A stretch of 64,000 bases of DNA from a virus. The translations under genes and the position numbers were made by a program. Below, one piece after another: positions 1 to 64,000 of the stretch (the first letter of the stretch is position 1; each line of letters starts with the position of its first letter). The stretch spans positions 2,763-66,762 of the IMG/VR virus record IMGVR_UViG_3300042556_001316. The stretch is one strand, 5' to 3'. The notes under the pieces are model-generated. The model had not been told where the DNA came from and did no database searches. It worked only from the letters and a program-made list of their open reading frames with translations.

Positions 1-161
1 TTTAAAGAAAACCCCTCACTATATTAATACCGATCATTTGACGCGTGAAATGTTGGCTTTTATGTCTAAAAACTACAATTCTATTTTTACCAAAATATAA
101 AAACAAATAGGGGCGCGACTATTTAACGCGCTTTAATTTTTAACCTTAAATAAATAAAAAA

Positions 162-344
162 ATGAAAAACGCAAACACATTTTTAACCTTGATGCTTATT
201 ACTTCTATTTTAATGCTTGTTAGCTTTATTACTGCAAACATTAATTTGCTTTTATTTTCGGAAATTTTCTTTTTTATTTCCGGCGCAGCTTTTTACATCA
301 TTAATAAAAACCTAAAAAAACAAGAAAATGCAAAAAGATTTTAA
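162..344 (+). CDS. small membrane protein
   Basis: 60 aa, two hydrophobic stretches, A-rich start context. Confidence 0.6.
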   Translation: MKNANTFLTLMLITSILMLVSFITANINLLLFSEIFFFISGAAFYIINKNLKKQENAKRF

Positions 345-413
345 AACCGCCGTTTTTATCGTCATCATATTTTTATTAATAACCCTAGCAGATAACCTAT
401 AAAACCCTATAAA

Positions 414-545
414 ATGCAAACACTCAACACACTTTTACCCGTGCTTTATATCATTACTTTGATCCTTTGCGGCTTATCTTTTACCGCTTTATTTTTAACT
501 TTTTTTTATAGTGGCTTAAAAGCCGTTAAAAACTTTTTGTTTTAA
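414..545 (+). CDS. small membrane protein (not in ORF track)
   Basis: MQTLNTLLPVLYIITLILCGLSF..., 43 aa, hydrophobic, TAAAATG start. Confidence 0.45.
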   Translation: MQTLNTLLPVLYIITLILCGLSFTALFLTFFYSGLKAVKNFLF

Positions 546-583
546 TTTACATAAATATTAATTAACTAAATAAATCTAATAAA

Positions 584-907
584 ATGACAACGCAAACAAC
601 AAACGCAATACAAGTAAACACAATAGACATAAACGCAAAAGAATGGTTTGACCGCGTTAATGGTAACAGCTATTTTGCCGGATATGTTACAATTAATTAC
701 GGCCAACCGGATAGCAAAAAAATTATTTTGTCGTTCCAATATGGTTATGGTGATAGCTATATTTATGCAGGTATTAAGGCCTTAAATGAATTGGGCCACA
801 TAACCGCGACACATACCGCCGAACTCCGCGACCATGGAATAATTTTGCGCTCTAATATCCAAAGAGGGTGCAAAAAACGTGAATTAATAGAAATAGTTAT
901 TAACTAA
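584..907 (+). CDS. hypothetical early phage protein
   Basis: 107 aa ORF with TAAAATG start. Confidence 0.75.
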   Translation: MTTQTTNAIQVNTIDINAKEWFDRVNGNSYFAGYVTINYGQPDSKKIILSFQYGYGDSYIYAGIKALNELGHITATHTAELRDHGIILRSNIQRGCKKRELIEIVIN

Positions 908-950
908 TTAAAACCATAAAAACAATATAAAAACCTTAAAACCTTAAACC

Positions 951-1802
951 ATGAAAAAAGTATTTACCGACATTTCACAAGTTGCACATCTTTGGGCTAA
1001 TCAATTACAAGACGAGGCCCGTAATACCGGAAATTTTTATTTTGACGGCTCAACTATTTATAGTTACGGCGGCCACTTTCCAATCGCAAAGCATGTAGAA
1101 GTTAACGGGCAAAAAGCCGTCTTATTTACTACTCGCGGCTATAGTAACACAACCGCGCGCCATATTTCAGTAACAAGACAAGCGGCTAACCATTTAAACG
1201 TAATTAAGTGCTACAACCCAAACACAACACACGAGGAAAATTTTAATAGTTGGAAAGTTAACGCGGAACTAGTGGCCGCAAAATTACCAAAGGCAAAAAA
1301 GCCGGAAAAATACTTAAACGAGCTAGAGTACATCAATAGTCAAGCCAACAAGTACGCACAATTTTTTGGGCTTGAATTACCGGCCAATTTAAGCGCCATT
1401 TTAAGCATTAAAGATAAAAACGAGTACAACGCCTACCACGAACAAAAAACGGCCATTTTAGAGGCGGAAAGGCTCAAATTGGAGGCGGAACTAAAAAAGC
1501 AACATAAAAAAGCCCTTATTGATTGGAAAGCCGGTAAAACTCATAGATTGTACACACGAATAGAAACCGACTATTTAAGAGTTAACGAGGAGGCCGCGCG
1601 AGTAGAAACCACACAGGCGGTCCAAATACCCATGGAATTAGCAAAACGCCTATTTTATAGCATAAAGGAAAACACGCTAAAAGTCGGGGACAAAGTGCTA
1701 AATTTTGAAGTCAACGAAGTAGGCGCAAAAGTTAAAATCGGTTGCCACACGTTCACAAAAAAGTATCTTTTGCAATTTGGCGCGCAAATATTCGCAAACT
1801 AA
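951..1802 (+). CDS. hypothetical early phage protein
   Basis: 283 aa ORF with clean start and stop. Confidence 0.85.
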   Translation: MKKVFTDISQVAHLWANQLQDEARNTGNFYFDGSTIYSYGGHFPIAKHVEVNGQKAVLFTTRGYSNTTARHISVTRQAANHLNVIKCYNPNTTHEENFNSWKVNAELVAAKLPKAKKPEKYLNELEYINSQANKYAQFFGLELPANLSAILSIKDKNEYNAYHEQKTAILEAERLKLEAELKKQHKKALIDWKAGKTHRLYTRIETDYLRVNEEAARVETTQAVQIPMELAKRLFYSIKENTLKVGDKVLNFEVNEVGAKVKIGCHTFTKKYLLQFGAQIFAN

Positions 1803-1993
1803 TTAAACAACCAATAAAACCTAATAAAATGACAAACAAACAAGCCTTTGAAAAATTAATATCGCTTTATGACATTTGCGACCTATTACAAGACATGAAC
1901 GAGGAACAAACCGCCGAAGAAATGCGCAAAACCCTCAATAAATTATCGGCTTATATTCAATCATTAAACAACCAATAAAACCTAATAAAATGA
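1802..1993 (+). repeat. 31-bp perfect direct repeat (1802-1832, 1963-1993)
   Basis: ATTAAACAACCAATAAAACCTAATAAAATGA twice, each copy ending at a start codon. Confidence 0.9.
1829..1978 (+). CDS. hypothetical protein
   Basis: Likely true start MTNKQAFEK at 1829, inside track ORF 1742..1978. Confidence 0.65.
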   Translation: MTNKQAFEKLISLYDICDLLQDMNEEQTAEEMRKTLNKLSAYIQSLNNQ

Positions 1994-2316
1994 ACAAATA
2001 CAACCAGCAATTAAATGAAATTAGAGTAAACGTAATACAAGACCTCAAAAAACTAAAAAATAAGATATTTTTTCGGGGCAAATTGGAGGACTTTTGGGAG
2101 GTTTGTTTTGAATTACCGCAAACCTACACATTGAGTAAATACGATCAACAAACGCAATATTTTATTACTGAATTATTGGAAATTAACGGGGAATTAAGGG
2201 CAAAGGGAATAGACAACGAGGGCAACGGAAAGGAGCATTTTTTTGATATTTACCACTTATCAACGGAAACCCTCATAGATATTTTAGATTTTGAACCCGT
2301 GCAAATTGATCAATAA
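1990..2316 (+). CDS. hypothetical protein
   Basis: 108 aa ORF in the tandem early array. Confidence 0.75.
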   Translation: MNKYNQQLNEIRVNVIQDLKKLKNKIFFRGKLEDFWEVCFELPQTYTLSKYDQQTQYFITELLEINGELRAKGIDNEGNGKEHFFDIYHLSTETLIDILDFEPVQIDQ

Positions 2317-2338
2317 AAAAAAATTAAAAACTTAAAAA

Positions 2339-2536
2339 ATGACATACGAAAACTATTTATTTAGCCAATTATTAGCCATTTATAGCCCTGATTTTGCCGC
2401 GCTCCCTTATGATTGGCAATATAATGATATCCCTATATTATACGCAGATTTTGAGCAAAGCGCCTTCAATGTTGATAATATAGGACTTTATGAATGTATT
2501 ATTAACTACCTACAAAACAAATACCCAAAACATTAA
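2339..2536 (+). CDS. hypothetical protein
   Basis: 65 aa ORF, A-rich start. Confidence 0.7.
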   Translation: MTYENYLFSQLLAIYSPDFAALPYDWQYNDIPILYADFEQSAFNVDNIGLYECIINYLQNKYPKH

Positions 2537-2648
2537 AAAATTAAAACCATAGTAAACAATGAATTTTAACTACCTATTAACAACAAGCCATATTTTTTAC
2601 TTATAATTTTACGTTCTATTTTACACAAATCAAAAAAAAATTAAAACT

Positions 2649-2816
2649 ATGTCAAAGATCAACAAACTAAAAGCGCAAATTTTAGCGTTAAACAACCGAA
2701 TTAAGACCGGTAAAGTTAAAAACGTGTATTCTATTCAAAACAAAATTAAGCAGCTTAAAAACGACCTTAAAATTGAACTAGATAACTATAATTGGGAAAA
2801 CTACCTATCTAACTAA
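2649..2816 (+). CDS. small basic protein (not in ORF track)
   Basis: MSKINKLKAQILALNNRIK..., 55 aa, TTAAAACTATG start context like its neighbours. Confidence 0.55.
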   Translation: MSKINKLKAQILALNNRIKTGKVKNVYSIQNKIKQLKNDLKIELDNYNWENYLSN

Positions 2817-2959
2817 TTAAACCCCTATTTAATGGCAGCCGCTATTTTATTAACCATTTTATTAACATTATTTGTAGGCGCGGATCTTACCGACAAAGAA
2901 ACCGGCTACATTAACAACAATTTTGAAGATATTAATAACAATTAAAAAAAAAATAAACT

Positions 2960-3478
2960 ATGAAAAACACAATTTTAAAAATTGTAAAACAAAATGAATA
3001 TGACCGATATATATTTATTACTTACTCAAATGATGAAATTGTAGGCTTAAATTTTTGGCAAGGCCTTTACAAAGAAAGTTATGAATGTGCAATGGAGGAT
3101 AAAATATATGAGCCTTGTATTCATTTAACTGACATATACAATAGATTAAAGATAATTTATGAAGAAATTAGCAATGAAGAAAGAATTAATAAAGCTATTG
3201 ATTTATACAATGATGCATTTGTTATTCAAGGGAGAGGCCAAAAAGAAAATAGTTTATTGCCCAAAGCACAAACCGAAATAATTAAAGAGGCACTAAATTA
3301 TTATTTAGAGCAATTTAAAAAATTTAATGAATTGCCTACTGAAAATGAAGAATATAAAATATATGATTTAACCCAATTACAAGCACTAATGAATTATGAC
3401 GTTAAAATTGAATTAACCAGCAAAGAAAAAGAAAATTTCACTTTTAAAAACGGGATTGATTTTCCTATATATAACTAA
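2960..3478 (+). CDS. hypothetical protein
   Basis: 172 aa ORF. Confidence 0.75.
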   Translation: MKNTILKIVKQNEYDRYIFITYSNDEIVGLNFWQGLYKESYECAMEDKIYEPCIHLTDIYNRLKIIYEEISNEERINKAIDLYNDAFVIQGRGQKENSLLPKAQTEIIKEALNYYLEQFKKFNELPTENEEYKIYDLTQLQALMNYDVKIELTSKEKENFTFKNGIDFPIYN

Positions 3479-3493
3479 TAAACCATTTAAACT

Positions 3494-3706
3494 ATGAAAA
3501 AACCACTTACCGCCATGCAATTATGGGAATTTTTAACCAGCTTACACGAGGAAGGCCACGATTTAGAAAACATTAAAGTATTATACCGATATGATAGGGA
3601 TAGTGATGATGTATTTGTATATGCAGCAGAGGAGGACTTATACGATATGAAAACCAATAGCGTATTAGAAACAATAATGTTATTAACTAACCCCGATCAA
3701 ATATAA
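3494..3706 (+). CDS. hypothetical protein
   Basis: 70 aa acidic ORF, TTAAACTATG start. Confidence 0.7.
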   Translation: MKKPLTAMQLWEFLTSLHEEGHDLENIKVLYRYDRDSDDVFVYAAEEDLYDMKTNSVLETIMLLTNPDQI

Positions 3707-3711
3707 ACAAT

Positions 3712-3906
3712 ATGGAAGAAGATCTATTTAACACTCCCGAACTATTACCCCAAGAAGTTAGGGATATTATTGAAAAATACGAGGAAATGGACACTTGTTA
3801 TGAAATGTGCCAAAACCTAATTGAAGAATTAGAGCCGCACGGATATACTTGCGACTATGGACTTGACGGAATACCCTATGAATTAACCACAATTAAAAAA
3901 AATTAA
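3712..3906 (+). CDS. hypothetical protein
   Basis: 64 aa acidic ORF. Confidence 0.7.
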   Translation: MEEDLFNTPELLPQEVRDIIEKYEEMDTCYEMCQNLIEELEPHGYTCDYGLDGIPYELTTIKKN

Positions 3907-3917
3907 AACCAATTAAA

Positions 3918-4181
3918 ATGGATATTAGAGAAGAATATTATGAACGAGCAACAAGATTTGCTATTGAGTACGGCTACACTGATGTAAGTGAGCATATTTT
4001 TGATGTTATGGTTTCTATTATGTGTACGCGTGATAAAACCTCGCACTCTGGAGGTAGTTTTGTACAAGCAGTAGTAAACAACGATTTGTATGCAGCTTTG
4101 AGCAAAGCAGATGCCGATTGCAGAAACAATATTTATTTACTAACTATGTGTAAGGAAAATTGTTTCCTGAATGAATTTTAA
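3918..4181 (+). CDS. hypothetical protein
   Basis: 87 aa ORF with GGSFVQAVVNNDL motif. Confidence 0.7.
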   Translation: MDIREEYYERATRFAIEYGYTDVSEHIFDVMVSIMCTRDKTSHSGGSFVQAVVNNDLYAALSKADADCRNNIYLLTMCKENCFLNEF

Positions 4182-4193
4182 ATCAATTAAACT

Positions 4194-4400
4194 ATGAAAA
4201 CAACAACAAATTACCTATCAAATAGGTACACAATCGCCAATGTAACCGCAACCAATGGAGAAGTTACAAGAACTGAAAGCATTGATCTAATCAACAATGA
4301 ATTATTTGCTGATGCCGGATCAACTAATGACATCAAAGAACTTTATGAAGGGTTTTGGGGCGGACAAATACAAGTAACCAACATTGAATTAACCAATTAA
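4194..4400 (+). CDS. hypothetical protein
   Basis: 68 aa ORF, TTAAACTATG start. Confidence 0.7.
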   Translation: MKTTTNYLSNRYTIANVTATNGEVTRTESIDLINNELFADAGSTNDIKELYEGFWGGQIQVTNIELTN

Positions 4401-4554
4401 AAAAAATTAAACTATGAAACTAATAAAAATGAAAAGATTACGAATTTACAAGACCGGCTATAACATTTACTTATTGCCAACCATTAATTACTATCATGTA
4501 ACAAGAATTTTAGAAATTTCTTTCCTTAAATACACCCTTAAAATTAGTTAAACT

Positions 4555-4821
4555 ATGGAAAACAAGACATTATTAATAGATAGAAACGCTTTTTGCGATT
4601 GGTATTTTGATCATGATATTTGTAAAGAATTTGTATATGCACACGGCATAATACAAGAACTAAAAGACGAAGGCACTTTCACAATAACATTGGACCACAT
4701 TTTAGATAGTGCTGGATATTTACCTAGTAATTTAGTATCAAGCCAACAAGAAGTAGTTATTCTTGATGAACTAGATGAAGTTGATATGTCCTATTATGAT
4801 AAGATAATATTTGCAGATTAA
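4555..4821 (+). CDS. hypothetical acidic protein
   Basis: 88 aa ORF, TTAAACTATG start. Confidence 0.7.
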   Translation: MENKTLLIDRNAFCDWYFDHDICKEFVYAHGIIQELKDEGTFTITLDHILDSAGYLPSNLVSSQQEVVILDELDEVDMSYYDKIIFAD

Positions 4822-4851
4822 AAAAATTAAATAAATTTAAACTAAATTAAA

Positions 4852-5109
4852 ATGAAAACATACAATATATCTGGCACTTCATCAACCCGTATTTACTACT
4901 TATTTAGATGTGATGATCAAAATAGACCTTCTACTATGCAAACTGATGAAAGCTATGCTCTTGATGAATATGATGAAGTATATAAATTAAAGGGCGAATT
5001 AGACGCCAAAGGTATTAACTACGACCTTCTTATTGAAAGATTTAATTTAGACAATGATGAAGTATTAAGCAATGATTATATAATCCAAAATAACTATAAA
5101 AACGATTAA
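4852..5109 (+). CDS. hypothetical protein
   Basis: 85 aa ORF. Confidence 0.7.
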   Translation: MKTYNISGTSSTRIYYLFRCDDQNRPSTMQTDESYALDEYDEVYKLKGELDAKGINYDLLIERFNLDNDEVLSNDYIIQNNYKND

Positions 5110-5112
5110 AAC

Positions 5113-5316
5113 ATGAAAAAATTATTAATTGTATGTGTTGCATTTGCAATGTCATGTGCGAGTTCAAAACAACCCCCAATACCCCCCGAACAATTAGATT
5201 TCCCCCCTGAATTTGACAAGTACACAATTAGCCATGATAGAGCCAACCCAACCTTATTAATGGCAGTTTACGATACAACCACAAAAAAATACATATTTGA
5301 ATTTATGGACAATTAA
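5113..5316 (+). CDS. putative lipoprotein
   Basis: MKK, hydrophobic stretch, AMSC lipobox-like. Confidence 0.65.
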   Translation: MKKLLIVCVAFAMSCASSKQPPIPPEQLDFPPEFDKYTISHDRANPTLLMAVYDTTTKKYIFEFMDN

Positions 5317-5383
5317 ACCCCATAAATATTTGTTTAATTAAATTAATTATTTAACTTTACTTTTCAAAAAAACTAAATAGGAT

Positions 5384-5614
5384 ATGACAAAGAAGGAAAT
5401 GCTGCGCGATACCATGTACCGCATGTATAAGGGAGATACCATACCATTTGCAGACATGGACGATTTTATAGCTATGTGGAAAGCCTTAGCTGATAAATGG
5501 GAAGTATACCTGACTGATGAGGAATGGGATCAATTTGCCGAAGAAATCAATAGTGAAGCCTCCAATAGACAAAACGTATTTAACGAGATTTTTGACAAAC
5601 ATTTTAACCAATAA
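5384..5614 (+). CDS. hypothetical protein
   Basis: 76 aa ORF. Confidence 0.7.
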   Translation: MTKKEMLRDTMYRMYKGDTIPFADMDDFIAMWKALADKWEVYLTDEEWDQFAEEINSEASNRQNVFNEIFDKHFNQ

Positions 5615-5626
5615 AACCAATTAACA

Positions 5627-5839
5627 ATGACAAAGTATGAATTAGTAAAAATTACAAACACAGATGAAACTATTGTATATTTTATTAGAAAGGACGGGGT
5701 ACATTCAATATCAGGATCATTTACTACAAAATTATATCAAGCAGAAATAATGTTAGAAAATTTTGAGAGAGGCAAACCAGACGAACCTATTTATGAAACA
5801 TTAAAAACAATTGAAGTAGAGGAAAATACCAATGACTAA
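5627..5839 (+). CDS. hypothetical protein
   Basis: 70 aa ORF. Confidence 0.7.
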   Translation: MTKYELVKITNTDETIVYFIRKDGVHSISGSFTTKLYQAEIMLENFERGKPDEPIYETLKTIEVEENTND

Positions 5840-6041
5840 AAAAACCAAACAAATTAGCGTATTAGAATATGCTAGTAAAGTAAACCCTGAATTTTTCAGG
5901 AAGAATAGGAAGTACCCCGATACCCCCATGACAAGACACGCTATTATGTATCGGATCAAAAACAATATGCCACTACCCGAAGTATTAAAGTACAACCGAG
6001 TAGGCAAGGTACATGTATTGACCGTAGATGCGAATTTTTAA
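5832..6041 (+). CDS. putative small DNA-binding protein
   Basis: Basic; SVLEYA...TRHAIMYRIK pattern resembles excisionase-type HTH. Confidence 0.55.
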   Translation: MTKKTKQISVLEYASKVNPEFFRKNRKYPDTPMTRHAIMYRIKNNMPLPEVLKYNRVGKVHVLTVDANF

Positions 6042-6061
6042 ATCAAAAAAAAGTAAATCAA

Positions 6062-6259
6062 ATGAAAACAAATTTAGAATGGGTAATCAATTGTATTAAC
6101 TCATGTACTAACCTAGAACAATTAAAGACATGTGAAGTGATTATTGCGCTTTACAAATTTAGATTAGCCAAAGACGGCATGACGGAGGCAGATATATACG
6201 GAGAGGAGAGCCAATTATTAACCGCTTATTTAGATAAGGAGGCTATGTTATTAATCTAA
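6062..6259 (+). CDS. hypothetical protein
   Basis: 65 aa ORF. Confidence 0.7.
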   Translation: MKTNLEWVINCINSCTNLEQLKTCEVIIALYKFRLAKDGMTEADIYGEESQLLTAYLDKEAMLLI

Positions 6260-6453
6260 TGGGTAATAGATACCAAATATCCGAATCTGCCATGATCCAA
6301 ATGGAAAATGACTACTTGAAGGAGAGGATAGAATTGCTAAAAAATGAAGTTAGATACTTAAAGGAAAAGTTATTGTCTTATGAGGAAACCAGCACCGGAA
6401 AGGGATATAATGCAGAGCAAACGTCAAGAACTCAAATCATCAGGGATAATTGA
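6259..6453 (+). CDS. hypothetical coiled-coil protein
   Basis: TAATG-coupled to the upstream gene. Confidence 0.6.
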   Translation: MGNRYQISESAMIQMENDYLKERIELLKNEVRYLKEKLLSYEETSTGKGYNAEQTSRTQIIRDN

Positions 6454-6601
6454 GGTATGGGTAAATGATAGCTTGTATGCAACGAAACAATTTAAGGGTA
6501 AAAGCCACCGCAGTAAAATCATTCAGGAATGGCTGCAAATGATAGGCAAACCCTTTGAACCAAGAAAAATTTATTTAGTAGTAAAACCAATGCACCTATG
6601 A
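6380..6601 (+). CDS. hypothetical protein
   Basis: 73 aa ORF, ATGA-coupled to the next gene. Confidence 0.6.
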   Translation: MRKPAPERDIMQSKRQELKSSGIIEVWVNDSLYATKQFKGKSHRSKIIQEWLQMIGKPFEPRKIYLVVKPMHL

Positions 6602-6825
6602 CAAACATGACACCAATTAGACAAGTAATGGAGGCTAGAAGTTTCCGTAACCAAAATGATTTTGACTCATGGCTTTTAGATAACTTTGATAGGCTATTTG
6701 AGGCAGAAAAAGAAATGATAGCAGAGGCTATGGAATATGCTTTTGATGAGGACGGGCATAGCAAAACATGGCGCAAAAACGTAATTGAGAAGTATTATTT
6801 GGAAAAGTACATTGAAAAAAAATAA
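6598..6825 (+). CDS. hypothetical protein
   Basis: 75 aa ORF. Confidence 0.7.
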   Translation: MTNMTPIRQVMEARSFRNQNDFDSWLLDNFDRLFEAEKEMIAEAMEYAFDEDGHSKTWRKNVIEKYYLEKYIEKK

Positions 6826-6836
6826 AAAACTAAACC

Positions 6837-7049
6837 ATGACCGATTTACAAAAGCAATACATAGACCAAAACTACCAGCATGAGCCAATATCCATGATGA
6901 TACCCAATATCAACCTAACCTATTTGCAGATATTGACATATTACAAATCAATGGGATATGAGCCATTAAAGAAAAGAGGTAGAAGGCATGAGTATAAAAC
7001 CCCTTCCGGCTACTTTGATATTGATAACTATAAACCTGAAACAATATAA
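6837..7049 (+). CDS. hypothetical protein (possible HTH)
   Basis: 70 aa ORF. Confidence 0.65.
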   Translation: MTDLQKQYIDQNYQHEPISMMIPNINLTYLQILTYYKSMGYEPLKKRGRRHEYKTPSGYFDIDNYKPETI

Positions 7050-7137
7050 GCTATGATTCTACTATTTATTGGGATAATAATAGTTTTACTTGCTATTATA
7101 GAGGTAATTGAAGTTTACAAACAAACAAAAAAATAAT

Positions 7138-7266
7138 ATGGAATCATATTTAGTAGCCTTTACAATATCTTTTATTGTAGCCATACCTATTTCTATTGTA
7201 TGGGTATACTTTATAGATAAAAGTAAAAAAATATTAGAGCAAGACGAAAAAAATAAATTAAAATAA
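7138..7266 (+). CDS. small single-pass membrane protein (not in ORF track)
   Basis: MESYLVAFTISFIVAIPISIVWVYF..., 42 aa. Confidence 0.45.
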   Translation: MESYLVAFTISFIVAIPISIVWVYFIDKSKKILEQDEKNKLK

Positions 7267-7326
7267 AGGTAGTAATACTACCATTTTTAGTAAAGTAATA
7301 GCTTTACTATATAACAAATTTATTAC

Positions 7327-7566
7327 ATGAGAACATTAATTATTATTGTCTTATTGTGGGTTATAGGCGCGTTAATAGTGGTTATAGCTGCCATGATAGA
7401 GCAAAAGAACAACATGGAGATTAAAATGGCTACCATGCAATCAAAATCAGATAGCCTATATGATGAAATTGTGCCATTAAAGTACCAAAATCAAAGGTAT
7501 GAGTTCATTTATGACCAGTTAAGCACAAATCCGGAAGTACAAAAAGCATTTAACGAAACCGAATAA
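7327..7566 (+). CDS. membrane-anchored coiled-coil protein
   Basis: N-terminal TM helix followed by coiled coil. Confidence 0.65.
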   Translation: MRTLIIIVLLWVIGALIVVIAAMIEQKNNMEIKMATMQSKSDSLYDEIVPLKYQNQRYEFIYDQLSTNPEVQKAFNETE

Positions 7567-7684
7567 ACAAAAAAACATGAAAAAATTAATTGGGATCTTT
7601 CAGGTAATCTTTTTCTTTTTAGTTGGCATACCAACTTTTATTTTACTTTACGGGGCAATTATTATCTCCTTTGCGATTAAGGAA

Positions 7685-7870
7685 TTAATCCTCTTCATCT
7701 TCGGGAGGCGCGAGGTCTATTTGGATAACAGATAGTATCTTTAAGTCCTTGTATTTTTGTAGCACATCAGACGTTGAAACGGCATAAACCAGCTTGGTCA
7801 TTTTGGTTCCGTCCTTGTCAAAGAATATGCGGTACGTTTTCATCAGTTTTGCCATTTGCCTTTTGGACAA
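7685..7870 (-). CDS. hypothetical protein
   Basis: Last ORF of the - strand run; overlaps the upstream stop. Confidence 0.55.
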   Translation of the reverse strand: MSKRQMAKLMKTYRIFFDKDGTKMTKLVYAVSTSDVLQKYKDLKILSVIQIDLAPPEDEED

Positions 7871-8067
7871 CCATCTGCCCCTTTTGGTGAGAAAACTTTT
7901 TTACTTGTTGTGCAGCCACATACTTCACAATAGTCCCGTAATGTACCCTGAACCCAGTGTTCGCAATCAATACAAGTTAAGAGTCTTTCTTGCGCAAGCT
8001 GGCTTTGTTCTTCTGTTGGATTGAAGGAAGCTGTGTACGATAGAAATATTTCTTTTAACTTGTTCAT
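7843..8067 (-). CDS. small Cys-rich (zinc-binding) protein
   Basis: CxxC...CxxCGC...CP-GKW; probable start MNKLKEIF at 8067. Confidence 0.7.
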   Translation of the reverse strand: MNKLKEIFLSYTASFNPTEEQSQLAQERLLTCIDCEHWVQGTLRDYCEVCGCTTSKKVFSPKGADGCPKGKWQN

Positions 8068-8924
8068 AAGAATAAATTGGTATAATCGGAGTGGTTGCCC
8101 CAATAATCATGAGTTAAAGATAAATTATCTTTGCGATATATTGAGTTATGGCTGGTAAAATGTATGCCATGATTGATATGGATAGCTTGATTTTGGCAGT
8201 TCCATTGGGTTCTATTCATGGTTTGCGTTTCAATCATACCGCTATTGGTACGCAAGGCATTGGGTAGAATGGCCAAACAATGCTCAATGGCATCATCAAA
8301 TCTCATAGTCATTTGGTGAAACGGCTCATCATTTTGGCCTCTCTCTTGCCAGCCATTGATACAAACGCCCCCGTAATTCATATTAGTAAGAACGCTGCCT
8401 CTATCAAAATCAGGGAAATCAAAGTAACCTTCGGGGTACATTACATCATGCTCTAAAAATGAAACGTAGTCATACTCTCCTGTTTCTTTGGCTGCGTAAA
8501 GACATTGCATAATTTGAAGCAACTGATTAAGATGTGATTGGGATTGGTACCAGCTTCTAACTTGATAGAAAGGGTTTTCCGGCATAGGCTCCCACATACA
8601 AGTTACAATGTCTGCTACTCCATTACTGGCTTTCTTAATTGTATCTAATGATTTATAGATTGAGGGCCATATCTTTTTATTGTTGTTATTGGAATAGAAT
8701 ATGCCCAATTTTCTGCTTTTGGACTTTGGGTATACAAATACACTACCTTCCCTTACACTGAATAAATTGCCGTCTATATCCAACTCCAAGTACTTTACCT
8801 GACCAACGGCTGGATCACCTATAATATCATTATTACACCTTACTACAAGCTTATCTGATACTACTTTATCTCTAATTAATTGAGTACAATCTTGACCTCC
8901 GTATGTTGCTTTATTTATGATCAT
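8064..8924 (-). CDS. lectin-like N-terminal domain + GT-A glycosyltransferase
   Basis: N-terminal ATYG...NDIIGDPAVGQVKYL resembles a SUEL/Gal-lectin fold; C-terminal YVSFLEHDVMY is a DxD-like motif. Confidence 0.65.
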   Translation of the reverse strand: MIINKATYGGQDCTQLIRDKVVSDKLVVRCNNDIIGDPAVGQVKYLELDIDGNLFSVREGSVFVYPKSKSRKLGIFYSNNNNKKIWPSIYKSLDTIKKASNGVADIVTCMWEPMPENPFYQVRSWYQSQSHLNQLLQIMQCLYAAKETGEYDYVSFLEHDVMYPEGYFDFPDFDRGSVLTNMNYGGVCINGWQERGQNDEPFHQMTMRFDDAIEHCLAILPNALRTNSGMIETQTMNRTQWNCQNQAIHINHGIHFTSHNSIYRKDNLSLTHDYWGNHSDYTNLFL

Positions 8925-8925
8925 A

Positions 8926-9438
8926 TTATCTTTTTGCGTGCATTATACCCATTTGATTAATATCTGTACAGAACCAACCAAATTGATTAGTTGCAAATAT
9001 TTCAAACCCTAATTCAGTTAATTTCTTTTCTAGTATCTCTTTGCATGCAGGATTATGGTATTCAACCGCTATCTCCTTTACTGATTCAAATTGTTCAGCA
9101 GTAATATCCTTCATGTGTTGCTCATGGCCTTCTATATCCATCTTGATTAGCTCTGGCTTATACTCTGTAATCAATCCCAGTAAATCATCAAAATTAGAAA
9201 TAGTTTTACAAACAAAAGTATGCTCAGGGAAAGTTGCATTTAGCTTTTCAATTTCTTGGCATGATGCGTCTACGCCAATTACTTTTTTAGCTCCTCTATT
9301 TATAAAGTATTGCGGAGTTGATTCAAATGGCTGGAACAACCAACCACAACCTAAATCCAACACTACCTTACCTTCTACGTTTTGAATGTCGTTCCAATGC
9401 TCTAATGGATTTTCCGACTCTACTACTTTTGTTGTCAT
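8926..9438 (-). CDS. FkbM-like SAM-dependent methyltransferase
   Basis: VLDLGCG motif I, LIKMDIEGHE, IAVEYH. Confidence 0.85.
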   Translation of the reverse strand: MTTKVVESENPLEHWNDIQNVEGKVVLDLGCGWLFQPFESTPQYFINRGAKKVIGVDASCQEIEKLNATFPEHTFVCKTISNFDDLLGLITEYKPELIKMDIEGHEQHMKDITAEQFESVKEIAVEYHNPACKEILEKKLTELGFEIFATNQFGWFCTDINQMGIMHAKR

Positions 9439-10379
9439 AATAAAACTGATTTTTTAGCTGTTTCTTGTATAATATCCCAGTATTTCTTACTGGCCGTTCC
9501 TTCGTTTATATTTAATGTTGCACTATAGGGCAACTGGTTCATGTACTCTGCTTTGTAGAATAAGCCACCGGCAGATGTAACAACACCGGCATTGTGGAAT
9601 ATATTTAACCTATCCCAATCCGCTTCGGTACTTGTACCCCATGAAAATTCTAGTTCTGGGTGGCAAATCGTTTCTGCTCCACGCTTCCAGCCATTCCATA
9701 ACACCGCCCACATATCTGCGCACCATATCTGTAATTCATGATGTGTTGGGTCTAATTGCTTCTTCTCATTATTAAGGTGAGTTACTTCATTAAATAATCT
9801 TTCGCAATCTTTTTCAACGTCCGCCCAAAACTGAGCATTGATACCTTTCATTAAATATTGCGCACCGATTGAGTTAAGCTCATTATCTTTTATTAATGAT
9901 TCTGGTATGTCTACTATCTCACACATCTTATCCATTACGTCTTGACCTTTGCCTAATATGTAGCTATGGGCTATGTACCAACGGCAGTCAGATCCATACC
10001 ACTTATCATCTTGTAGGAACTGCTCCCAGTTTATCTTTTTGGTAAAAGCTATGTCGCAATCATGATAAAGAACCGCTTCTTGCTCTATGGATTGATTTTG
10101 TTCAAAGTGCTGCTTTAATATGTTAGGACGTATTGAAGATATGTAGTGCCTAGTTTCTCTGGTATCAGAATAAAAAAAGAACCTTGCTGGATAATTGGCA
10201 GCCAACTTGGTCCACTCCTCCGGAATAACATCATTTATCTTCCAACAAACAATATCTATCATGTTAGGATTGATACCCATTTCAATAAAGTTATTTATCA
10301 TAACTTCTACTTGCCACGCATAATAAAGGGAAGTTGGTTGAGCGCAAATGAATCTTAACTTCATGTATTTTTTTTCCAA
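9435..10379 (-). CDS. glycosyltransferase, peptidyl-serine galactosyltransferase / Hyp-arabinosyltransferase-like
   Basis: YYAWQ, YISSIRP, HDCD (DxD), WCADMW follow the order of SGT1/HPAT motifs. Confidence 0.65.
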   Translation of the reverse strand: MEKKYMKLRFICAQPTSLYYAWQVEVMINNFIEMGINPNMIDIVCWKINDVIPEEWTKLAANYPARFFFYSDTRETRHYISSIRPNILKQHFEQNQSIEQEAVLYHDCDIAFTKKINWEQFLQDDKWYGSDCRWYIAHSYILGKGQDVMDKMCEIVDIPESLIKDNELNSIGAQYLMKGINAQFWADVEKDCERLFNEVTHLNNEKKQLDPTHHELQIWCADMWAVLWNGWKRGAETICHPELEFSWGTSTEADWDRLNIFHNAGVVTSAGGLFYKAEYMNQLPYSATLNINEGTASKKYWDIIQETAKKSVLL

Positions 10380-10414
10380 AGTTAAACGAGTTAATTAAAT
10401 TAAAAAATTATTTT

Positions 10415-10771
10415 TTAGTGCTTAACTATTAGCTGCTTCTTGTCTATGAATTTGTATATAAACTCAGCTATATGTCCTGATAACCATGCTCCAGCTTCAT
10501 CATCTACAATACCTCTGTCACTTTTTATTACATTAACTATGTGGTAATTTTCATGTGATAGGGTATTGTGGCTTAAATACTTTTGTTCTATAATCATGTA
10601 GTAGACATCTATGTCTGGGGTAATAACTGTACCTTCTGCATCTCCTTCAAACATCTGCTCCATTTTATGCTTTTTGTATACTTTATTAGCTTCATTGATT
10701 AATGAATCTGTAATAATAAGTACAACCTTGCAACCATAGGTAGATATTTTCAATGTAGAAGTTAGTTTCAT
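10415..10771 (-). CDS. HExxH-motif protein (putative metallopeptidase)
   Basis: LSHENYH followed by DDEAGAW. Confidence 0.55.
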   Translation of the reverse strand: MKLTSTLKISTYGCKVVLIITDSLINEANKVYKKHKMEQMFEGDAEGTVITPDIDVYYMIIEQKYLSHNTLSHENYHIVNVIKSDRGIVDDEAGAWLSGHIAEFIYKFIDKKQLIVKH

Positions 10772-10992
10772 TGGTCATTATTTATTATTCTATTAATATA
10801 CCAAACTGCCTTTTTTAAATCTTCCTTACCACCTTTTCGTTTCCACCTCCACAAATACTTTATGGCATTGCCAGTAGCAAATGCTTCATCTCCCTCCAAC
10901 CCCTTTACTGCTTCCTCAATTGCGTCTATGCACTCTATCTTTCCAGCGTTATAGTGTGCTGGGTGGTCCACTTTAGATGATACGTCCATCAT
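10768..10992 (-). CDS. DUF3310 family protein
   Basis: VDHPAHY...IECIDAI...GNAIKYLWR...EDLKKAVWY. Confidence 0.9.
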   Translation of the reverse strand: MMDVSSKVDHPAHYNAGKIECIDAIEEAVKGLEGDEAFATGNAIKYLWRWKRKGGKEDLKKAVWYINRIINNDQ

Positions 10993-11971
10993 GAATAGCT
11001 ATATTATTTACCTTAAAATCTCCGTTCTTTTCTACTAATATATGAGCAAATCCTAAATTGTGTTTTGTTCCATGTGGATCATAGTCCGGAGCTAGTGTAC
11101 AAAGACAACCAACCGACCATGTGCCAATGGTTTCTCCTTTCAATGTTTTCTCAACATGATGGCTAGTGGTATGCACATGACCAATGATAGCATTTGATTT
11201 AACGCGAAGGAATAAACCTCTGGCTGCGTTTACGGGAGCAAATACTCCACGAATCATTGTATGACCATGATGCATCTGTAACTTACCAGCCATTAAAACT
11301 ACATGCTCAGCAAAGAACTTTACACCCAACTCATCAAGCTTCATTCTTTGTGGCAAATGGTAATACTCATCACTGAATAAGATCGGAGCCTTCTTCATTA
11401 GATAGCGCTTAATCCACGCGTCATGATTACCTTCAATCCAATAGAACTTGGCTTTTGGGAATTGATATTTTAGATATTCTATAAATTGTTTTGCATATTG
11501 AAACCACGTTCTAACATCATCTAGGCCCGGCGGTGGCGAATCATGGCTTGTAAACGGAGTATTATCCAGTATGTCACCTCCTAGAACAATGCAGTTTATA
11601 CCATTCTCTTTGCCATATTTAACGGCTAATTCTATGGCTTCATTGTCTTGGTTAGGAATATGGACATCAGAAAGCCAAAGAATGTTATTGCACTCTTTGG
11701 GTAGTATCTGAAATTCTCTTTCCTTGCAATTTGAAGGAGGTAGTTGTGGGTTGTGTTCCATTACGTTTTTTGTATGTTTTCTATGTGTTTCGCCGTTAGC
11801 ACCAGTTATCTGCCTAATCATCATTCTAGCCGCTTCAGGATTATCAAACAAATGAGGATACCTTTCAAATGCTATTTTTCCTAAATTAGATTTAGAACTA
11901 TTAGGGAACTCCAATAAAAGCTCTCTTAATAATCTATTTTTCTGTGTTGGACCTGTATGCTGATTTGCCAT
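10973..11971 (-). CDS. calcineurin-like metallophosphoesterase
   Basis: SDVH, GGDILD, GNHD, HHGH, GHVH motifs. Confidence 0.9.
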   Translation of the reverse strand: MANQHTGPTQKNRLLRELLLEFPNSSKSNLGKIAFERYPHLFDNPEAARMMIRQITGANGETHRKHTKNVMEHNPQLPPSNCKEREFQILPKECNNILWLSDVHIPNQDNEAIELAVKYGKENGINCIVLGGDILDNTPFTSHDSPPPGLDDVRTWFQYAKQFIEYLKYQFPKAKFYWIEGNHDAWIKRYLMKKAPILFSDEYYHLPQRMKLDELGVKFFAEHVVLMAGKLQMHHGHTMIRGVFAPVNAARGLFLRVKSNAIIGHVHTTSHHVEKTLKGETIGTWSVGCLCTLAPDYDPHGTKHNLGFAHILVEKNGDFKVNNIAIHDGRII

Positions 11972-12633
11972 TATGCTAAATATTTAAAAGAATATCCCTT
12001 TAATTTTTTCCTTCCGCCCAATCCTCTAGCAATTAAAGAAGCTTTGCCACTATATTTTACAGGATTCAATCCAACTGAACGCAGGGCTTCAGAAATAGAA
12101 TGATACACACCAAGAGATTCATTAGTATCACAATTTATGATTTCAGTTTTTTTAGCTTGTCCTGATTTTATACTTGCTAATGATTGCTTCTTTTTTGTTT
12201 CTTCTGATTTCTTTTTAGATTCAAAAACACCTCTTTTTACAAGAGTTTCATAAGTTTGTTTTATACCAAATCTATGGTTTTTATCACCTAGCTTTTGCTC
12301 TCTCAATTTTTGACGTGTTTCATTTGATCTAATACAATTCCAAATTCCATCCCCACCATCAGTCATATTACATAAAGATCCTGTTTTTAAATCAATTCTA
12401 CCATATAAATATATAAACTCACTTTCTTTTTCAGCCGCTTGACTTTTCGTTAATCCATCAAATAAAATCTCAACTTCATAAGAAGATTTTAAAACAATAT
12501 CATTCCATATTTTATTTCTTTTAGAACAATGGTTTTCATAGGCTCTTGCATGATTGTTTTTATTACCTATTCCTATATAGAAAGGTTCATTTTTATCAAT
12601 TCTTATATGCCTATAAACGTACCAGTTATTCAT
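11971..12633 (-). CDS. GIY-YIG-type homing endonuclease with NUMOD-like tail
   Basis: WYVY...FYIG, NMTDGGDG, SEETKKK repeats. Confidence 0.8.
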   Translation of the reverse strand: MNNWYVYRHIRIDKNEPFYIGIGNKNNHARAYENHCSKRNKIWNDIVLKSSYEVEILFDGLTKSQAAEKESEFIYLYGRIDLKTGSLCNMTDGGDGIWNCIRSNETRQKLREQKLGDKNHRFGIKQTYETLVKRGVFESKKKSEETKKKQSLASIKSGQAKKTEIINCDTNESLGVYHSISEALRSVGLNPVKYSGKASLIARGLGGRKKLKGYSFKYLA

Positions 12634-12634
12634 A

Positions 12635-13081
12635 TTATTGTTTAAAATATAAATCAGCTTCTGCTTTTCTTCTACGAGTTAACCCAGCTAACTGCTTACC
12701 GCCAGCTTTATCCCACTTCATAAATTCTGCCCTGATTGTTTCATCAGAAGGATTTGCATTAACCTTTTTTAATAAAGTAGATTTCATAAGATTACCGATA
12801 CCAGCGTTGTAAGCAAAACTGGTTAATGCAGCAAATTGATTTTCATTAACCTGACTTTTTACCAATGGAACTACTTTATCTGCAAAATCTTTTGCAATGA
12901 TTTCAAATAATTCATTCGCGCGCTCTTGAGTAATTTTATCGCCCGGTTTCACTTTTGTACCATCTTCATAGAAAGTGTTTCCGTAACCTATTGTATCATG
13001 GTTAGCGCTACATTTATAACTTGTTAATTTGCAGCCTTCAAAAGATTTGATAAGGCTTTTTCCTGCTTCGTTTAATTTCAT
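12635..13081 (-). CDS. endolysin, GH24 phage lysozyme
   Basis: IKSFEG...TIGYG, ALTSFAYNAG, GLTRRRKAE. Confidence 0.95.
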   Translation of the reverse strand: MKLNEAGKSLIKSFEGCKLTSYKCSANHDTIGYGNTFYEDGTKVKPGDKITQERANELFEIIAKDFADKVVPLVKSQVNENQFAALTSFAYNAGIGNLMKSTLLKKVNANPSDETIRAEFMKWDKAGGKQLAGLTRRRKAEADLYFKQ

Positions 13082-13082
13082 T

Positions 13083-13532
13083 TTATTTTATTTGAGAGTA
13101 AAGAAATATTACTAATAATGTAAACAAGACACTATTGAATTTATGTAACTTTTGTTCAAACTTCACATCTTTTTCAAACTGATTGTATATAGCTATATTT
13201 TTATAGTATCTTGATTTGTAATCATTAAGAGTATCTATACTAACTTTATTCTGATAGTTCAATGTGTCTTTAATTCTAAACAAACTATAAATCTCTAACT
13301 TCAAACTATCTTTTACAGACTCGTGTCGCTTCAATAAACTATCTATCTTATTATTTTGATAGCTAACCACATTGTTAAGGCTATCAAAGGCAGCATTAAT
13401 CTTTTGCCCTTCTGCTCTACTTATGATTATCTTTTCCTCTCCGCCTATCTTCTTAACGTATTGGGCGAAGCTGGAATTTCTCGCTGCTAGTGTCAACAGT
13501 ATTAGCAGAGTCAAGCTTGCTTTTAATTTCAT
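13083..13532 (-). CDS. spanin-like membrane protein
   Basis: Signal sequence, coiled coil, C-terminal TM; next to the endolysin. Confidence 0.5.
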   Translation of the reverse strand: MKLKASLTLLILLTLAARNSSFAQYVKKIGGEEKIIISRAEGQKINAAFDSLNNVVSYQNNKIDSLLKRHESVKDSLKLEIYSLFRIKDTLNYQNKVSIDTLNDYKSRYYKNIAIYNQFEKDVKFEQKLHKFNSVLFTLLVIFLYSQIK

Positions 13533-13776
13533 TTAGTTCAGATTTTAATTGGTTAACTTCTGATTTTAAACTTACTATAGTTGATACAGCCTTTCCTACT
13601 ATCTGAACCTCTTTTTCTGCTGCCTTTTGTTGTGTTATTGCGCTTAACTCGTTGGTTTTTTGAACCCCCTGCATAAGCTTCTGGAACTCTAGCTCCTTCA
13701 TATTTTCATCACTTACCGCTTGCGTGCTTGCAGATTGACACCCATACAGAACGAATAAAATGAATAAATATTTCAT
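13453..13776 (-). CDS. lipoprotein, putative spanin component
   Basis: LYGC lipobox plus coiled coil; overlaps the next gene. Confidence 0.55.
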   Translation of the reverse strand: MKYLFILFVLYGCQSASTQAVSDENMKELEFQKLMQGVQKTNELSAITQQKAAEKEVQIVGKAVSTIVSLKSEVNQLKSELNEIKSKLDSANTVDTSSEKFQLRPIR

Positions 13777-14102
13777 TACTTGATATTTTGTATCTTACCT
13801 AATTGATTTAAAGTACTTAACTTGGTTGTTGCTGATGATAAAGAACTATCACATCTACGAACCGCATCTTGCAACACATCAACCTTTACTTCTAGCTTCT
13901 CAATCTTGCTACCTTGACCATCAATCTGCTTGTTAAAAGTGCTTCTAATGTCTACATACAAAGCTGAAATACCTATGATAACCAAGAACATAGTACCAAC
14001 GACTGGATTCTTTGAGAATTGAGCAAAGCTTATAGGTAGAGGGTTAGCCCCTATCTTTAAACCTTCTGATTCTTCTGCTTTTTTTCTTACTGCCTTTGCC
14101 AT
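13776..14102 (-). CDS. membrane coiled-coil protein (lysis region)
   Basis: One TM helix plus coiled coil. Confidence 0.6.
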   Translation of the reverse strand: MAKAVRKKAEESEGLKIGANPLPISFAQFSKNPVVGTMFLVIIGISALYVDIRSTFNKQIDGQGSKIEKLEVKVDVLQDAVRRCDSSLSSATTKLSTLNQLGKIQNIK

Positions 14103-14362
14103 TATTTACGATCTTCTTTATTTTGTAATAAAATCAATATCTGCTCGTTAGTTTTTTTGATGTCTTTAATATCATCTCTCATCTCTTTTTTATCCGCCTC
14201 TAACTGACCGATACGAACCTCATGGTTTTCATACTTTTTACCATCTTCTTCAAACTTATCAGTAAGCCCATAATATCCACCTAATATAGTTAGAAGTAAA
14301 ATAACTAATGACGCCTTTGAGTGCCAAGTTTGTTCAACTTGTTTTTGGATTGCTGCTTCCAT
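14102..14362 (-). CDS. membrane coiled-coil protein (holin-like)
   Basis: One TM helix plus coiled coil. Confidence 0.55.
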   Translation of the reverse strand: MEAAIQKQVEQTWHSKASLVILLLTILGGYYGLTDKFEEDGKKYENHEVRIGQLEADKKEMRDDIKDIKKTNEQILILLQNKEDRK

Positions 14363-14364
14363 TT

Positions 14365-14625
14365 CTATTCAGATGTTTTATTGCCTTTAAAGTTACCAAT
14401 TAAATCTCCTATCTCCTTTACAGAAGCTAATCCTAAAGAAGTGCATACCAAAGTTACAGTACCCCATACCAATGATTCGGCTGGAGCTATATGGTTTTCG
14501 CTATGTGAATTTGAATAAAGTGTCCAGTATAAGAAACCAGCACCTACAATACCTACAAGTCTTTTGCTTGAATTTGGGCTATCTGCTGAGAAAAATCCAG
14601 CCACCCAGTTGAATAATTTTTTCAT
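14365..14625 (-). CDS. putative holin
   Basis: SSKRL followed by two TM helices; in the lysis cassette. Confidence 0.6.
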   Translation of the reverse strand: MKKLFNWVAGFFSADSPNSSKRLVGIVGAGFLYWTLYSNSHSENHIAPAESLVWGTVTLVCTSLGLASVKEIGDLIGNFKGNKTSE

Positions 14626-14704
14626 ATAAATAATAATATTAAGAGTACAATAATAACGTAAACTAAAGCGAATACATACCCTTTGATATTATGATTTATA
14701 CGTT

Positions 14705-15142
14705 TCATTTTTTGAGCTTGGTATAAATGTAAATAACGACAAGGGCAATAAGAATAAAGAACAAGAACTTATAAAAGTTATTGGCCATTTTCTTCTTATC
14801 TTTTTCAACTATAGTTTTCGTGATTTCTTCTGCCTTTGAAATATTGGCAGAGTCGGTTTTGGTTAACTTGGCTTCGGATTGCTTTTCTCTCGTGCCAGTT
14901 GTCCATACTTCTGTGTACTTTGGTATGGTTATCATACTATCTTTGGTTACCCATAAGGTATCGTAGTATGTAATGGTTTTGGTAAAATATTGTTCTTTTT
15001 CTATTACTTTTGTAACGCTATCATAGAACGTAACTCTCACACTATCAATGGATCTTACAACTGTACTATCCATTCTCCTCTCGGTTTTCTTAACCGAAGC
15101 GCAGCTACAGAAAAAAATCATTATGATAGCGAGTCTATTCAT
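14705..15142 (-). CDS. lipoprotein with C-terminal TM (unimolecular spanin-like)
   Basis: FCSC lipobox, beta-rich middle, C-terminal TM ending KLKK. Confidence 0.6.
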   Translation of the reverse strand: MNRLAIIMIFFCSCASVKKTERRMDSTVVRSIDSVRVTFYDSVTKVIEKEQYFTKTITYYDTLWVTKDSMITIPKYTEVWTTGTREKQSEAKLTKTDSANISKAEEITKTIVEKDKKKMANNFYKFLFFILIALVVIYIYTKLKK

Positions 15143-15146
15143 CTAT

Positions 15147-15154
15147 CAAAAATA
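15147..15154 (-). promoter_or_regulatory. Bacteroidota -7 promoter element
   Basis: TATTTTTG 4 nt upstream of the ATG at 15142. Confidence 0.5.
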
Positions 15155-15190
15155 ACTTTTTTCTGTCAAATTGTGCGCAAAAAATATAAA

Positions 15191-15586
15191 TTAATAAGCG
15201 TTATACGACTTCTCCTCCACAATGTCGGACTTGTACTTTATGTTGATTTGCTTTTTAATGTCTGCTCTATGGTCATTTAGCCTATAAACCTGCCTTGCCA
15301 AAAAGACAAACAACTTATCAAACTCCCTGTCATTTTCACAATCTCGGAGCGAATCTTCCACCACCCACAACTGCCTGTTTATATCCAGAAGCCTATGTGT
15401 TAATGGATCTGCGGCTAATTCAGGGAAGCTTTCTTTTATTACACTATTTATGTACTTCCATTCTTTTTTAATGTTAATTTGCTTTTGTTCGTCTAAAATT
15501 TCAAATGATTTGATGGTTAAGATGGTGTACTTGTCGGCTATTTCGCCAATGCTTACTTCTATTTTCATAATAATTATTTTAGGCAA
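15191..15586 (-). CDS. DUF6165-like protein (glycosyltransferase-associated)
   Basis: SIGEIADKYTILTIK...LWVVEDSLR...EEKSY; real start probably the downstream MKIEVS. Confidence 0.75.
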   Translation of the reverse strand: MPKIIIMKIEVSIGEIADKYTILTIKSFEILDEQKQINIKKEWKYINSVIKESFPELAADPLTHRLLDINRQLWVVEDSLRDCENDREFDKLFVFLARQVYRLNDHRADIKKQINIKYKSDIVEEKSYNAY

Positions 15587-15636
15587 AGATATATTTATTT
15601 AATTAAATTAATTACTTTTGCTTAATTAAATTAATT
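15584..15636. promoter_or_regulatory. divergent promoters with TTAATTAAATTAATT boxes
   Basis: TATCTTTG (-) at 15584-15591, TAACTTTG-type element (+) near 15613-15620, two AT boxes. Confidence 0.65.
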
Positions 15637-15638
15637 TT

Positions 15639-16979
15639 ATGCCAACTAGCTTTCAATTTTTCAAGCAAGAAGTCAGGGATTACATTGTAGATAACATAGC
15701 CGTAAACAAAAAGATATTAGATGTAGGGGCTGGTATTGGTACCTATTCTGATTTGCTTAAAAACTATGGTTATTACATGGATTGCGTAGAGATATACGAA
15801 CCCTATGTAGTTAATTACCAATTAGATAAGAAGTACAACAATGTTTTTATACAGAGTGTAGTTGGCTTCCATTTTGACTATTACGAGTTTATTATCATGG
15901 GTGATGTACTGGAACATTTGTCTGTGGAAGATGCGCAAAGCATAATCAAAAAGATAGTCCATAGCGGTAAGCAGTGTCTGGTGGCAGTACCTTTTATGAT
16001 GGAACAGGGGGAACATGAAGGCAATGTCCATGAAACTCATTTGCAGCCTGATTTAAGTCCGGCGGTCATGGAAATCAGATACCCAGAACTTCAACTACTC
16101 TATGCCAATCAATACTATGGCTACTATGTAAACAAGAAACAAAAGCATAAAAGAGCCTATTTATTGTACGCTGATGAGTCCTATGCCGACTTGGTTCAAG
16201 TATGCGTTGAATCAATCCGTAAGTTCAGCGAGATACCAATCCTAGTTTATATGCTCAACTCTGATAAAAAGATTGAAAATACGGAAACAATAAGATGGGA
16301 TTGTGATGTAAAGCACCTGAAACAAAGGGCTGATTACATTGATAGATCCAACAAAAGCATCTATAAACTACTTATACAAAGACCTTTAATAACTAAACAT
16401 GCACTGGAAAACTATGCTGAAACGATTGCGTATGTGGATTCTGACTCTGTGGCTAGTCCATTTGTTGACAACATCTTTACTTTCTATAATGAAGAATCTA
16501 GTCACCCCTATTTTACAGAAGGTATCTATGAGTATCTTATGGTCAATGGTAGAGGCGGCGCTGAAAGCAGGGCGGATTTAAGCACTACATTAGAAGCTCC
16601 AGCCTGTGAGCTATTCAACATAAACCAGTATGTCCGTAACAGATACAGGCAAACAGGATATTATGTTGCAGGGCAAAATACCATTGAATTTTTAGATGAA
16701 TGGTACTGGATGTGTAACCACCCTAAAGTATTAAAGAACCACAACTATTATGCTCCGTTCCACGAAGAAACAATACTGCAAGCCCTTCTGTATAAACGTA
16801 TGACGTTTTCAGGACTGCCATACTGCTACATCAATGGACTACATAAAGACCTAGAATTTACTGGTCGTGATAACTTAATAGGACCATGGATTAAAGTACC
16901 TTCACATAAAGAACATCTCCTATTCTATCATGGAGAAAAAAACATTCAAAAGATTAAAGAATTTATAGAAACACTATGA
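15639..16979 (+). CDS. class I SAM methyltransferase + GT-A (GT8-like) glycosyltransferase fusion
   Basis: ILDVGAGIG and GDVLEHL; C-terminal YVDSD and FHEETIL. Confidence 0.8.
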   Translation: MPTSFQFFKQEVRDYIVDNIAVNKKILDVGAGIGTYSDLLKNYGYYMDCVEIYEPYVVNYQLDKKYNNVFIQSVVGFHFDYYEFIIMGDVLEHLSVEDAQSIIKKIVHSGKQCLVAVPFMMEQGEHEGNVHETHLQPDLSPAVMEIRYPELQLLYANQYYGYYVNKKQKHKRAYLLYADESYADLVQVCVESIRKFSEIPILVYMLNSDKKIENTETIRWDCDVKHLKQRADYIDRSNKSIYKLLIQRPLITKHALENYAETIAYVDSDSVASPFVDNIFTFYNEESSHPYFTEGIYEYLMVNGRGGAESRADLSTTLEAPACELFNINQYVRNRYRQTGYYVAGQNTIEFLDEWYWMCNHPKVLKNHNYYAPFHEETILQALLYKRMTFSGLPYCYINGLHKDLEFTGRDNLIGPWIKVPSHKEHLLFYHGEKNIQKIKEFIETL

Positions 16980-19030
16980 GAATATTATTTTTAGCTCCGC
17001 ACTTATCAACAGGGGGGATGCCCCAGTTCCTTTTGAAAAGACTTCAAGGATTGAGAAACCATACCAATAATGAATATTATGTGGTAGAGTATCAATGCCA
17101 TAGCCTAGATTATGTGGTTCAACGTAATGCCATAAAGGATTTAGTTGGTAGTAATTTTACTACCCTTTATGAGAATAAGATGGAGCTATTTGATGTAATA
17201 GAAAGCTTCCAGCCTGATATAATCCATATAGATGAAATGTCTGAAAGATTGGATAGAAAAATGGTAAAGAAGCTTTACAACCCAGATAGAAAGTATCGCA
17301 TTGTAGAAACCTGCCATGACATTTCCTTTGCTCCAAACAGCAAGTTATTCCACCCAGACCTATATTCATTCTGTACTCCGTATCATGAAGAAACTTTTGC
17401 TGATTTGGAATCCAAGTATGTTACAATACTTTATCCAATAGATGAAATGAATCTTACCAAGTTCAAGACTATCTGGCAAGATGAATTAGGCTTTGATAGA
17501 AACAAGAAGCATGTGCTAAATGTTGGCTTATGGACTCCGGGCAAGAATCAAGCTGAAGGAATAGAAATAGCTCGTAAATACCCTGATATGATGTTTCACT
17601 TTGTGGGTAATCAGGCTGGCAATTTTAAGATTTACTGGGAACCATTGATGCAGGATTTACCACCCAACGTAAAGGTATGGGGAGAGCGTACTGATATTGA
17701 CCACTTCATGATAGCATCAGATCTATTTATGTTTAATAGTACATGGGAATGTAATCCATTAGTACTTCGTGAAGCCATTGGATATGGGCTACCTATTGTT
17801 GCGCGGAATCTTCCTCAGTATGCCGGAATGTATGATAAATACACATACTCAATAGATGCTGATTTAGAACTGATAGCTAAGTACAATAATATTACATACG
17901 ATATACCAAAAGACAATACCACATGTGACTTTGCAATAGCGCATCAAGTAGCCTATGAAAAGATATTAGAACTTCCAGCACAAAAACAAAAGGTCCGCAT
18001 CTTACAAAACTTCATCAACCACCCTTTCCTTGAAATAAAAGGAGAAAGCGATAGTGAATTTGATGTTAGATTCTATGATGAAAATGATGTATGCCAATAC
18101 CAAAGTGTAATCAAAAGCAATAGCTGGGTAAGGCTTAACAGACAATATTGTACCAAATGGAAAACGTATGTATATCAGGACGGAGAGTTAATCTATGAAA
18201 ACGTATTGGATCTGCATGGTAAAAGGGTATTCATATCAATAGAAAGTAGCGCACTTGGAGATACTATTGCATGGGTTCCGTATGCTTTAGAGTTCCAAAA
18301 GAAGCATGGATGCAAAGTCGTGTTGTCCACTTTTCATAATAAAATACTGGACTATCCTGAACTTGAATTAGTAGAACCCGGCAGCTCTGTTAACTGCTAT
18401 GCCATGTATAAGATTGGTTGGCACTATGACACTAGCAGAGAGCCTGAATTACCAAACACAATACCACTACAAAAAGCAGCGTGTAATATTTTGGGATTAA
18501 AATACACCGAAATTCGCCCCAAATTATTTACCAAGAGGAATTGCCCATTGCATGACAAATACATCACTATTGCCACTAATTCTACCACAGGATGTAAGTT
18601 TTGGGTAAGAGAAGAATGGCAGAAACTAATTGACCATTACACCGAACAAGGTTACAAGGTATACAATGTTTCCAAAGAAGTTAATCCATTTGATAATTGC
18701 CCACAGATACCAGATACATCAATGGAATCAACAATGGATTGGATATATCATAGCATGTTCTTTGTAGGGTTAAGTTCAGGGCTTAGCTGGTTGGCGTGGG
18801 CTTTGGGTAAACCAGTTGTATTAATCAGTAATTTTACTGAATTTGACCATGAGTTTCTTACCAACTGCATACGAATCACAAACGAAAAAGTATGTCATGG
18901 ATGCTGGAACAAACCAGAAATAAAATTTGATAAAGGCAATTGGAATTGGTGTCCTTACAATAAAAACTTTGAGTGCCAGACTTCAATCACCGCAGATATG
19001 GTAATCAATAGAATTAGTCGTTACTTCTAA
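16976..19030 (+). CDS. GT4 glycosyltransferase fused to TibC/AAH-like protein O-heptosyltransferase
   Basis: GT4 motifs GGMPQ, KNQ, ECNPLVLREA; C-terminal ALGDTIAW, FVGLSSGLSWLAWA, CHGCWN..CP..C Cys cluster. Confidence 0.85.
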   Translation: MRILFLAPHLSTGGMPQFLLKRLQGLRNHTNNEYYVVEYQCHSLDYVVQRNAIKDLVGSNFTTLYENKMELFDVIESFQPDIIHIDEMSERLDRKMVKKLYNPDRKYRIVETCHDISFAPNSKLFHPDLYSFCTPYHEETFADLESKYVTILYPIDEMNLTKFKTIWQDELGFDRNKKHVLNVGLWTPGKNQAEGIEIARKYPDMMFHFVGNQAGNFKIYWEPLMQDLPPNVKVWGERTDIDHFMIASDLFMFNSTWECNPLVLREAIGYGLPIVARNLPQYAGMYDKYTYSIDADLELIAKYNNITYDIPKDNTTCDFAIAHQVAYEKILELPAQKQKVRILQNFINHPFLEIKGESDSEFDVRFYDENDVCQYQSVIKSNSWVRLNRQYCTKWKTYVYQDGELIYENVLDLHGKRVFISIESSALGDTIAWVPYALEFQKKHGCKVVLSTFHNKILDYPELELVEPGSSVNCYAMYKIGWHYDTSREPELPNTIPLQKAACNILGLKYTEIRPKLFTKRNCPLHDKYITIATNSTTGCKFWVREEWQKLIDHYTEQGYKVYNVSKEVNPFDNCPQIPDTSMESTMDWIYHSMFFVGLSSGLSWLAWALGKPVVLISNFTEFDHEFLTNCIRITNEKVCHGCWNKPEIKFDKGNWNWCPYNKNFECQTSITADMVINRISRYF

Positions 19031-19031
19031 T

Positions 19032-19058
19032 AAAAAAAGCAGGTTCGCAGCCTGCTTA
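19032..19058. terminator. intrinsic terminator between convergent operons
   Basis: AAGCAGG-loop-CCTGCTT hairpin with A tract on the left. Confidence 0.75.
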
Positions 19059-19082
19059 ATTTATTATTACTAACCTTTAAAA

Positions 19083-19436
19083 CTACTTATCTAATTCATT
19101 GCTTAAATCAACAATGGTTTTTGATACCACTCCCCACTTCATTTCTTTGAAGAGTTCTTTTAATTTGGTAAAATCAGCATCTTCTAATTCTAATGTAGCT
19201 TTTCTTTCAAGAAAATCATCATTAAAATCTTCTGACTTAATTTCAAATAAGTCTTTGTGCTTTTCAACTATACCCAGTAAACGAAGTCTTTTGATCATTT
19301 CATCTACATTAAAACCTCCTTGTACTGGATTATTAATGACTGATTTTAATAAATCATAAGTGGTTAAAAAGGTTTCCTGCATACCATTTTTACTTGGTAA
19401 TAATTCTTTAGCTACTACTAGTTCAATTGATTTCAT
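19083..19436 (-). CDS. putative tail fibre assembly chaperone
   Basis: Downstream of the fibre; LELEDADFTKLK motif. Confidence 0.55.
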   Translation of the reverse strand: MKSIELVVAKELLPSKNGMQETFLTTYDLLKSVINNPVQGGFNVDEMIKRLRLLGIVEKHKDLFEIKSEDFNDDFLERKATLELEDADFTKLKELFKEMKWGVVSKTIVDLSNELDK

Positions 19437-19486
19437 ATATATATTTTTAACAAAATTAATGAATTAATTTAATTAAAAAAAAATAT

Positions 19487-19876
19487 TTATGGAGCCTCGG
19501 TTGTCGTGGTTGTATCAGGAGCTTTTGTAGTCGTAGTTGTGGTTGGGAGCCATGGGAGCGGAAGTGTCACCTCCACAGGGTTAATCTGTAAAGCAATATT
19601 AGCCTCAAGACTTGCCTGCATAGCATCTACAGGAAGAATTGCTTCTAACCATCCAATTACTTCGGCTTCTGTTACATCTGCGTAAGGGATGAAGTTTTGT
19701 GGATTTGGTTGTGTTACACTAGCAACAGAGTATGTATCTGCAAAATAAACCTTACCGTCATGCTCTTGTGTTGCGTTGTATCTATAGTGTATCTGATTGA
19801 TAACGTCAGGTAAGCCCTCAGATTCAACTGCACAATTGAGTTCGCTGATGGTCCATGAAAATACTGTTGTTGCCAT
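19487..19876 (-). CDS. tail fibre-associated protein with C-terminal poly-Thr tail
   Basis: FIPYADVTEAEVIGWL...LPLPW, then TTTTTTKAPDTTTTTEAP. Confidence 0.75.
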   Translation of the reverse strand: MATTVFSWTISELNCAVESEGLPDVINQIHYRYNATQEHDGKVYFADTYSVASVTQPNPQNFIPYADVTEAEVIGWLEAILPVDAMQASLEANIALQINPVEVTLPLPWLPTTTTTTKAPDTTTTTEAP

Positions 19877-19888
19877 TTTTGTTTTATT

Positions 19889-22800
19889 TTATTTGTTTTT
19901 AATTAAATCAAGTTCTGCCTTCAATTCCTTAACGGCATTTACCAAAGTTACAAATATACCTTCAGTTTCAAGTCCTAAGTATTCTGAGTTTTCATCTAGT
20001 TTTCTAGCTAATTCAGGCATTACTTCCTTTACTTCTTGCGCTATGAAACCATATTTTAGATTTGTAGCGTTATCATTATAATAGAATGATTTAGGATTAA
20101 GCTGCATCACCTCATTAAGACCATAGGTTAAAGGCTTAATGGTATTCTTAAGTCTGTAGTCTGATGGGTTGGTGTTTGTTAGGAAGCCTGCATTTGAATA
20201 AACAGTTCCTGTACCTAATGCTCCAACATATACACTTCCAAATGCACCTATTCCATTTACATAGAACTTAGCTCCTTGAGTGGTTGCTGTTGCGTTTACT
20301 AATACATCTCCTGCGGATGTTATGCGCATACGTTCGGTGTTACCTGTTCTTATATGAAAATCACTTACACTTGTTGTTCCTACAAAAGAGTCGCTTGAAA
20401 CTCCACACTCAAGCATTACTACTGTACCAGCAGGGTTTGTTATTCTTACACCTTTTGTGCCATCTACTGATGCTGATGCAACTGCTAAACTTAATAAAGC
20501 CGTTGGTGATGTAGTACCTATACCTACGTTACCCCCACTTGTTATGCGCATACGTTCGCTAAATGATGCAGAAGCACCAGCACTTCCAGATGCAGCATTA
20601 GCCCAAAATATTGAACCATCAGAATCAAACCCCATTCTACCAATTCCTCCCGTACCTATGTATCTATATGTAGAGCCATCATAATACACATTATTCGTTA
20701 ATTGAGAATATACGCCTCCGTTTGTATGTAACGATGCGTTTCCAACTTGTAATACATTAGGGAATGTAGCTGTGTTCCAAGCACTTGGCGTAACTCCTAT
20801 ACCTACGTTACCCGAACTTGTTATGCGCATACGTTCGCTTCCACCAAATGGGGTAGTTGCTCCTGTGTTAAATATTATATCTCTATTTTCAACAGAAAAT
20901 TCTAATCCATTGCCTGAACCTTTATTTACTCCAATCCACGCTTGGTCTCCACCCGCACCGCCACTTGTTATTTGTATTGCAGTTCCAACTCCCGAAGATG
21001 AGCCAAGAGTAGTTTCTAAATGTAACAACTGACTTGGCGATGTAGTACCTATACCTACGTTACCTGAAGGTGTAATTATTAAAGGTGTAGCAGTACCACC
21101 ATTAGATGCACTAATTTGAAACTTTAAACCACCATAAGTAGATGTATTAGCCCCCCAAGCATTAATTTTACCATAACCACTTTCAAAGGCAATACCTACT
21201 TTACTTGTTTCATTAGATAAAAAATCAGAACCAAATAATCCACTTGTTGCCGTTACACTACTTGAGAATGTAGCTGCTCCTGTAGAGGCTATTGTTAAAG
21301 CAACCGCAGGATTGCTTCCAGAAGTAGCAGTTAAAAATCTCATTTGACTTTCTGCACCTGCATCAGCATTTGAAACAATATCCATAGTCCTTGTAAACGG
21401 ACTTCCTGATGCACTATAATATGATGTTATGATTGCACCTAAATCTTTTGAATATGTTGCTAAAGCTGAAGGGTTAGAAGTATCGTAAATTCTTAATGCA
21501 CCGCCTGACTTATATATGTCTAATGTATATCCCGGAGAAGTAGTACCAATTCCCAAATTACCTGAAGCGTTTAACGTCATTGCTTGGGTAAAGGATATAG
21601 CGTTACCTGCCGTTCCTGAAGGAGCTTGAAACCATTCGTGAGCATTTCTACGAATTACATATTTAGCCGCTTCTGCACTTGCGTAGTAAGTTTCAGCATT
21701 ACTTGAATTTACATAAGCATTATTAAATAAGTTAATTACATTATCATTTGTTTGGGCAGTAAAAGCACCTGCATAAGAAGTGCCTGAAAAATTACCACCT
21801 AATTGCATTACTTTATGTACTACGAACCACGCACTCGGTGTAACTCCCAATCCTAAATTGCCTTTGTAATCTAATGTTAAAGTTCTTAACCACCCACCAT
21901 TATATGTATAAAAATCAACTCCTTGATAACCAGAAATAACTCCTGATTGTCTTGTTCCATCTCCACCTATACTTAGTCCATATCCACTTACTGCTGCATT
22001 AATATTAACATAAGCAGTAGTACCTGTTAAATTAGCTCCTGATGTTTGTACATTCAATCCTGTTACATTCATTGTTGTACCACCAATAGCAACTGATGTT
22101 CCATTATCAAACACTAAGCTATTACCTATTGTACTTGTACCTGTAAACTTAGGTAGGTAGTTTGTAGTACCCGTTCCTGTTACTTGATTGGTAGGAGTAA
22201 ATCCAGATGTACCCGAAGTAGCAGATGTCCCAGACGTACCAGATGATCCAGATGTACCATTTACCGCAGAAGTACCACTCGTACCTGTCGTACCTGATGA
22301 ACCCGAACTGCCGCTCGTACCACTTGAACCTGACGTACCTGTTGTACCAGATGTACCAGACGTACCCGTACTACCACTAGTTCCTGACGTACCCCCCGTT
22401 CCATTTGTACCCGATGAACCTGAAGTTCCTGACGTACCTGATGATCCAGATGTTCCGTTAAATCCTGATGTGCCGGACGTGCCTGTCGTACCTGATGTAC
22501 CAGTCGTACCCGAACTTCCAGAAGAACCAGATGAACCGCTCACTCCCGAACTACCAGAGGTACCAGAGGTGCCGTTTACACCACTACTTCCACTTGTTCC
22601 TGTCGTACCAGAGGTGCCTGAACTTCCTGAGCTTCCACTTGTTCCAGATGTTGTACCTACAGCTATACCAACTTGTTTTGTTACAACAATAACTGATGGA
22701 GCCGCTGGCACCACATAAGGAGTTGTCTGAGCCGGAACCGCTGTTACTTGAACATGGTCACTGTCAGAAGCAAAATATATTTCTAAATAATCATTAGCAG

Positions 22801-24403
22801 CAAGCTCCAACATTATTGAAACAAATGGAAGTTGCTTTACGCTATTAGAACTTAAACCTAAAATTGAATCAGTCCTAATAACATCAGTTCCATTCTTCTT
22901 CAACCATATTTCTACATCAGCAGCAGAACCGCCTTGAGTCTTTTCTACTTGTAAAGAATAACCTATTTCGTAAATACCAGCATGCTGATAAACAATTTGA
23001 GAACCACTAATTGTAGTACCATTAGAAATCTCTACCGTATTATAAGTAATAGGAGTAGGAGTATTGGCAGCTGTAACAACTTGTGTTAATGAACTTGAAA
23101 AAGAACCATACCAGTTAGCAATAGAAGCTCCTGAAGAACCATCTATACCATTACGTCCTGATGTTCCCGAAGTGCCACTTGAACCCGAAGAACCTGAACT
23201 GCCTGATGTGCCTGTCGTACCAGAGGAACCTGATGTGCCTGTAGTACCTGACGTACCGCTAACACCTGAAGTTCCTGACGTACCGCTTGATCCATCGCCT
23301 CCACTAGCACCATCTAAGTTTATTGTCCATGATGAATATGTTCCGGAACCTACTGTTCTAATTGGAGCTGCAAATTGCAATGCTCCGGTTCCTGAGTTAT
23401 ATGAAATAACCTCACACTCTTGGAAATTGTTTGCATCATAAACCACAATAATTGATTGAGCAACAGAATATGCTAACCCTGTACCAACTGTTATAGTTCC
23501 TGCATTACCAAGAGTAAAGGTTGATGTTGATGTTGTGTAATATTTATCTCCAGAATATCCCGAAGTTCCAGATGTACCTGATGTGGCTGAAGTTCCAGAA
23601 GAACCGCTTGTAGCCGAAGTACCAGAAGTGCCACTAGTCGCTGAAGTTCCAGACGTACCCGAAGAACCAGACGTACCATCTATAGCAGATGTACCCGAAG
23701 AACCAGAGCTTCCCGAAGAACCTGATGAACCTGAAGTGCCGTCTATACCCGAAGTGCCATTTATTCCCGATGTACCTGATGTGCCGTTACTTCCATCTAA
23801 TCCAGAACTACCAGAGCTTCCAGATGTACCATCAATCCCAGAAGATCCTGACGTACCATTACTACCATTCGCCCCTGAACTACCTGAACTACCTGATGAA
23901 CCCGAAGTCCCAGAGGAACCAGAAGTTGCTGAGCTTCCTGATGTACCTGAAGTGCCATCTATACCTGAGCTGCCTGACGTACCTGATGTGCCACTTGTTG
24001 CTGATGTACCTGATGTACCAGTGGTGCCTGACGTACCAGAACTACCTGATGTACCAGAACTACCAGAGGTACCTGTGGTACCAGACGTACCCGATGTCCC
24101 ATTACTACCCGTGGTACCAGATGTGCCTGAGCTACCACTAGTCGCTGAACTCCCACTAGTACCCGAAGAACCATTTAATCCCGAAGTCCCAGAACTACCT
24201 GAAGATCCGCTTGTACCGGTGCTACCCGAAGAACCAGAAATACCAGATGAGCCACTAGATCCTGACGTTCCTGACGAACCGCTAGATCCCGAAGTCCCAA
24301 TAGTACCAGAAGTATCTGCGGAAACTAAACCATCCACAGCTACTAAAATCCCGTTTTCATTACGAAGCTGGAACTCTCCCGTTATTAAATTTTGTACAGC
24401 CAC
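19889..24403 (-). CDS. tail fibre with Gly-Ser/Thr collagen-like repeats and C-terminal peptidase S74 chaperone
   Basis: (G-S/T-S)n tracts, GNVGIGTTSP repeats, SDYRLK...GFIAQEV. Confidence 0.9.
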   Translation of the reverse strand: MAVQNLITGEFQLRNENGILVAVDGLVSADTSGTIGTSGSSGSSGTSGSSGSSGISGSSGSTGTSGSSGSSGTSGLNGSSGTSGSSATSGSSGTSGTTGSNGTSGTSGTTGTSGSSGTSGSSGTSGTTGTSGTSATSGTSGTSGSSGIDGTSGTSGSSATSGSSGTSGSSGSSGSSGANGSNGTSGSSGIDGTSGSSGSSGLDGSNGTSGTSGINGTSGIDGTSGSSGSSGSSGSSGTSAIDGTSGSSGTSGTSATSGTSGTSATSGSSGTSATSGTSGTSGYSGDKYYTTSTSTFTLGNAGTITVGTGLAYSVAQSIIVVYDANNFQECEVISYNSGTGALQFAAPIRTVGSGTYSSWTINLDGASGGDGSSGTSGTSGVSGTSGTTGTSGSSGTTGTSGSSGSSGSSGTSGTSGRNGIDGSSGASIANWYGSFSSSLTQVVTAANTPTPITYNTVEISNGTTISGSQIVYQHAGIYEIGYSLQVEKTQGGSAADVEIWLKKNGTDVIRTDSILGLSSNSVKQLPFVSIMLELAANDYLEIYFASDSDHVQVTAVPAQTTPYVVPAAPSVIVVTKQVGIAVGTTSGTSGSSGSSGTSGTTGTSGSSGVNGTSGTSGSSGVSGSSGSSGSSGTTGTSGTTGTSGTSGFNGTSGSSGTSGTSGSSGTNGTGGTSGTSGSTGTSGTSGTTGTSGSSGTSGSSGSSGTTGTSGTSAVNGTSGSSGTSGTSATSGTSGFTPTNQVTGTGTTNYLPKFTGTSTIGNSLVFDNGTSVAIGGTTMNVTGLNVQTSGANLTGTTAYVNINAAVSGYGLSIGGDGTRQSGVISGYQGVDFYTYNGGWLRTLTLDYKGNLGLGVTPSAWFVVHKVMQLGGNFSGTSYAGAFTAQTNDNVINLFNNAYVNSSNAETYYASAEAAKYVIRRNAHEWFQAPSGTAGNAISFTQAMTLNASGNLGIGTTSPGYTLDIYKSGGALRIYDTSNPSALATYSKDLGAIITSYYSASGSPFTRTMDIVSNADAGAESQMRFLTATSGSNPAVALTIASTGAATFSSSVTATSGLFGSDFLSNETSKVGIAFESGYGKINAWGANTSTYGGLKFQISASNGGTATPLIITPSGNVGIGTTSPSQLLHLETTLGSSSGVGTAIQITSGGAGGDQAWIGVNKGSGNGLEFSVENRDIIFNTGATTPFGGSERMRITSSGNVGIGVTPSAWNTATFPNVLQVGNASLHTNGGVYSQLTNNVYYDGSTYRYIGTGGIGRMGFDSDGSIFWANAASGSAGASASFSERMRITSGGNVGIGTTSPTALLSLAVASASVDGTKGVRITNPAGTVVMLECGVSSDSFVGTTSVSDFHIRTGNTERMRITSAGDVLVNATATTQGAKFYVNGIGAFGSVYVGALGTGTVYSNAGFLTNTNPSDYRLKNTIKPLTYGLNEVMQLNPKSFYYNDNATNLKYGFIAQEVKEVMPELARKLDENSEYLGLETEGIFVTLVNAVKELKAELDLIKNK
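22190..24320 (-). repeat. three (Gly-Ser/Thr-Ser/Thr)n coding tracts
   Basis: About 23550-24320, 23130-23310 and 22190-22650; Gly at every third residue. Confidence 0.9.
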
Positions 24404-24404
24404 C

Positions 24405-24917
24405 TTAAACGTATTTAAATTTTGTTGTATTTTTTAATTCCCCACTTAATCTTCTCCACAAATATTTTGCATTTACATTAATAGTATCAGCAGCCTCTTT
24501 AGCTCCTTCATAAAAGACACCTGTTTCAGTATCTAATACAATTTTCTTAAATACATATCCATTTTTTGCCCCAAATCTTTCAGCAGCCACCCTGCCACTT
24601 TCTCTTAAAGCTTCTGATACCCTTCTTAAACCTGTATCACAAGCATGCTTCATATTTTCTGATGGGGTAGCCCATTCTAAATTAAACAATAAATTGTTTG
24701 TTTTGACGCCATCAATGTGGTTTACAGTTGCTTTATTTTCAGGATTTTCAATATACGTTTGAGCAACTAACCTATGTGCTAAATATGATTTATTGCCTAT
24801 TTTAACATATACATAATCATTTTTAACAAAATTTCTCAAAAATCTCATTGTTTTCAAAGAAAATACTCTGCCATCCAATGTTATTAAATAGTCAGTCATT
24901 CCTTTTATTAACTTCAT
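24405..24917 (-). CDS. HNH homing endonuclease
   Basis: HRLVAQTYI..VNHIDGVKTNN..NLEW. Confidence 0.9.
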   Translation of the reverse strand: MKLIKGMTDYLITLDGRVFSLKTMRFLRNFVKNDYVYVKIGNKSYLAHRLVAQTYIENPENKATVNHIDGVKTNNLLFNLEWATPSENMKHACDTGLRRVSEALRESGRVAAERFGAKNGYVFKKIVLDTETGVFYEGAKEAADTINVNAKYLWRRLSGELKNTTKFKYV

Positions 24918-24930
24918 TTTGATTATTTTT

Positions 24931-25458
24931 TTATTGTTGAACGACTACGCGTACAAATTCATTATCATAAAAAGCCACTGCTACTGTTAATGCTCCAGTT
25001 GTTTTATCCCATACAACTTGGTTTCCTGTTGGAGTACCTGAAGTTAATATAGTACCAATGTTATTACCCTGTCTAAATGCGTTTATACATCTCTTACCAA
25101 TTGCTTCTGGGAAATAAATTGTAAATGAACCAAGAGTTGCATTACTAGAATATTCGTACACGCTAAAGTTACCACCGCCGCCGGGGATAACACCACCACC
25201 ACCAGTTCCAGTTCCTAATATTTCAATTGCTAATTGTAGCTTAGAACCACATAGTGCATAAACATAATTAGATGTTCCGGGTAGTCCACTTAACTGCTGG
25301 TCAATGCCATATTGCAAAGCTTTTCTTTCTAGGTAAAGCTGCTGAGCCTTACGCGGATCAATACTTCCATTAAAGAAAGCATTTTGCTTTGGTATTGCGT
25401 CATTCCATAAGTATTGCGAAATCTCCGCTATTGATACTGTTGTTTGTGGATCTAACAT
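24931..25458 (-). CDS. putative virion structural protein
   Basis: Late-operon position; Gly-rich hinge. Confidence 0.65.
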   Translation of the reverse strand: MLDPQTTVSIAEISQYLWNDAIPKQNAFFNGSIDPRKAQQLYLERKALQYGIDQQLSGLPGTSNYVYALCGSKLQLAIEILGTGTGGGGVIPGGGGNFSVYEYSSNATLGSFTIYFPEAIGKRCINAFRQGNNIGTILTSGTPTGNQVVWDKTTGALTVAVAFYDNEFVRVVVQQ

Positions 25459-25460
25459 AT

Positions 25461-25979
25461 TTAGAAGAATAAAGCTTGGTTAGTAGATATGTATGTTGCT
25501 CTGTTTAATGCAGCTTGTGCTGAATAAATATCAGAAGCAAATGTAATTGCCTGATCTGCACTATCAATTTCAACTCGTAATACTAGTTTCGTTTGGTACC
25601 AGTTGGTGCTTGCAGACAAATTAGAATTTGCAACTTGACTTTCAGTTAAGCCGTAATAAAAAGTTTCATTATATGCTGTAAATGCGAATGAAATTGTTTT
25701 AGATGTAACCACCGCATTTGCAGCTGTTAACCATTGTACCGTAATACTTAATGCGGAATCTTGAGATAACACATCCAAATCAATGCTTGTATCAACTAAA
25801 TCCCAAACCACATAATCTGTAGTGGTTCCAGCAGGTACTAAGAACGTACCATTTGCTTGTAATAAATATACTCTACGAGAGGCAATGGTACCATCACTAC
25901 CAGTGCTTGTATCTGTTAATGTAATAACTGACGGAGTGCCACTAAACTGACTGGCCGTAAAATTAGGTACAAGAGGCAT
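25461..25979 (-). CDS. putative virion structural protein (PKD-like N-terminus)
   Basis: PNFTAS...ITLTDTSTGSDGTI. Confidence 0.65.
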   Translation of the reverse strand: MPLVPNFTASQFSGTPSVITLTDTSTGSDGTIASRRVYLLQANGTFLVPAGTTTDYVVWDLVDTSIDLDVLSQDSALSITVQWLTAANAVVTSKTISFAFTAYNETFYYGLTESQVANSNLSASTNWYQTKLVLRVEIDSADQAITFASDIYSAQAALNRATYISTNQALFF

Positions 25980-25997
25980 TTGCTTTAAATTTTACAC

Positions 25998-26005
25998 CAA
26001 ATATA
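25998..26005 (-). promoter_or_regulatory. Bacteroidota -7 promoter element
   Basis: TATATTTG upstream of the start at 25979. Confidence 0.6.
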
Positions 26006-26022
26006 AGAAAAATATGGCTATA

Positions 26023-26187
26023 TTAGCCCTTTTTTCTTTTCTTCATGGCAGCTAATTTACTAGCTTTTTTGGGTGGCTTCATCCCCCTGCTCTCTCGGTT
26101 CCATTCTGCTACGTCAACTCCTTCTTTTTCAAGCTCTTTTCTATGTATGTTAAAGTAGGCGGCTTGAGCTTTAGATTTGTATGGCAT
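26023..26187 (-). CDS. small basic protein (not in ORF track)
   Basis: MPYKSKAQAAYFNIHRKELEK..., 54 aa, immediately after the 2641-aa gene. Confidence 0.6.
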   Translation of the reverse strand: MPYKSKAQAAYFNIHRKELEKEGVDVAEWNRESRGMKPPKKASKLAAMKKRKKG

Positions 26188-26189
26188 AA

Positions 26190-29100
26190 CTATTCTTTTT
26201 TTAATTGTTCTAATTCTTTTTGCATTTCTTCCGTAGCTTTTTTGATTTCAAGCTCTCCAAAATCTATATTTTTAATCTCTTCTATAACGCTATCTATCTC
26301 TTTTTCATCTGCTGGAGTCAAAGTTCCAATTGGTAATTTCCTTAAAGATTTTTTTATTTTATCAATTTGCTTTTGTTGCTCTTTAGTAGCATTAAGGAAA
26401 CCTAATCCAATGTTACCTCTAATTCTATTAATAAAATCAGATTTATCCCTAAACTCAGCTTTTTCATCAAACAATGTAGCTGCTTCTGCGGCAATAGGTA
26501 TTCTGGTAAATCTGTCTACTAATGTATTTACTCTTCTACCCGGCACAAACACACCTGCAATGGTCTGGAATGGTAACCTTGCTTCTATTTCATCAATAGT
26601 AGTTTCAAATTTTTCACCACCAGTACCGCCCATTTGGTTAATTTGATAGTTGTCAGCTATTAAAGAAATTGTTAAAAACTCTGGTAAGTGGTTTAAAAAC
26701 AAACTTGCAGCTTTAGGCATCCTTTCACCAAAAAATTCCCATTCACCAGCTTTTAATTGTTCTCCATCACTTGCCATTATTTTACGCTTCCTTTGATCTT
26801 CAAAAGTACCACCGTACTTTATCATACCATTACTTAAACCATAAGCTGTAACAAGCATCATCGCACTACCAAAAAGACCTCTACCAATAACACCATTGAT
26901 ATAAGCTCTTTCTTTAAGAGGCATCCTATTCCAACCATCTTTTATTCTTAATATTATACCATCATAAGTTTTACCTTCTACCTCATTCAATTTCATTCCT
27001 TTTCTAGTTTCAGTAGCTAATCTAACGAAACCTTCAGCACCTAATGTAGAATAATCTATACCTCTTTTAGCTAAATTGACAGCAATTGTTGATACAGGCA
27101 TTAAACCCTTAGTAATCAATCTAGTCATAGTGCTTTTCTCACTTCCCTTGCCTCTTGAAATCATTTTAGATAAAGCAGTTTTATTAGTCAATCTACCTGC
27201 TTCATAAGCATCAGCTGCTAAAACCATAGCTATACTTATGTTTTCAGGCGTTAACTCTTTGCCTTTATTTTGGAAGTCTTTCAAAGTAGATGAAAATACT
27301 TTCATCATTTCTGGTCTTGCTGATAAAGATGATTTCATAGCACCATGCAACCTAATCCAACCATCTAATACATACCCTGTTTTACCTAAAATAGTTCTAT
27401 ATTCAGATATGTCTTTTTTAGATGATTTACCAATGTTTACATCATAATCAGTAGCTCCATGTTTTACATATTGCCAAAATGAGTTTAAAACATTTGTTTC
27501 AATACTGTTGTATAATGTTGAAACCGCATACTCTAAATCTGCTTTTTTAAATTCTTTATCTGCTTTTTTAATTTCATTTTTATTACCACTTTCATTAGCT
27601 TCTTGCAATCTAACCAAAGCTGCATCTCTATCATTTTGTAATTTCTGTATATATTTCTGTGCAGCTTCTTTATTTTTAAATGCAGCAAAGGTTTTATACC
27701 CTTTTTTAACAGAATATAAACTTGTGTATGGCGCTCCTGTAATATAAGATGCTAATCTACCAGCTGTTAAATCAACCACAGAATCCATAAATGGTTTAAA
27801 AGTAGCTGCCTCCAATACTTTAGAAGCAGTATGAATACCACTCACTAAGAATTTAGTACTTAAATCAAGAGCCTTTTCAGCTTTTGTTCTATTTTTTTCT
27901 TTTGCATCAGCTACTAGTCTATTATATTGACCAGTTTTATTTTCTCTAGCTTTATTTAAAACAACTAATTGGTCATTTCTTCTATAATCATAGGTATTAT
28001 TAGGTATTTTAGTAAAGTTACCTGAAGCTATATCTGTTTCAGCTTTTCTTATTTCATTCTCCCATTGTTTCTGCAATCTTTTTGCAGACAATTGATCAGA
28101 AGTTAATTGATTATTGTTTTCTAAATCAGTTATTATTTTATTTATAGATTTTCTTTCTTCTTTACTTAAAGACTCATCTTCCAATAACTTATTTAGCTTA
28201 GTATAAGCTTTATTTATTTGATCATCAAGCTTCTCACCTGTAGGTTCTAACCCATTTAAAATTGACCTTAAATTATTATTTAAATCGGGATTTTTTAAAT
28301 TAGAGTTTACATAGTTAACAATATCATCTGATAGTGAACTAACAACTCCTTGTTTAGTTCCTTGTAAATCAGAGTTTCTCTGAACAGACAATTCTTCTAT
28401 TTTAATATTTTTTTCAGCATCAGACAAGTTACTTTCTTTTATTTCTTTCAAGGCTGCCTGATAATCTCTTTCTATTAAAATAGGAGATTTTGCATTTTTC
28501 TCCAATTTAAGACCTAAAGATGCGTAAGTTCTATCTCTTTCTTCTCTTGCCGCTAACAATGCTTCGCTTGCTTTCTTGGGATTCTGAATAGCTTGCTCAT
28601 AAACAGACTTTGTTTGTTTTACATAACTAATTTCTCTATTAATTTCATCTATTTTATCTTGTTCTGTTTTTGGAGCCTTACTTACTTTTTGCTCTTTTTC
28701 AAGATTATTTTTTTCTTTTAATAAAGAACTTATTTTATCATCTAATTCTTTTTCATAATCAGATTTTATTCTTTTCTTTCCTTCTTTTGTTTCTTCTAAA
28801 TGATATTCATCAGCAGCTTCTAATGCTTTTAATCTTGCTTCTTTTACAGCAATTCTTTTTACATCAGCTTTTTTTTGTTCTATTTCATTTTCAATTTTAG
28901 CTTTTGTTTGTTTTTTAAATTCACCTCTTTCAACATAAGCATCTGATAAATTTTCTTTTGTTACGCTAGGTAATATAGATTTTAAATCATTTGCAGCCGC
29001 TTCTAAAATTTTATCACTTGGTAGATTCTCTCCTAAGTAAGAATTTACAATATCTTTAATTAGACCTTGATCAGTCATTTCTTTTGTAATGCCAGTAACT

Positions 29101-32100
29101 CCCTTAGCTTTAGCAATCTCAGATATTTTATCCATTGCTTCTTTTTTACTAGGTAATGAAGCTTTAGATATTATTGTTTTAACATCACTAATAAGCTTCC
29201 CTTGATCAATATCTGCAAATTTTTGAGCTGCTTTTCTTATAGCTTCTGTCACGTTTTCTCCTAATTCAACAGCTGTGGCTACGGCATCTAATACATTTGC
29301 TACAATTTCTTTATAGCTACCTAAATCAACGACACCTGCTTTTTTAACATCACCTAGTGGACCAGATCCTTCCAAAAACTTATCAAATTCATCAGATCTT
29401 CTTATTTGAGAAGCCAAATCTTTAAGTTTCTTTGACCTCTTTTTCTTAACGTCAGCAGACGCAGACTGCATACCCTCTTCAAGACCTTCCTTTTTACCTT
29501 CTGCACGGGCCTTTTCAATTGCAGCATTTACTTCTTCATTATTTATTTCAAATATATTCTTATCTACCTGTTTTTCAACTGCATCAAATTGAGATTTTAC
29601 TTTTTCAATTCTCTCAACATAAGGTCTTACTGTTTTCTTTTGCTCAGCTGTTAAATTACTCTTGTTTAAATCAGCAATTGTTTCAGGAACCTCATCTACA
29701 TTAAGAACTTTTTTAAGATAACTTCTAGTTGTTTTTATTTCACTTGCATCAACATCTTGGAATACGAGGTTGAACAATCCCAAGTTTCTACCTGCTTTAT
29801 TTCCTAATGTTCTTAATACGTCTAAAACCTGCTTTCTTTGTTCATTTAAATTTTCAACTTCTAATAAATCACCCCTTGTTTGAGCTGCGTTTATTTTTTT
29901 GTCAATATTTAATAAATGAGAACCTGCTGTTACAATATTAAATTCTGTTGGCTCAACACCTCTTTTTGCCATTGAATCAACTTCATTAGCTATTTGTGTA
30001 TCTAAATCAACATTATTCTTTTTTGCTTTTTGATTTAAACTAGTTAATACATCTGTAGCTACAACATCACCACCTCTAACATCAAAATCTTTACTAAAGC
30101 CATAATTATCACCTAATGCCTTTTTAGAAATAGCTACTTCCTCTGGAGTTTTAGTAGGTTTCACTTCTCCTGTTACAGGTATTTCAACATCTGGTGCCGT
30201 AATTGGAGCTTCTTCTATTACTTCCGTAGGCTTAACTTCGGTAGTTTTAATTTCAGTTGGTTTAACTTTTTCAGCAGCAGCTTTTCTTTTTTCTATAATT
30301 TCCTGATTTTTTTCACTAAATTTTTTAGCTATAACCCTATCTAATAACTTCTCTTCAGGAGTCATAGGTGTTTCTATATCAGGTTCAGGGTATAATTTCT
30401 TTTTTAATGCTATTAATTCATCTACGCTTTTACTATTATATTCATCTTCTAAACTAGTTGGTTTAACTTCTTCTGTTACTTCAACTTCTGTAGGAGTAGC
30501 TTCTACTTCTGTTTCCATCATTTTAGAAGTAATCTTATCTAATTCTTGAAGGCTTGTCTTATCAGTTACGCCTAAAGCATCTTTCATTTTACTCATCAAT
30601 GCTTCAGAACTTAACCTAGCATTTTCAGGAACTGTAACTGAAGCGGATTTAAAGCCCGGCCTTCCAAATTCATCAAAAACTGTCGTGTCAACTAATGTAA
30701 ATATCTTCTTGCCATCTTTTTCAGTTTCTTTAACAAAGAATTTTTCGCCATTGTTTCTTCTTTCAGCCGCTTCTTGTCTTATATCACCTATAGAATTAGC
30801 CTCATTACCTTCAATAACTTCATACCCACGTCTTGTTCCTTCTACGGTTACTTCTGGTATTTCTTCAGTTATTGGTAATTTAGTTGCCTTAACTTCTGAA
30901 GGAATAGCTTCTCCTTTTATTACAGGTTCTTTAGCAGTACTTTGCTTATATTTATTAGTTATTTCATTAAAAAGCCTAAGTTTTTCTGTATAATTATCAA
31001 GTACATTTTTAGATGATTCATTGTCAGGATTATTTGAAAGCACATCTTTTGCATCTTGTATTTTACTTTCAAAATATTTTTTTGGATCTGCTAAGTATTT
31101 TTTTGCATTTTCACGCTCCCACTGATCTTCTGAATTAAGTTGAGATTCATAATAATCATAACTTAAGGCATCTCTAAGTTCGCTCTCTAATGTTTTCTTT
31201 TCTGCACCCTTTTCTTCTATTACAGGTTCTTTCACTGCATCAGCATTAATTTCTTCAGCTACTTTTACTTCAGTAGGTTTTTCTTCAGTTGATACAGATT
31301 CTTTTTCGGCAGTTTCTTTTATCTTTCTTTTCGCTTCTCTATCTTCTAACCCAGCAAATGGTTTACCTGCATCCTCAATAAATGTACCTTTATATACCTT
31401 ATCTATTTTATCTTGAACATCAGCAAGTTCTTTTGTTATTTTCTTTTGAACTTCTGGTGGTACATCTTTCTTTATTTTATCTTCAATAAACTGCTCTTGT
31501 ATTTTTAAATACATTAATTCAGTAGCTTCTTTTCTACTTAATTGTTCACCTTTACCATTAACCATTGGCACTCTTTCCAATACCTTATAAGCAGCATCTA
31601 CATTATTCTTTATTTGATTATATTCAGATTCTGATATTTCTTTATTAGCCAATGATTTTTCTGCTTGATATAATACTTCATCTCTGTTGGTAGCAGCTAG
31701 AAACAAAGCTTCTTTAGATTGCTTATCTATCTTAGGAACGCCTAAAATAGATTTTGTAGCAACATTAAACAATGTAAAATTTAAAAGTCCAACTACACGT
31801 CTTTTTATAAATTCAGCGTCTACTTTTTCTCCTTCTAAAGCTTCTTTCCCTCCTATTACTGTTTCAAAAACAGCACCTGATTTAAAACCTTTTTTTGCTC
31901 CTGCCCCTGCTGTTTTAGCAAAATCTGAAAGAAAACTTGTTAATGTTGGATTAGGTTTTTTTAATGCATTTAAAATAGCTGGATCATCTAATTTTTTTAT
32001 TGCTTTTTCAACAACCACTCCAAACTCTTTTGATGCACCTCTAATAGCTTTTACCATATCACTAGCCCCAGCTACTTTATAAGCTATTGTATTAACTACT

Positions 32101-34115
32101 ATATTAGTAAAAGCAGCTTGCTCTGGATTAGGATTCTTTTCTTTTAATTGTGTAGCTAATTCATCAGAATAAGATGTAACAGCTACATTAGCAAACATTT
32201 TACCAAAAGAACTAACTAAACCATATCCAGCTGTGGGAGTAGCTCCACCGGCAGTTAAAGTTTCTAATGCTATAAATGGAGCAATATCAGCAGTAAAGTT
32301 TAATAAAGATGATGTTATAGAATTAACGCCTACATTCCAACTCGTTTCGTCACTTGGGCGAATCCATTTATCAGGATTTCTTTCAAGCAAATCAATCATC
32401 TTATCTACCTTTTCATCCTGAGAAAGAGATTTATCTTTTATTATAGCCTGCCTTTGACTTTCTAATTCTGGTGTCAATTTTGCTTCCCCTCTTGCAATCA
32501 GACTATTCTTTGATGTAGGAGTGGTTGTAGGAGCTATATAATTTTCAATACCTAAAGCTTCCAGTGCAGCATTGTCATTTTCCTGCTGAGTCCTGAAAGG
32601 AGCAGCAGCTATGTCAACAATACCCTTACCTGTTTTACCCAAATTATACATGAATTTTTTACCTACTGCTCCTAACATAGAAGATCTTCCACCTACCAAA
32701 TCTTGAGCTATGGACTCAGTATCAAGATCTTTCGCATCTGGATATATTTGATCTATTTTAGCAAGCCTTGTACTAGCTAAATTTATTGTTTCTAATAATT
32801 TATTATATTTTTCATAATCTACAGGATCTAAAATACCACCTTGTTGTTTTGCTAAATCTACTAATGGCTTTATTTCATTTTGAGCGCTATTTATAGATAA
32901 GTTTAAACCAATTTCATCTAATTCTTTAAAAATCTGTTGATAACCTTTATACTCAAACTTATTTAATTGATTCTTGTCTACACCTAAATATTTCCTATAA
33001 AAAGCCGCCTTATCTGGATCTATTTGGTCTAAATAATTTAATGCAACAGATTGTTCCTCATTTATATTAGGGCTAATAGGATTGTTCTTTTTATCTTCCA
33101 AATCTTCTAAACTACCAAAATCATCAGCAGCATAAGTTGCTAAATCTTCTAATGCTTCTCTTTTTTTCTCTGGATCTGCAATAAATTGCTTTATCCTCTT
33201 AGCGGTTTGACCAATAAAATATTGTTTATTTTTTAATCCAGCACCGATAGACATTGCTTCCTGATTCTGTAAAAATTCTTCATCTTGTATTTTACTAAGC
33301 TTTAAATCTTTTTCTTCTGGAGTTAGACTGCTATTTTTCATAATAGCACTCTTTATATCATTCATTCCACTAGCCAACTCCTCTCTAAACAAAACCTCAG
33401 AAGTTCTTTTATTAAAAGAGTTTCTATCATTTCTGTATAAATCAGATAATTCTTGATCTGTATAACCAGTAGATTGTCTGTAAGATTCAGGTATTCTACT
33501 AACTTGATTTATAAAATCTTTTGAATATCCTGATTCTTCTAAATACTTATCTATTTCTTTAGAAACATTAATGTTATTTTCATCGTACTTCTTATCATAA
33601 GATATGATAGGCAAACCCATTGGAGTAACAGACACATTTTCTTTTGCCTCTTTAGGCTTCTTTAACTCATAAGACTGCCTTGCTAATACAGCCGGATTAG
33701 CGTTTTTATCAAATGGATCAGGATTTTTAACTAAAGCAGGTTGCTCAACACTATTTTTTGTAAACGATAATGGCAATTCTGTAGGATCTGATAGAATCCC
33801 AGAAAGATTTGATCCGGACAATCCAAGATTTTTTTTTTCAGGGCTGATAATTGTTAAACTATCAGTGAATGATTTGAAATCAGGGACTTCAGATTTTCCG
33901 TATGCATCAACTAAATTATCATGTATTAACTTAGCATATTTAGGATCTTTTATTTTTTTCTCAAAAGTAACCTCATCAGGAACTTCTCCCACTCCAAAAG
34001 CATCAATTAAATTCTCATGAATTTTTTTCCAATAACTTTTTGGTTTTGGATCTGTATCACCAAAAGTAAATGTTTCTACAGGTAAAATTTCTTTATTAAT
34101 TATTTCTTCTGCCAT
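26190..34115 (-). CDS. giant internal virion / ejection protein
   Basis: 2641 aa, mostly helical, last of three cargo-type genes after the tail genes. Confidence 0.75.
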   Translation of the reverse strand: MAEEIINKEILPVETFTFGDTDPKPKSYWKKIHENLIDAFGVGEVPDEVTFEKKIKDPKYAKLIHDNLVDAYGKSEVPDFKSFTDSLTIISPEKKNLGLSGSNLSGILSDPTELPLSFTKNSVEQPALVKNPDPFDKNANPAVLARQSYELKKPKEAKENVSVTPMGLPIISYDKKYDENNINVSKEIDKYLEESGYSKDFINQVSRIPESYRQSTGYTDQELSDLYRNDRNSFNKRTSEVLFREELASGMNDIKSAIMKNSSLTPEEKDLKLSKIQDEEFLQNQEAMSIGAGLKNKQYFIGQTAKRIKQFIADPEKKREALEDLATYAADDFGSLEDLEDKKNNPISPNINEEQSVALNYLDQIDPDKAAFYRKYLGVDKNQLNKFEYKGYQQIFKELDEIGLNLSINSAQNEIKPLVDLAKQQGGILDPVDYEKYNKLLETINLASTRLAKIDQIYPDAKDLDTESIAQDLVGGRSSMLGAVGKKFMYNLGKTGKGIVDIAAAPFRTQQENDNAALEALGIENYIAPTTTPTSKNSLIARGEAKLTPELESQRQAIIKDKSLSQDEKVDKMIDLLERNPDKWIRPSDETSWNVGVNSITSSLLNFTADIAPFIALETLTAGGATPTAGYGLVSSFGKMFANVAVTSYSDELATQLKEKNPNPEQAAFTNIVVNTIAYKVAGASDMVKAIRGASKEFGVVVEKAIKKLDDPAILNALKKPNPTLTSFLSDFAKTAGAGAKKGFKSGAVFETVIGGKEALEGEKVDAEFIKRRVVGLLNFTLFNVATKSILGVPKIDKQSKEALFLAATNRDEVLYQAEKSLANKEISESEYNQIKNNVDAAYKVLERVPMVNGKGEQLSRKEATELMYLKIQEQFIEDKIKKDVPPEVQKKITKELADVQDKIDKVYKGTFIEDAGKPFAGLEDREAKRKIKETAEKESVSTEEKPTEVKVAEEINADAVKEPVIEEKGAEKKTLESELRDALSYDYYESQLNSEDQWERENAKKYLADPKKYFESKIQDAKDVLSNNPDNESSKNVLDNYTEKLRLFNEITNKYKQSTAKEPVIKGEAIPSEVKATKLPITEEIPEVTVEGTRRGYEVIEGNEANSIGDIRQEAAERRNNGEKFFVKETEKDGKKIFTLVDTTVFDEFGRPGFKSASVTVPENARLSSEALMSKMKDALGVTDKTSLQELDKITSKMMETEVEATPTEVEVTEEVKPTSLEDEYNSKSVDELIALKKKLYPEPDIETPMTPEEKLLDRVIAKKFSEKNQEIIEKRKAAAEKVKPTEIKTTEVKPTEVIEEAPITAPDVEIPVTGEVKPTKTPEEVAISKKALGDNYGFSKDFDVRGGDVVATDVLTSLNQKAKKNNVDLDTQIANEVDSMAKRGVEPTEFNIVTAGSHLLNIDKKINAAQTRGDLLEVENLNEQRKQVLDVLRTLGNKAGRNLGLFNLVFQDVDASEIKTTRSYLKKVLNVDEVPETIADLNKSNLTAEQKKTVRPYVERIEKVKSQFDAVEKQVDKNIFEINNEEVNAAIEKARAEGKKEGLEEGMQSASADVKKKRSKKLKDLASQIRRSDEFDKFLEGSGPLGDVKKAGVVDLGSYKEIVANVLDAVATAVELGENVTEAIRKAAQKFADIDQGKLISDVKTIISKASLPSKKEAMDKISEIAKAKGVTGITKEMTDQGLIKDIVNSYLGENLPSDKILEAAANDLKSILPSVTKENLSDAYVERGEFKKQTKAKIENEIEQKKADVKRIAVKEARLKALEAADEYHLEETKEGKKRIKSDYEKELDDKISSLLKEKNNLEKEQKVSKAPKTEQDKIDEINREISYVKQTKSVYEQAIQNPKKASEALLAAREERDRTYASLGLKLEKNAKSPILIERDYQAALKEIKESNLSDAEKNIKIEELSVQRNSDLQGTKQGVVSSLSDDIVNYVNSNLKNPDLNNNLRSILNGLEPTGEKLDDQINKAYTKLNKLLEDESLSKEERKSINKIITDLENNNQLTSDQLSAKRLQKQWENEIRKAETDIASGNFTKIPNNTYDYRRNDQLVVLNKARENKTGQYNRLVADAKEKNRTKAEKALDLSTKFLVSGIHTASKVLEAATFKPFMDSVVDLTAGRLASYITGAPYTSLYSVKKGYKTFAAFKNKEAAQKYIQKLQNDRDAALVRLQEANESGNKNEIKKADKEFKKADLEYAVSTLYNSIETNVLNSFWQYVKHGATDYDVNIGKSSKKDISEYRTILGKTGYVLDGWIRLHGAMKSSLSARPEMMKVFSSTLKDFQNKGKELTPENISIAMVLAADAYEAGRLTNKTALSKMISRGKGSEKSTMTRLITKGLMPVSTIAVNLAKRGIDYSTLGAEGFVRLATETRKGMKLNEVEGKTYDGIILRIKDGWNRMPLKERAYINGVIGRGLFGSAMMLVTAYGLSNGMIKYGGTFEDQRKRKIMASDGEQLKAGEWEFFGERMPKAASLFLNHLPEFLTISLIADNYQINQMGGTGGEKFETTIDEIEARLPFQTIAGVFVPGRRVNTLVDRFTRIPIAAEAATLFDEKAEFRDKSDFINRIRGNIGLGFLNATKEQQKQIDKIKKSLRKLPIGTLTPADEKEIDSVIEEIKNIDFGELEIKKATEEMQKELEQLKKE

Positions 34116-35500
34116 TAGTTTGTCATTTTATTTTTTGGTGTCTTTAATCCGCCCAGTACTTCAACTGTTCTTGAAGGATTACCAGATATTATTTTACCCT
34201 TAATTTCATTTGTTACGTTAGTTTTATTAGACCAGTCATATCCAGTCTGTTTACCTTTATTATCAAATTTTGGATATCCCAAAAATATACTACCATCTTT
34301 ATCTTCTCCTAAAACAGGCTCTAATTTTATAACATTTTTCTCATAAGGTAACCCTTTATCTTTAAGTATTTTTTGTGCGCCTACAGGCATATCTACTTCT
34401 TTAACATAGTCTTTAACTAAAGTTACCGGAACATTTAACATTTGTAGTGTATTGTTATCACTAAAAACTTTTCCGCTTCTATAATTACTAATTGTTTGGT
34501 TTAAAATATCTCTAGCCCCTTGTGTTGCTAATATTTTACCTAAAGCTGTACTAGAATTTAAATCATTTTGCGCTCTTATTTTTTCTTTCTTCAGCCATTC
34601 AGCAAACTTACCCTTATCATTTAATTCTAAATCACCCTCAAAAGTAATTTCTTCTTTTGGAACTTTAGCTATACCATAAGCCCTAGCTAAATCTGCTGGT
34701 GTCTGAATTTTTTGATTGTATACCTCTTCAAAAATTGGATTTAATTTATTAACAGTTTCTTTGTCAGCATTAAATAATTCAGTAAAATACTCTTGCGTAC
34801 CCTTGTCAGATTTAAAATTATAATAAGCATTGTCACCAAGTGCTTTTTGACTATCAGGGGTAAACATATTTTTTTTAATTTTTTTACTATACCCCGTATC
34901 TATTTTTTTATCATCCAGTTGAGGAATATTTTGTTCTATTTCTTTTGGCTTTACATTTTTTGTAACAGCAGACGTAAATTTAACTTCATCATAAGGATCA
35001 TATATATCTACCAAAGATGCATCTGGAGCTATGTAGCCAGCACCAACAGGTAACATAGCATTATTCAATACATCTATATAATTATCAGAAACATGTTTAC
35101 CAGATTTAATAGCTTGATTAATGTAATCTTTAAAAGCTTTTCTTTCACCAGTAGCCTGTTTTCCTTCTTCAATAAAAGATTGTAAATCTTTAAACGCAGC
35201 CATTAGATTTGACTGAGCATCATATCCATATTTTGAAGGATTGGTAATTTCTTTTTTATTTTTAATCCCGTATTCTTGCACTTGCTTTAGCTTATTAGCA
35301 AACACATCAATCTCGCCTTTACTTAGTCCAGCAGTATTTAAACTTTTTTCCCAATCTTTAAAATACTTATCTACAGCCTCAGCTTTAGCTTGCTGCTTTT
35401 GCATAAGATTAATAGCTAATTGAGTTGGCTTAGATGTAATATCTATCGCAACATTTCCTCCTCTATATGGGTTTATACCCAATAATCCTGTACTTGCCAT
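34115..35500 (-). CDS. putative internal virion / ejection protein
   Basis: 461 aa; position. Confidence 0.65.
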   Translation of the reverse strand: MASTGLLGINPYRGGNVAIDITSKPTQLAINLMQKQQAKAEAVDKYFKDWEKSLNTAGLSKGEIDVFANKLKQVQEYGIKNKKEITNPSKYGYDAQSNLMAAFKDLQSFIEEGKQATGERKAFKDYINQAIKSGKHVSDNYIDVLNNAMLPVGAGYIAPDASLVDIYDPYDEVKFTSAVTKNVKPKEIEQNIPQLDDKKIDTGYSKKIKKNMFTPDSQKALGDNAYYNFKSDKGTQEYFTELFNADKETVNKLNPIFEEVYNQKIQTPADLARAYGIAKVPKEEITFEGDLELNDKGKFAEWLKKEKIRAQNDLNSSTALGKILATQGARDILNQTISNYRSGKVFSDNNTLQMLNVPVTLVKDYVKEVDMPVGAQKILKDKGLPYEKNVIKLEPVLGEDKDGSIFLGYPKFDNKGKQTGYDWSNKTNVTNEIKGKIISGNPSRTVEVLGGLKTPKNKMTN

Positions 35501-36258
35501 TAAAAAATCTTTTTAGGGGTACTTGTTTGAAAATATCTATTAACAGAGCTAGGAAGTTTTGCCTTGGATCCCGGCATACTAAACTTAGGTGATGCCAAAG
35601 ACGCGTCTACTAAAGGAGTTTTAACTGCTTTTTTACCTAAATCAGGATTAGTATAATCAAGATTTGTAGCATAAGAAAGAGCATTACTTAAACCTTGCCC
35701 TACCATTTGCATACCGGCATTATATCTTTCACCAGCAGCCGCTCCTTTCATTTGCTCTAATTGAAGCTTACGTTGATAAGGAGTCATTTCGTTAATATCA
35801 AATAATTCATCTTCTTGAGCCTTTTTCATTTGAGTAGCCCTAGCTAATTCAGAAAATCTCTGAGCTTGCATTTGTTCTCCTTGAGCAATTGCACCTTGAG
35901 AAGCACCTCTTTCTAATCCACCAAGCCTAGATATACCACCAATTGCAGATCTTCTATCTTGAAGTGCGCCTAAACCAGAAGCAGTTGTTCTTCTTGCATT
36001 TTGCATAGTTTGTTGATAAGCAGCTGATTGATACGGGCTTTCTTTATATCTGTTTAAAGCTTCTTGATAATAATCATTAAGAGCTTTACTTTCAGTAGCT
36101 AAAGGACTATTTTGAGCCTGTCTTTCAAGGGCAGATTGCGCTCTTTTTTGAGCTTTATTTGATGAAATCATTTGAGCTGCACCTAAGCCAACAGACGCCG
36201 CTGTACCAGCTAATGCTATAGTTGCTGCTGTACTTAATCCTGCGATTGCGAAAGCCAT
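35500..36258 (-). CDS. putative DNA pilot / ejection protein
   Basis: Ala/Gly-rich hydrophobic N-terminus, Gln/Ala helical body. Confidence 0.7.
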   Translation of the reverse strand: MAFAIAGLSTAATIALAGTAASVGLGAAQMISSNKAQKRAQSALERQAQNSPLATESKALNDYYQEALNRYKESPYQSAAYQQTMQNARRTTASGLGALQDRRSAIGGISRLGGLERGASQGAIAQGEQMQAQRFSELARATQMKKAQEDELFDINEMTPYQRKLQLEQMKGAAAGERYNAGMQMVGQGLSNALSYATNLDYTNPDLGKKAVKTPLVDASLASPKFSMPGSKAKLPSSVNRYFQTSTPKKIF

Positions 36259-36749
36259 AATTCCTTATTTTTATTTTTTAAAATTTGTTTATATTCTTTA
36301 CCTACATCTGAACCAGTAATCTGATTAATGTAAGGCTCTAATATTTTATCTTCTATTGATTCAACTATCTTCTCTATTTCCTCTTCACTTAAATCGTTAT
36401 ATTCAGATTTCATTCCATCTATTCTGTGAAATGTAGTCCAAATACAATCTTCAATTATGAATAAAACTCTTCTTGTTCCCGGCTTTGTAATACCAGTATA
36501 AGGAGCAGTTATTTCATACCATTCTTGCGCATCAATTGAAACAGCCGCTTTACCATAAGATACAACATACGGATGTTCCGTTTTATGTATCTTACTTGTC
36601 CATAAAGAACCTGCTGGCATAAAGATTTCTCTTATATACATGCCATCAGTAAATTTATGAACTAACGGACCTTCTATTAACTCATCAGGGAATTGCATCA
36701 TTGCAGCTTCAATATTATCTACAATATCATCATTTTCCCTAATAATCAT
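36234..36749 (-). CDS. cupin-fold protein
   Basis: HKFTDGMYIREIFMPAG..KIHKTEH; typical position before podovirus ejection genes. Confidence 0.75.
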   Translation of the reverse strand: MIIRENDDIVDNIEAAMMQFPDELIEGPLVHKFTDGMYIREIFMPAGSLWTSKIHKTEHPYVVSYGKAAVSIDAQEWYEITAPYTGITKPGTRRVLFIIEDCIWTTFHRIDGMKSEYNDLSEEEIEKIVESIEDKILEPYINQITGSDVGKEYKQILKNKNKELWLSQSQD

Positions 36750-37294
36750 TACCTATTATTTAATGGCGAATTAATATATTTAGTCGTTGCGCTGTTCAAA
36801 TATACGAAAGAATTTGCACTTGCTTTCTCAAATTTTATAACAATATAATTGCCTTTTAAGCTATCCCCTTCAATAAGGCCTCCCGGACTATTTGAATCCC
36901 TTAAAAATGATGCATGGTACTCGGATTCTAGGTCTTGGAAGTCTGTTGCTAAAAGCTCACTATCCTGCCTAGTACCGGCACTTTCCATCTGGGTATATAT
37001 ATCTGGGCAAGCCCACACTGTGTTTCCTGTTTCCATAACAGAAACCCAAGTCTTTTTATCCAATGAATTTGAGTTAAATACCGGAGTTATTGATGCATTA
37101 TATTGAGTTCCATAGAAATTACAATAAGGACTCGTTCCATGCTTCCAAATTGCTCCATTTTTAAATGTAAACATAGTAGTGTTCACCTCACCCATAAATT
37201 CAGGATGATACGAATAAAATGACTCAAAAGCATTATCAGGCTCTGAAAAGGCTATTGTAAATGGATCTTGATGAAAATATAATGTATTTGCCAT
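36749..37294 (-). CDS. tail muzzle/stabilisation protein, C-terminal part
   Basis: TIAFSE..FESFYSY..FTFKNG.IWKH..NFYG resembles the C-terminus of crAss-like muzzle proteins. Confidence 0.65.
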   Translation of the reverse strand: MANTLYFHQDPFTIAFSEPDNAFESFYSYHPEFMGEVNTTMFTFKNGAIWKHGTSPYCNFYGTQYNASITPVFNSNSLDKKTWVSVMETGNTVWACPDIYTQMESAGTRQDSELLATDFQDLESEYHASFLRDSNSPGGLIEGDSLKGNYIVIKFEKASANSFVYLNSATTKYINSPLNNR

Positions 37295-37312
37295 TTAATT
37301 TAATTTACTTAA

Positions 37313-40300
37313 TTAACAAGATGTTTCGGTTGTTAATGTACCATTACCTCCTGTAACTAACCAGTTATTTACTCCATTAGAATAATAATTATTAGGTACA
37401 ACAGTTGTTAGTGCCGAGTCTTGATAAACTACTACACTATTAGTTAATACTGAAGATGCTGAATAATAGTTTAAAGGTGTGACTGCAAAATCAACACAAG
37501 CTAAAGCGCCGCTAATTGAATCTACCCCTAGTGGGAAAGTATAAAAAGACAAAGTTGTTGTTGTTGTTGTTGGCGGCAAAGTAGTAGTAGTACTTGTACT
37601 AGTCGTAGTAGTAGTTGGAGCCTCCGTTGTAGTTGTTGTTGTACTTGTTGTTGAGGTCGTTGTACTAGTCGTTGTAGCAGGAGCAGCCGTTGTAGTTGTA
37701 GTTGTACTAGTAGTCGTTGTAGTTGGCGCCGCAGTAGTCGTAGTGCTTGTAGTGGTCGTAGTAGGAGCTATAGTTGTTGTTGTCGTTGGCGCAGCAGTTG
37801 TTGTTGTCGTTGTAACACATTGAACAAAATTACCAGCAGCAACATTAAGATTAAAATATACAGTCGTATTTGAGTTTATTGAAGGAATTATTACAGGATT
37901 TGATTTACCACATTTAGATTCAAAATCTCCACTGGTATTACCTACTCCATATTGAATATCATTACCAGAAGCATCAGTTATAGTAATATACGGTGTAGAT
38001 CCTTGGTTAAATGTTTTTCCAAAAAAAAGATCATAAAGCGGATAGTTACTAGTATTAAATGTAGACTGTTGCCATAATGTCCAACTCAAACCCAAATTTG
38101 TACTATACCATAATTGTATTAATTGTCCAGTATTAGAAAGTTCTGATATTCTCCAATCAATATCAAAAAATATACTTGATGTCGTAGTGGTAGTTATAGG
38201 CGCAATCGTAGTTGTTGTAGTACTGGTTGTAGTCGTAGTTGGAGCAGCCGTAGTTGTGGTAGTCGTTGTTGTTGTACTAGTCGTTGTTGTTGTAGTGGTA
38301 GTAGGACCTGACGTTGTAGTAGTTGTAGAAGGAGGTAAATACCTATTAATTTCCTCCATTGCAATAATATACTTATTGGTATTAGCATCAAATACACCAT
38401 ATATACATGGATTACCAGAATATATCGCGCCTGTCGCAGGTACACCATTATTTAAACTCTGTCTATAAGCAGCAAGTGTAGCTACAAAAAAAGCATTTGT
38501 TTTATTAGTAATACTAATAGGAGTTATTCCATCTTGTGCCAATCTACATACGACACCCCTAAAATTATCTACAAAGTAATCTGCAAAGTTATTCCATGCA
38601 AGACTTGTAGCTGCATCACCAATTCCATAATCACCAGCATAATACTGAATCTTATTAATTAACTGATTGCTATTAGCTTGTAATGGGTTCCCAGTTACAT
38701 CTTTTACAATTTGAGTTAAGATAGGAACATTACCCACTTTAAAGTTTTGGTAAACCTTTAAATATCTATCTCTAACATGCAACCTTAATACATCACCAAA
38801 CGACCTATCATACTCATCAAAATCTTCATAAATGAATCTATTTGTAGCATTAAGATTAGTATTTGATTGATATGCTTGTCCAAATCTAATTAATGTAGGA
38901 AAATATGTTTGACTAGCATTTTCATCTATTACTGAAGCTCTACCATTGCTATTTGTAATCAAATTATATGTATCATTAAAACTACTTTCTATAATTTCAA
39001 TTTCAGAACCTTTTAAAACTTGAAACTCAAATGTCATTGGCTGAACAAATATGCTATTAGAACCAACTGCATCATTTGTAGACTTAGCTACAATATACAC
39101 TTTACCTGTTTGAGGAACAGTAATTTGCTTATCAATAGTAAATGTAGTATCTACGTTTTGTTTTATATCGTTTACTTCAATTGGAAGCAATGAAATAGTA
39201 ATTTTAGGCGATAATGGAACTAAATTAGTACAAATAAGAGCATAAACAGAAAACTGTGATGTCCCATCAGATGCCATATTAAAAGTACCCTTTATAGAAA
39301 CAGGTTGCTGTAAAGTTGTAGACTTATTGTAGAAAAAATAACCACTATCAGACCAAACGGGATAACTTGATCCTGTTAAAGCAACATCAACATTTGGCTG
39401 TGTTTGTATTCTATATGATGTATTATCAATAGTTGTATCAACTGTTATTGGGAATGATACACTTCTTGAAACAAAAGCACCAGAAACTCCAATATTGAAT
39501 ACTCCCGATGTATATTCATATTTATTACTATAAGGAACCCTTCTCAATCTATAAAACAAGTCACCATTATTAAGAGCAAGAGTTGTTCCTCCGTTAGGAA
39601 GCTTTGTTAAACCAAAATGATACCTTGTTGGTAAACCAGCATCACCAATACCATATTGCTTACCAAACTCATAAAAAAATCTTTGAGTTGAAGAAGCATT
39701 GTTTGTGTAATTATACAACAATATTTCATAATGCTGCCAATCTTCAGTTCCGGGGAACTGAAATCCAATACTAATATCATTAGTTGGGTATCTTAATTTA
39801 AGAAAATTACCAACCGCCGTATTTGTATTATTATTAGCTGTAGTAGTATATTCAATAGTAGAAAGCGTACCAACTATTTCATAATCAAATTGACTTGTAA
39901 TATCCTGAGCTGCGCCAGTAACATCATATCTTCTTAAGAATTTAATTCTATCTCCCTCTGTGTAGTTATAAGAAACAACATTTTGGGTTGAACTAATTTG
40001 GTCATTATATTCTTGAATATTACCAATACCTATGTAAAGAAATTTTGTATTATCTACTCCATCAGGCAATGACACATAAGCTGAATCACTTACCCAGCAA
40101 AGACGCTTGTTGTAAGTTGTATTATTAGATCTAACAATCTGATAATAAGAAGCATATAATGGAGGCCTATTTAAAATAGATAAGTTTACTAATGGGAAAT
40201 CATCTGTAAGAAATCTTGGCGGAGTATTAATTACGGCACTTGGTGATGTTTGTGTACCAATCGTTCTACCCTGTGCATCAAAATATTGAATACCATACTG

Positions 40301-41803
40301 ATAACCACCATTCCAAACATTTGCAAATCTAGTATTATCGTTATCTAACGCAGGTATAGTAGCAAAAGCTGTTGATGTTAAAACAAATCCACCTGCATAA
40401 GACATTGTTAGCTTATTGCCAACTAATGAAACTTGAGTATATCCTTTTAAAACCATAGCGGCAGATATGCCAGCTAATATATCACTTACTAAATAATTAG
40501 TGGTAAGTCCTGTCGTTGCATAAGATGTACTTAAATCAGTTCCGCTTGCGCTAAAAGAATTTATAAAATAAGTACCTGCTGCGTTATTTAATTCTGTAAC
40601 ATTTCCATTTACACCGTTTGCGCCTGTACCATAAAGATATATATTCATTGTAGTACCAGATCCGCTATCGTTACCATTTACAGAAGCAAAGAAAGATAAG
40701 CCACATTGGTCGTAATAATAACTTGATGCGGTTGAATATGTAGATGCCTGTAAATCAACATTTGTTTTATCGTAACCCTCTAAAATACCTGCATATAATA
40801 ACACGTTACCATTTGCAAGCTCAGATGCATTTGCTCTTTGGGGCACCCAATCCTGCAACTGATCCGCTTCTAAAACATCAATTTGATTATATATTGAATC
40901 ATTATAAAATCTAAAATAATTAATATCATTATCATTTATTGAAAGCGCAGCTTTATCAAAAGACTTTATTAAATACCAGTCACTAGTACCACTACTAAAT
41001 GTTTCTCTAAAAGCAACTTCAATAGCTTTAACATTAGGACCTCCTGTTGAAAAATTAACAGCAATTCTTGAGTTATAAGTATCAGCTGGGATTGGGGGAT
41101 TAGGACTTATATCATTTGTCAGCGTTAATGATGGCTGTTGAGGCAAAGGAACTATGCTCTTTGAACTCCATACAGACTTTTCAAAATTATCGTAAACATA
41201 TCTATAACAAAACTGAAATAATTTGTTTCTTAAATTATTTATAGTAATTGTTGTGTCATTCTCATAAGTAACTTGAGGAGGCATTACGGGCGGAGCTTTT
41301 GCAACTAGCAAATAGTCAGCAACCCAGTTATTGCCATATAAATTATTAACATTTATAGTTCTAGGAGGATTATATCCATCATTAAAGAATATTAAATCTC
41401 CTTCTAAATCTCTGTAATATATATTAATAGATAAAACTTTGTAAGAAGGATTAAAATTTAAAATATCAACCCCGTTACTATTTGTTTTACTTTGAAGAAC
41501 CGTTACAATTGATTGTGTGCTTAAATCATAATAAGCAATAGTATGAAAACCATCACTATTCCATATAAAATAATAAGCCCTATTTCTTACTTTATCTCCG
41601 TAAAACCCAATAACCTTACTTACTCCACTTGGCAAACTGTAGCTTATTATAGTATTTCCTAAAATATTAGAAACTACTTTATCTTGCCCACGACCTTGTG
41701 CGTCTTTTGTGACGTTTAATGCATCTATATAATCATTATTACTGACTCTGTATTCTGCATCATCTAGGTTTAATTTTCCACTAAAAGGAGTATTTATTAT
41801 CAT
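37313..41803 (-). CDS. tail muzzle/stabilisation protein, N-terminal part with Thr-rich extension
   Basis: GKLNLD..YIDALN, YAGDYGI, YFVD..RGVVCRL..DGITPIS; poly-Thr tracts near the C-terminus. Confidence 0.8.
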   Translation of the reverse strand: MIINTPFSGKLNLDDAEYRVSNNDYIDALNVTKDAQGRGQDKVVSNILGNTIISYSLPSGVSKVIGFYGDKVRNRAYYFIWNSDGFHTIAYYDLSTQSIVTVLQSKTNSNGVDILNFNPSYKVLSINIYYRDLEGDLIFFNDGYNPPRTINVNNLYGNNWVADYLLVAKAPPVMPPQVTYENDTTITINNLRNKLFQFCYRYVYDNFEKSVWSSKSIVPLPQQPSLTLTNDISPNPPIPADTYNSRIAVNFSTGGPNVKAIEVAFRETFSSGTSDWYLIKSFDKAALSINDNDINYFRFYNDSIYNQIDVLEADQLQDWVPQRANASELANGNVLLYAGILEGYDKTNVDLQASTYSTASSYYYDQCGLSFFASVNGNDSGSGTTMNIYLYGTGANGVNGNVTELNNAAGTYFINSFSASGTDLSTSYATTGLTTNYLVSDILAGISAAMVLKGYTQVSLVGNKLTMSYAGGFVLTSTAFATIPALDNDNTRFANVWNGGYQYGIQYFDAQGRTIGTQTSPSAVINTPPRFLTDDFPLVNLSILNRPPLYASYYQIVRSNNTTYNKRLCWVSDSAYVSLPDGVDNTKFLYIGIGNIQEYNDQISSTQNVVSYNYTEGDRIKFLRRYDVTGAAQDITSQFDYEIVGTLSTIEYTTTANNNTNTAVGNFLKLRYPTNDISIGFQFPGTEDWQHYEILLYNYTNNASSTQRFFYEFGKQYGIGDAGLPTRYHFGLTKLPNGGTTLALNNGDLFYRLRRVPYSNKYEYTSGVFNIGVSGAFVSRSVSFPITVDTTIDNTSYRIQTQPNVDVALTGSSYPVWSDSGYFFYNKSTTLQQPVSIKGTFNMASDGTSQFSVYALICTNLVPLSPKITISLLPIEVNDIKQNVDTTFTIDKQITVPQTGKVYIVAKSTNDAVGSNSIFVQPMTFEFQVLKGSEIEIIESSFNDTYNLITNSNGRASVIDENASQTYFPTLIRFGQAYQSNTNLNATNRFIYEDFDEYDRSFGDVLRLHVRDRYLKVYQNFKVGNVPILTQIVKDVTGNPLQANSNQLINKIQYYAGDYGIGDAATSLAWNNFADYFVDNFRGVVCRLAQDGITPISITNKTNAFFVATLAAYRQSLNNGVPATGAIYSGNPCIYGVFDANTNKYIIAMEEINRYLPPSTTTTTSGPTTTTTTTTSTTTTTTTTTAAPTTTTTSTTTTTIAPITTTTTSSIFFDIDWRISELSNTGQLIQLWYSTNLGLSWTLWQQSTFNTSNYPLYDLFFGKTFNQGSTPYITITDASGNDIQYGVGNTSGDFESKCGKSNPVIIPSINSNTTVYFNLNVAAGNFVQCVTTTTTTAAPTTTTTIAPTTTTTSTTTTAAPTTTTTSTTTTTTAAPATTTSTTTSTTSTTTTTTEAPTTTTTSTSTTTTLPPTTTTTTLSFYTFPLGVDSISGALACVDFAVTPLNYYSASSVLTNSVVVYQDSALTTVVPNNYYSNGVNNWLVTGGNGTLTTETSC

Positions 41804-41806
41804 ATC

Positions 41807-42577
41807 TTATGCCTTAACAGTCATTCTTTGAGTATCTAAATTCCATTCGTAAGCATCCATAATATATAATGGCTTGAATTGAGCATTTGCCAATCTTCTT
41901 TGATTGTAAAATTCTTGCTTTCTATCTCTTTTATCTCCTAAATTACCTCTTCTAGTAGAAGGCATAGATGCAATATCTCTCCAAGAAATCCATGCAAGCA
42001 TAGCTTCTCTAAATTGAATAGGTATAGAAAATTTTTCTTCAGGATTTCCGCTTGATAAATATTCAATCATTAAATAAGAATAATAGAAATACTGATTTAA
42101 AAGGACAACACCATTTGAATCATCAATGTTAAATTGACCTACAAACGGAGAGCCACTCGGTAATCCATAAATATTTTGAAAACCATATCCATCCCAGTAA
42201 TTAAACCATAAAGGTAAATCTGTTTGATACCATGTTGCCAAAGTATCATCTTGAGTCAAAGCCAATCTATTTGGCTGTTGATCTCCATAAAATGTCATTT
42301 TACTATTAAACTTCAATGGGATAATTTCACCTACCGAGTTTAATACACCTATCTTAGTGTAGCTTATATAATCATTAGGTAACTGTGCAGTATAATTAGT
42401 AGTGTCAACAGGTACCTTAACTGTTCTTATTTTATAAAAAAAGTCAAGACCAAGTTTCTCCATACCACGCACAGCAATATTATATAACTTAGCGTATTTA
42501 TGTACTGACTGTTCACTTTCATCAATGTAATCATTGATAACTGAATCTAATGTTATGTAATTTCTTACTTGGGACAT
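41807..42577 (-). CDS. tail ring/adaptor protein
   Basis: YITLDSVINDY, LPNDYISYTKI; crAss-like ring position. Confidence 0.7.
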   Translation of the reverse strand: MSQVRNYITLDSVINDYIDESEQSVHKYAKLYNIAVRGMEKLGLDFFYKIRTVKVPVDTTNYTAQLPNDYISYTKIGVLNSVGEIIPLKFNSKMTFYGDQQPNRLALTQDDTLATWYQTDLPLWFNYWDGYGFQNIYGLPSGSPFVGQFNIDDSNGVVLLNQYFYYSYLMIEYLSSGNPEEKFSIPIQFREAMLAWISWRDIASMPSTRRGNLGDKRDRKQEFYNQRRLANAQFKPLYIMDAYEWNLDTQRMTVKA

Positions 42578-42579
42578 TT

Positions 42580-42852
42580 TTAATTATTTGAAAAATAAGC
42601 TAATATATCATTTTGACGAATCAAAAAATGGATTTCATTATCTATAATAACAGGTTCCCCTGCTCCTTTTATATGAAAAATGCAATCATCCTTTTTTGCT
42701 TCCATTTTTACTTTAGCAGTTCCGCGACCAACAGAAATTACTTTAGCCTTACTACTTCTCTCCCTAAATCCTTCTGGGATAAATAATCCGCCTTCTGTAA
42801 TTTCATCAGCCATAAATGGTTTTACTAAAACAAAATCTCTAATTGGTTTCAT
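42580..42852 (-). CDS. groES: co-chaperonin GroES (Cpn10)
   Basis: MKPIRDFVLVKP..TEGGLFIP..VISVGRG..IRQNDILA. Confidence 0.9.
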   Translation of the reverse strand: MKPIRDFVLVKPFMADEITEGGLFIPEGFRERSSKAKVISVGRGTAKVKMEAKKDDCIFHIKGAGEPVIIDNEIHFLIRQNDILAYFSNN

Positions 42853-42864
42853 TGGTTGTTATTT

Positions 42865-43497
42865 TTAGTTATTATTATCTACGCCATCATTACTTTGATC
42901 TATAGGTCTTGATTTTTCAAATACCAATTGATTTTTAATATAATCAATAACTATTGGCATATAATCATCAGGAATTATCAATGTTGAATCTAAATCTGTT
43001 GAATCACCCCCACTAACCATTCTTAATGTTGCTTTATATGATGTTAAAGGTATTGAACTTTTTACATAAATATTCTTACCTTCAATCCAGTATGCTATTT
43101 TATTTTGGATAGGTCTTAATTGTTCTTGATAAGCTACCTGATTCATACTTAAAGGTATTGCTGTTTGTGAGGTTTTTTTATCGCCAACAAACTGTAATGT
43201 AGCAACACCTTCATTCCTTCCTAGTGCAACAGGTATAGACGGTAAATCAACTCTATAAGTAACATTATCTACCGTTTCTGCATATATATCTAAGTTCTTA
43301 AAAGTAGTATAAAATGAATTATTTATGTAAGACACGCCATCTATTTGAATGTTGTCTGTATAATTCTTTTTAGCTGCTGCCCCAATAGCATCATTTAGCC
43401 ACTGATTAACTAATCCAAATGTGATATTAGAATCATCAGACGGCTGCCCGTTATATATTTGCCTTAATACTCTTTCTATTAATTGATACCTAGTCAT
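42865..43497 (-). CDS. tail ring/adaptor protein
   Basis: Position between capsid and muzzle genes. Confidence 0.6.
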   Translation of the reverse strand: MTRYQLIERVLRQIYNGQPSDDSNITFGLVNQWLNDAIGAAAKKNYTDNIQIDGVSYINNSFYTTFKNLDIYAETVDNVTYRVDLPSIPVALGRNEGVATLQFVGDKKTSQTAIPLSMNQVAYQEQLRPIQNKIAYWIEGKNIYVKSSIPLTSYKATLRMVSGGDSTDLDSTLIIPDDYMPIVIDYIKNQLVFEKSRPIDQSNDGVDNNN

Positions 43498-44165
43498 TAT
43501 TGTCCAGTTTGGTTTATTTGATTAGCATACTGCATTACTGCACCATCCTGTAAATTTAATCCAACTAATTTCAATGCTCTTGTAATAATTTCAAGAATAT
43601 CTATTTCAGCCCAAACAGGTTGTACGCTTGCGCCAGCATTATAAACAGGTCTACCGCTTACTGTGGTAAATGCCCAAACAATAGCCGGTGCAGATTTTAC
43701 ATAAGACAAAACAGCCGTACCTAATGTTTTAGGATAAAACTGAAATTGATTATTTTCTAACAAGTATATTGGGTTATCCGCAATTGGATCAATTTGACTA
43801 TTGTGATAAGAATACAATTTATCTTGAGAAACAAATCTAACCCTATTTAATCCGTCAGACTTCCACATAGCATCAACTTGCAAAAAGTCTGCTGGTGCTG
43901 GAGCAACTCCAGTTCCGCTATTTATAGTCAAAGTAGATTCTGTAATCAAAGGAGTTAACCTTTGTCTAGTGTTTTCATTTTGACTATAATTAATTCTAGC
44001 TTGCGGCCTTCCGTATTGATATTGCTGAAATTCACCCAATAGATAATCTTGATATGAAATCTGCGCTTGATTTATAGTCAGATTAAACTCCGCTGGAGTT
44101 AAATAGCCATTTTGCGCCTTATTAACCGCAAATTGGCAAATACGATACATATCATTAACATTCAT
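43497..44165 (-). CDS. tail ring/adaptor protein
   Basis: NKAQNGYLTPAEFN..NQAQ; crAss-like ring protein motif. Confidence 0.7.
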   Translation of the reverse strand: MNVNDMYRICQFAVNKAQNGYLTPAEFNLTINQAQISYQDYLLGEFQQYQYGRPQARINYSQNENTRQRLTPLITESTLTINSGTGVAPAPADFLQVDAMWKSDGLNRVRFVSQDKLYSYHNSQIDPIADNPIYLLENNQFQFYPKTLGTAVLSYVKSAPAIVWAFTTVSGRPVYNAGASVQPVWAEIDILEIITRALKLVGLNLQDGAVMQYANQINQTGQ

Positions 44166-44182
44166 TGAAATAAGTTATACAA

Positions 44183-44190
44183 CAAATATA
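44183..44190 (-). promoter_or_regulatory. Bacteroidota -7 promoter element
   Basis: TATATTTG just downstream of the terminator and upstream of the tail genes. Confidence 0.6.
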
Positions 44191-44202
44191 CGAAAAAGTA
44201 AT

Positions 44203-44240
44203 AAAAAAGCCCCGTAATTTTTAGGTTACGAGGGCTTCTT
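44203..44240 (-). terminator. intrinsic terminator
   Basis: AAGCCCCGTAA...TTACGAGGGCTT imperfect hairpin with a U tract on the - strand. Confidence 0.7.
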
Positions 44241-44258
44241 ATATTTGGAGGGAAAGTA

Positions 44259-45149
44259 TTAAACTAGCTTCTTTAATTGCTCTAAAAATGCCTTACTTTC
44301 ATCTTGAGGGTACATTGCAAATTCAACCAAGTAATTTTGCGGTTTTTTATCTGAAGGTATTTTGCAGATAAATCCACCATCACCCGACCAATAAGCAGAA
44401 CCTTTCTTAGTAGTAGTATCTATTTTATTGTCAATCAATGCCTTTTTAACAATAAAAGCAATTTCAACTTCTTTTGAACCAGCGCTTTGCATAAACTTAT
44501 TAGGTTGTGCTTCAGCGTAAAGCTCATAGTCGTTTCTTAATGCTTCTAGTGATTTAGGCATACCTAATTCATCTACAAATGAAATTCCAAGATAATTACA
44601 GTGCTTACGCATTTCTTCGTCAGATGCTAATGAAGCGTATTTAATAGCTTCAACTTTAGCAACTCTCTTAGCGCGTTCAAGTTCTGCTGTTCTTTGAGGA
44701 TTCCATTGAAAAAATGTAACTTTTCTTGTTCCTTTTCTATTTTGGTTATCAAGGTTTGCATTACACAGACTTAGAAACTCAAGAGCTTCTACATCATATT
44801 CTGCTACCCTTAAAACCCTTCTATCAAAAATAAGACTTCTTCTGTTTTGCTCAACAAATGACTTTTCTAGTCCTTTTTGATCTTCTACCCAAATACTAGG
44901 ATAGCCTCTCAAAAGTCTAATTCTCTCCATTCTACCTTTCTTTTCATTCCAAACATCATCAATACCTTCCATATGGTATTTACCATTTTTCTTAGTATCT
45001 GATAATTTAAAAATTTTAAAAGTATTACCGGTAGCTACGGGAGCATCATTAAGTGCTGCTGTAGATTCTTCGTATTGTCTTGATTGTACTACTTCACTTT
45101 GTTGTGAAAAATTGGCTTCTTGTATGCCAACTGCCTTTAAACGAGCCAT
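44259..45149 (-). CDS. conserved protein downstream of the major capsid gene
   Basis: 296 aa; RLLRGYPSIWVEDQ. Confidence 0.7.
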   Translation of the reverse strand: MARLKAVGIQEANFSQQSEVVQSRQYEESTAALNDAPVATGNTFKIFKLSDTKKNGKYHMEGIDDVWNEKKGRMERIRLLRGYPSIWVEDQKGLEKSFVEQNRRSLIFDRRVLRVAEYDVEALEFLSLCNANLDNQNRKGTRKVTFFQWNPQRTAELERAKRVAKVEAIKYASLASDEEMRKHCNYLGISFVDELGMPKSLEALRNDYELYAEAQPNKFMQSAGSKEVEIAFIVKKALIDNKIDTTTKKGSAYWSGDGGFICKIPSDKKPQNYLVEFAMYPQDESKAFLEQLKKLV

Positions 45150-45175
45150 AAAATGGTTTTTATATGTTTAAAATA

Positions 45176-45206
45176 GGTAGCGGCAATCAATAAAGTTGCC
45201 GCTACC
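45176..45206 (-). terminator. hairpin/terminator after the major capsid gene
   Basis: GGTAGCGGCAA-9 nt-TTGCCGCTACC, 11-bp stem. Confidence 0.75.
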
Positions 45207-45230
45207 CGATTAATTAAAGGTAATTAATTA

Positions 45231-46643
45231 TTAGTTACCTTGAAGGATGATAAACTGATTTGCTGCACAAACGCGAGTACCACGATAAGTGATCATTGCG
45301 ATTTGATTAGTCATTGTACCATCTGTTGGATTAGGAGATCCACCACCAAATTGCCATACACGAATACCGTTACCAACAGTACCGCCCACAGGAGGCTGCT
45401 GATACATGATAGTAATGTTCTTGTAAGCTTGAGCGGTTTTTGCATCCTTAGTTTCACCCATTGGATAGATTAAACCAAAATTACGGAAGTAATCTACGTT
45501 AGGAGTTAAACCAGTTGTAACCTCAGTGTTGAATTGAGAGTACTTCTTAACAGATAATAAGTAACCGTCAATGAAGATTTCTTGGAAGCCATAAGCAACA
45601 GAAGCCTCTTTTGACTTTTCGCCTTGACCATAAACGAAAGCACCAGCAGGGTATGCAGCGAAGATACCATCACTGAAGTCTTGTCTTTGGAAGATATCAC
45701 ACAACCAAGCAGATTGCTTAGCACAACCATTAACGTCCATGATACGAGTAATCTCATGAAGCTTAGCGATATCAAGTGTACCCGGAGTGTAACCAACAGT
45801 TTCACCGTCAGCAACTACTTTAGGGATAATACCAACAGAACCTTGAGAATTAGAATCAATAGCGTTATTGTTTTGTAAGTTACCACGCATTAATTTAGCT
45901 TCTACGTTGTTTTTGAAACGTACAAGTGTTTTGTACATACCTTTGTATGTAAATGCAGTAGCACCATTTGCAGCCATATCAGGAGATACAGGGAACTCAT
46001 AATATGTTTCAGCCATTTGCGCTAAGTCGGTATTGCTCCAACCATCACGAATTTCTGTTACATAGTTATCATATCTTTGATCCAATTGGATTAAAGGATT
46101 GATTTGAGTTGAAGCTTCACCAGCATCAGCGTCACCTCCGAATAATAAAACCTCACCAGCAAGTAATGAGTTAACACCAGCTGAAGCAAAACGCTGACTA
46201 GTTTGCTTAGGAGCAACTTCAAATGTGAAAGCATAAGGAGTTGTATCGTCAATTGAAACGATAACACCTTCTACGTTAGAAGAAGCAACACGCAAAGTTT
46301 CTTTTAATCTAAGTGGAGATTGAGTACCATTGTTATAGTACGCTTCTTGACCAAGAGTTAAAGTTAAAGTTGCACCAACACCTGCTGCTACAGTTGATTC
46401 GTTTGTAACACCCGGCATTAATTTACCGCGGTTTTCAAACCAGAAGTAGTTTAAGTTTTTAACTTCTTCCATGCCGCTATGAGCTGCTAACCACCAAGTA
46501 AAATCTTCGTTACCGTACTTTTGAGTGTACTGCTTGTAATACTGTGGGGTTAATAATTGTAAGTCAACCATCAGTTGACGATTCTGGGACTGGAGTGATA
46601 TTGCACCCGGTTGCAGAATATTAGAGGTAGGTATTCCTGCCAT
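45231..46643 (-). CDS. major capsid protein
   Basis: 470 aa after scaffold and portal; strongly biased codons; followed by a hairpin. Confidence 0.85.
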   Translation of the reverse strand: MAGIPTSNILQPGAISLQSQNRQLMVDLQLLTPQYYKQYTQKYGNEDFTWWLAAHSGMEEVKNLNYFWFENRGKLMPGVTNESTVAAGVGATLTLTLGQEAYYNNGTQSPLRLKETLRVASSNVEGVIVSIDDTTPYAFTFEVAPKQTSQRFASAGVNSLLAGEVLLFGGDADAGEASTQINPLIQLDQRYDNYVTEIRDGWSNTDLAQMAETYYEFPVSPDMAANGATAFTYKGMYKTLVRFKNNVEAKLMRGNLQNNNAIDSNSQGSVGIIPKVVADGETVGYTPGTLDIAKLHEITRIMDVNGCAKQSAWLCDIFQRQDFSDGIFAAYPAGAFVYGQGEKSKEASVAYGFQEIFIDGYLLSVKKYSQFNTEVTTGLTPNVDYFRNFGLIYPMGETKDAKTAQAYKNITIMYQQPPVGGTVGNGIRVWQFGGGSPNPTDGTMTNQIAMITYRGTRVCAANQFIILQGN

Positions 46644-46691
46644 AATATTTAGTTTTTAATCTTAACACCTTCTCCAAGGGTAATATTTAAG

Positions 46692-47879
46692 TTACGAACT
46701 AAAAGCCCAGTTAGCCAATTGCTCCTGAATAGCAGCATTTGGATTTAGGCTTGGAGCCGTTCCTTGCGGAGTGGGGGTTTGGTTAAGGTTAATATTACCA
46801 CTTTTCTTTAAATGAGCTAACAATCTTTGAGATGCAGCTTCATTTGCTACCTTTTGCAAAATTCTAGGCAAATTCTCAAGAACATATTTGTCGGCCATTA
46901 TTTGTCTTACATTTGGCTTTCCTTCCTCGTTAAACCATCTGTTTTCTAAATAAGCTTCGCCATCAAAATCTGATAGTTCTTGCTTTAATGCTAATCTCTC
47001 ATCTTCAGCTACGTTAAATGAAATCGGTATTTCAACATCATCGTCTTTAACCGAAACATTAAACCCATTGAAAGATTGAAATTCAGAATCCAGCGTTCTT
47101 TCATAAACAGACCTAGCTTGTTGCAAATATTCAAATTCCTCTTGATATTCCGCTTCTCTACCGGCCTCATTATAAATATCTGGTAGTTTTATTTCACTTT
47201 TTAACTTCGCTATTTCAGGTCTAAGCACTTTTGCTTCAATCATCAGACGTTTCTCTGTGTAATCAGCTTGTGCCTGCCATGTCTTTAACTTTTCAGCATA
47301 ATCCTCATCAGTTTCATCATAACCTTGTTCAGGTTTCAAAGGTACGAAAAATTGATCATAAAATAAAAGATCAACTTCATCTGCACTTAAGTCCTTAAAC
47401 TTGTTTTGAATATTTGTTTTTACAATTTCAGCAGCAATTTCTGTTGTTAATTCAGAACTAGTTAATTTATCAAGTTTTTTTTGTTCGTTTAAAATTTGAT
47501 AAACTTCATCAGTCTTGCCTTCTCTAATTGCATCAAACAAAGTTCTACTAACATCATCAGAAAAATCAAAACTAGGAGATTGCTCTCTTTCTTCAATTAA
47601 TCTTATGAACTCTTCTTCGGCTTCATCTACTGTATCAAATCCAAATCTTTCTTTTATAAAAGAATCTGGATTAAAATTAGAATAATCCGGTTGTTGTTTA
47701 TTATCACTAACAATTGAATCCGGAGATGTGTTAGGTGAATTATCAACGATTTGTTGATCATTTGCAGTAGGGGCTACTTCTACTTGCGGTTGCACTTGTG
47801 GCGCAACATCTTCATCCGAAAACGGATTGTAACCTTCTGCCAGCTTTATTGGAGCTGACATGTCTTGATTTTCTAGCAT
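46692..47879 (-). CDS. putative capsid scaffolding protein
   Basis: Acidic and helical, directly upstream of the capsid gene. Confidence 0.7.
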   Translation of the reverse strand: MLENQDMSAPIKLAEGYNPFSDEDVAPQVQPQVEVAPTANDQQIVDNSPNTSPDSIVSDNKQQPDYSNFNPDSFIKERFGFDTVDEAEEEFIRLIEEREQSPSFDFSDDVSRTLFDAIREGKTDEVYQILNEQKKLDKLTSSELTTEIAAEIVKTNIQNKFKDLSADEVDLLFYDQFFVPLKPEQGYDETDEDYAEKLKTWQAQADYTEKRLMIEAKVLRPEIAKLKSEIKLPDIYNEAGREAEYQEEFEYLQQARSVYERTLDSEFQSFNGFNVSVKDDDVEIPISFNVAEDERLALKQELSDFDGEAYLENRWFNEEGKPNVRQIMADKYVLENLPRILQKVANEAASQRLLAHLKKSGNINLNQTPTPQGTAPSLNPNAAIQEQLANWAFSS

Positions 47880-47903
47880 AAATGCTTATTTTGTTTTTCG
47901 TTA

Positions 47904-48167
47904 TTAATCTATAACTATAGAGCCATCTACATCAATTGTAATGGCATACTTAACACCAGTATTTGTTAGCAATTGAACACCATACCAATCGGATCCATTT
48001 CCATAAATTGGTTGTATCAAATCGCTTTCAGTATATAGAATATTAGCACCAGTCAAAGTTGCTGTGGTTGCATAAACTATTCTGGTTCCTTGTAAAACTC
48101 CAACATTATAAGCTTCCCCAGCTGTTGGATATGTATTTTTAGATAAAACGTATGCGTAACTTGCCAT
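47904..48167 (-). CDS. putative virion decoration protein
   Basis: 87 aa, beta-rich, in the head module. Confidence 0.6.
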   Translation of the reverse strand: MASYAYVLSKNTYPTAGEAYNVGVLQGTRIVYATTATLTGANILYTESDLIQPIYGNGSDWYGVQLLTNTGVKYAITIDVDGSIVID

Positions 48168-48191
48168 TTTATTTTTATTTTTATTTAATTA

Positions 48192-48602
48192 TTATGGGGC
48201 AGTCGTTGTTGTTGTAGTAGGCGCTGCCGTTGTTGTTGTTGTTGTTGAAGCAGAATTAATTAATTGCAAATACTTTCCAATAATTCCAAAAGCAACAATT
48301 CCACTACTTGCTAATGATGAAACATCTGTCTTGGTAGCTAAATTAACACCTAAAACAGGAGTCCAATATAATGGAACTTCTGGAGCAGGTAATAATTGAC
48401 CTGTAATAGATCCATCGTCATTTGTTGTATTAAAAAGAATCGTAGTACCCGGATTTACCACTTGAACTACAGCTGAGTCCCAACCAGATAAATCTTGGTA
48501 AAAACTATTATTAGCATTAAAAGAATCAGTTGCATCTACAACTGTACTAATTTTAGAACTGAATTTTTGAAGTCTTATTAAAATCTTGCTTGCTGTTGCC
48601 AT
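48192..48602 (-). CDS. putative head decoration protein with poly-Thr tail
   Basis: Ends STTTTTTAAPTTTTTTAP. Confidence 0.65.
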   Translation of the reverse strand: MATASKILIRLQKFSSKISTVVDATDSFNANNSFYQDLSGWDSAVVQVVNPGTTILFNTTNDDGSITGQLLPAPEVPLYWTPVLGVNLATKTDVSSLASSGIVAFGIIGKYLQLINSASTTTTTTAAPTTTTTTAP

Positions 48603-48625
48603 TTTATTTTTTTTTTATAGTTTAT

Positions 48626-51040
48626 TTATTGTTGAGTTTCCATTTGTTCTTGCATTTCAGGTCCCATTTGTTGTTGAGGTCCTTGTTCCATTTCTTGCTG
48701 TTGCATTTGCTGCATTTCAGCTTCTTGCTGTTGAGCTAATGCTTGTTGTTGCTCCTGATTTTGAACTGCTATTGGAACAGTTACGTTCTGTAACATGCTC
48801 GCAACCAATGCCTGAAGTTCTGCTGGAACAGGAATATTTGCTTTTGCAAGATCAAAAACGCCTTGTAATATAATTTCCTTTTCTTTAGCCAAAGCTCTTT
48901 TGCCATCAATTATTGTATCTGCTTGCATTTTTGCTTGAATACTAGCTTGTTGAGCTTCTGCATTTTGCTGAGAGTTAACCATAGCTTTCTCTTGCTCAGT
49001 TTTTATAAATCTTTTTTGTGCCTGTCTAAAATACAATTCTCCAAGTTCTACATTTTCTTTAGCCATTCTCATTGCTTTAAATGGATCTAAGTAAATAACC
49101 AACTGAGGATTTGATGCAACAGCATTGTTCATCATTGCTTGTAATGTAGCAACTTGTACATCGTCAGGCATCATCTTTATAGAAGCAACAAAGTTTCTAT
49201 CTTTTACATCTTCTTGATTTAATAAATCGCTGTATTTTTTAGCACCATGCGTAACGCTTTTATTAATTAAGCAAGCAACTTTTTTAGCTGTTTCTTCCAT
49301 TACATAAATATATGCATCATACATATATTCAGTAGCGTTATTTGCTAGAACTCTTGAAGTTTCAATATTAGAAGCGGAAACTCTTGGTTGTGCAGCCTGA
49401 TTCATTAAATTAGGATCTTCACCTAATTCATCTTTCAGTACTTGATAATGGAATTGATATAACTGAATTAAAGCTTGCAATTGAGGCGAAAAACCTGTAT
49501 TAGCCAATTCAGTAATAGGAACAGGAATACGATTACCTTCGGCATCTCTTCCACGATAATAAAGCTTACCTGTTTGTTCCCATATTTTTTGAACGTCAAT
49601 TGGCTTAACAGAATCACCTAACCCCAAATCAAGTTCTTGAAGCGCATCAACGTCAATTGCTGCACCTGCCGGAACCATCTTAGCTACAAGTTGTTGTATC
49701 TTTAATCTAGCTAAAATCATTTGCTCAATAGGCTCTTCAATTTTTTCTGGTACAGCTACGTTACGCATGTCATAAGGATCATACATATAAAAGCTATAAG
49801 AAAATTCTGCGTTGCCTATTTCTTTTGGATCTTGTGGACGAATCATGTTTTTCTTAATACCCCAATGAATCATTTTTTGAGTAACTGGGCAATAAACACC
49901 ATGATAAATATTCCACTTCTTTTCTTCTAAATATTCTTGATTTTCATCTAATTTTTCTGGCTTACCTTTTTTAATAATAGTGCTACCATTCTTTTTAGTT
50001 TTAGTAACAGTATAACCATCAGAGTCTAAAGTGCGAATTTCAAAATTCACCAAATCAATATTCCACTCATCATAAGGTCTTAACCAAGCAACATTCCAAT
50101 CCTGCATCCACTTAATTTTATCGGTAAGTTGATACTCTTTTGAAGATTGTGCTAATTGAAATATATCTTCTTCAGAAAGTGTACCCCCTGCTGCTTGACT
50201 ATACCTTGCTCTTACTTCACTAATCTTCATTGAAAGAATATGACCTCTATAAGTGGTATCTCTAAAATCAGGAAAATCAGAATATGAATAAATAGCATTT
50301 TCAGGTCTAATCCATTGAACATGAACTTCACCTTCTTCATCCATCCAAGTGTATGTACACACTAATCCAACCTCAGCTGAATCATGCAATAATCTTTGCT
50401 TTAAAACATCATTCCAACCATTAGCTTCAAAAACATTATTACAACCAATGCTGTATAATATTTCTTCTGGTAAATGATTGAACTCCATTATCCATTGATC
50501 TAATTCATCTTTATCTTCTGCAACAAATGTATCTTTAGGAATAATTTCAACACCAGACTCTTGCTGTAATTGAGCAAGAGTTTCTTTATTTCTGTATAAA
50601 AATTCTGCCTCATCTGCTTGTCTTTGTTTTAACATTGCAGATGCGCTGTCATTAGCATTAACTGTAATTTTTTCTCTCCTACTCATCCAAGAACCAACCA
50701 ATCTAGCAACAATAGTATTACCAATAATAATTGATTTCCAGTTAATATTTACAAAGTTGGCTTTACCATTCATTTCCAATCGGTCCATAAACACACTCAT
50801 GTCTACTTTACCGTTAGCAATTTGTCTGTTTTTTCTAAATCTATTATTTCTTAACCAAAAATAAGTTTGGTTGCCATAGATTGTAGAATAAATATTTTGG
50901 GCAACATTTTTACCGTATAAATAATCTTTTTTAGACGCTACATCAGTAGTAATTTGGAAGTCTTTAAGCGACTGCCCACTACTATTTGCCGAGGATATGT
51001 ATAAGGGACTCTCTGCCAATTTGAATATATTTTGTGTCAA
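48626..51040 (-). CDS. portal protein
   Basis: About 800 aa after the terminase, Gln-rich C-terminus; real start may be the TTG at 51019. Confidence 0.85.
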   Translation of the reverse strand: MTQNIFKLAESPLYISSANSSGQSLKDFQITTDVASKKDYLYGKNVAQNIYSTIYGNQTYFWLRNNRFRKNRQIANGKVDMSVFMDRLEMNGKANFVNINWKSIIIGNTIVARLVGSWMSRREKITVNANDSASAMLKQRQADEAEFLYRNKETLAQLQQESGVEIIPKDTFVAEDKDELDQWIMEFNHLPEEILYSIGCNNVFEANGWNDVLKQRLLHDSAEVGLVCTYTWMDEEGEVHVQWIRPENAIYSYSDFPDFRDTTYRGHILSMKISEVRARYSQAAGGTLSEEDIFQLAQSSKEYQLTDKIKWMQDWNVAWLRPYDEWNIDLVNFEIRTLDSDGYTVTKTKKNGSTIIKKGKPEKLDENQEYLEEKKWNIYHGVYCPVTQKMIHWGIKKNMIRPQDPKEIGNAEFSYSFYMYDPYDMRNVAVPEKIEEPIEQMILARLKIQQLVAKMVPAGAAIDVDALQELDLGLGDSVKPIDVQKIWEQTGKLYYRGRDAEGNRIPVPITELANTGFSPQLQALIQLYQFHYQVLKDELGEDPNLMNQAAQPRVSASNIETSRVLANNATEYMYDAYIYVMEETAKKVACLINKSVTHGAKKYSDLLNQEDVKDRNFVASIKMMPDDVQVATLQAMMNNAVASNPQLVIYLDPFKAMRMAKENVELGELYFRQAQKRFIKTEQEKAMVNSQQNAEAQQASIQAKMQADTIIDGKRALAKEKEIILQGVFDLAKANIPVPAELQALVASMLQNVTVPIAVQNQEQQQALAQQQEAEMQQMQQQEMEQGPQQQMGPEMQEQMETQQ

Positions 51041-51045
51041 ATATA
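51038..51045 (-). promoter_or_regulatory. Bacteroidota -7 promoter element
   Basis: TATATTTG upstream of the portal gene. Confidence 0.55.
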
Positions 51046-51075
51046 CTAAATATCCAGAATTTAATAAAATTTTAA

Positions 51076-53124
51076 TTAATTAAAAGAAGGAACGTAGCTT
51101 TTTACCAATGGTTCTCTCTTTGGCGGTTTTATAACAGGCTCCATTAAACAAACTATTAGCATCAAAAATGATACAGTTATGTCATAGTCTGTTCTATTGT
51201 TTGGATCAAATTTTTTGGCATCTTCTAATAAATTCTCAAAATCTATAGAATCAATATGTGACTCAAAATACATTATTCCAACATCAGCCTGTTTTGTAAG
51301 GCTAAACGGAGTAGTTGGGAATCCTTTGTGTCTTTCAGCTGTTTCTCTTTTAGCTGGATCAATAGTTGAAATTGGGTAAGAACCTAAATAACCAACTCTC
51401 CCCCTATCTCTAAAATAAGATAAATAATCATCACTATTATGTTCGTACCAAGCCTGATAACCATAATATTCTGCCGCCAAAAGTACCTGTTCGTGTAATG
51501 TTTCTTTAATATTAGGCCTACCATACAAATGCCCTATAGCCTTACCTGTACTTGATGGATCTAACAAATTGTACCTTCTCCCAATCCAAGCAGATGCTTT
51601 AGAACCATATTTACCTCCTTGACTATTACTATATCCATCAATTGCAATAGCGCCATCATCGGTTCTTCCGGGCTTTCTTGTTCTAATATCAAACAAATGA
51701 CTGTTCTCTTTTCCAACAGGTGGAAATTGAGTAATAACCCAATGAAAATCCTCTTCTTTATCGTTAATATTCCTCCATTTGACAGTTTGGTCAATATCTC
51801 TGTAAAATACAATATGACGCTTCAATACGGGATTTTCTTTTAAATAAGACTCTCTTGCGGTAATATTCATTACATTAAAAATACAGCCGTCAGCATCAGT
51901 ACTAAATGCCTCATCAATCGTTAATGGCTCTTTTCTAATACGAGCAGACAATGCTCTTGGGTTGTTTTTAACCGTTTCTCTATCTGCTTCAATTTGCAAC
52001 AATGTTTTTTCTTCATCCGGGAATCCGAAATCATCAAAGTTTCTTGTTCTTTTAGCAGACATAAAAAATCTATACAAACCACTTGATGTAGCTCCATTTT
52101 GCTGTCTTTTTTCCTGATTACTTTCTTCCCATAGCAACTTAAATGCATCCTGAACTCCATCTTTTTCAGATGTAAGTTTTTCTACAGTAGTAGTATAAAG
52201 AGCTTTACCAATTATTTTACCTTCATCATCTAACAAGCAATAACGTACAACCTCGTGTCTATCATACACGTTTACCTCAGTTGTTTTACCGCACTCATCC
52301 GCTACATATCTATGTAATTTTTGTCCATCATAAGCAACCGTATCAGCAGACTGATGGTCAATAACTGAACCTAATTCATCTTTATCTACATTCTCCTCTG
52401 CCTTTTTACCTCTTACGTTTGTTTTTTGGAATCTCATTTCAGACTTTGGATTAACTCCCAAAGACATATCATATTCAGGTCTAAAAAACTTAGGAAGCCT
52501 CCTAAATGGATTCACAACAGTCTTAGCAAAGAACTTCTTAGCATCCGAACCGGTTTTAGATTGAATACCACCATTTGTCATTTTGGTTCTAGTAGTATAT
52601 TCTGTAACAAATAAACCAGCCACAAAAGATTTACCAAAACGTCTTTTTGTAACCTCAAGCATACCCATACAAAGCGGATCCTGTATGCAATAATCCATAA
52701 AATAGAACTTCTCTAGGTCTGGCATCCTAAATTTAGGATAACCAATATCTATACTCCACCATTGTAAATACAAATAATGCATGCCAGTCAAATAGGTCGG
52801 TTTGCCATTATTCATATACCAAAAGCCATTCAATCTCCTATCCCACTCTTGCTTCTTAAATTCTTCTAGCTTCTCATCATAGAACTCCGGGGCCTCATCT
52901 TTTTTCTTTTTATCATATTCGTCCCATTCTTTCATAGTATCTGCATACCAATGTGGTAAGGGTATTCTTTTCCAATATTGCTCTGATTTAACATCCGACC
53001 TTTGATAAACGCCTCTAAACTCAACCTGTTTAGTCAATATATTGAATACATACCCTTCAGGTGGAAGATTACAATCTAACCCCTGAATGTGAATCGTGGA
53101 ACCTTTTTCAATTTTTTCGTACAT
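51076..53124 (-). CDS. terL: terminase large subunit
   Basis: KRRFGKS Walker A, YVADECGK Walker B, C-terminal nuclease (AIDGY, RTDYD). Confidence 0.92.
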   Translation of the reverse strand: MYEKIEKGSTIHIQGLDCNLPPEGYVFNILTKQVEFRGVYQRSDVKSEQYWKRIPLPHWYADTMKEWDEYDKKKKDEAPEFYDEKLEEFKKQEWDRRLNGFWYMNNGKPTYLTGMHYLYLQWWSIDIGYPKFRMPDLEKFYFMDYCIQDPLCMGMLEVTKRRFGKSFVAGLFVTEYTTRTKMTNGGIQSKTGSDAKKFFAKTVVNPFRRLPKFFRPEYDMSLGVNPKSEMRFQKTNVRGKKAEENVDKDELGSVIDHQSADTVAYDGQKLHRYVADECGKTTEVNVYDRHEVVRYCLLDDEGKIIGKALYTTTVEKLTSEKDGVQDAFKLLWEESNQEKRQQNGATSSGLYRFFMSAKRTRNFDDFGFPDEEKTLLQIEADRETVKNNPRALSARIRKEPLTIDEAFSTDADGCIFNVMNITARESYLKENPVLKRHIVFYRDIDQTVKWRNINDKEEDFHWVITQFPPVGKENSHLFDIRTRKPGRTDDGAIAIDGYSNSQGGKYGSKASAWIGRRYNLLDPSSTGKAIGHLYGRPNIKETLHEQVLLAAEYYGYQAWYEHNSDDYLSYFRDRGRVGYLGSYPISTIDPAKRETAERHKGFPTTPFSLTKQADVGIMYFESHIDSIDFENLLEDAKKFDPNNRTDYDITVSFLMLIVCLMEPVIKPPKREPLVKSYVPSFN

Positions 53125-53125
53125 A

Positions 53126-53512
53126 TTATGAGCGTTTGCCTGCTAATTCACCTATTTCATCAGCAACACTTTCTGGTGAAAATGGTCTTTTATTTATTAC
53201 AACTGCCTCTTTTTTACTTTCTTTTCCTTCTTGATTAATGCCGGCAGATATTTCTAATGCTCTGATAGATTCAGTAATTGTACCAGCTTCAGACCAAAGC
53301 TTCTGCAATCTTTCAAATGATTTATCTTTCGGATCAATTAATTCAATATCCAATAAGTTAATTCTATTTAGCAATTCCGCCATTTCATTTGCCTTCCTTT
53401 GCAAACTGTAATAAAGCTTAATTGCACCATCTTGTTCATAATAAGCTAGTTTACCCATTAAATAGGCATTGGATTTTTCTAACTCTTTTATTTTTTGCTC
53501 TAATTCAGACAT
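53126..53512 (-). CDS. hypothetical protein, possible terminase small subunit
   Basis: Helical; directly upstream of terL. Confidence 0.55.
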   Translation of the reverse strand: MSELEQKIKELEKSNAYLMGKLAYYEQDGAIKLYYSLQRKANEMAELLNRINLLDIELIDPKDKSFERLQKLWSEAGTITESIRALEISAGINQEGKESKKEAVVINKRPFSPESVADEIGELAGKRS

Positions 53513-54195
53513 ATTACGTCAGTGGTTGTTATTACTAATCTTGATGCATCAGAAATTCCATATCCAATCAAAACCTCATTATTAATTACTCTTGATGTCA
53601 AATTGTGATCAATAGCAATTACCTCATTTCTTTCATGTCCTTCTGGATAATATCTTAATCTAATTATTCTTCCTTCAGTACCATCATCATTTTGATAAAT
53701 AATCTCATAATCACTTGATATTAATGTAGTTACAACTTTACCAGTTAATTCTCCGCTTGTAACATATATTTTATTCTTAATCAAAGTAGGCGGTATGCCT
53801 TCTAAAAATCCATTGTAAGGCTCAAAAACTCTTAATCCTGTAACAAAATTATTAAGTGGCTGCCAAGCTTCATTCTGACTATTTCTCCATAAAAAACATT
53901 CTTCAATAGGTATTGAAAAATACTGAATATCAGAAGATGCTTCAGCTGTTGGCCTTAAATAGTTAAAAAGTTTGTATGTGTCATGTGTAGCATTATGGTG
54001 TATCAGTATTTCAGCACCTTCTGGAATATCCTTAGCTGCCACAACTGTTGCGTTTACTGGTTTAACGTAACGCATATTAAAATTATCATAAACTCTTTCA
54101 AGCTTAATTTTAGTACCATCCTTGAAAGTATGGCTGTTTTTACTTTCTAAATCAACTTTAATAATAACTCTATTTGACGGAGCGATTAATTTCAT
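53500..54195 (-). CDS. GroES-like domain protein
   Basis: LIAPSNRVIIKV...NATVVA..IPEGAEILIHHN. Confidence 0.55.
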   Translation of the reverse strand: MKLIAPSNRVIIKVDLESKNSHTFKDGTKIKLERVYDNFNMRYVKPVNATVVAAKDIPEGAEILIHHNATHDTYKLFNYLRPTAEASSDIQYFSIPIEECFLWRNSQNEAWQPLNNFVTGLRVFEPYNGFLEGIPPTLIKNKIYVTSGELTGKVVTTLISSDYEIIYQNDDGTEGRIIRLRYYPEGHERNEVIAIDHNLTSRVINNEVLIGYGISDASRLVITTTDVICLN

Positions 54196-54197
54196 AT

Positions 54198-54272
54198 TTA
54201 ATTAATTTAATTCAAAGGTAGTGATTTTATTAACTTAATCAATTTTTAATTGCAAAAAATGCATTATATTTG
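54198..54272. promoter_or_regulatory. divergent promoters
   Basis: TACCTTTG (-) 54213-54220, TATATTTG (+) 54265-54272, AT box 54198-54212. Confidence 0.65.
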
Positions 54273-54316
54273 TATTGCCCAAAAAAAAATTCATAACAAT
54301 AAAAACAATTTAAAAA

Positions 54317-54694
54317 ATGGCAAATCATTTATCAGTTTATGTTTATCGTAGAAATCAATACGATTTAACAAATCCTAACGGTACTGCTGCAACTAGCGGT
54401 GTTTTATTTTCTTTACCAACAGCCGACTTACAGGTTCAACCATCTACAGTTGTAGCAAATGGTGTACAGATGAACTCTTTAATTCTCATCTACCCTAGTG
54501 GTTTAAATCAACCAGCTGAAAAATTATACAGCAATGCAACTGTTGCTGGATTAATTGCAGCTATTAATGGTAGTGGTATTGCTACAACTACAACTACGAC
54601 TACAACAACATCTACCACAACTACAACAACAGCGGCTCCAACCACAACTACAACAACAGCGGCTCCAACCACAACTACAACAACAGCAGCTTAA
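54317..54694 (+). CDS. putative virion decoration protein with poly-Thr tail
   Basis: Paralogue of 54731..54994 plus a (T6AAP)n tail. Confidence 0.75.
   Translation: MANHLSVYVYRRNQYDLTNPNGTAATSGVLFSLPTADLQVQPSTVVANGVQMNSLILIYPSGLNQPAEKLYSNATVAGLIAAINGSGIATTTTTTTTTSTTTTTTAAPTTTTTTAAPTTTTTTAA
54614..54687 (+). repeat. 27-bp tandem repeat, about 2.7 copies
   Basis: ACCACAACTACAACAACAGCGGCTCCA. Confidence 0.9.
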
Positions 54695-54730
54695 TCAAAA
54701 CAATTAAAAAACAAATAAAAACATTATAAA

Positions 54731-54994
54731 ATGGCACAAATAGTATCAATAACCGCATATCGCAGAAATCAATACGATTTATTAAACCCTAACGGAACTC
54801 CAGCAACTTCTGGTATTGCTTACGGATTCCCAGTTGAAGGATTCGTAGCTTATCCAGCTCCTTCTGGAACAGTAGCAAACGGAGTAACTATGAACTCAAT
54901 AGTTGAAGTAGCACCTACTGGCTTAAATCAAGTACCAGTATTGTTTTATACAACTTCTACTGTAGCACAAATCAATTCAGCTGCAAACGCTTAA
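54731..54994 (+). CDS. putative virion decoration protein
   Basis: YRRNQYDL.NPNGT.ATSG shared with the upstream paralogue. Confidence 0.75.
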   Translation: MAQIVSITAYRRNQYDLLNPNGTPATSGIAYGFPVEGFVAYPAPSGTVANGVTMNSIVEVAPTGLNQVPVLFYTTSTVAQINSAANA

Positions 54995-55003
54995 ATAAAT
55001 TAG

Positions 55004-55028
55004 GCCCCTATTTTTTAGGGGCTTTTTT
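55004..55028 (+). terminator. intrinsic terminator
   Basis: GCCCCTA-T loop-TAGGGGC followed by a T tract. Confidence 0.8.
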
Positions 55029-55161
55029 ATTTTCTTTATATACTGTTTTTAGATTTTTGTAGATTCTTTCTGCATCATCAATAGTTTTGCCTGAACCGGC
55101 AGCTAGGGCAACAGATAATCTTCTTAATTTTTTGGCCGCTTTGTTATTCATTTTTTAGGTT

Positions 55162-55284
55162 TTATCTACCCTGACCTCTGTATTCTTTAGGCTTAGGCGT
55201 GTGTTTGTTATAAGTTTTTTTTGCACTTCCTGTTTTTCTTTTACCGAATGAAATTTTTCTGGAATCAGATTTAACTTTGGCCAT
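55162..55284 (-). CDS. small basic protein (not in ORF track)
   Basis: MAKVKSDSRKISFGKRK...YRGQGR, 40 aa. Confidence 0.5.
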   Translation of the reverse strand: MAKVKSDSRKISFGKRKTGSAKKTYNKHTPKPKEYRGQGR

Positions 55285-55558
55285 TTTGCTCTTTTTTAAG
55301 GATTAATTGGTACGAATATAAACCATTTTTTTCATATCTTTTATTCAAGGAATGGCCCCCAAACTTTTCTTTCCTAAAATCCCTTAATCCAGCAGATACT
55401 GAAGCTTCCGGAATACCGGTAAAATGAGATATTTCCCCAAGAGTCCTGTAAACAGAGTCTTTCATTAACTCTTTTAGCTTATAATGGTTATTTGCCAATC
55501 TTTGGTAATCCCTTTCTTTTACATAATCAGCACCATCAAATTGTAATTCTTGTTGCAT
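55271..55558 (-). CDS. winged-helix DNA-binding protein
   Basis: RTLGEISHFTGIPEASVSAGLRDFRK. Confidence 0.75.
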   Translation of the reverse strand: MQQELQFDGADYVKERDYQRLANNHYKLKELMKDSVYRTLGEISHFTGIPEASVSAGLRDFRKEKFGGHSLNKRYEKNGLYSYQLILKKEQNGQS

Positions 55559-55562
55559 AATA

Positions 55563-55784
55563 CTATTTATTTTTAAAATAATCTAAGTCAATACTTCCGC
55601 CGTCCATCTTATTTGGGTAGACGATAATGTCGGTATCGTAAAAGTTCCGCACGATACCACTGTCGTGTAATATAACTTTCCAAACGGTGTTGACTTCGCT
55701 TCCGTAATCAATCCATGCGATTGCTTTTCCTTTTCCGAGTGGGGTATGGACATCTATTATATTTTTTAGTTCATGAATATACAT
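55563..55784 (-). CDS. hypothetical protein
   Basis: 73 aa; VHTPLGKGKA..IDYG. Confidence 0.7.
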   Translation of the reverse strand: MYIHELKNIIDVHTPLGKGKAIAWIDYGSEVNTVWKVILHDSGIVRNFYDTDIIVYPNKMDGGSIDLDYFKNK

Positions 55785-56122
55785 TAAAATGGGGTTTCTT
55801 CTTGTTTACCAGATAGTAATTGAATGCTTGATACCCTTGCGTGCAACTGAGCAATCGTTTCATTTGTACTATTATTCAAATAAGTTTTAGCTTCTGGTTT
55901 ACCTTCCATATAAATCAAGGTACCTTTTTTTAAGTAATTTGCAACATTTATTTTTTCTGTCCAATAAGCACAAGAAATCCAAGTCGTTTTATCAACTTCT
56001 TGACCATCTTGTTTTTTAAATTTTTCACTGTAAGCCATTGAGAAATTAATCACCGTCTTACCATTCACATTGTTTACGATTGCATCTTGTCCTAATCTTC
56101 CGATTACTGAAATTCTAATCAT
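55784..56122 (-). CDS. ssb: single-stranded DNA-binding protein
   Basis: IGRLGQDA, TTWISC, YLKKGTLIYMEG, C-terminal PF. Confidence 0.92.
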   Translation of the reverse strand: MIRISVIGRLGQDAIVNNVNGKTVINFSMAYSEKFKKQDGQEVDKTTWISCAYWTEKINVANYLKKGTLIYMEGKPEAKTYLNNSTNETIAQLHARVSSIQLLSGKQEETPF

Positions 56123-56142
56123 TGTTTTGTTTTTTATAGTTA

Positions 56143-58008
56143 TTAAAATATTACTTCTTCGCCATCATCATTTTTGTACGGAAGCCAAGCCTGACTTGCT
56201 TCTTTACGCTTCCAAAAATCATAACCTTTTTTATTCAACATATCTTGTATAAAATCTTTCCCTGCAATATAAAATCTTCTTCTATCCCATAAATATTCAG
56301 CAAGAACAAATCCTTTTCTACCAACACTTTTCTTTTTAATTTTTTTTGAGTGAAATTCTGCTAATGGATTATTTGGATCTGTTTGCGCAAATGGTCTATG
56401 ATAAACAGTTATGTTATCCATTTTATTATTCCACATTGCACCATCTGCAACATCAAATACATCTGGACATTTATAGTTACCTGACCTATCTCTTTCCATT
56501 AATTTAGGATGCGCTACAATCCAAAAATATACATCATTCTTTTTTGCAAATCTTGAGAAATCTGATAGCAATGTTTCAAGATATTTATCAGTTCTACCAC
56601 CAAAACCTTTATAGTCATTTGTCATTTGGTTGAATGGATCAATGCAACAGAAATCAACCTTTTCTTGCACAATTAACTCAAGAAACTTTTCTTTGATATA
56701 CTGTGGGGTAGGAGAAAGCATTTCTGCGCTTATGTAAAATATGTGTTTTGATATAAAATCATAAGCAGCTTCATACACTTCGTTTGATGGTCTATTTGGA
56801 TTAAATGGTGTACACTCGCATCCCAATAACATCTCTACATAGTCATGAAAATATTCTTCAGCAGGAGTATCTTCTGGTGAAAATGTAGCCACCTTTTCTC
56901 CGTACATTATAATTCTTGATAAAATCTGTGATTTCTGCCAAGCGGTTTTTCCGTAGTTACCAATACCAGTCAAAAGCGTAATTTCCCCTCTTTTTGGTTT
57001 AAATAAATAATCAAGTTCTGGTATACCAATACCCATTATCTTCTCAAAACCTCTCTCATTTATTGACAAAGCCCTATCCTTTACATCAATACCATACACA
57101 ACATCTTCAATCCTGTAATTTTCACCATTTTCTTCTGTAAATTCCTTCTTTACATCAATCTCATAATTGGTTGTTTTATTAACAAGCTTCTCTTTCTGTA
57201 TAGAAGCTGTTCCAAAATTACCTCTATTTGCCCTATATCCGCTCTTTACGGCGCTTTTCATCTCTGACATAGTAAAGTCATTGCTCACAGTATATTCCGC
57301 CGAAATAAGGCCTAATGCGGCGTTTTCTTCAATACCAAACCTGCAACAAGCTGATGCCAACTTGAAAATATATGTATTTCTTTCGCCAGTTACAAATGCA
57401 TCGTTCTTGTTGGTAAGCCATTTTAATATTCTACGAAAGTTTTCGGAATCGTCTAAATTCTGGGTTTCAGAAACAATGATTTTTTCAATTTTCTTAGCTT
57501 TTGCGAATACGGTAGCCTTCTCGTTTATGTAAATATCAGTATCAAAACTCTCATAACAAACCCTACTTACGTTAATTCCACTCCTATCAATCTCCGGAAA
57601 AACCTCTTGTAATGACTGGAAATGTTCTCTATGCTTTGATCCGTCTGCTATCTTAACCAATGCTTTTAGACCATTACCAGATGGGCTAACCCAACATGCG
57701 TAAACAAAATCATTAGAAATAATTTCAGTTTGCTTATCCCTTAAATCAGAAATATCGTCAAAGTCAAGCACAATAAAACCGCTATGCTCAATAAGTTGAT
57801 CATCTTTCCTGTCTGCTCCAAACTTACCACTAAAACATACGGAAGGTAAATTTAATTTAATTTTATTAGCCTTTTCTTTATCAAGAGTATTTCTAATTTC
57901 AGTTACCAGTTCTTTACTTGAACCAGTTTTAATCCTTTCTAATGCTTTTTCAATCGTTATAAAATGCGGTTCCTTGCTAAAAATGTTTTTAAAAATAGTA
58001 GCTATCAT
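56143..58008 (-). CDS. primase-helicase (VirE_N/BT4734-like domain + PriCT + DnaB/T7 gp4-type helicase)
   Basis: KLNLPSVCFSG, LDFD, SPSGNGLK; GERN; TGIGNYGKT, CIDPFN, VAHP. Confidence 0.85.
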   Translation of the reverse strand: MIATIFKNIFSKEPHFITIEKALERIKTGSSKELVTEIRNTLDKEKANKIKLNLPSVCFSGKFGADRKDDQLIEHSGFIVLDFDDISDLRDKQTEIISNDFVYACWVSPSGNGLKALVKIADGSKHREHFQSLQEVFPEIDRSGINVSRVCYESFDTDIYINEKATVFAKAKKIEKIIVSETQNLDDSENFRRILKWLTNKNDAFVTGERNTYIFKLASACCRFGIEENAALGLISAEYTVSNDFTMSEMKSAVKSGYRANRGNFGTASIQKEKLVNKTTNYEIDVKKEFTEENGENYRIEDVVYGIDVKDRALSINERGFEKIMGIGIPELDYLFKPKRGEITLLTGIGNYGKTAWQKSQILSRIIMYGEKVATFSPEDTPAEEYFHDYVEMLLGCECTPFNPNRPSNEVYEAAYDFISKHIFYISAEMLSPTPQYIKEKFLELIVQEKVDFCCIDPFNQMTNDYKGFGGRTDKYLETLLSDFSRFAKKNDVYFWIVAHPKLMERDRSGNYKCPDVFDVADGAMWNNKMDNITVYHRPFAQTDPNNPLAEFHSKKIKKKSVGRKGFVLAEYLWDRRRFYIAGKDFIQDMLNKKGYDFWKRKEASQAWLPYKNDDGEEVIF

Positions 58009-58012
58009 CGTA

Positions 58013-58741
58013 TTAATTTAAAGTTTTTCCTAATTCCTGTTGTCTTTTCTTGTAAGCTTCAAAATCTCCATTTTTGTAAATCTGTGTTTTTGGTACATCA
58101 GAACCAATCAATTCATCATTCCAAGAACTATTGTTAAAGAAAGTCTGAGGATCCTTCCTGAACTTCTTTTCTGGCTGTATCATTTTATACTTTGGGATAT
58201 AATCAATAATTGAACTTCTATCATCATCTTTCAATGATGCCCATTTCTTTTTTAACTTTTCCTTATCACCAACTTTCTTGTCATATAAATCCCAAAAAAT
58301 ATCAAACGATATATTTATTTCTTTTATTTCCTTTCCTTTTATTTCCTTTCCTTTCCTTTCCTTTTTAGCATTGCTATCGGATTGCGTTTGCATTGCGTTC
58401 GCATTATCCCATCTATAACTAGCTGATTTTCTTGCTTTTGCACTTTTATCATTTCTTTGTTCCAGTCTTTCTTGAACAGAATTACTGCCAAAATAATCAC
58501 CATTAAAAACGAATAAATCAAAGTCATTTACTACGCTCGCTACAAGGTCGCTATCCGATCTTAAGTCATACGCAATGCCTTCGTAATCCGTTCGCAATGC
58601 GTTCGCATTATTGTATAAATCCTCTACTATTGACCAAAAAACACCATACCCTTGCATGCCATGTTTCCTAATCAGCCTTTTTATCTTCTCATCATTACGA
58701 GCATTATAGTCGTGTGAGAAGTAGAATGTATCTTTTGGCAT
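58013..58741 (-). CDS. replication initiator (DUF4373/Lin1244-like N-terminus)
   Basis: YFSHDYNARNDEKI..GYGVFWSIVE; C-terminal FDIFWDLY..K.PQTFFN. Confidence 0.8.
   Translation of the reverse strand: MPKDTFYFSHDYNARNDEKIKRLIRKHGMQGYGVFWSIVEDLYNNANALRTDYEGIAYDLRSDSDLVASVVNDFDLFVFNGDYFGSNSVQERLEQRNDKSAKARKSASYRWDNANAMQTQSDSNAKKERKGKEIKGKEIKEINISFDIFWDLYDKKVGDKEKLKKKWASLKDDDRSSIIDYIPKYKMIQPEKKFRKDPQTFFNNSSWNDELIGSDVPKTQIYKNGDFEAYKKRQQELGKTLN
58313..58611. repeat. iteron-like 11-bp repeats plus (TTTCC)n tract, putative replication origin
   Basis: GCAWTGCGTTC-like units at 58368-58405 and 58572-58609 inside the initiator gene. Confidence 0.6.
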
Positions 58742-58750
58742 TTTAAAATC

Positions 58751-58948
58751 TTAATCGTTTATTAAATCGGTTTTCAAAGCTTCATTAATGCGTGTAATCT
58801 CACTATCCGTAAATAGTAATTTACCCTGCATTTTGCGCGATAATTCCGATTCTGGTATCTTGGCATTTAATGAAAGCCAACGCTGAGTGCGACCATCCAT
58901 AGCTTCCTTGATTCGTTCATGAAGCTTCATTGTTTTAATTTCTTCCAT
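58751..58948 (-). CDS. Cro/XRE-type HTH regulator
   Basis: GRTQRWLSLNAKIPESELSRKMQG. Confidence 0.8.
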   Translation of the reverse strand: MEEIKTMKLHERIKEAMDGRTQRWLSLNAKIPESELSRKMQGKLLFTDSEITRINEALKTDLIND

Positions 58949-58967
58949 AAAATTTATTGTTGAATAG

Positions 58968-59054
58968 CAAAAATAGTATTAATTTCTAAATTCCCAAATA
59001 TTTTTAATTTTTTTTAAAAATAATTTTGTGGTTTAATTAATTTAATTAAATTTG
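58968..59054. promoter_or_regulatory. divergent promoters with AT box
   Basis: TATTTTTG (-) 58968-58975, TAAATTTG (+) 59047-59054, box 59032-59050. Confidence 0.65.
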
Positions 59055-59057
59055 CAA

Positions 59058-59228
59058 ATGGAAAATAGAGAACTAATATATGAATTGGCTAAAAAGCTTG
59101 ATTTAATAATAGAAGTAACAAAAGATGGTAAATACGCTGGTAAATATAAATTCATAAATAACAAACTACATAAACTAAAAGAAGATGAGAAATTCAACGA
59201 TAATAGTAAAGAAAAAGAGATGCGTTAG
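59058..59228 (+). CDS. hypothetical protein (not in ORF track)
   Basis: MENRELIYELAKKLDL..., 56 aa, right after the promoter element. Confidence 0.5.
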   Translation: MENRELIYELAKKLDLIIEVTKDGKYAGKYKFINNKLHKLKEDEKFNDNSKEKEMR

Positions 59229-59721
59229 ATGCGGAAACATTGATTACCATTTTTCAAAAAAGATGTGTAAACAATGTGCTACTATTGAATCTACGCAAAA
59301 AAGAATGGAAGAATTTGAAGATGATGGAGAAAGCTTTCAAAATTTAGTTTCAGATTTGGATCATGTATTTAGCCAATACATAAGATGTAAATATGCAGAT
59401 AAGCAAGGTATGGTAGAGTGTTATACATCTGGTAAAAAGATGAGATGGCAGGAAATACAATGCGGCCACTTTATACCTAGGGCAAATCTTGGAACTAGGT
59501 GGTTGGAGGCAAATTGTAGACCACAATCATTGGAAGAAAATTACTTTAAGATGGGTAATTTGGAAGAATTTGAATATAAGCTAGATGAAGAAAACAATGG
59601 AGTAGTAGAGTATTTGAGAGAATTGGCAAGACAAGTTTCTAAGCCTACAAAAGAGGAATTAAAGTCTTTAATTATTGAGTATAGATCAAAGCTGAACCTA
59701 ATAAAGAAGAAATTTAATTAA
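59185..59721 (+). CDS. NinG/Rap-like recombination endonuclease
   Basis: LDHVFSQYIR..VECYT..QCGHFIPR..TRW..NCRPQ, plus an N-terminal Zn finger. Confidence 0.8.
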   Translation: MRNSTIIVKKKRCVRCGNIDYHFSKKMCKQCATIESTQKRMEEFEDDGESFQNLVSDLDHVFSQYIRCKYADKQGMVECYTSGKKMRWQEIQCGHFIPRANLGTRWLEANCRPQSLEENYFKMGNLEEFEYKLDEENNGVVEYLRELARQVSKPTKEELKSLIIEYRSKLNLIKKKFN

Positions 59722-59783
59722 ATTTATTTTTTTAATTAAATTAATTAAATTAATTTTGTACTCAAATATTAAAAACACATAAA

Positions 59784-59981
59784 ATGGCAAGAAACATTAG
59801 TCCAGATTCGGTATCAAGCAAGGTATCAGAATTGAAAGTAGGAGAAAGTTTACTATTAGAAAACCCATATACATCTGTAATGGTTATGGTTTCTAATCTC
59901 AAAAGAAAAGAAGATCATAAAAACAAAGTATTTAAGATTAAAGAAACTGAAAAGCAAACGAATGTAACTAGAATAAAATAA
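59784..59981 (+). CDS. small DNA-binding-like protein
   Basis: ELKVGESL...VTRIK. Confidence 0.6.
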   Translation: MARNISPDSVSSKVSELKVGESLLLENPYTSVMVMVSNLKRKEDHKNKVFKIKETEKQTNVTRIK

Positions 59982-59986
59982 GTATT

Positions 59987-60358
59987 ATGCACATACAAAC
60001 CATCCACTACACCAGAACATTTAATTTAGGTAATTATTCATCAGAAAAAATAGGAGTTGAATTTGCTTTGAATCCGGGGGAATCGGCAGATAAAGCTCTT
60101 GATAATGCAAGACAATTGGTTGAAGAATACCATAAAAAAAGTGTTAAACAAATTGAAGAAGCTGGACTTTATTTTGAACAAGATGAACCAATTACTGAAA
60201 AAGTAATACCAACACAGTCAAAAAAGACGTTAACAGAAAGAACAAAAGAGTTTATTGATTCTTGCAAAACAAAACAGGAATTAAAAGCTTGGGAACTAAT
60301 GTGTAAAAACAATCCTGAATTGCTGGAATATTATAATAACAAACTAAACAACCTTTAA
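59987..60358 (+). CDS. hypothetical protein upstream of the exonuclease
   Basis: RTFNLGNYSSEKIGVE. Confidence 0.7.
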   Translation: MHIQTIHYTRTFNLGNYSSEKIGVEFALNPGESADKALDNARQLVEEYHKKSVKQIEEAGLYFEQDEPITEKVIPTQSKKTLTERTKEFIDSCKTKQELKAWELMCKNNPELLEYYNNKLNNL

Positions 60359-60360
60359 TT

Positions 60361-61089
60361 ATGAAATGGAATGAAACACTTATTAGATCAAGCTCTGTTG
60401 GTTATTTAATGACTGAGCCGGTAACTAAAGCTGATAAAGAAGCTGGGATTCTATCTAAAACGGCACAAAAACATTTAATTGAAGTTTATATCGCTGAAAA
60501 ATATGGCAGAAAGCGCGATATACAAACAAAGCAAATGAAGAAAGGCGTTGAAGTTGAAGATGATTCAATTGAGCTTTTAAATAGTTTTTGGGGAGTGGAT
60601 TATAGTAAAAATGAACATAGATTTACTAATGATTACATATCAGGGCATCCAGATATAATAACTGTTAATCCGAATAAGGTTATTGATATTAAATCAAGCT
60701 ATGATCTTTGGACATTCTTAGGAAATATACCAGATAAACTTGATAACTTGTATTACTGGCAGCTTCAATCTTACATGTGGCTTTCAGGTGCCACTAGTGG
60801 ACATATTGCATACTGTCTTGTAAATACACCATTCAATATTGTTGAGCAAGAGAAAAGATACTTACTTAATAAGATGAATGTTGTTTCAGAAGAAAGCCCA
60901 GAATATGTAAAAGAATCAATGAAGCTTGAGTTTAATATGACATTTGATGATATTGCTATTCCAGAAAGAATATTAATATTCAATGTGGAAAGGAATGAAG
61001 ATGATATTTTAAAGATTCAGCACAAAGTAGAAAAAGCAAGAGAATTTTTATTTGAACTTGAAAATAAACATCTAAATTTCAATAAATGA
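60361..61089 (+). CDS. YqaJ/lambda-exonuclease family nuclease
   Basis: IRSS, MKKGVEVE, GHPD, DIKSS, YYWQLQSYMWL. Confidence 0.88.
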   Translation: MKWNETLIRSSSVGYLMTEPVTKADKEAGILSKTAQKHLIEVYIAEKYGRKRDIQTKQMKKGVEVEDDSIELLNSFWGVDYSKNEHRFTNDYISGHPDIITVNPNKVIDIKSSYDLWTFLGNIPDKLDNLYYWQLQSYMWLSGATSGHIAYCLVNTPFNIVEQEKRYLLNKMNVVSEESPEYVKESMKLEFNMTFDDIAIPERILIFNVERNEDDILKIQHKVEKAREFLFELENKHLNFNK

Positions 61090-61436
61090 CCGGAGCTAAT
61101 ATCATAAGTGCAATCCAAAATTTAAAAATGGCTCAAGAGCAATTAGAAGATTTTTGCAGGCAGTTCCCCAACTCACAGGGAGAAAGGATATTTAAGAATT
61201 ATAGTAAAAAAATAGATTGGATTTTTAATGATATTATAACCCACCCGTTTCTTACAACTGAAGTTAGAACTGGTATTAAAAACGAAATTAATAGTGATGT
61301 TTTTGCAGTACCGGCTATAATTGAAAAGGTTGCTCTATTAAATCCAGAACAAAGAGAAATAATAGAATCAACTATAGACGCAATGATAAACGGAGAAGAA
61401 GTAAAAATTGTTGATATTAACGAATTAAATAAATAA
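61086..61436 (+). CDS. hypothetical protein
   Basis: 116 aa, ATGA-coupled. Confidence 0.7.
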   Translation: MTGANIISAIQNLKMAQEQLEDFCRQFPNSQGERIFKNYSKKIDWIFNDIITHPFLTTEVRTGIKNEINSDVFAVPAIIEKVALLNPEQREIIESTIDAMINGEEVKIVDINELNK

Positions 61437-61438
61437 AA

Positions 61439-61714
61439 ATGGCTAAGAAAAAAGAAAAAGAATTGAATTTACCCACTAATGCAGAAGTGTTAGATGGATG
61501 TGATTTTTGTATGCAATTTGATTACGATGAACCACATGTAATTGGTGCTAGTGAAAACTCAGACGGAGTAATGGAAATTGTATTAAAGTCTTACATGGAT
61601 GTTGGTATAACATTTTTATGCCCGACCACCGGAAAGAAGCTAAGACTTTTTGCAAGACCATTATCAGATAAAGGAAAACAAATTTTAGAAATGCAAGAAC
61701 AACCAACCCAATAA
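61439..61714 (+). CDS. hypothetical protein
   Basis: 91 aa. Confidence 0.7.
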   Translation: MAKKKEKELNLPTNAEVLDGCDFCMQFDYDEPHVIGASENSDGVMEIVLKSYMDVGITFLCPTTGKKLRLFARPLSDKGKQILEMQEQPTQ

Positions 61715-61731
61715 CCATAAAAATAACAAAC

Positions 61732-62277
61732 ATGAAAAAGCTAATAACTACCACACTAATCATTATTTTCTTAGTAAACACCGCAATGTCGCAAATATTT
61801 GATGGTATTAATTTAAAGGAAAATACAGAATATTTAATAGAAAAATTAGAAAAAAAAGGTTTTAATTTTGACTATGGTATGGGTAATACAATAAAATTAT
61901 CTGGAGAATACGATAATAAAGAAACTAGAGTTTATATAGTAAATACTGTCAAGTCTAATAAACCAGTAGTTCTTAGCGCATATATTGGTGATTCTAAAAC
62001 TTGGGATGAGCTATTAAATGAATACAAAAAGTATGTAAAAGTTTTTTCTGATAAATACGGAAATCCAGATATTTATTATGCATCATTTAAGGCTCCATTT
62101 GATAAAAACTATAAGGGAAAAGAAATGGAAGCTGTTAAAAATGATAAATCAAATTATATTTCAGAATGGACCAGAAATGGTATAAATTATTCAGTAGAAA
62201 TCTTTAAGTACAATAGTATAATTGTAACTTACAGAAACGAAGAAAATTTTGAGTTAAATAAGATAGAGTTGAAGTAA
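61732..62277 (+). CDS. secreted protein
   Basis: Sec signal MKKL..AMS-Q. Confidence 0.7.
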   Translation: MKKLITTTLIIIFLVNTAMSQIFDGINLKENTEYLIEKLEKKGFNFDYGMGNTIKLSGEYDNKETRVYIVNTVKSNKPVVLSAYIGDSKTWDELLNEYKKYVKVFSDKYGNPDIYYASFKAPFDKNYKGKEMEAVKNDKSNYISEWTRNGINYSVEIFKYNSIIVTYRNEENFELNKIELK

Positions 62278-62283
62278 ATAACA

Positions 62284-62306
62284 AAGGCGGCCTAAAAACC
62301 GCCTTA
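62284..62306. terminator. bidirectional terminator
   Basis: AAGGCGG-8 nt-CCGCCTT between convergent genes. Confidence 0.75.
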
Positions 62307-62307
62307 T

Positions 62308-62679
62308 TTATTCTTTATCTCTATTTCTATAAGCTTTCATAGCTTCTCTTCTATCTTGACCTTGTTTCCAAGAACCATAAGCAAATTTTTCAGCTCTTTT
62401 TTTACTTTTAAAACCAAAAACTTCTCCTCTTTTTTTAGCTTCATTATAAGCATCCATTCCTTTTCCTCCTAAATCGGTCCAGCTATTATCTTTATTTAAG
62501 AATATTGTAGGGTTTACTTGATATTTATATTTACCAGAACCTTCCCCAAATTCCATTTTATGAGTAGAAACAGTTCCATCTTCATTTTTACGAGCAAACG
62601 GTCTTATGCTTCTAACTATTTCTTTCCTATTCTTAGTAACTATAGGAGGATTTTGCTGCATTGATTTTAACTTGCTCAT
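62308..62679 (-). CDS. hypothetical basic protein
   Basis: 123 aa; RKNEDGTVSTH..PTIF. Confidence 0.7.
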   Translation of the reverse strand: MSKLKSMQQNPPIVTKNRKEIVRSIRPFARKNEDGTVSTHKMEFGEGSGKYKYQVNPTIFLNKDNSWTDLGGKGMDAYNEAKKRGEVFGFKSKKRAEKFAYGSWKQGQDRREAMKAYRNRDKE

Positions 62680-62963
62680 TATGATTTCTTATGTGCATTT
62701 GCAAATTTACGAGCAGCTTCAACGCTACCAAATCCCCAAGCTTTTAATGCTAATGCCTTACGAGTAGGTTCACCATTAGGCTTTTTCATAGCACCTAACA
62801 TGCCACTAAATCTAGCAGCAAAAGAAACCCTTCTAGGATTAACGCCAGATTTAACTGGGGCTTTTAAATTGCCACCAGTTTCAGCATTATAAGATGCACG
62901 ACCTTTTGCGTTTAATCCACCTTCTGGATTTTTACCTTCTTTTCTTTGCCAAGCTCCTGACAT
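62679..62963 (-). CDS. DUF6321-like protein
   Basis: AWQRKEGKNPEGGLNAKGRASY..NLKAP..SFAAR. Confidence 0.8.
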   Translation of the reverse strand: MSGAWQRKEGKNPEGGLNAKGRASYNAETGGNLKAPVKSGVNPRRVSFAARFSGMLGAMKKPNGEPTRKALALKAWGFGSVEAARKFANAHKKS

Positions 62964-62965
62964 AA

Positions 62966-63121
62966 CTATTTTTTTTCTTCTGCTTTAATTTTTTTCTCTT
63001 GTTTCAACATTTCCGAAGTTGGCTTCTTTCCACTTCCTTTGTTGGCACGAATATTATCCCATAATCCTCTACGAGAATATGATCCATCCGCGCGTTTCAT
63101 CATTTGTAGTTTATTTTTCAT
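62966..63121 (-). CDS. small basic protein (not in ORF track)
   Basis: MKNKLQMMKRADGSYSRRGLWDNIR..., 51 aa, fills the gap with a coupled start. Confidence 0.6.
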   Translation of the reverse strand: MKNKLQMMKRADGSYSRRGLWDNIRANKGSGKKPTSEMLKQEKKIKAEEKK

Positions 63122-63492
63122 TATTTTAAACTTAATAAGTATAATGTTTCAGCAAATAATTGTGCTATTTCGTCTACTTGATTTTGAACCCAACTTTCTT
63201 GATAGATGTTTTCTCTTTCTTTTTGGATCATTTCATAGCAAGATTTAAAATATCTAACTACTTGTTCAGGACTTTTGTAATCCATCGGACTATCAATTTG
63301 ATATTTAGTAGGTCTTTCATAAATTCCACTTACGCTTTCTACTAATCCATCAGTTAATCCTACTATTTGATCGTAAAATTTACCCAAAGCTTTATGAACT
63401 GCATAAGAGTCGGTTTGATGATGCCAAACGACAGATTGATCAAAAGAATCTTTTAAATAAGATACAAAATAGGAGAACTTTTCACTAGACAT
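63121..63492 (-). CDS. ferritin/Dps-like protein (DUF5856-like)
   Basis: WHHQTDSYAVHKALGKFYD..DGLVE..QNQVDEI. Confidence 0.8.
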   Translation of the reverse strand: MSSEKFSYFVSYLKDSFDQSVVWHHQTDSYAVHKALGKFYDQIVGLTDGLVESVSGIYERPTKYQIDSPMDYKSPEQVVRYFKSCYEMIQKERENIYQESWVQNQVDEIAQLFAETLYLLSLK

Positions 63493-63519
63493 GTTATAAA
63501 TTTTATGCTAATTTACGAA

Positions 63520-63777
63520 TTATTTTCCATTCTCAGCTTTCCATATTACTAAATCTATGCCAGTTAAGTGATTAGGAGGCTCCAAATTAGGCTTTTTTTC
63601 ACTTTGTACAGGTATTTGTACCGATTTGCGTACATCTTCCAAATTTGAGGCGCTTTTGCCGTAATTATCCATCAAATAATTGACTACTTGCTGAACAGAT
63701 GTCAAATTTTGCTCTTTTTGAATCATTTCTAACTTATATAAGTCAAATCTGACTCCAATTGGTTTACTTTTTGCCAT
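63520..63777 (-). CDS. ribbon-helix-helix DNA-binding protein
   Basis: KPIGVRFD strand followed by two helices. Confidence 0.65.
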   Translation of the reverse strand: MAKSKPIGVRFDLYKLEMIQKEQNLTSVQQVVNYLMDNYGKSASNLEDVRKSVQIPVQSEKKPNLEPPNHLTGIDLVIWKAENGK

Positions 63778-63786
63778 ATAAAAAAT

Positions 63787-63861
63787 TGTAGCTACAAATT
63801 TAAGTAAAAAAACCGAATGTAGCTACAAAAATTAACTTAATTATTAACAAATGTAGCTACA
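63787..63861. promoter_or_regulatory. three TGTAGCTACA palindromes (putative operator)
   Basis: 63787-63796, 63818-63827, 63852-63861; the first overlaps a TAAATTTG promoter element. Confidence 0.75.
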
Positions 63862-64000
63862 AAATTCCCCCCTAGATCCCCCCCCCCCATTAACCCTAGA
63901 TCACACACATACCAAACCAACCAACGCAAAGCGCTACCAATTGCCCGACCTAATTAATACAAGTAAAGCAAAGCGGCGCAACCATACCGCAACCAATGGC

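Follow-up and report, generated by a model that had tools for sequence, protein, structure and literature searches.

A phage GT-A glycosyltransferase of the phrog_4417 family as a probable initiator of O-glycosylation on poly-threonine tracts of virion proteins

Most of the evidence so far that phages glycosylate their own particles with enzymes they encode comes from mycobacteriophages, in which the modification changes recognition by antibodies; the capsid and other virion proteins of Che8, Corndog and Myrna, reported on by Freeman et al. in 2023 (Cell Host Microbe), are described as modified by the phages' own glycosyltransferases, with methyltransferase genes implicated as well (PMC12363180, PMC12894461). 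Those enzymes belong to another family than the glycosyltransferase (GT) considered here, GT314, and the 77 phage records that contain a GT314 homologue include no mycobacteriophage. The glycosylation sites in mycobacteriophages are reportedly C-terminal extensions of the capsid and tail-tube subunits. The GT314 system differs in its putative acceptor, which is a recognisable poly-Thr tag, in the usual place of the enzyme gene, which adjoins the gene for the acceptor or is fused to it, and in its hosts, which are Bacteroidota and Bacillota. A virus-encoded glycosyltransferase for a major capsid protein is also found in chlorovirus PBCV-1 (A64R), but this enzyme comes from a eukaryotic giant virus, has another linkage and glycan (the PBCV-1 capsid glycan is N-linked), and acts without a poly-Thr tag. 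Plant HPAT (GT95) and SGT1 (GT96) are alike by analogy, in that they transfer the first sugar onto structural proteins at repeated stretches of hydroxy amino acids; their acceptor residue is Hyp or Ser, whereas the acceptor proposed for GT314 is Thr. The Aah/TibC autotransporter O-heptosyltransferases are cytoplasmic protein O-glycosyltransferases that resemble a domain encoded elsewhere in the same phage DNA; they have a GT-B fold, belong to family GT9 and are unrelated to GT314.

GT314 is encoded in a window of 64,000 nucleotides from a viral record (IMGVR_UViG_3300042556_001316), which is the whole stretch of DNA that was analysed. From its sequence, its modelled structure and the gene context of its relatives, we propose that GT314 probably glycosylates poly-Thr tracts of virion proteins, placing the first sugar of what would be a mucin-like O-glycan coat. 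The gene is the first of a translationally coupled four-gene operon:

9435..10379, minus strand: GT314, single-domain GT-A glycosyltransferase of phrog_4417, with DxD motif D107/D109 and invariant H262 and K276.
8926..9438, minus strand: MT170, small SAM-methyltransferase-like protein, whose start overlaps the GT314 stop codon (ATGA).
8064..8924, minus strand: p286, second glycosyltransferase, with a small N-terminal beta domain and a GT2-like GT-A domain (residues ~68-282).
7843..8103, minus strand: DUF6171-like zinc-ribbon protein; the ATG overlapping the p286 stop is the likely start, giving a coding sequence of about 7843-8067.

The GT314 open reading frame, of 314 codons, was confirmed in the window, and its annotated TTG start is probably five codons too early. 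The likely coding sequence is 9435..10364, since database copies of the protein have 309 residues, the copy in the ESM Atlas begins at residue 6, and an ATG at 10364 yields a 309-residue product. All copies looked up are annotated as hypothetical, and direct searches gave no Pfam or NCBIfam match, a single spurious match in the PDB (a TAL-repeat protein, found with a sequence profile) and no megablast match between 20 kb of the window and cultured phages. GT314 does match phrog_4417, a phage protein family of unassigned function, significantly and over its full length (E 5.5e-65, 220 bits, residues 9-307 on positions 2-291 of 293), and the GT314 family comprises 2,832 clusters at 90% identity. 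The AlphaFold2 model (pLDDT 97.5, pTM 0.93) is one compact, high-confidence domain that opens with a catalytic-domain beta-strand at residues 8-15 and shows the hallmarks of a GT-A enzyme, its fold being Rossmann-like (alpha/beta/alpha) and its DxD motif following strand four. Its structural neighbours near the top include Skp1 alpha-galactosyltransferase, UGGT and LARGE1, with TarP also in the fold lists. The nearest folds are all retaining enzymes, and judging from these fold neighbours we infer that GT314 would be retaining too.

The initial annotation had picked out four motifs by eye, YYAWQ, YISSIRP, HDCD and WCADMW, as putative counterparts of the plant motifs YxxWQ, YxxxN(K/R)P, DxD and WxxEMY, and all four are present in the order claimed (residues 19-23, 79-85, 106-109 and 219-224). 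In an alignment of GT314 with 57 diverse relatives (33-68% identity) they appear as YxxWQVEV, YxSSIRPH, FYHDxDI and QxWCADMW; Y79, D109, H262 and K276 are invariant, and W22, D107, W219 and W224 are at least 90% conserved. The motifs are therefore not chance strings, and the same conservation is seen in 50 longer relatives. The further claim, that GT314 may be a homologue of the plant GT95 and GT96 enzymes, drew no support from the Pfam HPAT model PF23452, which does not match GT314 at E<=1 or E<=10, so that GT314 falls short of the gathering score of 23.9 bits that sets the threshold for membership. Nor did PF23452 match the phage genome at E<=10 (these genome searches had no positive control), 108 relatives of GT314 at E<=0.01, ten short relatives, ten divergent homologues from Bacillota, Saccharibacteria and Gammaproteobacteria in a Pfam scan, or, in 50 viral records that carry the GT, the GT gene itself, the one match there, of 11.8 bits, lying away from it. 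A search for prokaryotic proteins that might bridge the two groups returned 0/5 family-carrying genomes, 0/401 Bacteroidota genomes and 0/401 of a second phylum, counts that are uninformative rather than negative because the model matched in no control. Two observations hint at kinship with plant HPAT. PF23452 gave sub-threshold matches in 3/58 GT314 relatives (best E 0.019), and 22 of the 30 named ESM-Atlas clusters nearest to GT314, which are language-model neighbours, carry PF23452; in two such clusters its share of members is 10% or 58%. A lead to DUF7164 from the same Atlas was dropped, the Pfam scan of the ten divergent homologues having given no DUF7164 match.

A published structure prediction assigns GT95 a fold like GT-A, which is consistent with the fold of GT314, and GT96 a novel fold (PMC8476585); if correct, the latter argues against kinship of GT96 with a GT-A enzyme such as GT314. 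The plant HPAT and SGT1 enzymes are described as type II Golgi membrane proteins (PMC8012813), and no such membrane anchor is present in the GT314 model, in which a Rossmann beta-strand stands at the very start. Membership of GT8 was rejected on profile-profile comparison, and Pfam Glyco_transf_8 gave no match at E<=10. Alignment of the GT314 family with six genuine GT8 proteins by hhalign reached a probability of 16.6% (E 0.0015) and covered the N-terminal 109 columns only, and the C-terminal GT8 motif HxxGxxKPW is absent, with IFHNAGV...FxK in its place. Sequence identity to GT8/GT24 enzymes (glycogenin, LgtC, GlyE, UGGT) and to Skp1 alpha-galactosyltransferase is only 8-14%.

The proposed acceptors, the TTTTTTAAP tags reported in the initial annotation, are real: 4 of the 83 called genes of the window carry them, and their Thr codons are mixed (ACA 38, ACT 34, ACG 16, ACC 5). 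The candidate acceptors are:

19487..19876, minus strand: 129-residue protein ending in TTTTTTKAPDTTTTTEAP, just downstream of the tail-fibre gene.
37313..41803, minus strand: 1496-residue virion structural protein with long Thr-rich linkers at two internal sites (residues 1159-1211 and 1331-1418).
48192..48602, minus strand: 136-residue protein ending in TTTTTTAAPTTTTTTAP, directly after the portal gene.
54317..54694, plus strand: 125-residue protein, its last 36 residues consisting of Thr runs spaced by AAP.

The 1496-residue protein matches phrog_14478, annotated 'virion structural protein' (E 1.1e-54). With these four genes the window combines a phage glycosyltransferase with Ser/Thr-rich extensions on virion proteins, the combination expected of genes for phage virion O-glycosylation. 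GT314 itself adjoins no tagged gene in the window, the closest being ~9 kb away.

The pairing emerges from the gene context of its relatives. A Thr-tagged open reading frame lies within 10 kb of the GT in 61 of 80 related viral loci, and it has a fixed side: the directly upstream gene is tagged in 54/77 viral loci and the downstream gene in 0/78, with tags on 32/1282 other genes. Among loci in bacterial genomes the upstream gene is tagged in 21/77, among them 11 Bacillota cases in which it encodes a tail-tube-like protein of 204-227 residues with a poly-Thr end; one of these proteins matches Pfam Phage_TTP_1. When the tags were masked, the 75 tagged upstream proteins from viral and bacterial loci fell into 15 homology groups. 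The pairing returns at about 30% enzyme identity in Bacillota phages, behind tail-tube or capsid genes with poly-Thr ends, and in Bacillota and Actinomycetota phages it involves entirely different structural proteins. Because its gene adjoins genes for poly-Thr-tailed virion proteins in many unrelated phages, GT314 most likely sugar-coats the particle at these tails, and the directional adjacency across phyla strongly supports, at the level of comparative genomics, the original suggestion that it may plausibly start glycosylation at the TTTTTTAAP tags.

The same gene context bears on the possibility that GT314 acts on something other than protein, be it modified bases of phage DNA or glycopolymers of the host envelope such as teichoic acid, LPS or capsule, with seroconversion or superinfection exclusion as the outcome, the Thr adjacency being a by-product of the structural module. 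Wall teichoic acid is a known substrate of phage-encoded GT-A enzymes, such as TarP from the fold lists, DNA glycosyltransferases are known from phages, and the gene that follows the GT in Lactobacillus phage Iacchus carries the annotation glycerophosphodiester phosphodiesterase. Among fused relatives of at least 450 residues encoded on the chromosomes of Chitinophaga, Pedobacter and Sphingobacterium, moreover, 42/45 lack a tagged gene in the surrounding 8 kb, so that poly-Thr, at least when encoded nearby, cannot be the acceptor throughout the family. A by-product of module structure fits poorly with an adjacency that is confined to the upstream side, that joins 15 unrelated upstream families having the tag alone in common, and that reappears in different phyla at about 30% enzyme identity; in Firmicutes phages the GT gene is wedged between a capsid or tail-tube gene and the following structural gene. 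We regard a non-protein acceptor as quite unlikely. The reading as a DNA glycosyltransferase was set aside on gene context, no DNA-modification genes having been noticed beside GT314 in the window.

Whole records tell the same story as neighbouring genes. Runs coding for six Thr (Thr6) occur in 30/38 GT-bearing viral records, including 15/15 of those at least 90% complete, as against 4/49 records and 2/14 near-complete ones in a random contig sample; conversely, the GT was found in 17/49 records picked solely by the T6AAP pattern (5/7 near-complete) versus 1/49 random records. The sole GT-positive random record is also tag-positive, with its tag immediately upstream of the GT. The Fisher p-values for this linkage were computed ignoring kinship among records, and with GTs clustered at 50% identity a tagged-upstream member is found in only 6 of the 27 clusters that were informative. 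On another explanation the tracts would be plain flexible linkers or tails that are never glycosylated, associated with the GT through shared gene-order ancestry or host-phylum composition. Kinship is widespread among the 80 viral loci, and 46/75 tagged upstream proteins from viral and bacterial loci combined belong to one homology group. Secreted proteins of Bacteroidota often contain linkers rich in Thr and Pro, and tags also occur without a GT (2/7 near-complete T6AAP-positive viral genomes and 3/4 Thr6-positive random records). We nevertheless hold this explanation to be very unlikely, given the pairing with different structural proteins in Bacillota and Actinomycetota, the contrast between near-complete GT-bearing and random genomes, and the position of the tag in the lone GT-positive random record.

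Cultured phages carry the pairing as well. In 12/12 examined, a Thr-rich tract lies at most two genes upstream of the GT homologue; it is on the major tail protein in phiFL1A, phiCTP1, TPWB06, vB-SscS-F1 and PT1-4, on the major capsid protein in 4995_1, and on other proteins elsewhere. Five cassette-bearing cultured phage genomes contain no GT2, GT1 (Pfam) or p286-like gene, whereas the GT2 and GT1 searches matched in 14/14 control genomes, and the GT314 homologue is thus the only GT found in these five phages with the GT2, GT1 and p286 profiles.

This last result speaks for an initiating role of the GT. Among the operon partners, MT170 gives weak Pfam methyltransferase matches, all below cut-off (E 0.007-0.05), and a match to phrog_8156 (E 0.0023), and it accompanies the GT in 18/80 viral loci. 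Homologues of p286, in which E158-H159-D160 are invariant, occur in 39/80 loci, leaving 41/80 with the GT and without p286, which likewise favours initiation by the GT. The zinc-ribbon protein matches phrog_13558 (E 3.3e-7) and, below cut-off, Pfam DUF6171 (E 0.016); it is present in 18/80 viral loci and fused to GT relatives in 3/58. In one relative, P0122, three of the four operon products occur naturally as a single polypeptide, namely GT314 (60% identity), p286 (57%, 2e-118) and DUF6171 (49%, 7e-25). In 50 long relatives the C-terminal domains include GT2 (11), Glyco_transf_7C (8), GT6 (3), GT25 (2) and GT29 (1); in fused relatives the GT314 domain invariably comes first, with the classical extending GT families on its C-terminal side.

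A possible second virion-glycosylating enzyme and the gene overlapping its start lie on the other strand of the window:

15639..16979, plus strand: p446, methyltransferase-like in its N-terminal domain; the end of the gene overlaps the start of p684.
16976..19030, plus strand: p684, in which a GT-B (GT4-like) domain is joined to a protein O-heptosyltransferase domain of Aah/TibC type.

The p446 domain matches Methyltransf_23 (E 7.5e-6, with 26.2 bits narrowly missing the cut-off of 27) and a UbiG-like model (E 1.3e-3). Residues 360-682 of p684 match TIGR04414 above its equivalog cut-off (E 5.6e-68, 229.6 bits against 200), and p684 also matches Glycos_transf_1, Glyco_transf_9 and phrog_2170; it differs from Aah/TibC in being phage-encoded and fused to a GT4-like domain. 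By sequence, p684 could be a rival or an additional virion-glycosylating enzyme. In the rival case GT314 would merely extend a virion glycan, the peptide-sugar bond being made by the Aah/TibC-type domain of p684, by p286 or by a host enzyme, an arrangement favoured by the characterised members of TIGR04414, which glycosylate proteins directly, and by several of the leading structural neighbours of GT314, since Skp1 alpha-galactosyltransferase, UGGT and LARGE1 add sugars to existing glycans and not to peptide. The adjacency of GT and tag, however, persists without p684, whose homologues stand beside the GT in only 11/80 viral loci, and without p286, and this, together with the five cultured phages lacking GT1, GT2 or p286-like genes and the N-terminal place of the GT314 domain in all fusions, makes a purely extending role unlikely in our assessment.

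From these patterns we infer that Thr tracts are the acceptor, that GT314 initiates rather than extends, and that its partners divide the subsequent steps. GT314 would be a cytoplasmic, metal-dependent (DxD) GT-A enzyme that uses a nucleotide sugar as donor and moves the first sugar onto the Thr (and Ser) hydroxyls of poly-Thr tracts (TTTTTT-AAP and similar) in C-terminal tails or inter-domain linkers of virion proteins. Modification would take place before or during particle assembly and yield the mucin-like O-glycan coat; the GT2-like p286 may extend the glycan, MT170 may methylate it, and the DUF6171 zinc-ribbon protein would be accessory.

A broader reading, which we consider doubtful, joins two propositions: that phrog_4417 and poly-Thr form a portable 'tag plus transferase' cassette in phages of at least three phyla, and that the family is the prokaryotic and viral sister of plant GT95/GT96, the peptidyl O-glycosyltransferases with which extensin glycosylation begins. 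The tag would be put on tail tube, capsid, fibre or decoration proteins, sometimes on only a frameshift-extended subset of subunits. If this were true, mucin- or extensin-like glycosylation of repeated hydroxy-amino-acid stretches would be an ancient invention common to viruses and plants.

The hosts of GT314-family phages include Enterococcus, Staphylococcus, Lactobacillus and Lactococcus. Phages of these genera are used in therapy and matter for food fermentation. If GT314 acts as we propose, a short genetically encoded tag and a single soluble transferase would offer a tool for bacterial glyco-engineering. A sequence rule would also follow, by which a poly-Thr tail with an adjoining GT gene predicts glycosylated virion proteins and names a testable enzyme; this rule bears on phage immunogenicity, adherence to mucus and surfaces, particle stability and the interpretation of cryo-EM maps. 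It would mean, finally, that a different and very abundant enzyme family glycosylates the particles of phages of Bacteroidota, Bacillota and Actinomycetota.

GT314, the phage glycosyltransferase (GT) encoded at 9435..10379 on the minus strand of the window (314 aa; translation probably begins at an ATG five codons 3′ of the listed TTG), contains the motifs YYAWQ, YISSIRP, HDCD and WCADMW in that order, and these four motifs, singled out in the initial annotation, are no chance pattern but the conserved core of the family alignment. In alignment A1, composed of the GT314 query and 57 diverse short relatives (33–68% identity), the core reads YxxWQVEV, YxSSIRPH, FYHDxDI and QxWCADMW and is joined by three additional motifs (GGAQY, IFHNAGV and FxK); among the invariant columns are Y79, D109, Y135, G172, Q174, M223, H262, G265 and K276, and alignment A2 of 50 long relatives has the same conservation pattern. 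Pfam and NCBIfam assign GT314 to no family, and the functionally uncharacterised phage family phrog_4417 matches it along its entire length (E 5.5e-65). At E ≤ 0.001 the family extends to 2,832 clusters at 90% identity, or 860 representatives at 50% identity (371 of them at E ≤ 1e-30), with all named copies labelled “hypothetical protein”. The window covers nearly the whole of a 66,762-base IMG/VR viral record with a completeness rating of 100%; its GC content is ~29–44%, and a portal, large terminase, tail fibre and primase/helicase are recognisable in it.

Features of the window around and beyond the GT314 gene
10415-10771: 118-aa ORF, separating the following two genes from the GT operon
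10768-10992 (-): DUF3310 protein (E 7.1e-18), upstream of the GT operon, same strand
10973-11971 (-): calcineurin-like metallophosphoesterase (phrog_221, E 2.4e-35), upstream of the GT operon, same strand
11971-12633 (-): 220-aa ORF, a putative homing endonuclease from its sub-threshold NUMOD3 and NUMOD1 matches and an N-terminus that by eye resembles GIY-YIG
15639-16979 (+): p446, 446 aa, methyltransferase-like N-terminus; precedes p684 and overlaps its start
16976-19030 (+): p684, 684 aa; GT4-like GT-B N-terminal half (Glycos_transf_1, E 3.3e-11)
19487-19876: small tagged gene directly downstream of the fibre gene
19889-24403 (-): tail-fibre protein of 1504 aa, containing collagen-like repeats and matching PHROG tail-fibre families (best E 5.9e-46)
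26190-34115 (-): 2641-aa ORF

An AlphaFold2 model of GT314 built with A1 (mean pLDDT 97.5, pTM 0.93) predicts a GT-A glycosyltransferase fold, in which the DxD motif, HDCD, is positioned after strand 102–106. An exhaustive VIA-align search of 48,161 PDB representatives with this model ranked Skp1 alpha-galactosyltransferase (14.2), LgtC (13.9) and the UGGT catalytic domain (13.8) highest, followed by WbbM (13.4), LARGE1 (12.9), a GT8 protein (12.6) and GlyE (12.5), with the chlorovirus capsid-glycosylating A64R lower (11.3). Foldseek was consistent with this ranking (UGGT at 7.7e-7), and a viral structure library returned two family members first and then GT8-annotated viral proteins at ~1e-7; a sequence-profile search of the PDB gave no real match to GT314. 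We infer from the model that GT314 is a retaining enzyme, because its nearest folds are retaining enzymes throughout. Membership of GT8 was considered and rejected, there being no Pfam GT8 match and a weak hhalign score: against six genuine bacterial-genome GT8 proteins A1 reached a probability of 16.6% (E 0.0015), in an alignment that spans the N-terminal 109 columns and has both DxD motifs in register.

The initial annotation had likened the motifs to those of the plant GT95 (HPAT) and GT96 (SGT1) enzymes, read GT314 as their homologue and proposed a profile search as a check. Membership was not borne out: the Pfam HPAT model (PF23452, 307 positions) had no match to GT314 at E ≤ 1 or even E ≤ 10, nor to anything in the whole genome at E ≤ 10. 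It likewise matched none of 108 relatives at E ≤ 0.01, none of 10 divergent and 10 short homologues, and nothing at the GT gene in 50 viral records, and it was absent from the 25 families shown, of 46, for 50 long relatives. At E ≤ 10 it appeared in 3/58 short relatives (best E 0.019), as the only recurring catalytic family against 20 singleton noise families (a fused DUF6171 also occurred three times). In the ESM Atlas, 22 of the 30 nearest named neighbours were PF23452-bearing clusters (scores 0.96–0.97; in the two such clusters printed the PF23452 share is 10% and 58%), which offers a lead rather than a test; a further 6 of the 30 bear DUF7164. Searches for PF23452-positive bridge sequences found 0/5, 0/401 and 0/401 genomes, all three being run without a positive control. 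A published prediction gives GT95 a GT-A-like structure and GT96 a novel fold (PMC8476585); the two are said to be mutually related, and the plant enzymes are Golgi type II membrane proteins (PMC8012813). GT314 would thus resemble the plant enzymes in concept, and a remote kinship with them is possible, if doubtful.

The candidate acceptor of GT314 is a poly-Thr tract (TTTTTTAAP and similar; hereafter the tag). Such tracts occur on 4 of the 83 called window genes, as C-terminal tails in three small proteins of 125–136 aa and as two long internal linkers in a 1496-aa protein (PHROG “virion structural protein”), and are encoded by a mixture of Thr codons, which points to selection on the protein sequence. 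None of the four adjoins GT314 in the window phage. Among related phages, a tagged ORF lies within 10 kb of the GT in 61 of the 80 best IMG/VR loci and, in a simple non-overlapping gene call, the gene directly upstream of the GT is tagged in 54/77 viral loci, on the same strand and typically 0–100 bp away; by the same count the downstream gene is tagged in 0/78 and all remaining genes in 32/1282. Across 80 bacterial-genome and MAG loci the upstream gene is tagged in 21/77. These include 11 Bacillota loci in which a GT with 28–32% identity to GT314 directly follows a 204–227-aa protein with a poly-Thr end (Pfam Phage_TTP_1 matches one of the 11), and in a Bacteroidota-type phage the upstream protein (605 aa) has an N-terminal Phage_tail_2 tail-tube domain. 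With tags masked, the 75 tagged upstream proteins separate into 15 groups that have no detectable similarity to each other; what these genes have in common is the tag, not the protein.

The association was also evident in whole records. Runs coding for six Thr (Thr6) occur in 30/38 GT-bearing viral records and in 15/15 of those at least 90% complete; the 8 without are all fragments (1–54% complete). Conversely, the GT is present in 17/49 records picked solely for a T6AAP-coding pattern (49 of 79 new loci listed, the other 29 left out), and in 5/7 of the near-complete ones. Of random viral contigs (n = 49, each ≥ 16 kb, sampled by an arbitrary 15-mer), 4/49 have Thr6 runs (near-complete 2/14) and 1/49 has the GT; this sole GT-positive control is one of the two contigs rich in Thr6 runs, and in it a same-strand run lies ~240 bp upstream of the GT. 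Fisher tests gave p values from 7e-12 to 6e-3 but ignore relatedness among records, and in our view the 15 independent upstream families and the recurrence across phyla therefore count for more.

Homologues of GT314 were found by tblastn in 77 GenBank phage records, all annotated as hypothetical, from phages of Lactobacillus (23), Enterococcus (21), Staphylococcus (11), Lactococcus (8), “Bacteriophage” (6), Clostridium (3), Lacticaseibacillus (2) and, with one record each, Chryseobacterium, Arcanobacterium and Levilactobacillus. In 12/12 phages inspected of these 77, a Thr-rich tract lies at most two genes upstream of the homologue.

Thr-rich tracts upstream of GT314 homologues in cultured phages
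Enterococcus phiFL1A: major tail protein gp50 ends in GTTTTTSTTTTTTSSTTTTTTTQASSK, with the GT (gp51) directly after; gp45, which follows the scaffold gene, also has a Thr6 run at its 3′ end
Clostridium phiCTP1: gp18, in tail-tube position, ends in EETTTTTNAPITTTTTTV
Enterococcus 4995_1: major capsid protein ends in GTTTTTTKPTTTTTTTQA
Planchet (Enterococcus) and nattely: annotated capsid gene end untagged; a Thr-rich frame (L400:3200-3510 and L406:3170-3510, respectively) overlaps its 3′ end and spans the gap to the GT
Arcanobacterium TPWB06, Staphylococcus vB-SscS-F1 and PT1-4: Thr8-9-Pro at the ends of the tail proteins, then an overlapping Thr-rich ORF (TPWB06, L403:3220-3426; PT1-4, L404:2474-2710)
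Lactobacillus 521B and ENFP1: Ig-like-domain protein (so annotated in 521B only) ending in (TTVxP)n repeats
Lactobacillus Iacchus: 128-aa protein, largely Thr-rich repeats
Chryseobacterium MA9V-3: 428-aa protein with the internal linker PPTTTTTTSTTTTTTSSTTTTTTAAP

The overlapping Thr-rich frames of Planchet, nattely, TPWB06 and PT1-4 differ from the frame of the annotated major capsid or tail gene and occupy the “intergenic” gap before the GT. They look like programmed frameshift extensions, which, if so, would tag only a fraction of the subunits. In PT1-4, the tagged tail gene and the GT are separated precisely by an inserted ORF (L404:2817-3497) that by eye is homing-endonuclease-like.

In five of the 12 cultured phage genomes no GT2, GT1 or p286-like gene (p286 being the GT2-like second enzyme of the GT314 operon) was detectable; both Pfam searches were positive in 14/14 control genomes, and the p286-profile search had no positive control. 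These five genomes support the view that a GT314-type enzyme forms the peptide–sugar bond itself and, with it, the earlier proposal that GT314 is a plausible initiating enzyme for the tags.

In the window the minus-strand operon comprises GT314, a methyltransferase-like protein of 170 aa, p286 (286 aa) and a DUF6171-like zinc-ribbon protein, joined in order by an ATGA overlap, a 1-nt gap and an ATGA overlap. A 687-aa representative, P0122, is a natural fusion of three operon proteins, with identities of 60% to GT314, 57% to p286 (E 2e-118) and 49% to the zinc-ribbon protein (E 7e-25), and of 80 related viral loci, 39 have p286 downstream of the GT, while the methyltransferase and zinc-ribbon partners occur in 18 each. 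The window therefore carries a predicted two-transferase glycan-building module as individual genes, where other genomes encode a single polypeptide. More widely, 86 of the 150 best representatives exceed 420 aa, in most of which the GT314 domain is N-terminal; a Pfam scan of 50 of them found C-terminal GT2 (11), Glyco_transf_7C (8), Glyco_tranf_2_3 (5), GT6 (3), GT25 (2), Gly_transf_sug (2), GT29 (1) and GT61 (1) domains, besides one methyltransferase and one radical-SAM/SPASM domain, and DUF6171 is fused to 3/58 short members. The DUF3310 protein and the metallophosphoesterase probably lie outside the module, since they occur near the GT solely in its closest relatives (10/80 and 12/80 loci).

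The link to the tag applies to family members of the single-domain, phage type. Fused chromosomal forms (Chitinophaga, Pedobacter, Sphingobacterium) lack a tagged gene within 8 kb in 42/45 cases, and with GTs clustered at 50% identity, some member has a tagged upstream gene in only 6/27 informative clusters. In loci L089–L145 the fused forms (481–903 aa, a GT314 domain plus a second GT) lie on Bacteroidota chromosomes of Chitinophaga, Pedobacter, Sphingobacterium, Mucilaginibacter and Niabella, and at least three genomes have them at two separate loci. Some viral records are also tagged without the GT: G447 and G454 (IMG/VR records behind loci L205 and L212; 96% and 100% complete) have T6AAP tracts and no phrog_4417-type GT, so that either another enzyme serves these tags or the tracts are unglycosylated linkers. 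The window phage itself encodes a second candidate protein glycosyltransferase, p684, whose C-terminal half matches the Aah/TibC protein O-heptosyltransferase model TIGR04414 at 229.6 bits, above the equivalog cut-off of 200. Together p684 and p446 form a second, independent predicted protein-glycosylation module, and p684 may glycosylate the same virion proteins as GT314 or others; its homologues accompany GT314 in only 11/80 loci.

A literature search at the level of titles and abstract openings, mostly outside subscription journals, yielded nothing on the family or on a phage poly-Thr-plus-transferase cassette, and neither “DUF7164” nor “phrog_4417” appeared in any paper listed. Virion glycosylation has a known precedent in mycobacteriophages (Freeman et al., 2023, as described in citing papers), a system that appears to use other enzymes than the GT314 family, because mycobacteriophages are absent from the 77 phage records with a homologue. 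Given this precedent, we rate the GT314 system as a new form of a known phenomenon: virion O-glycosylation that would proceed via a distinct, widespread enzyme family and a recognisable, genetically encoded candidate acceptor tag.
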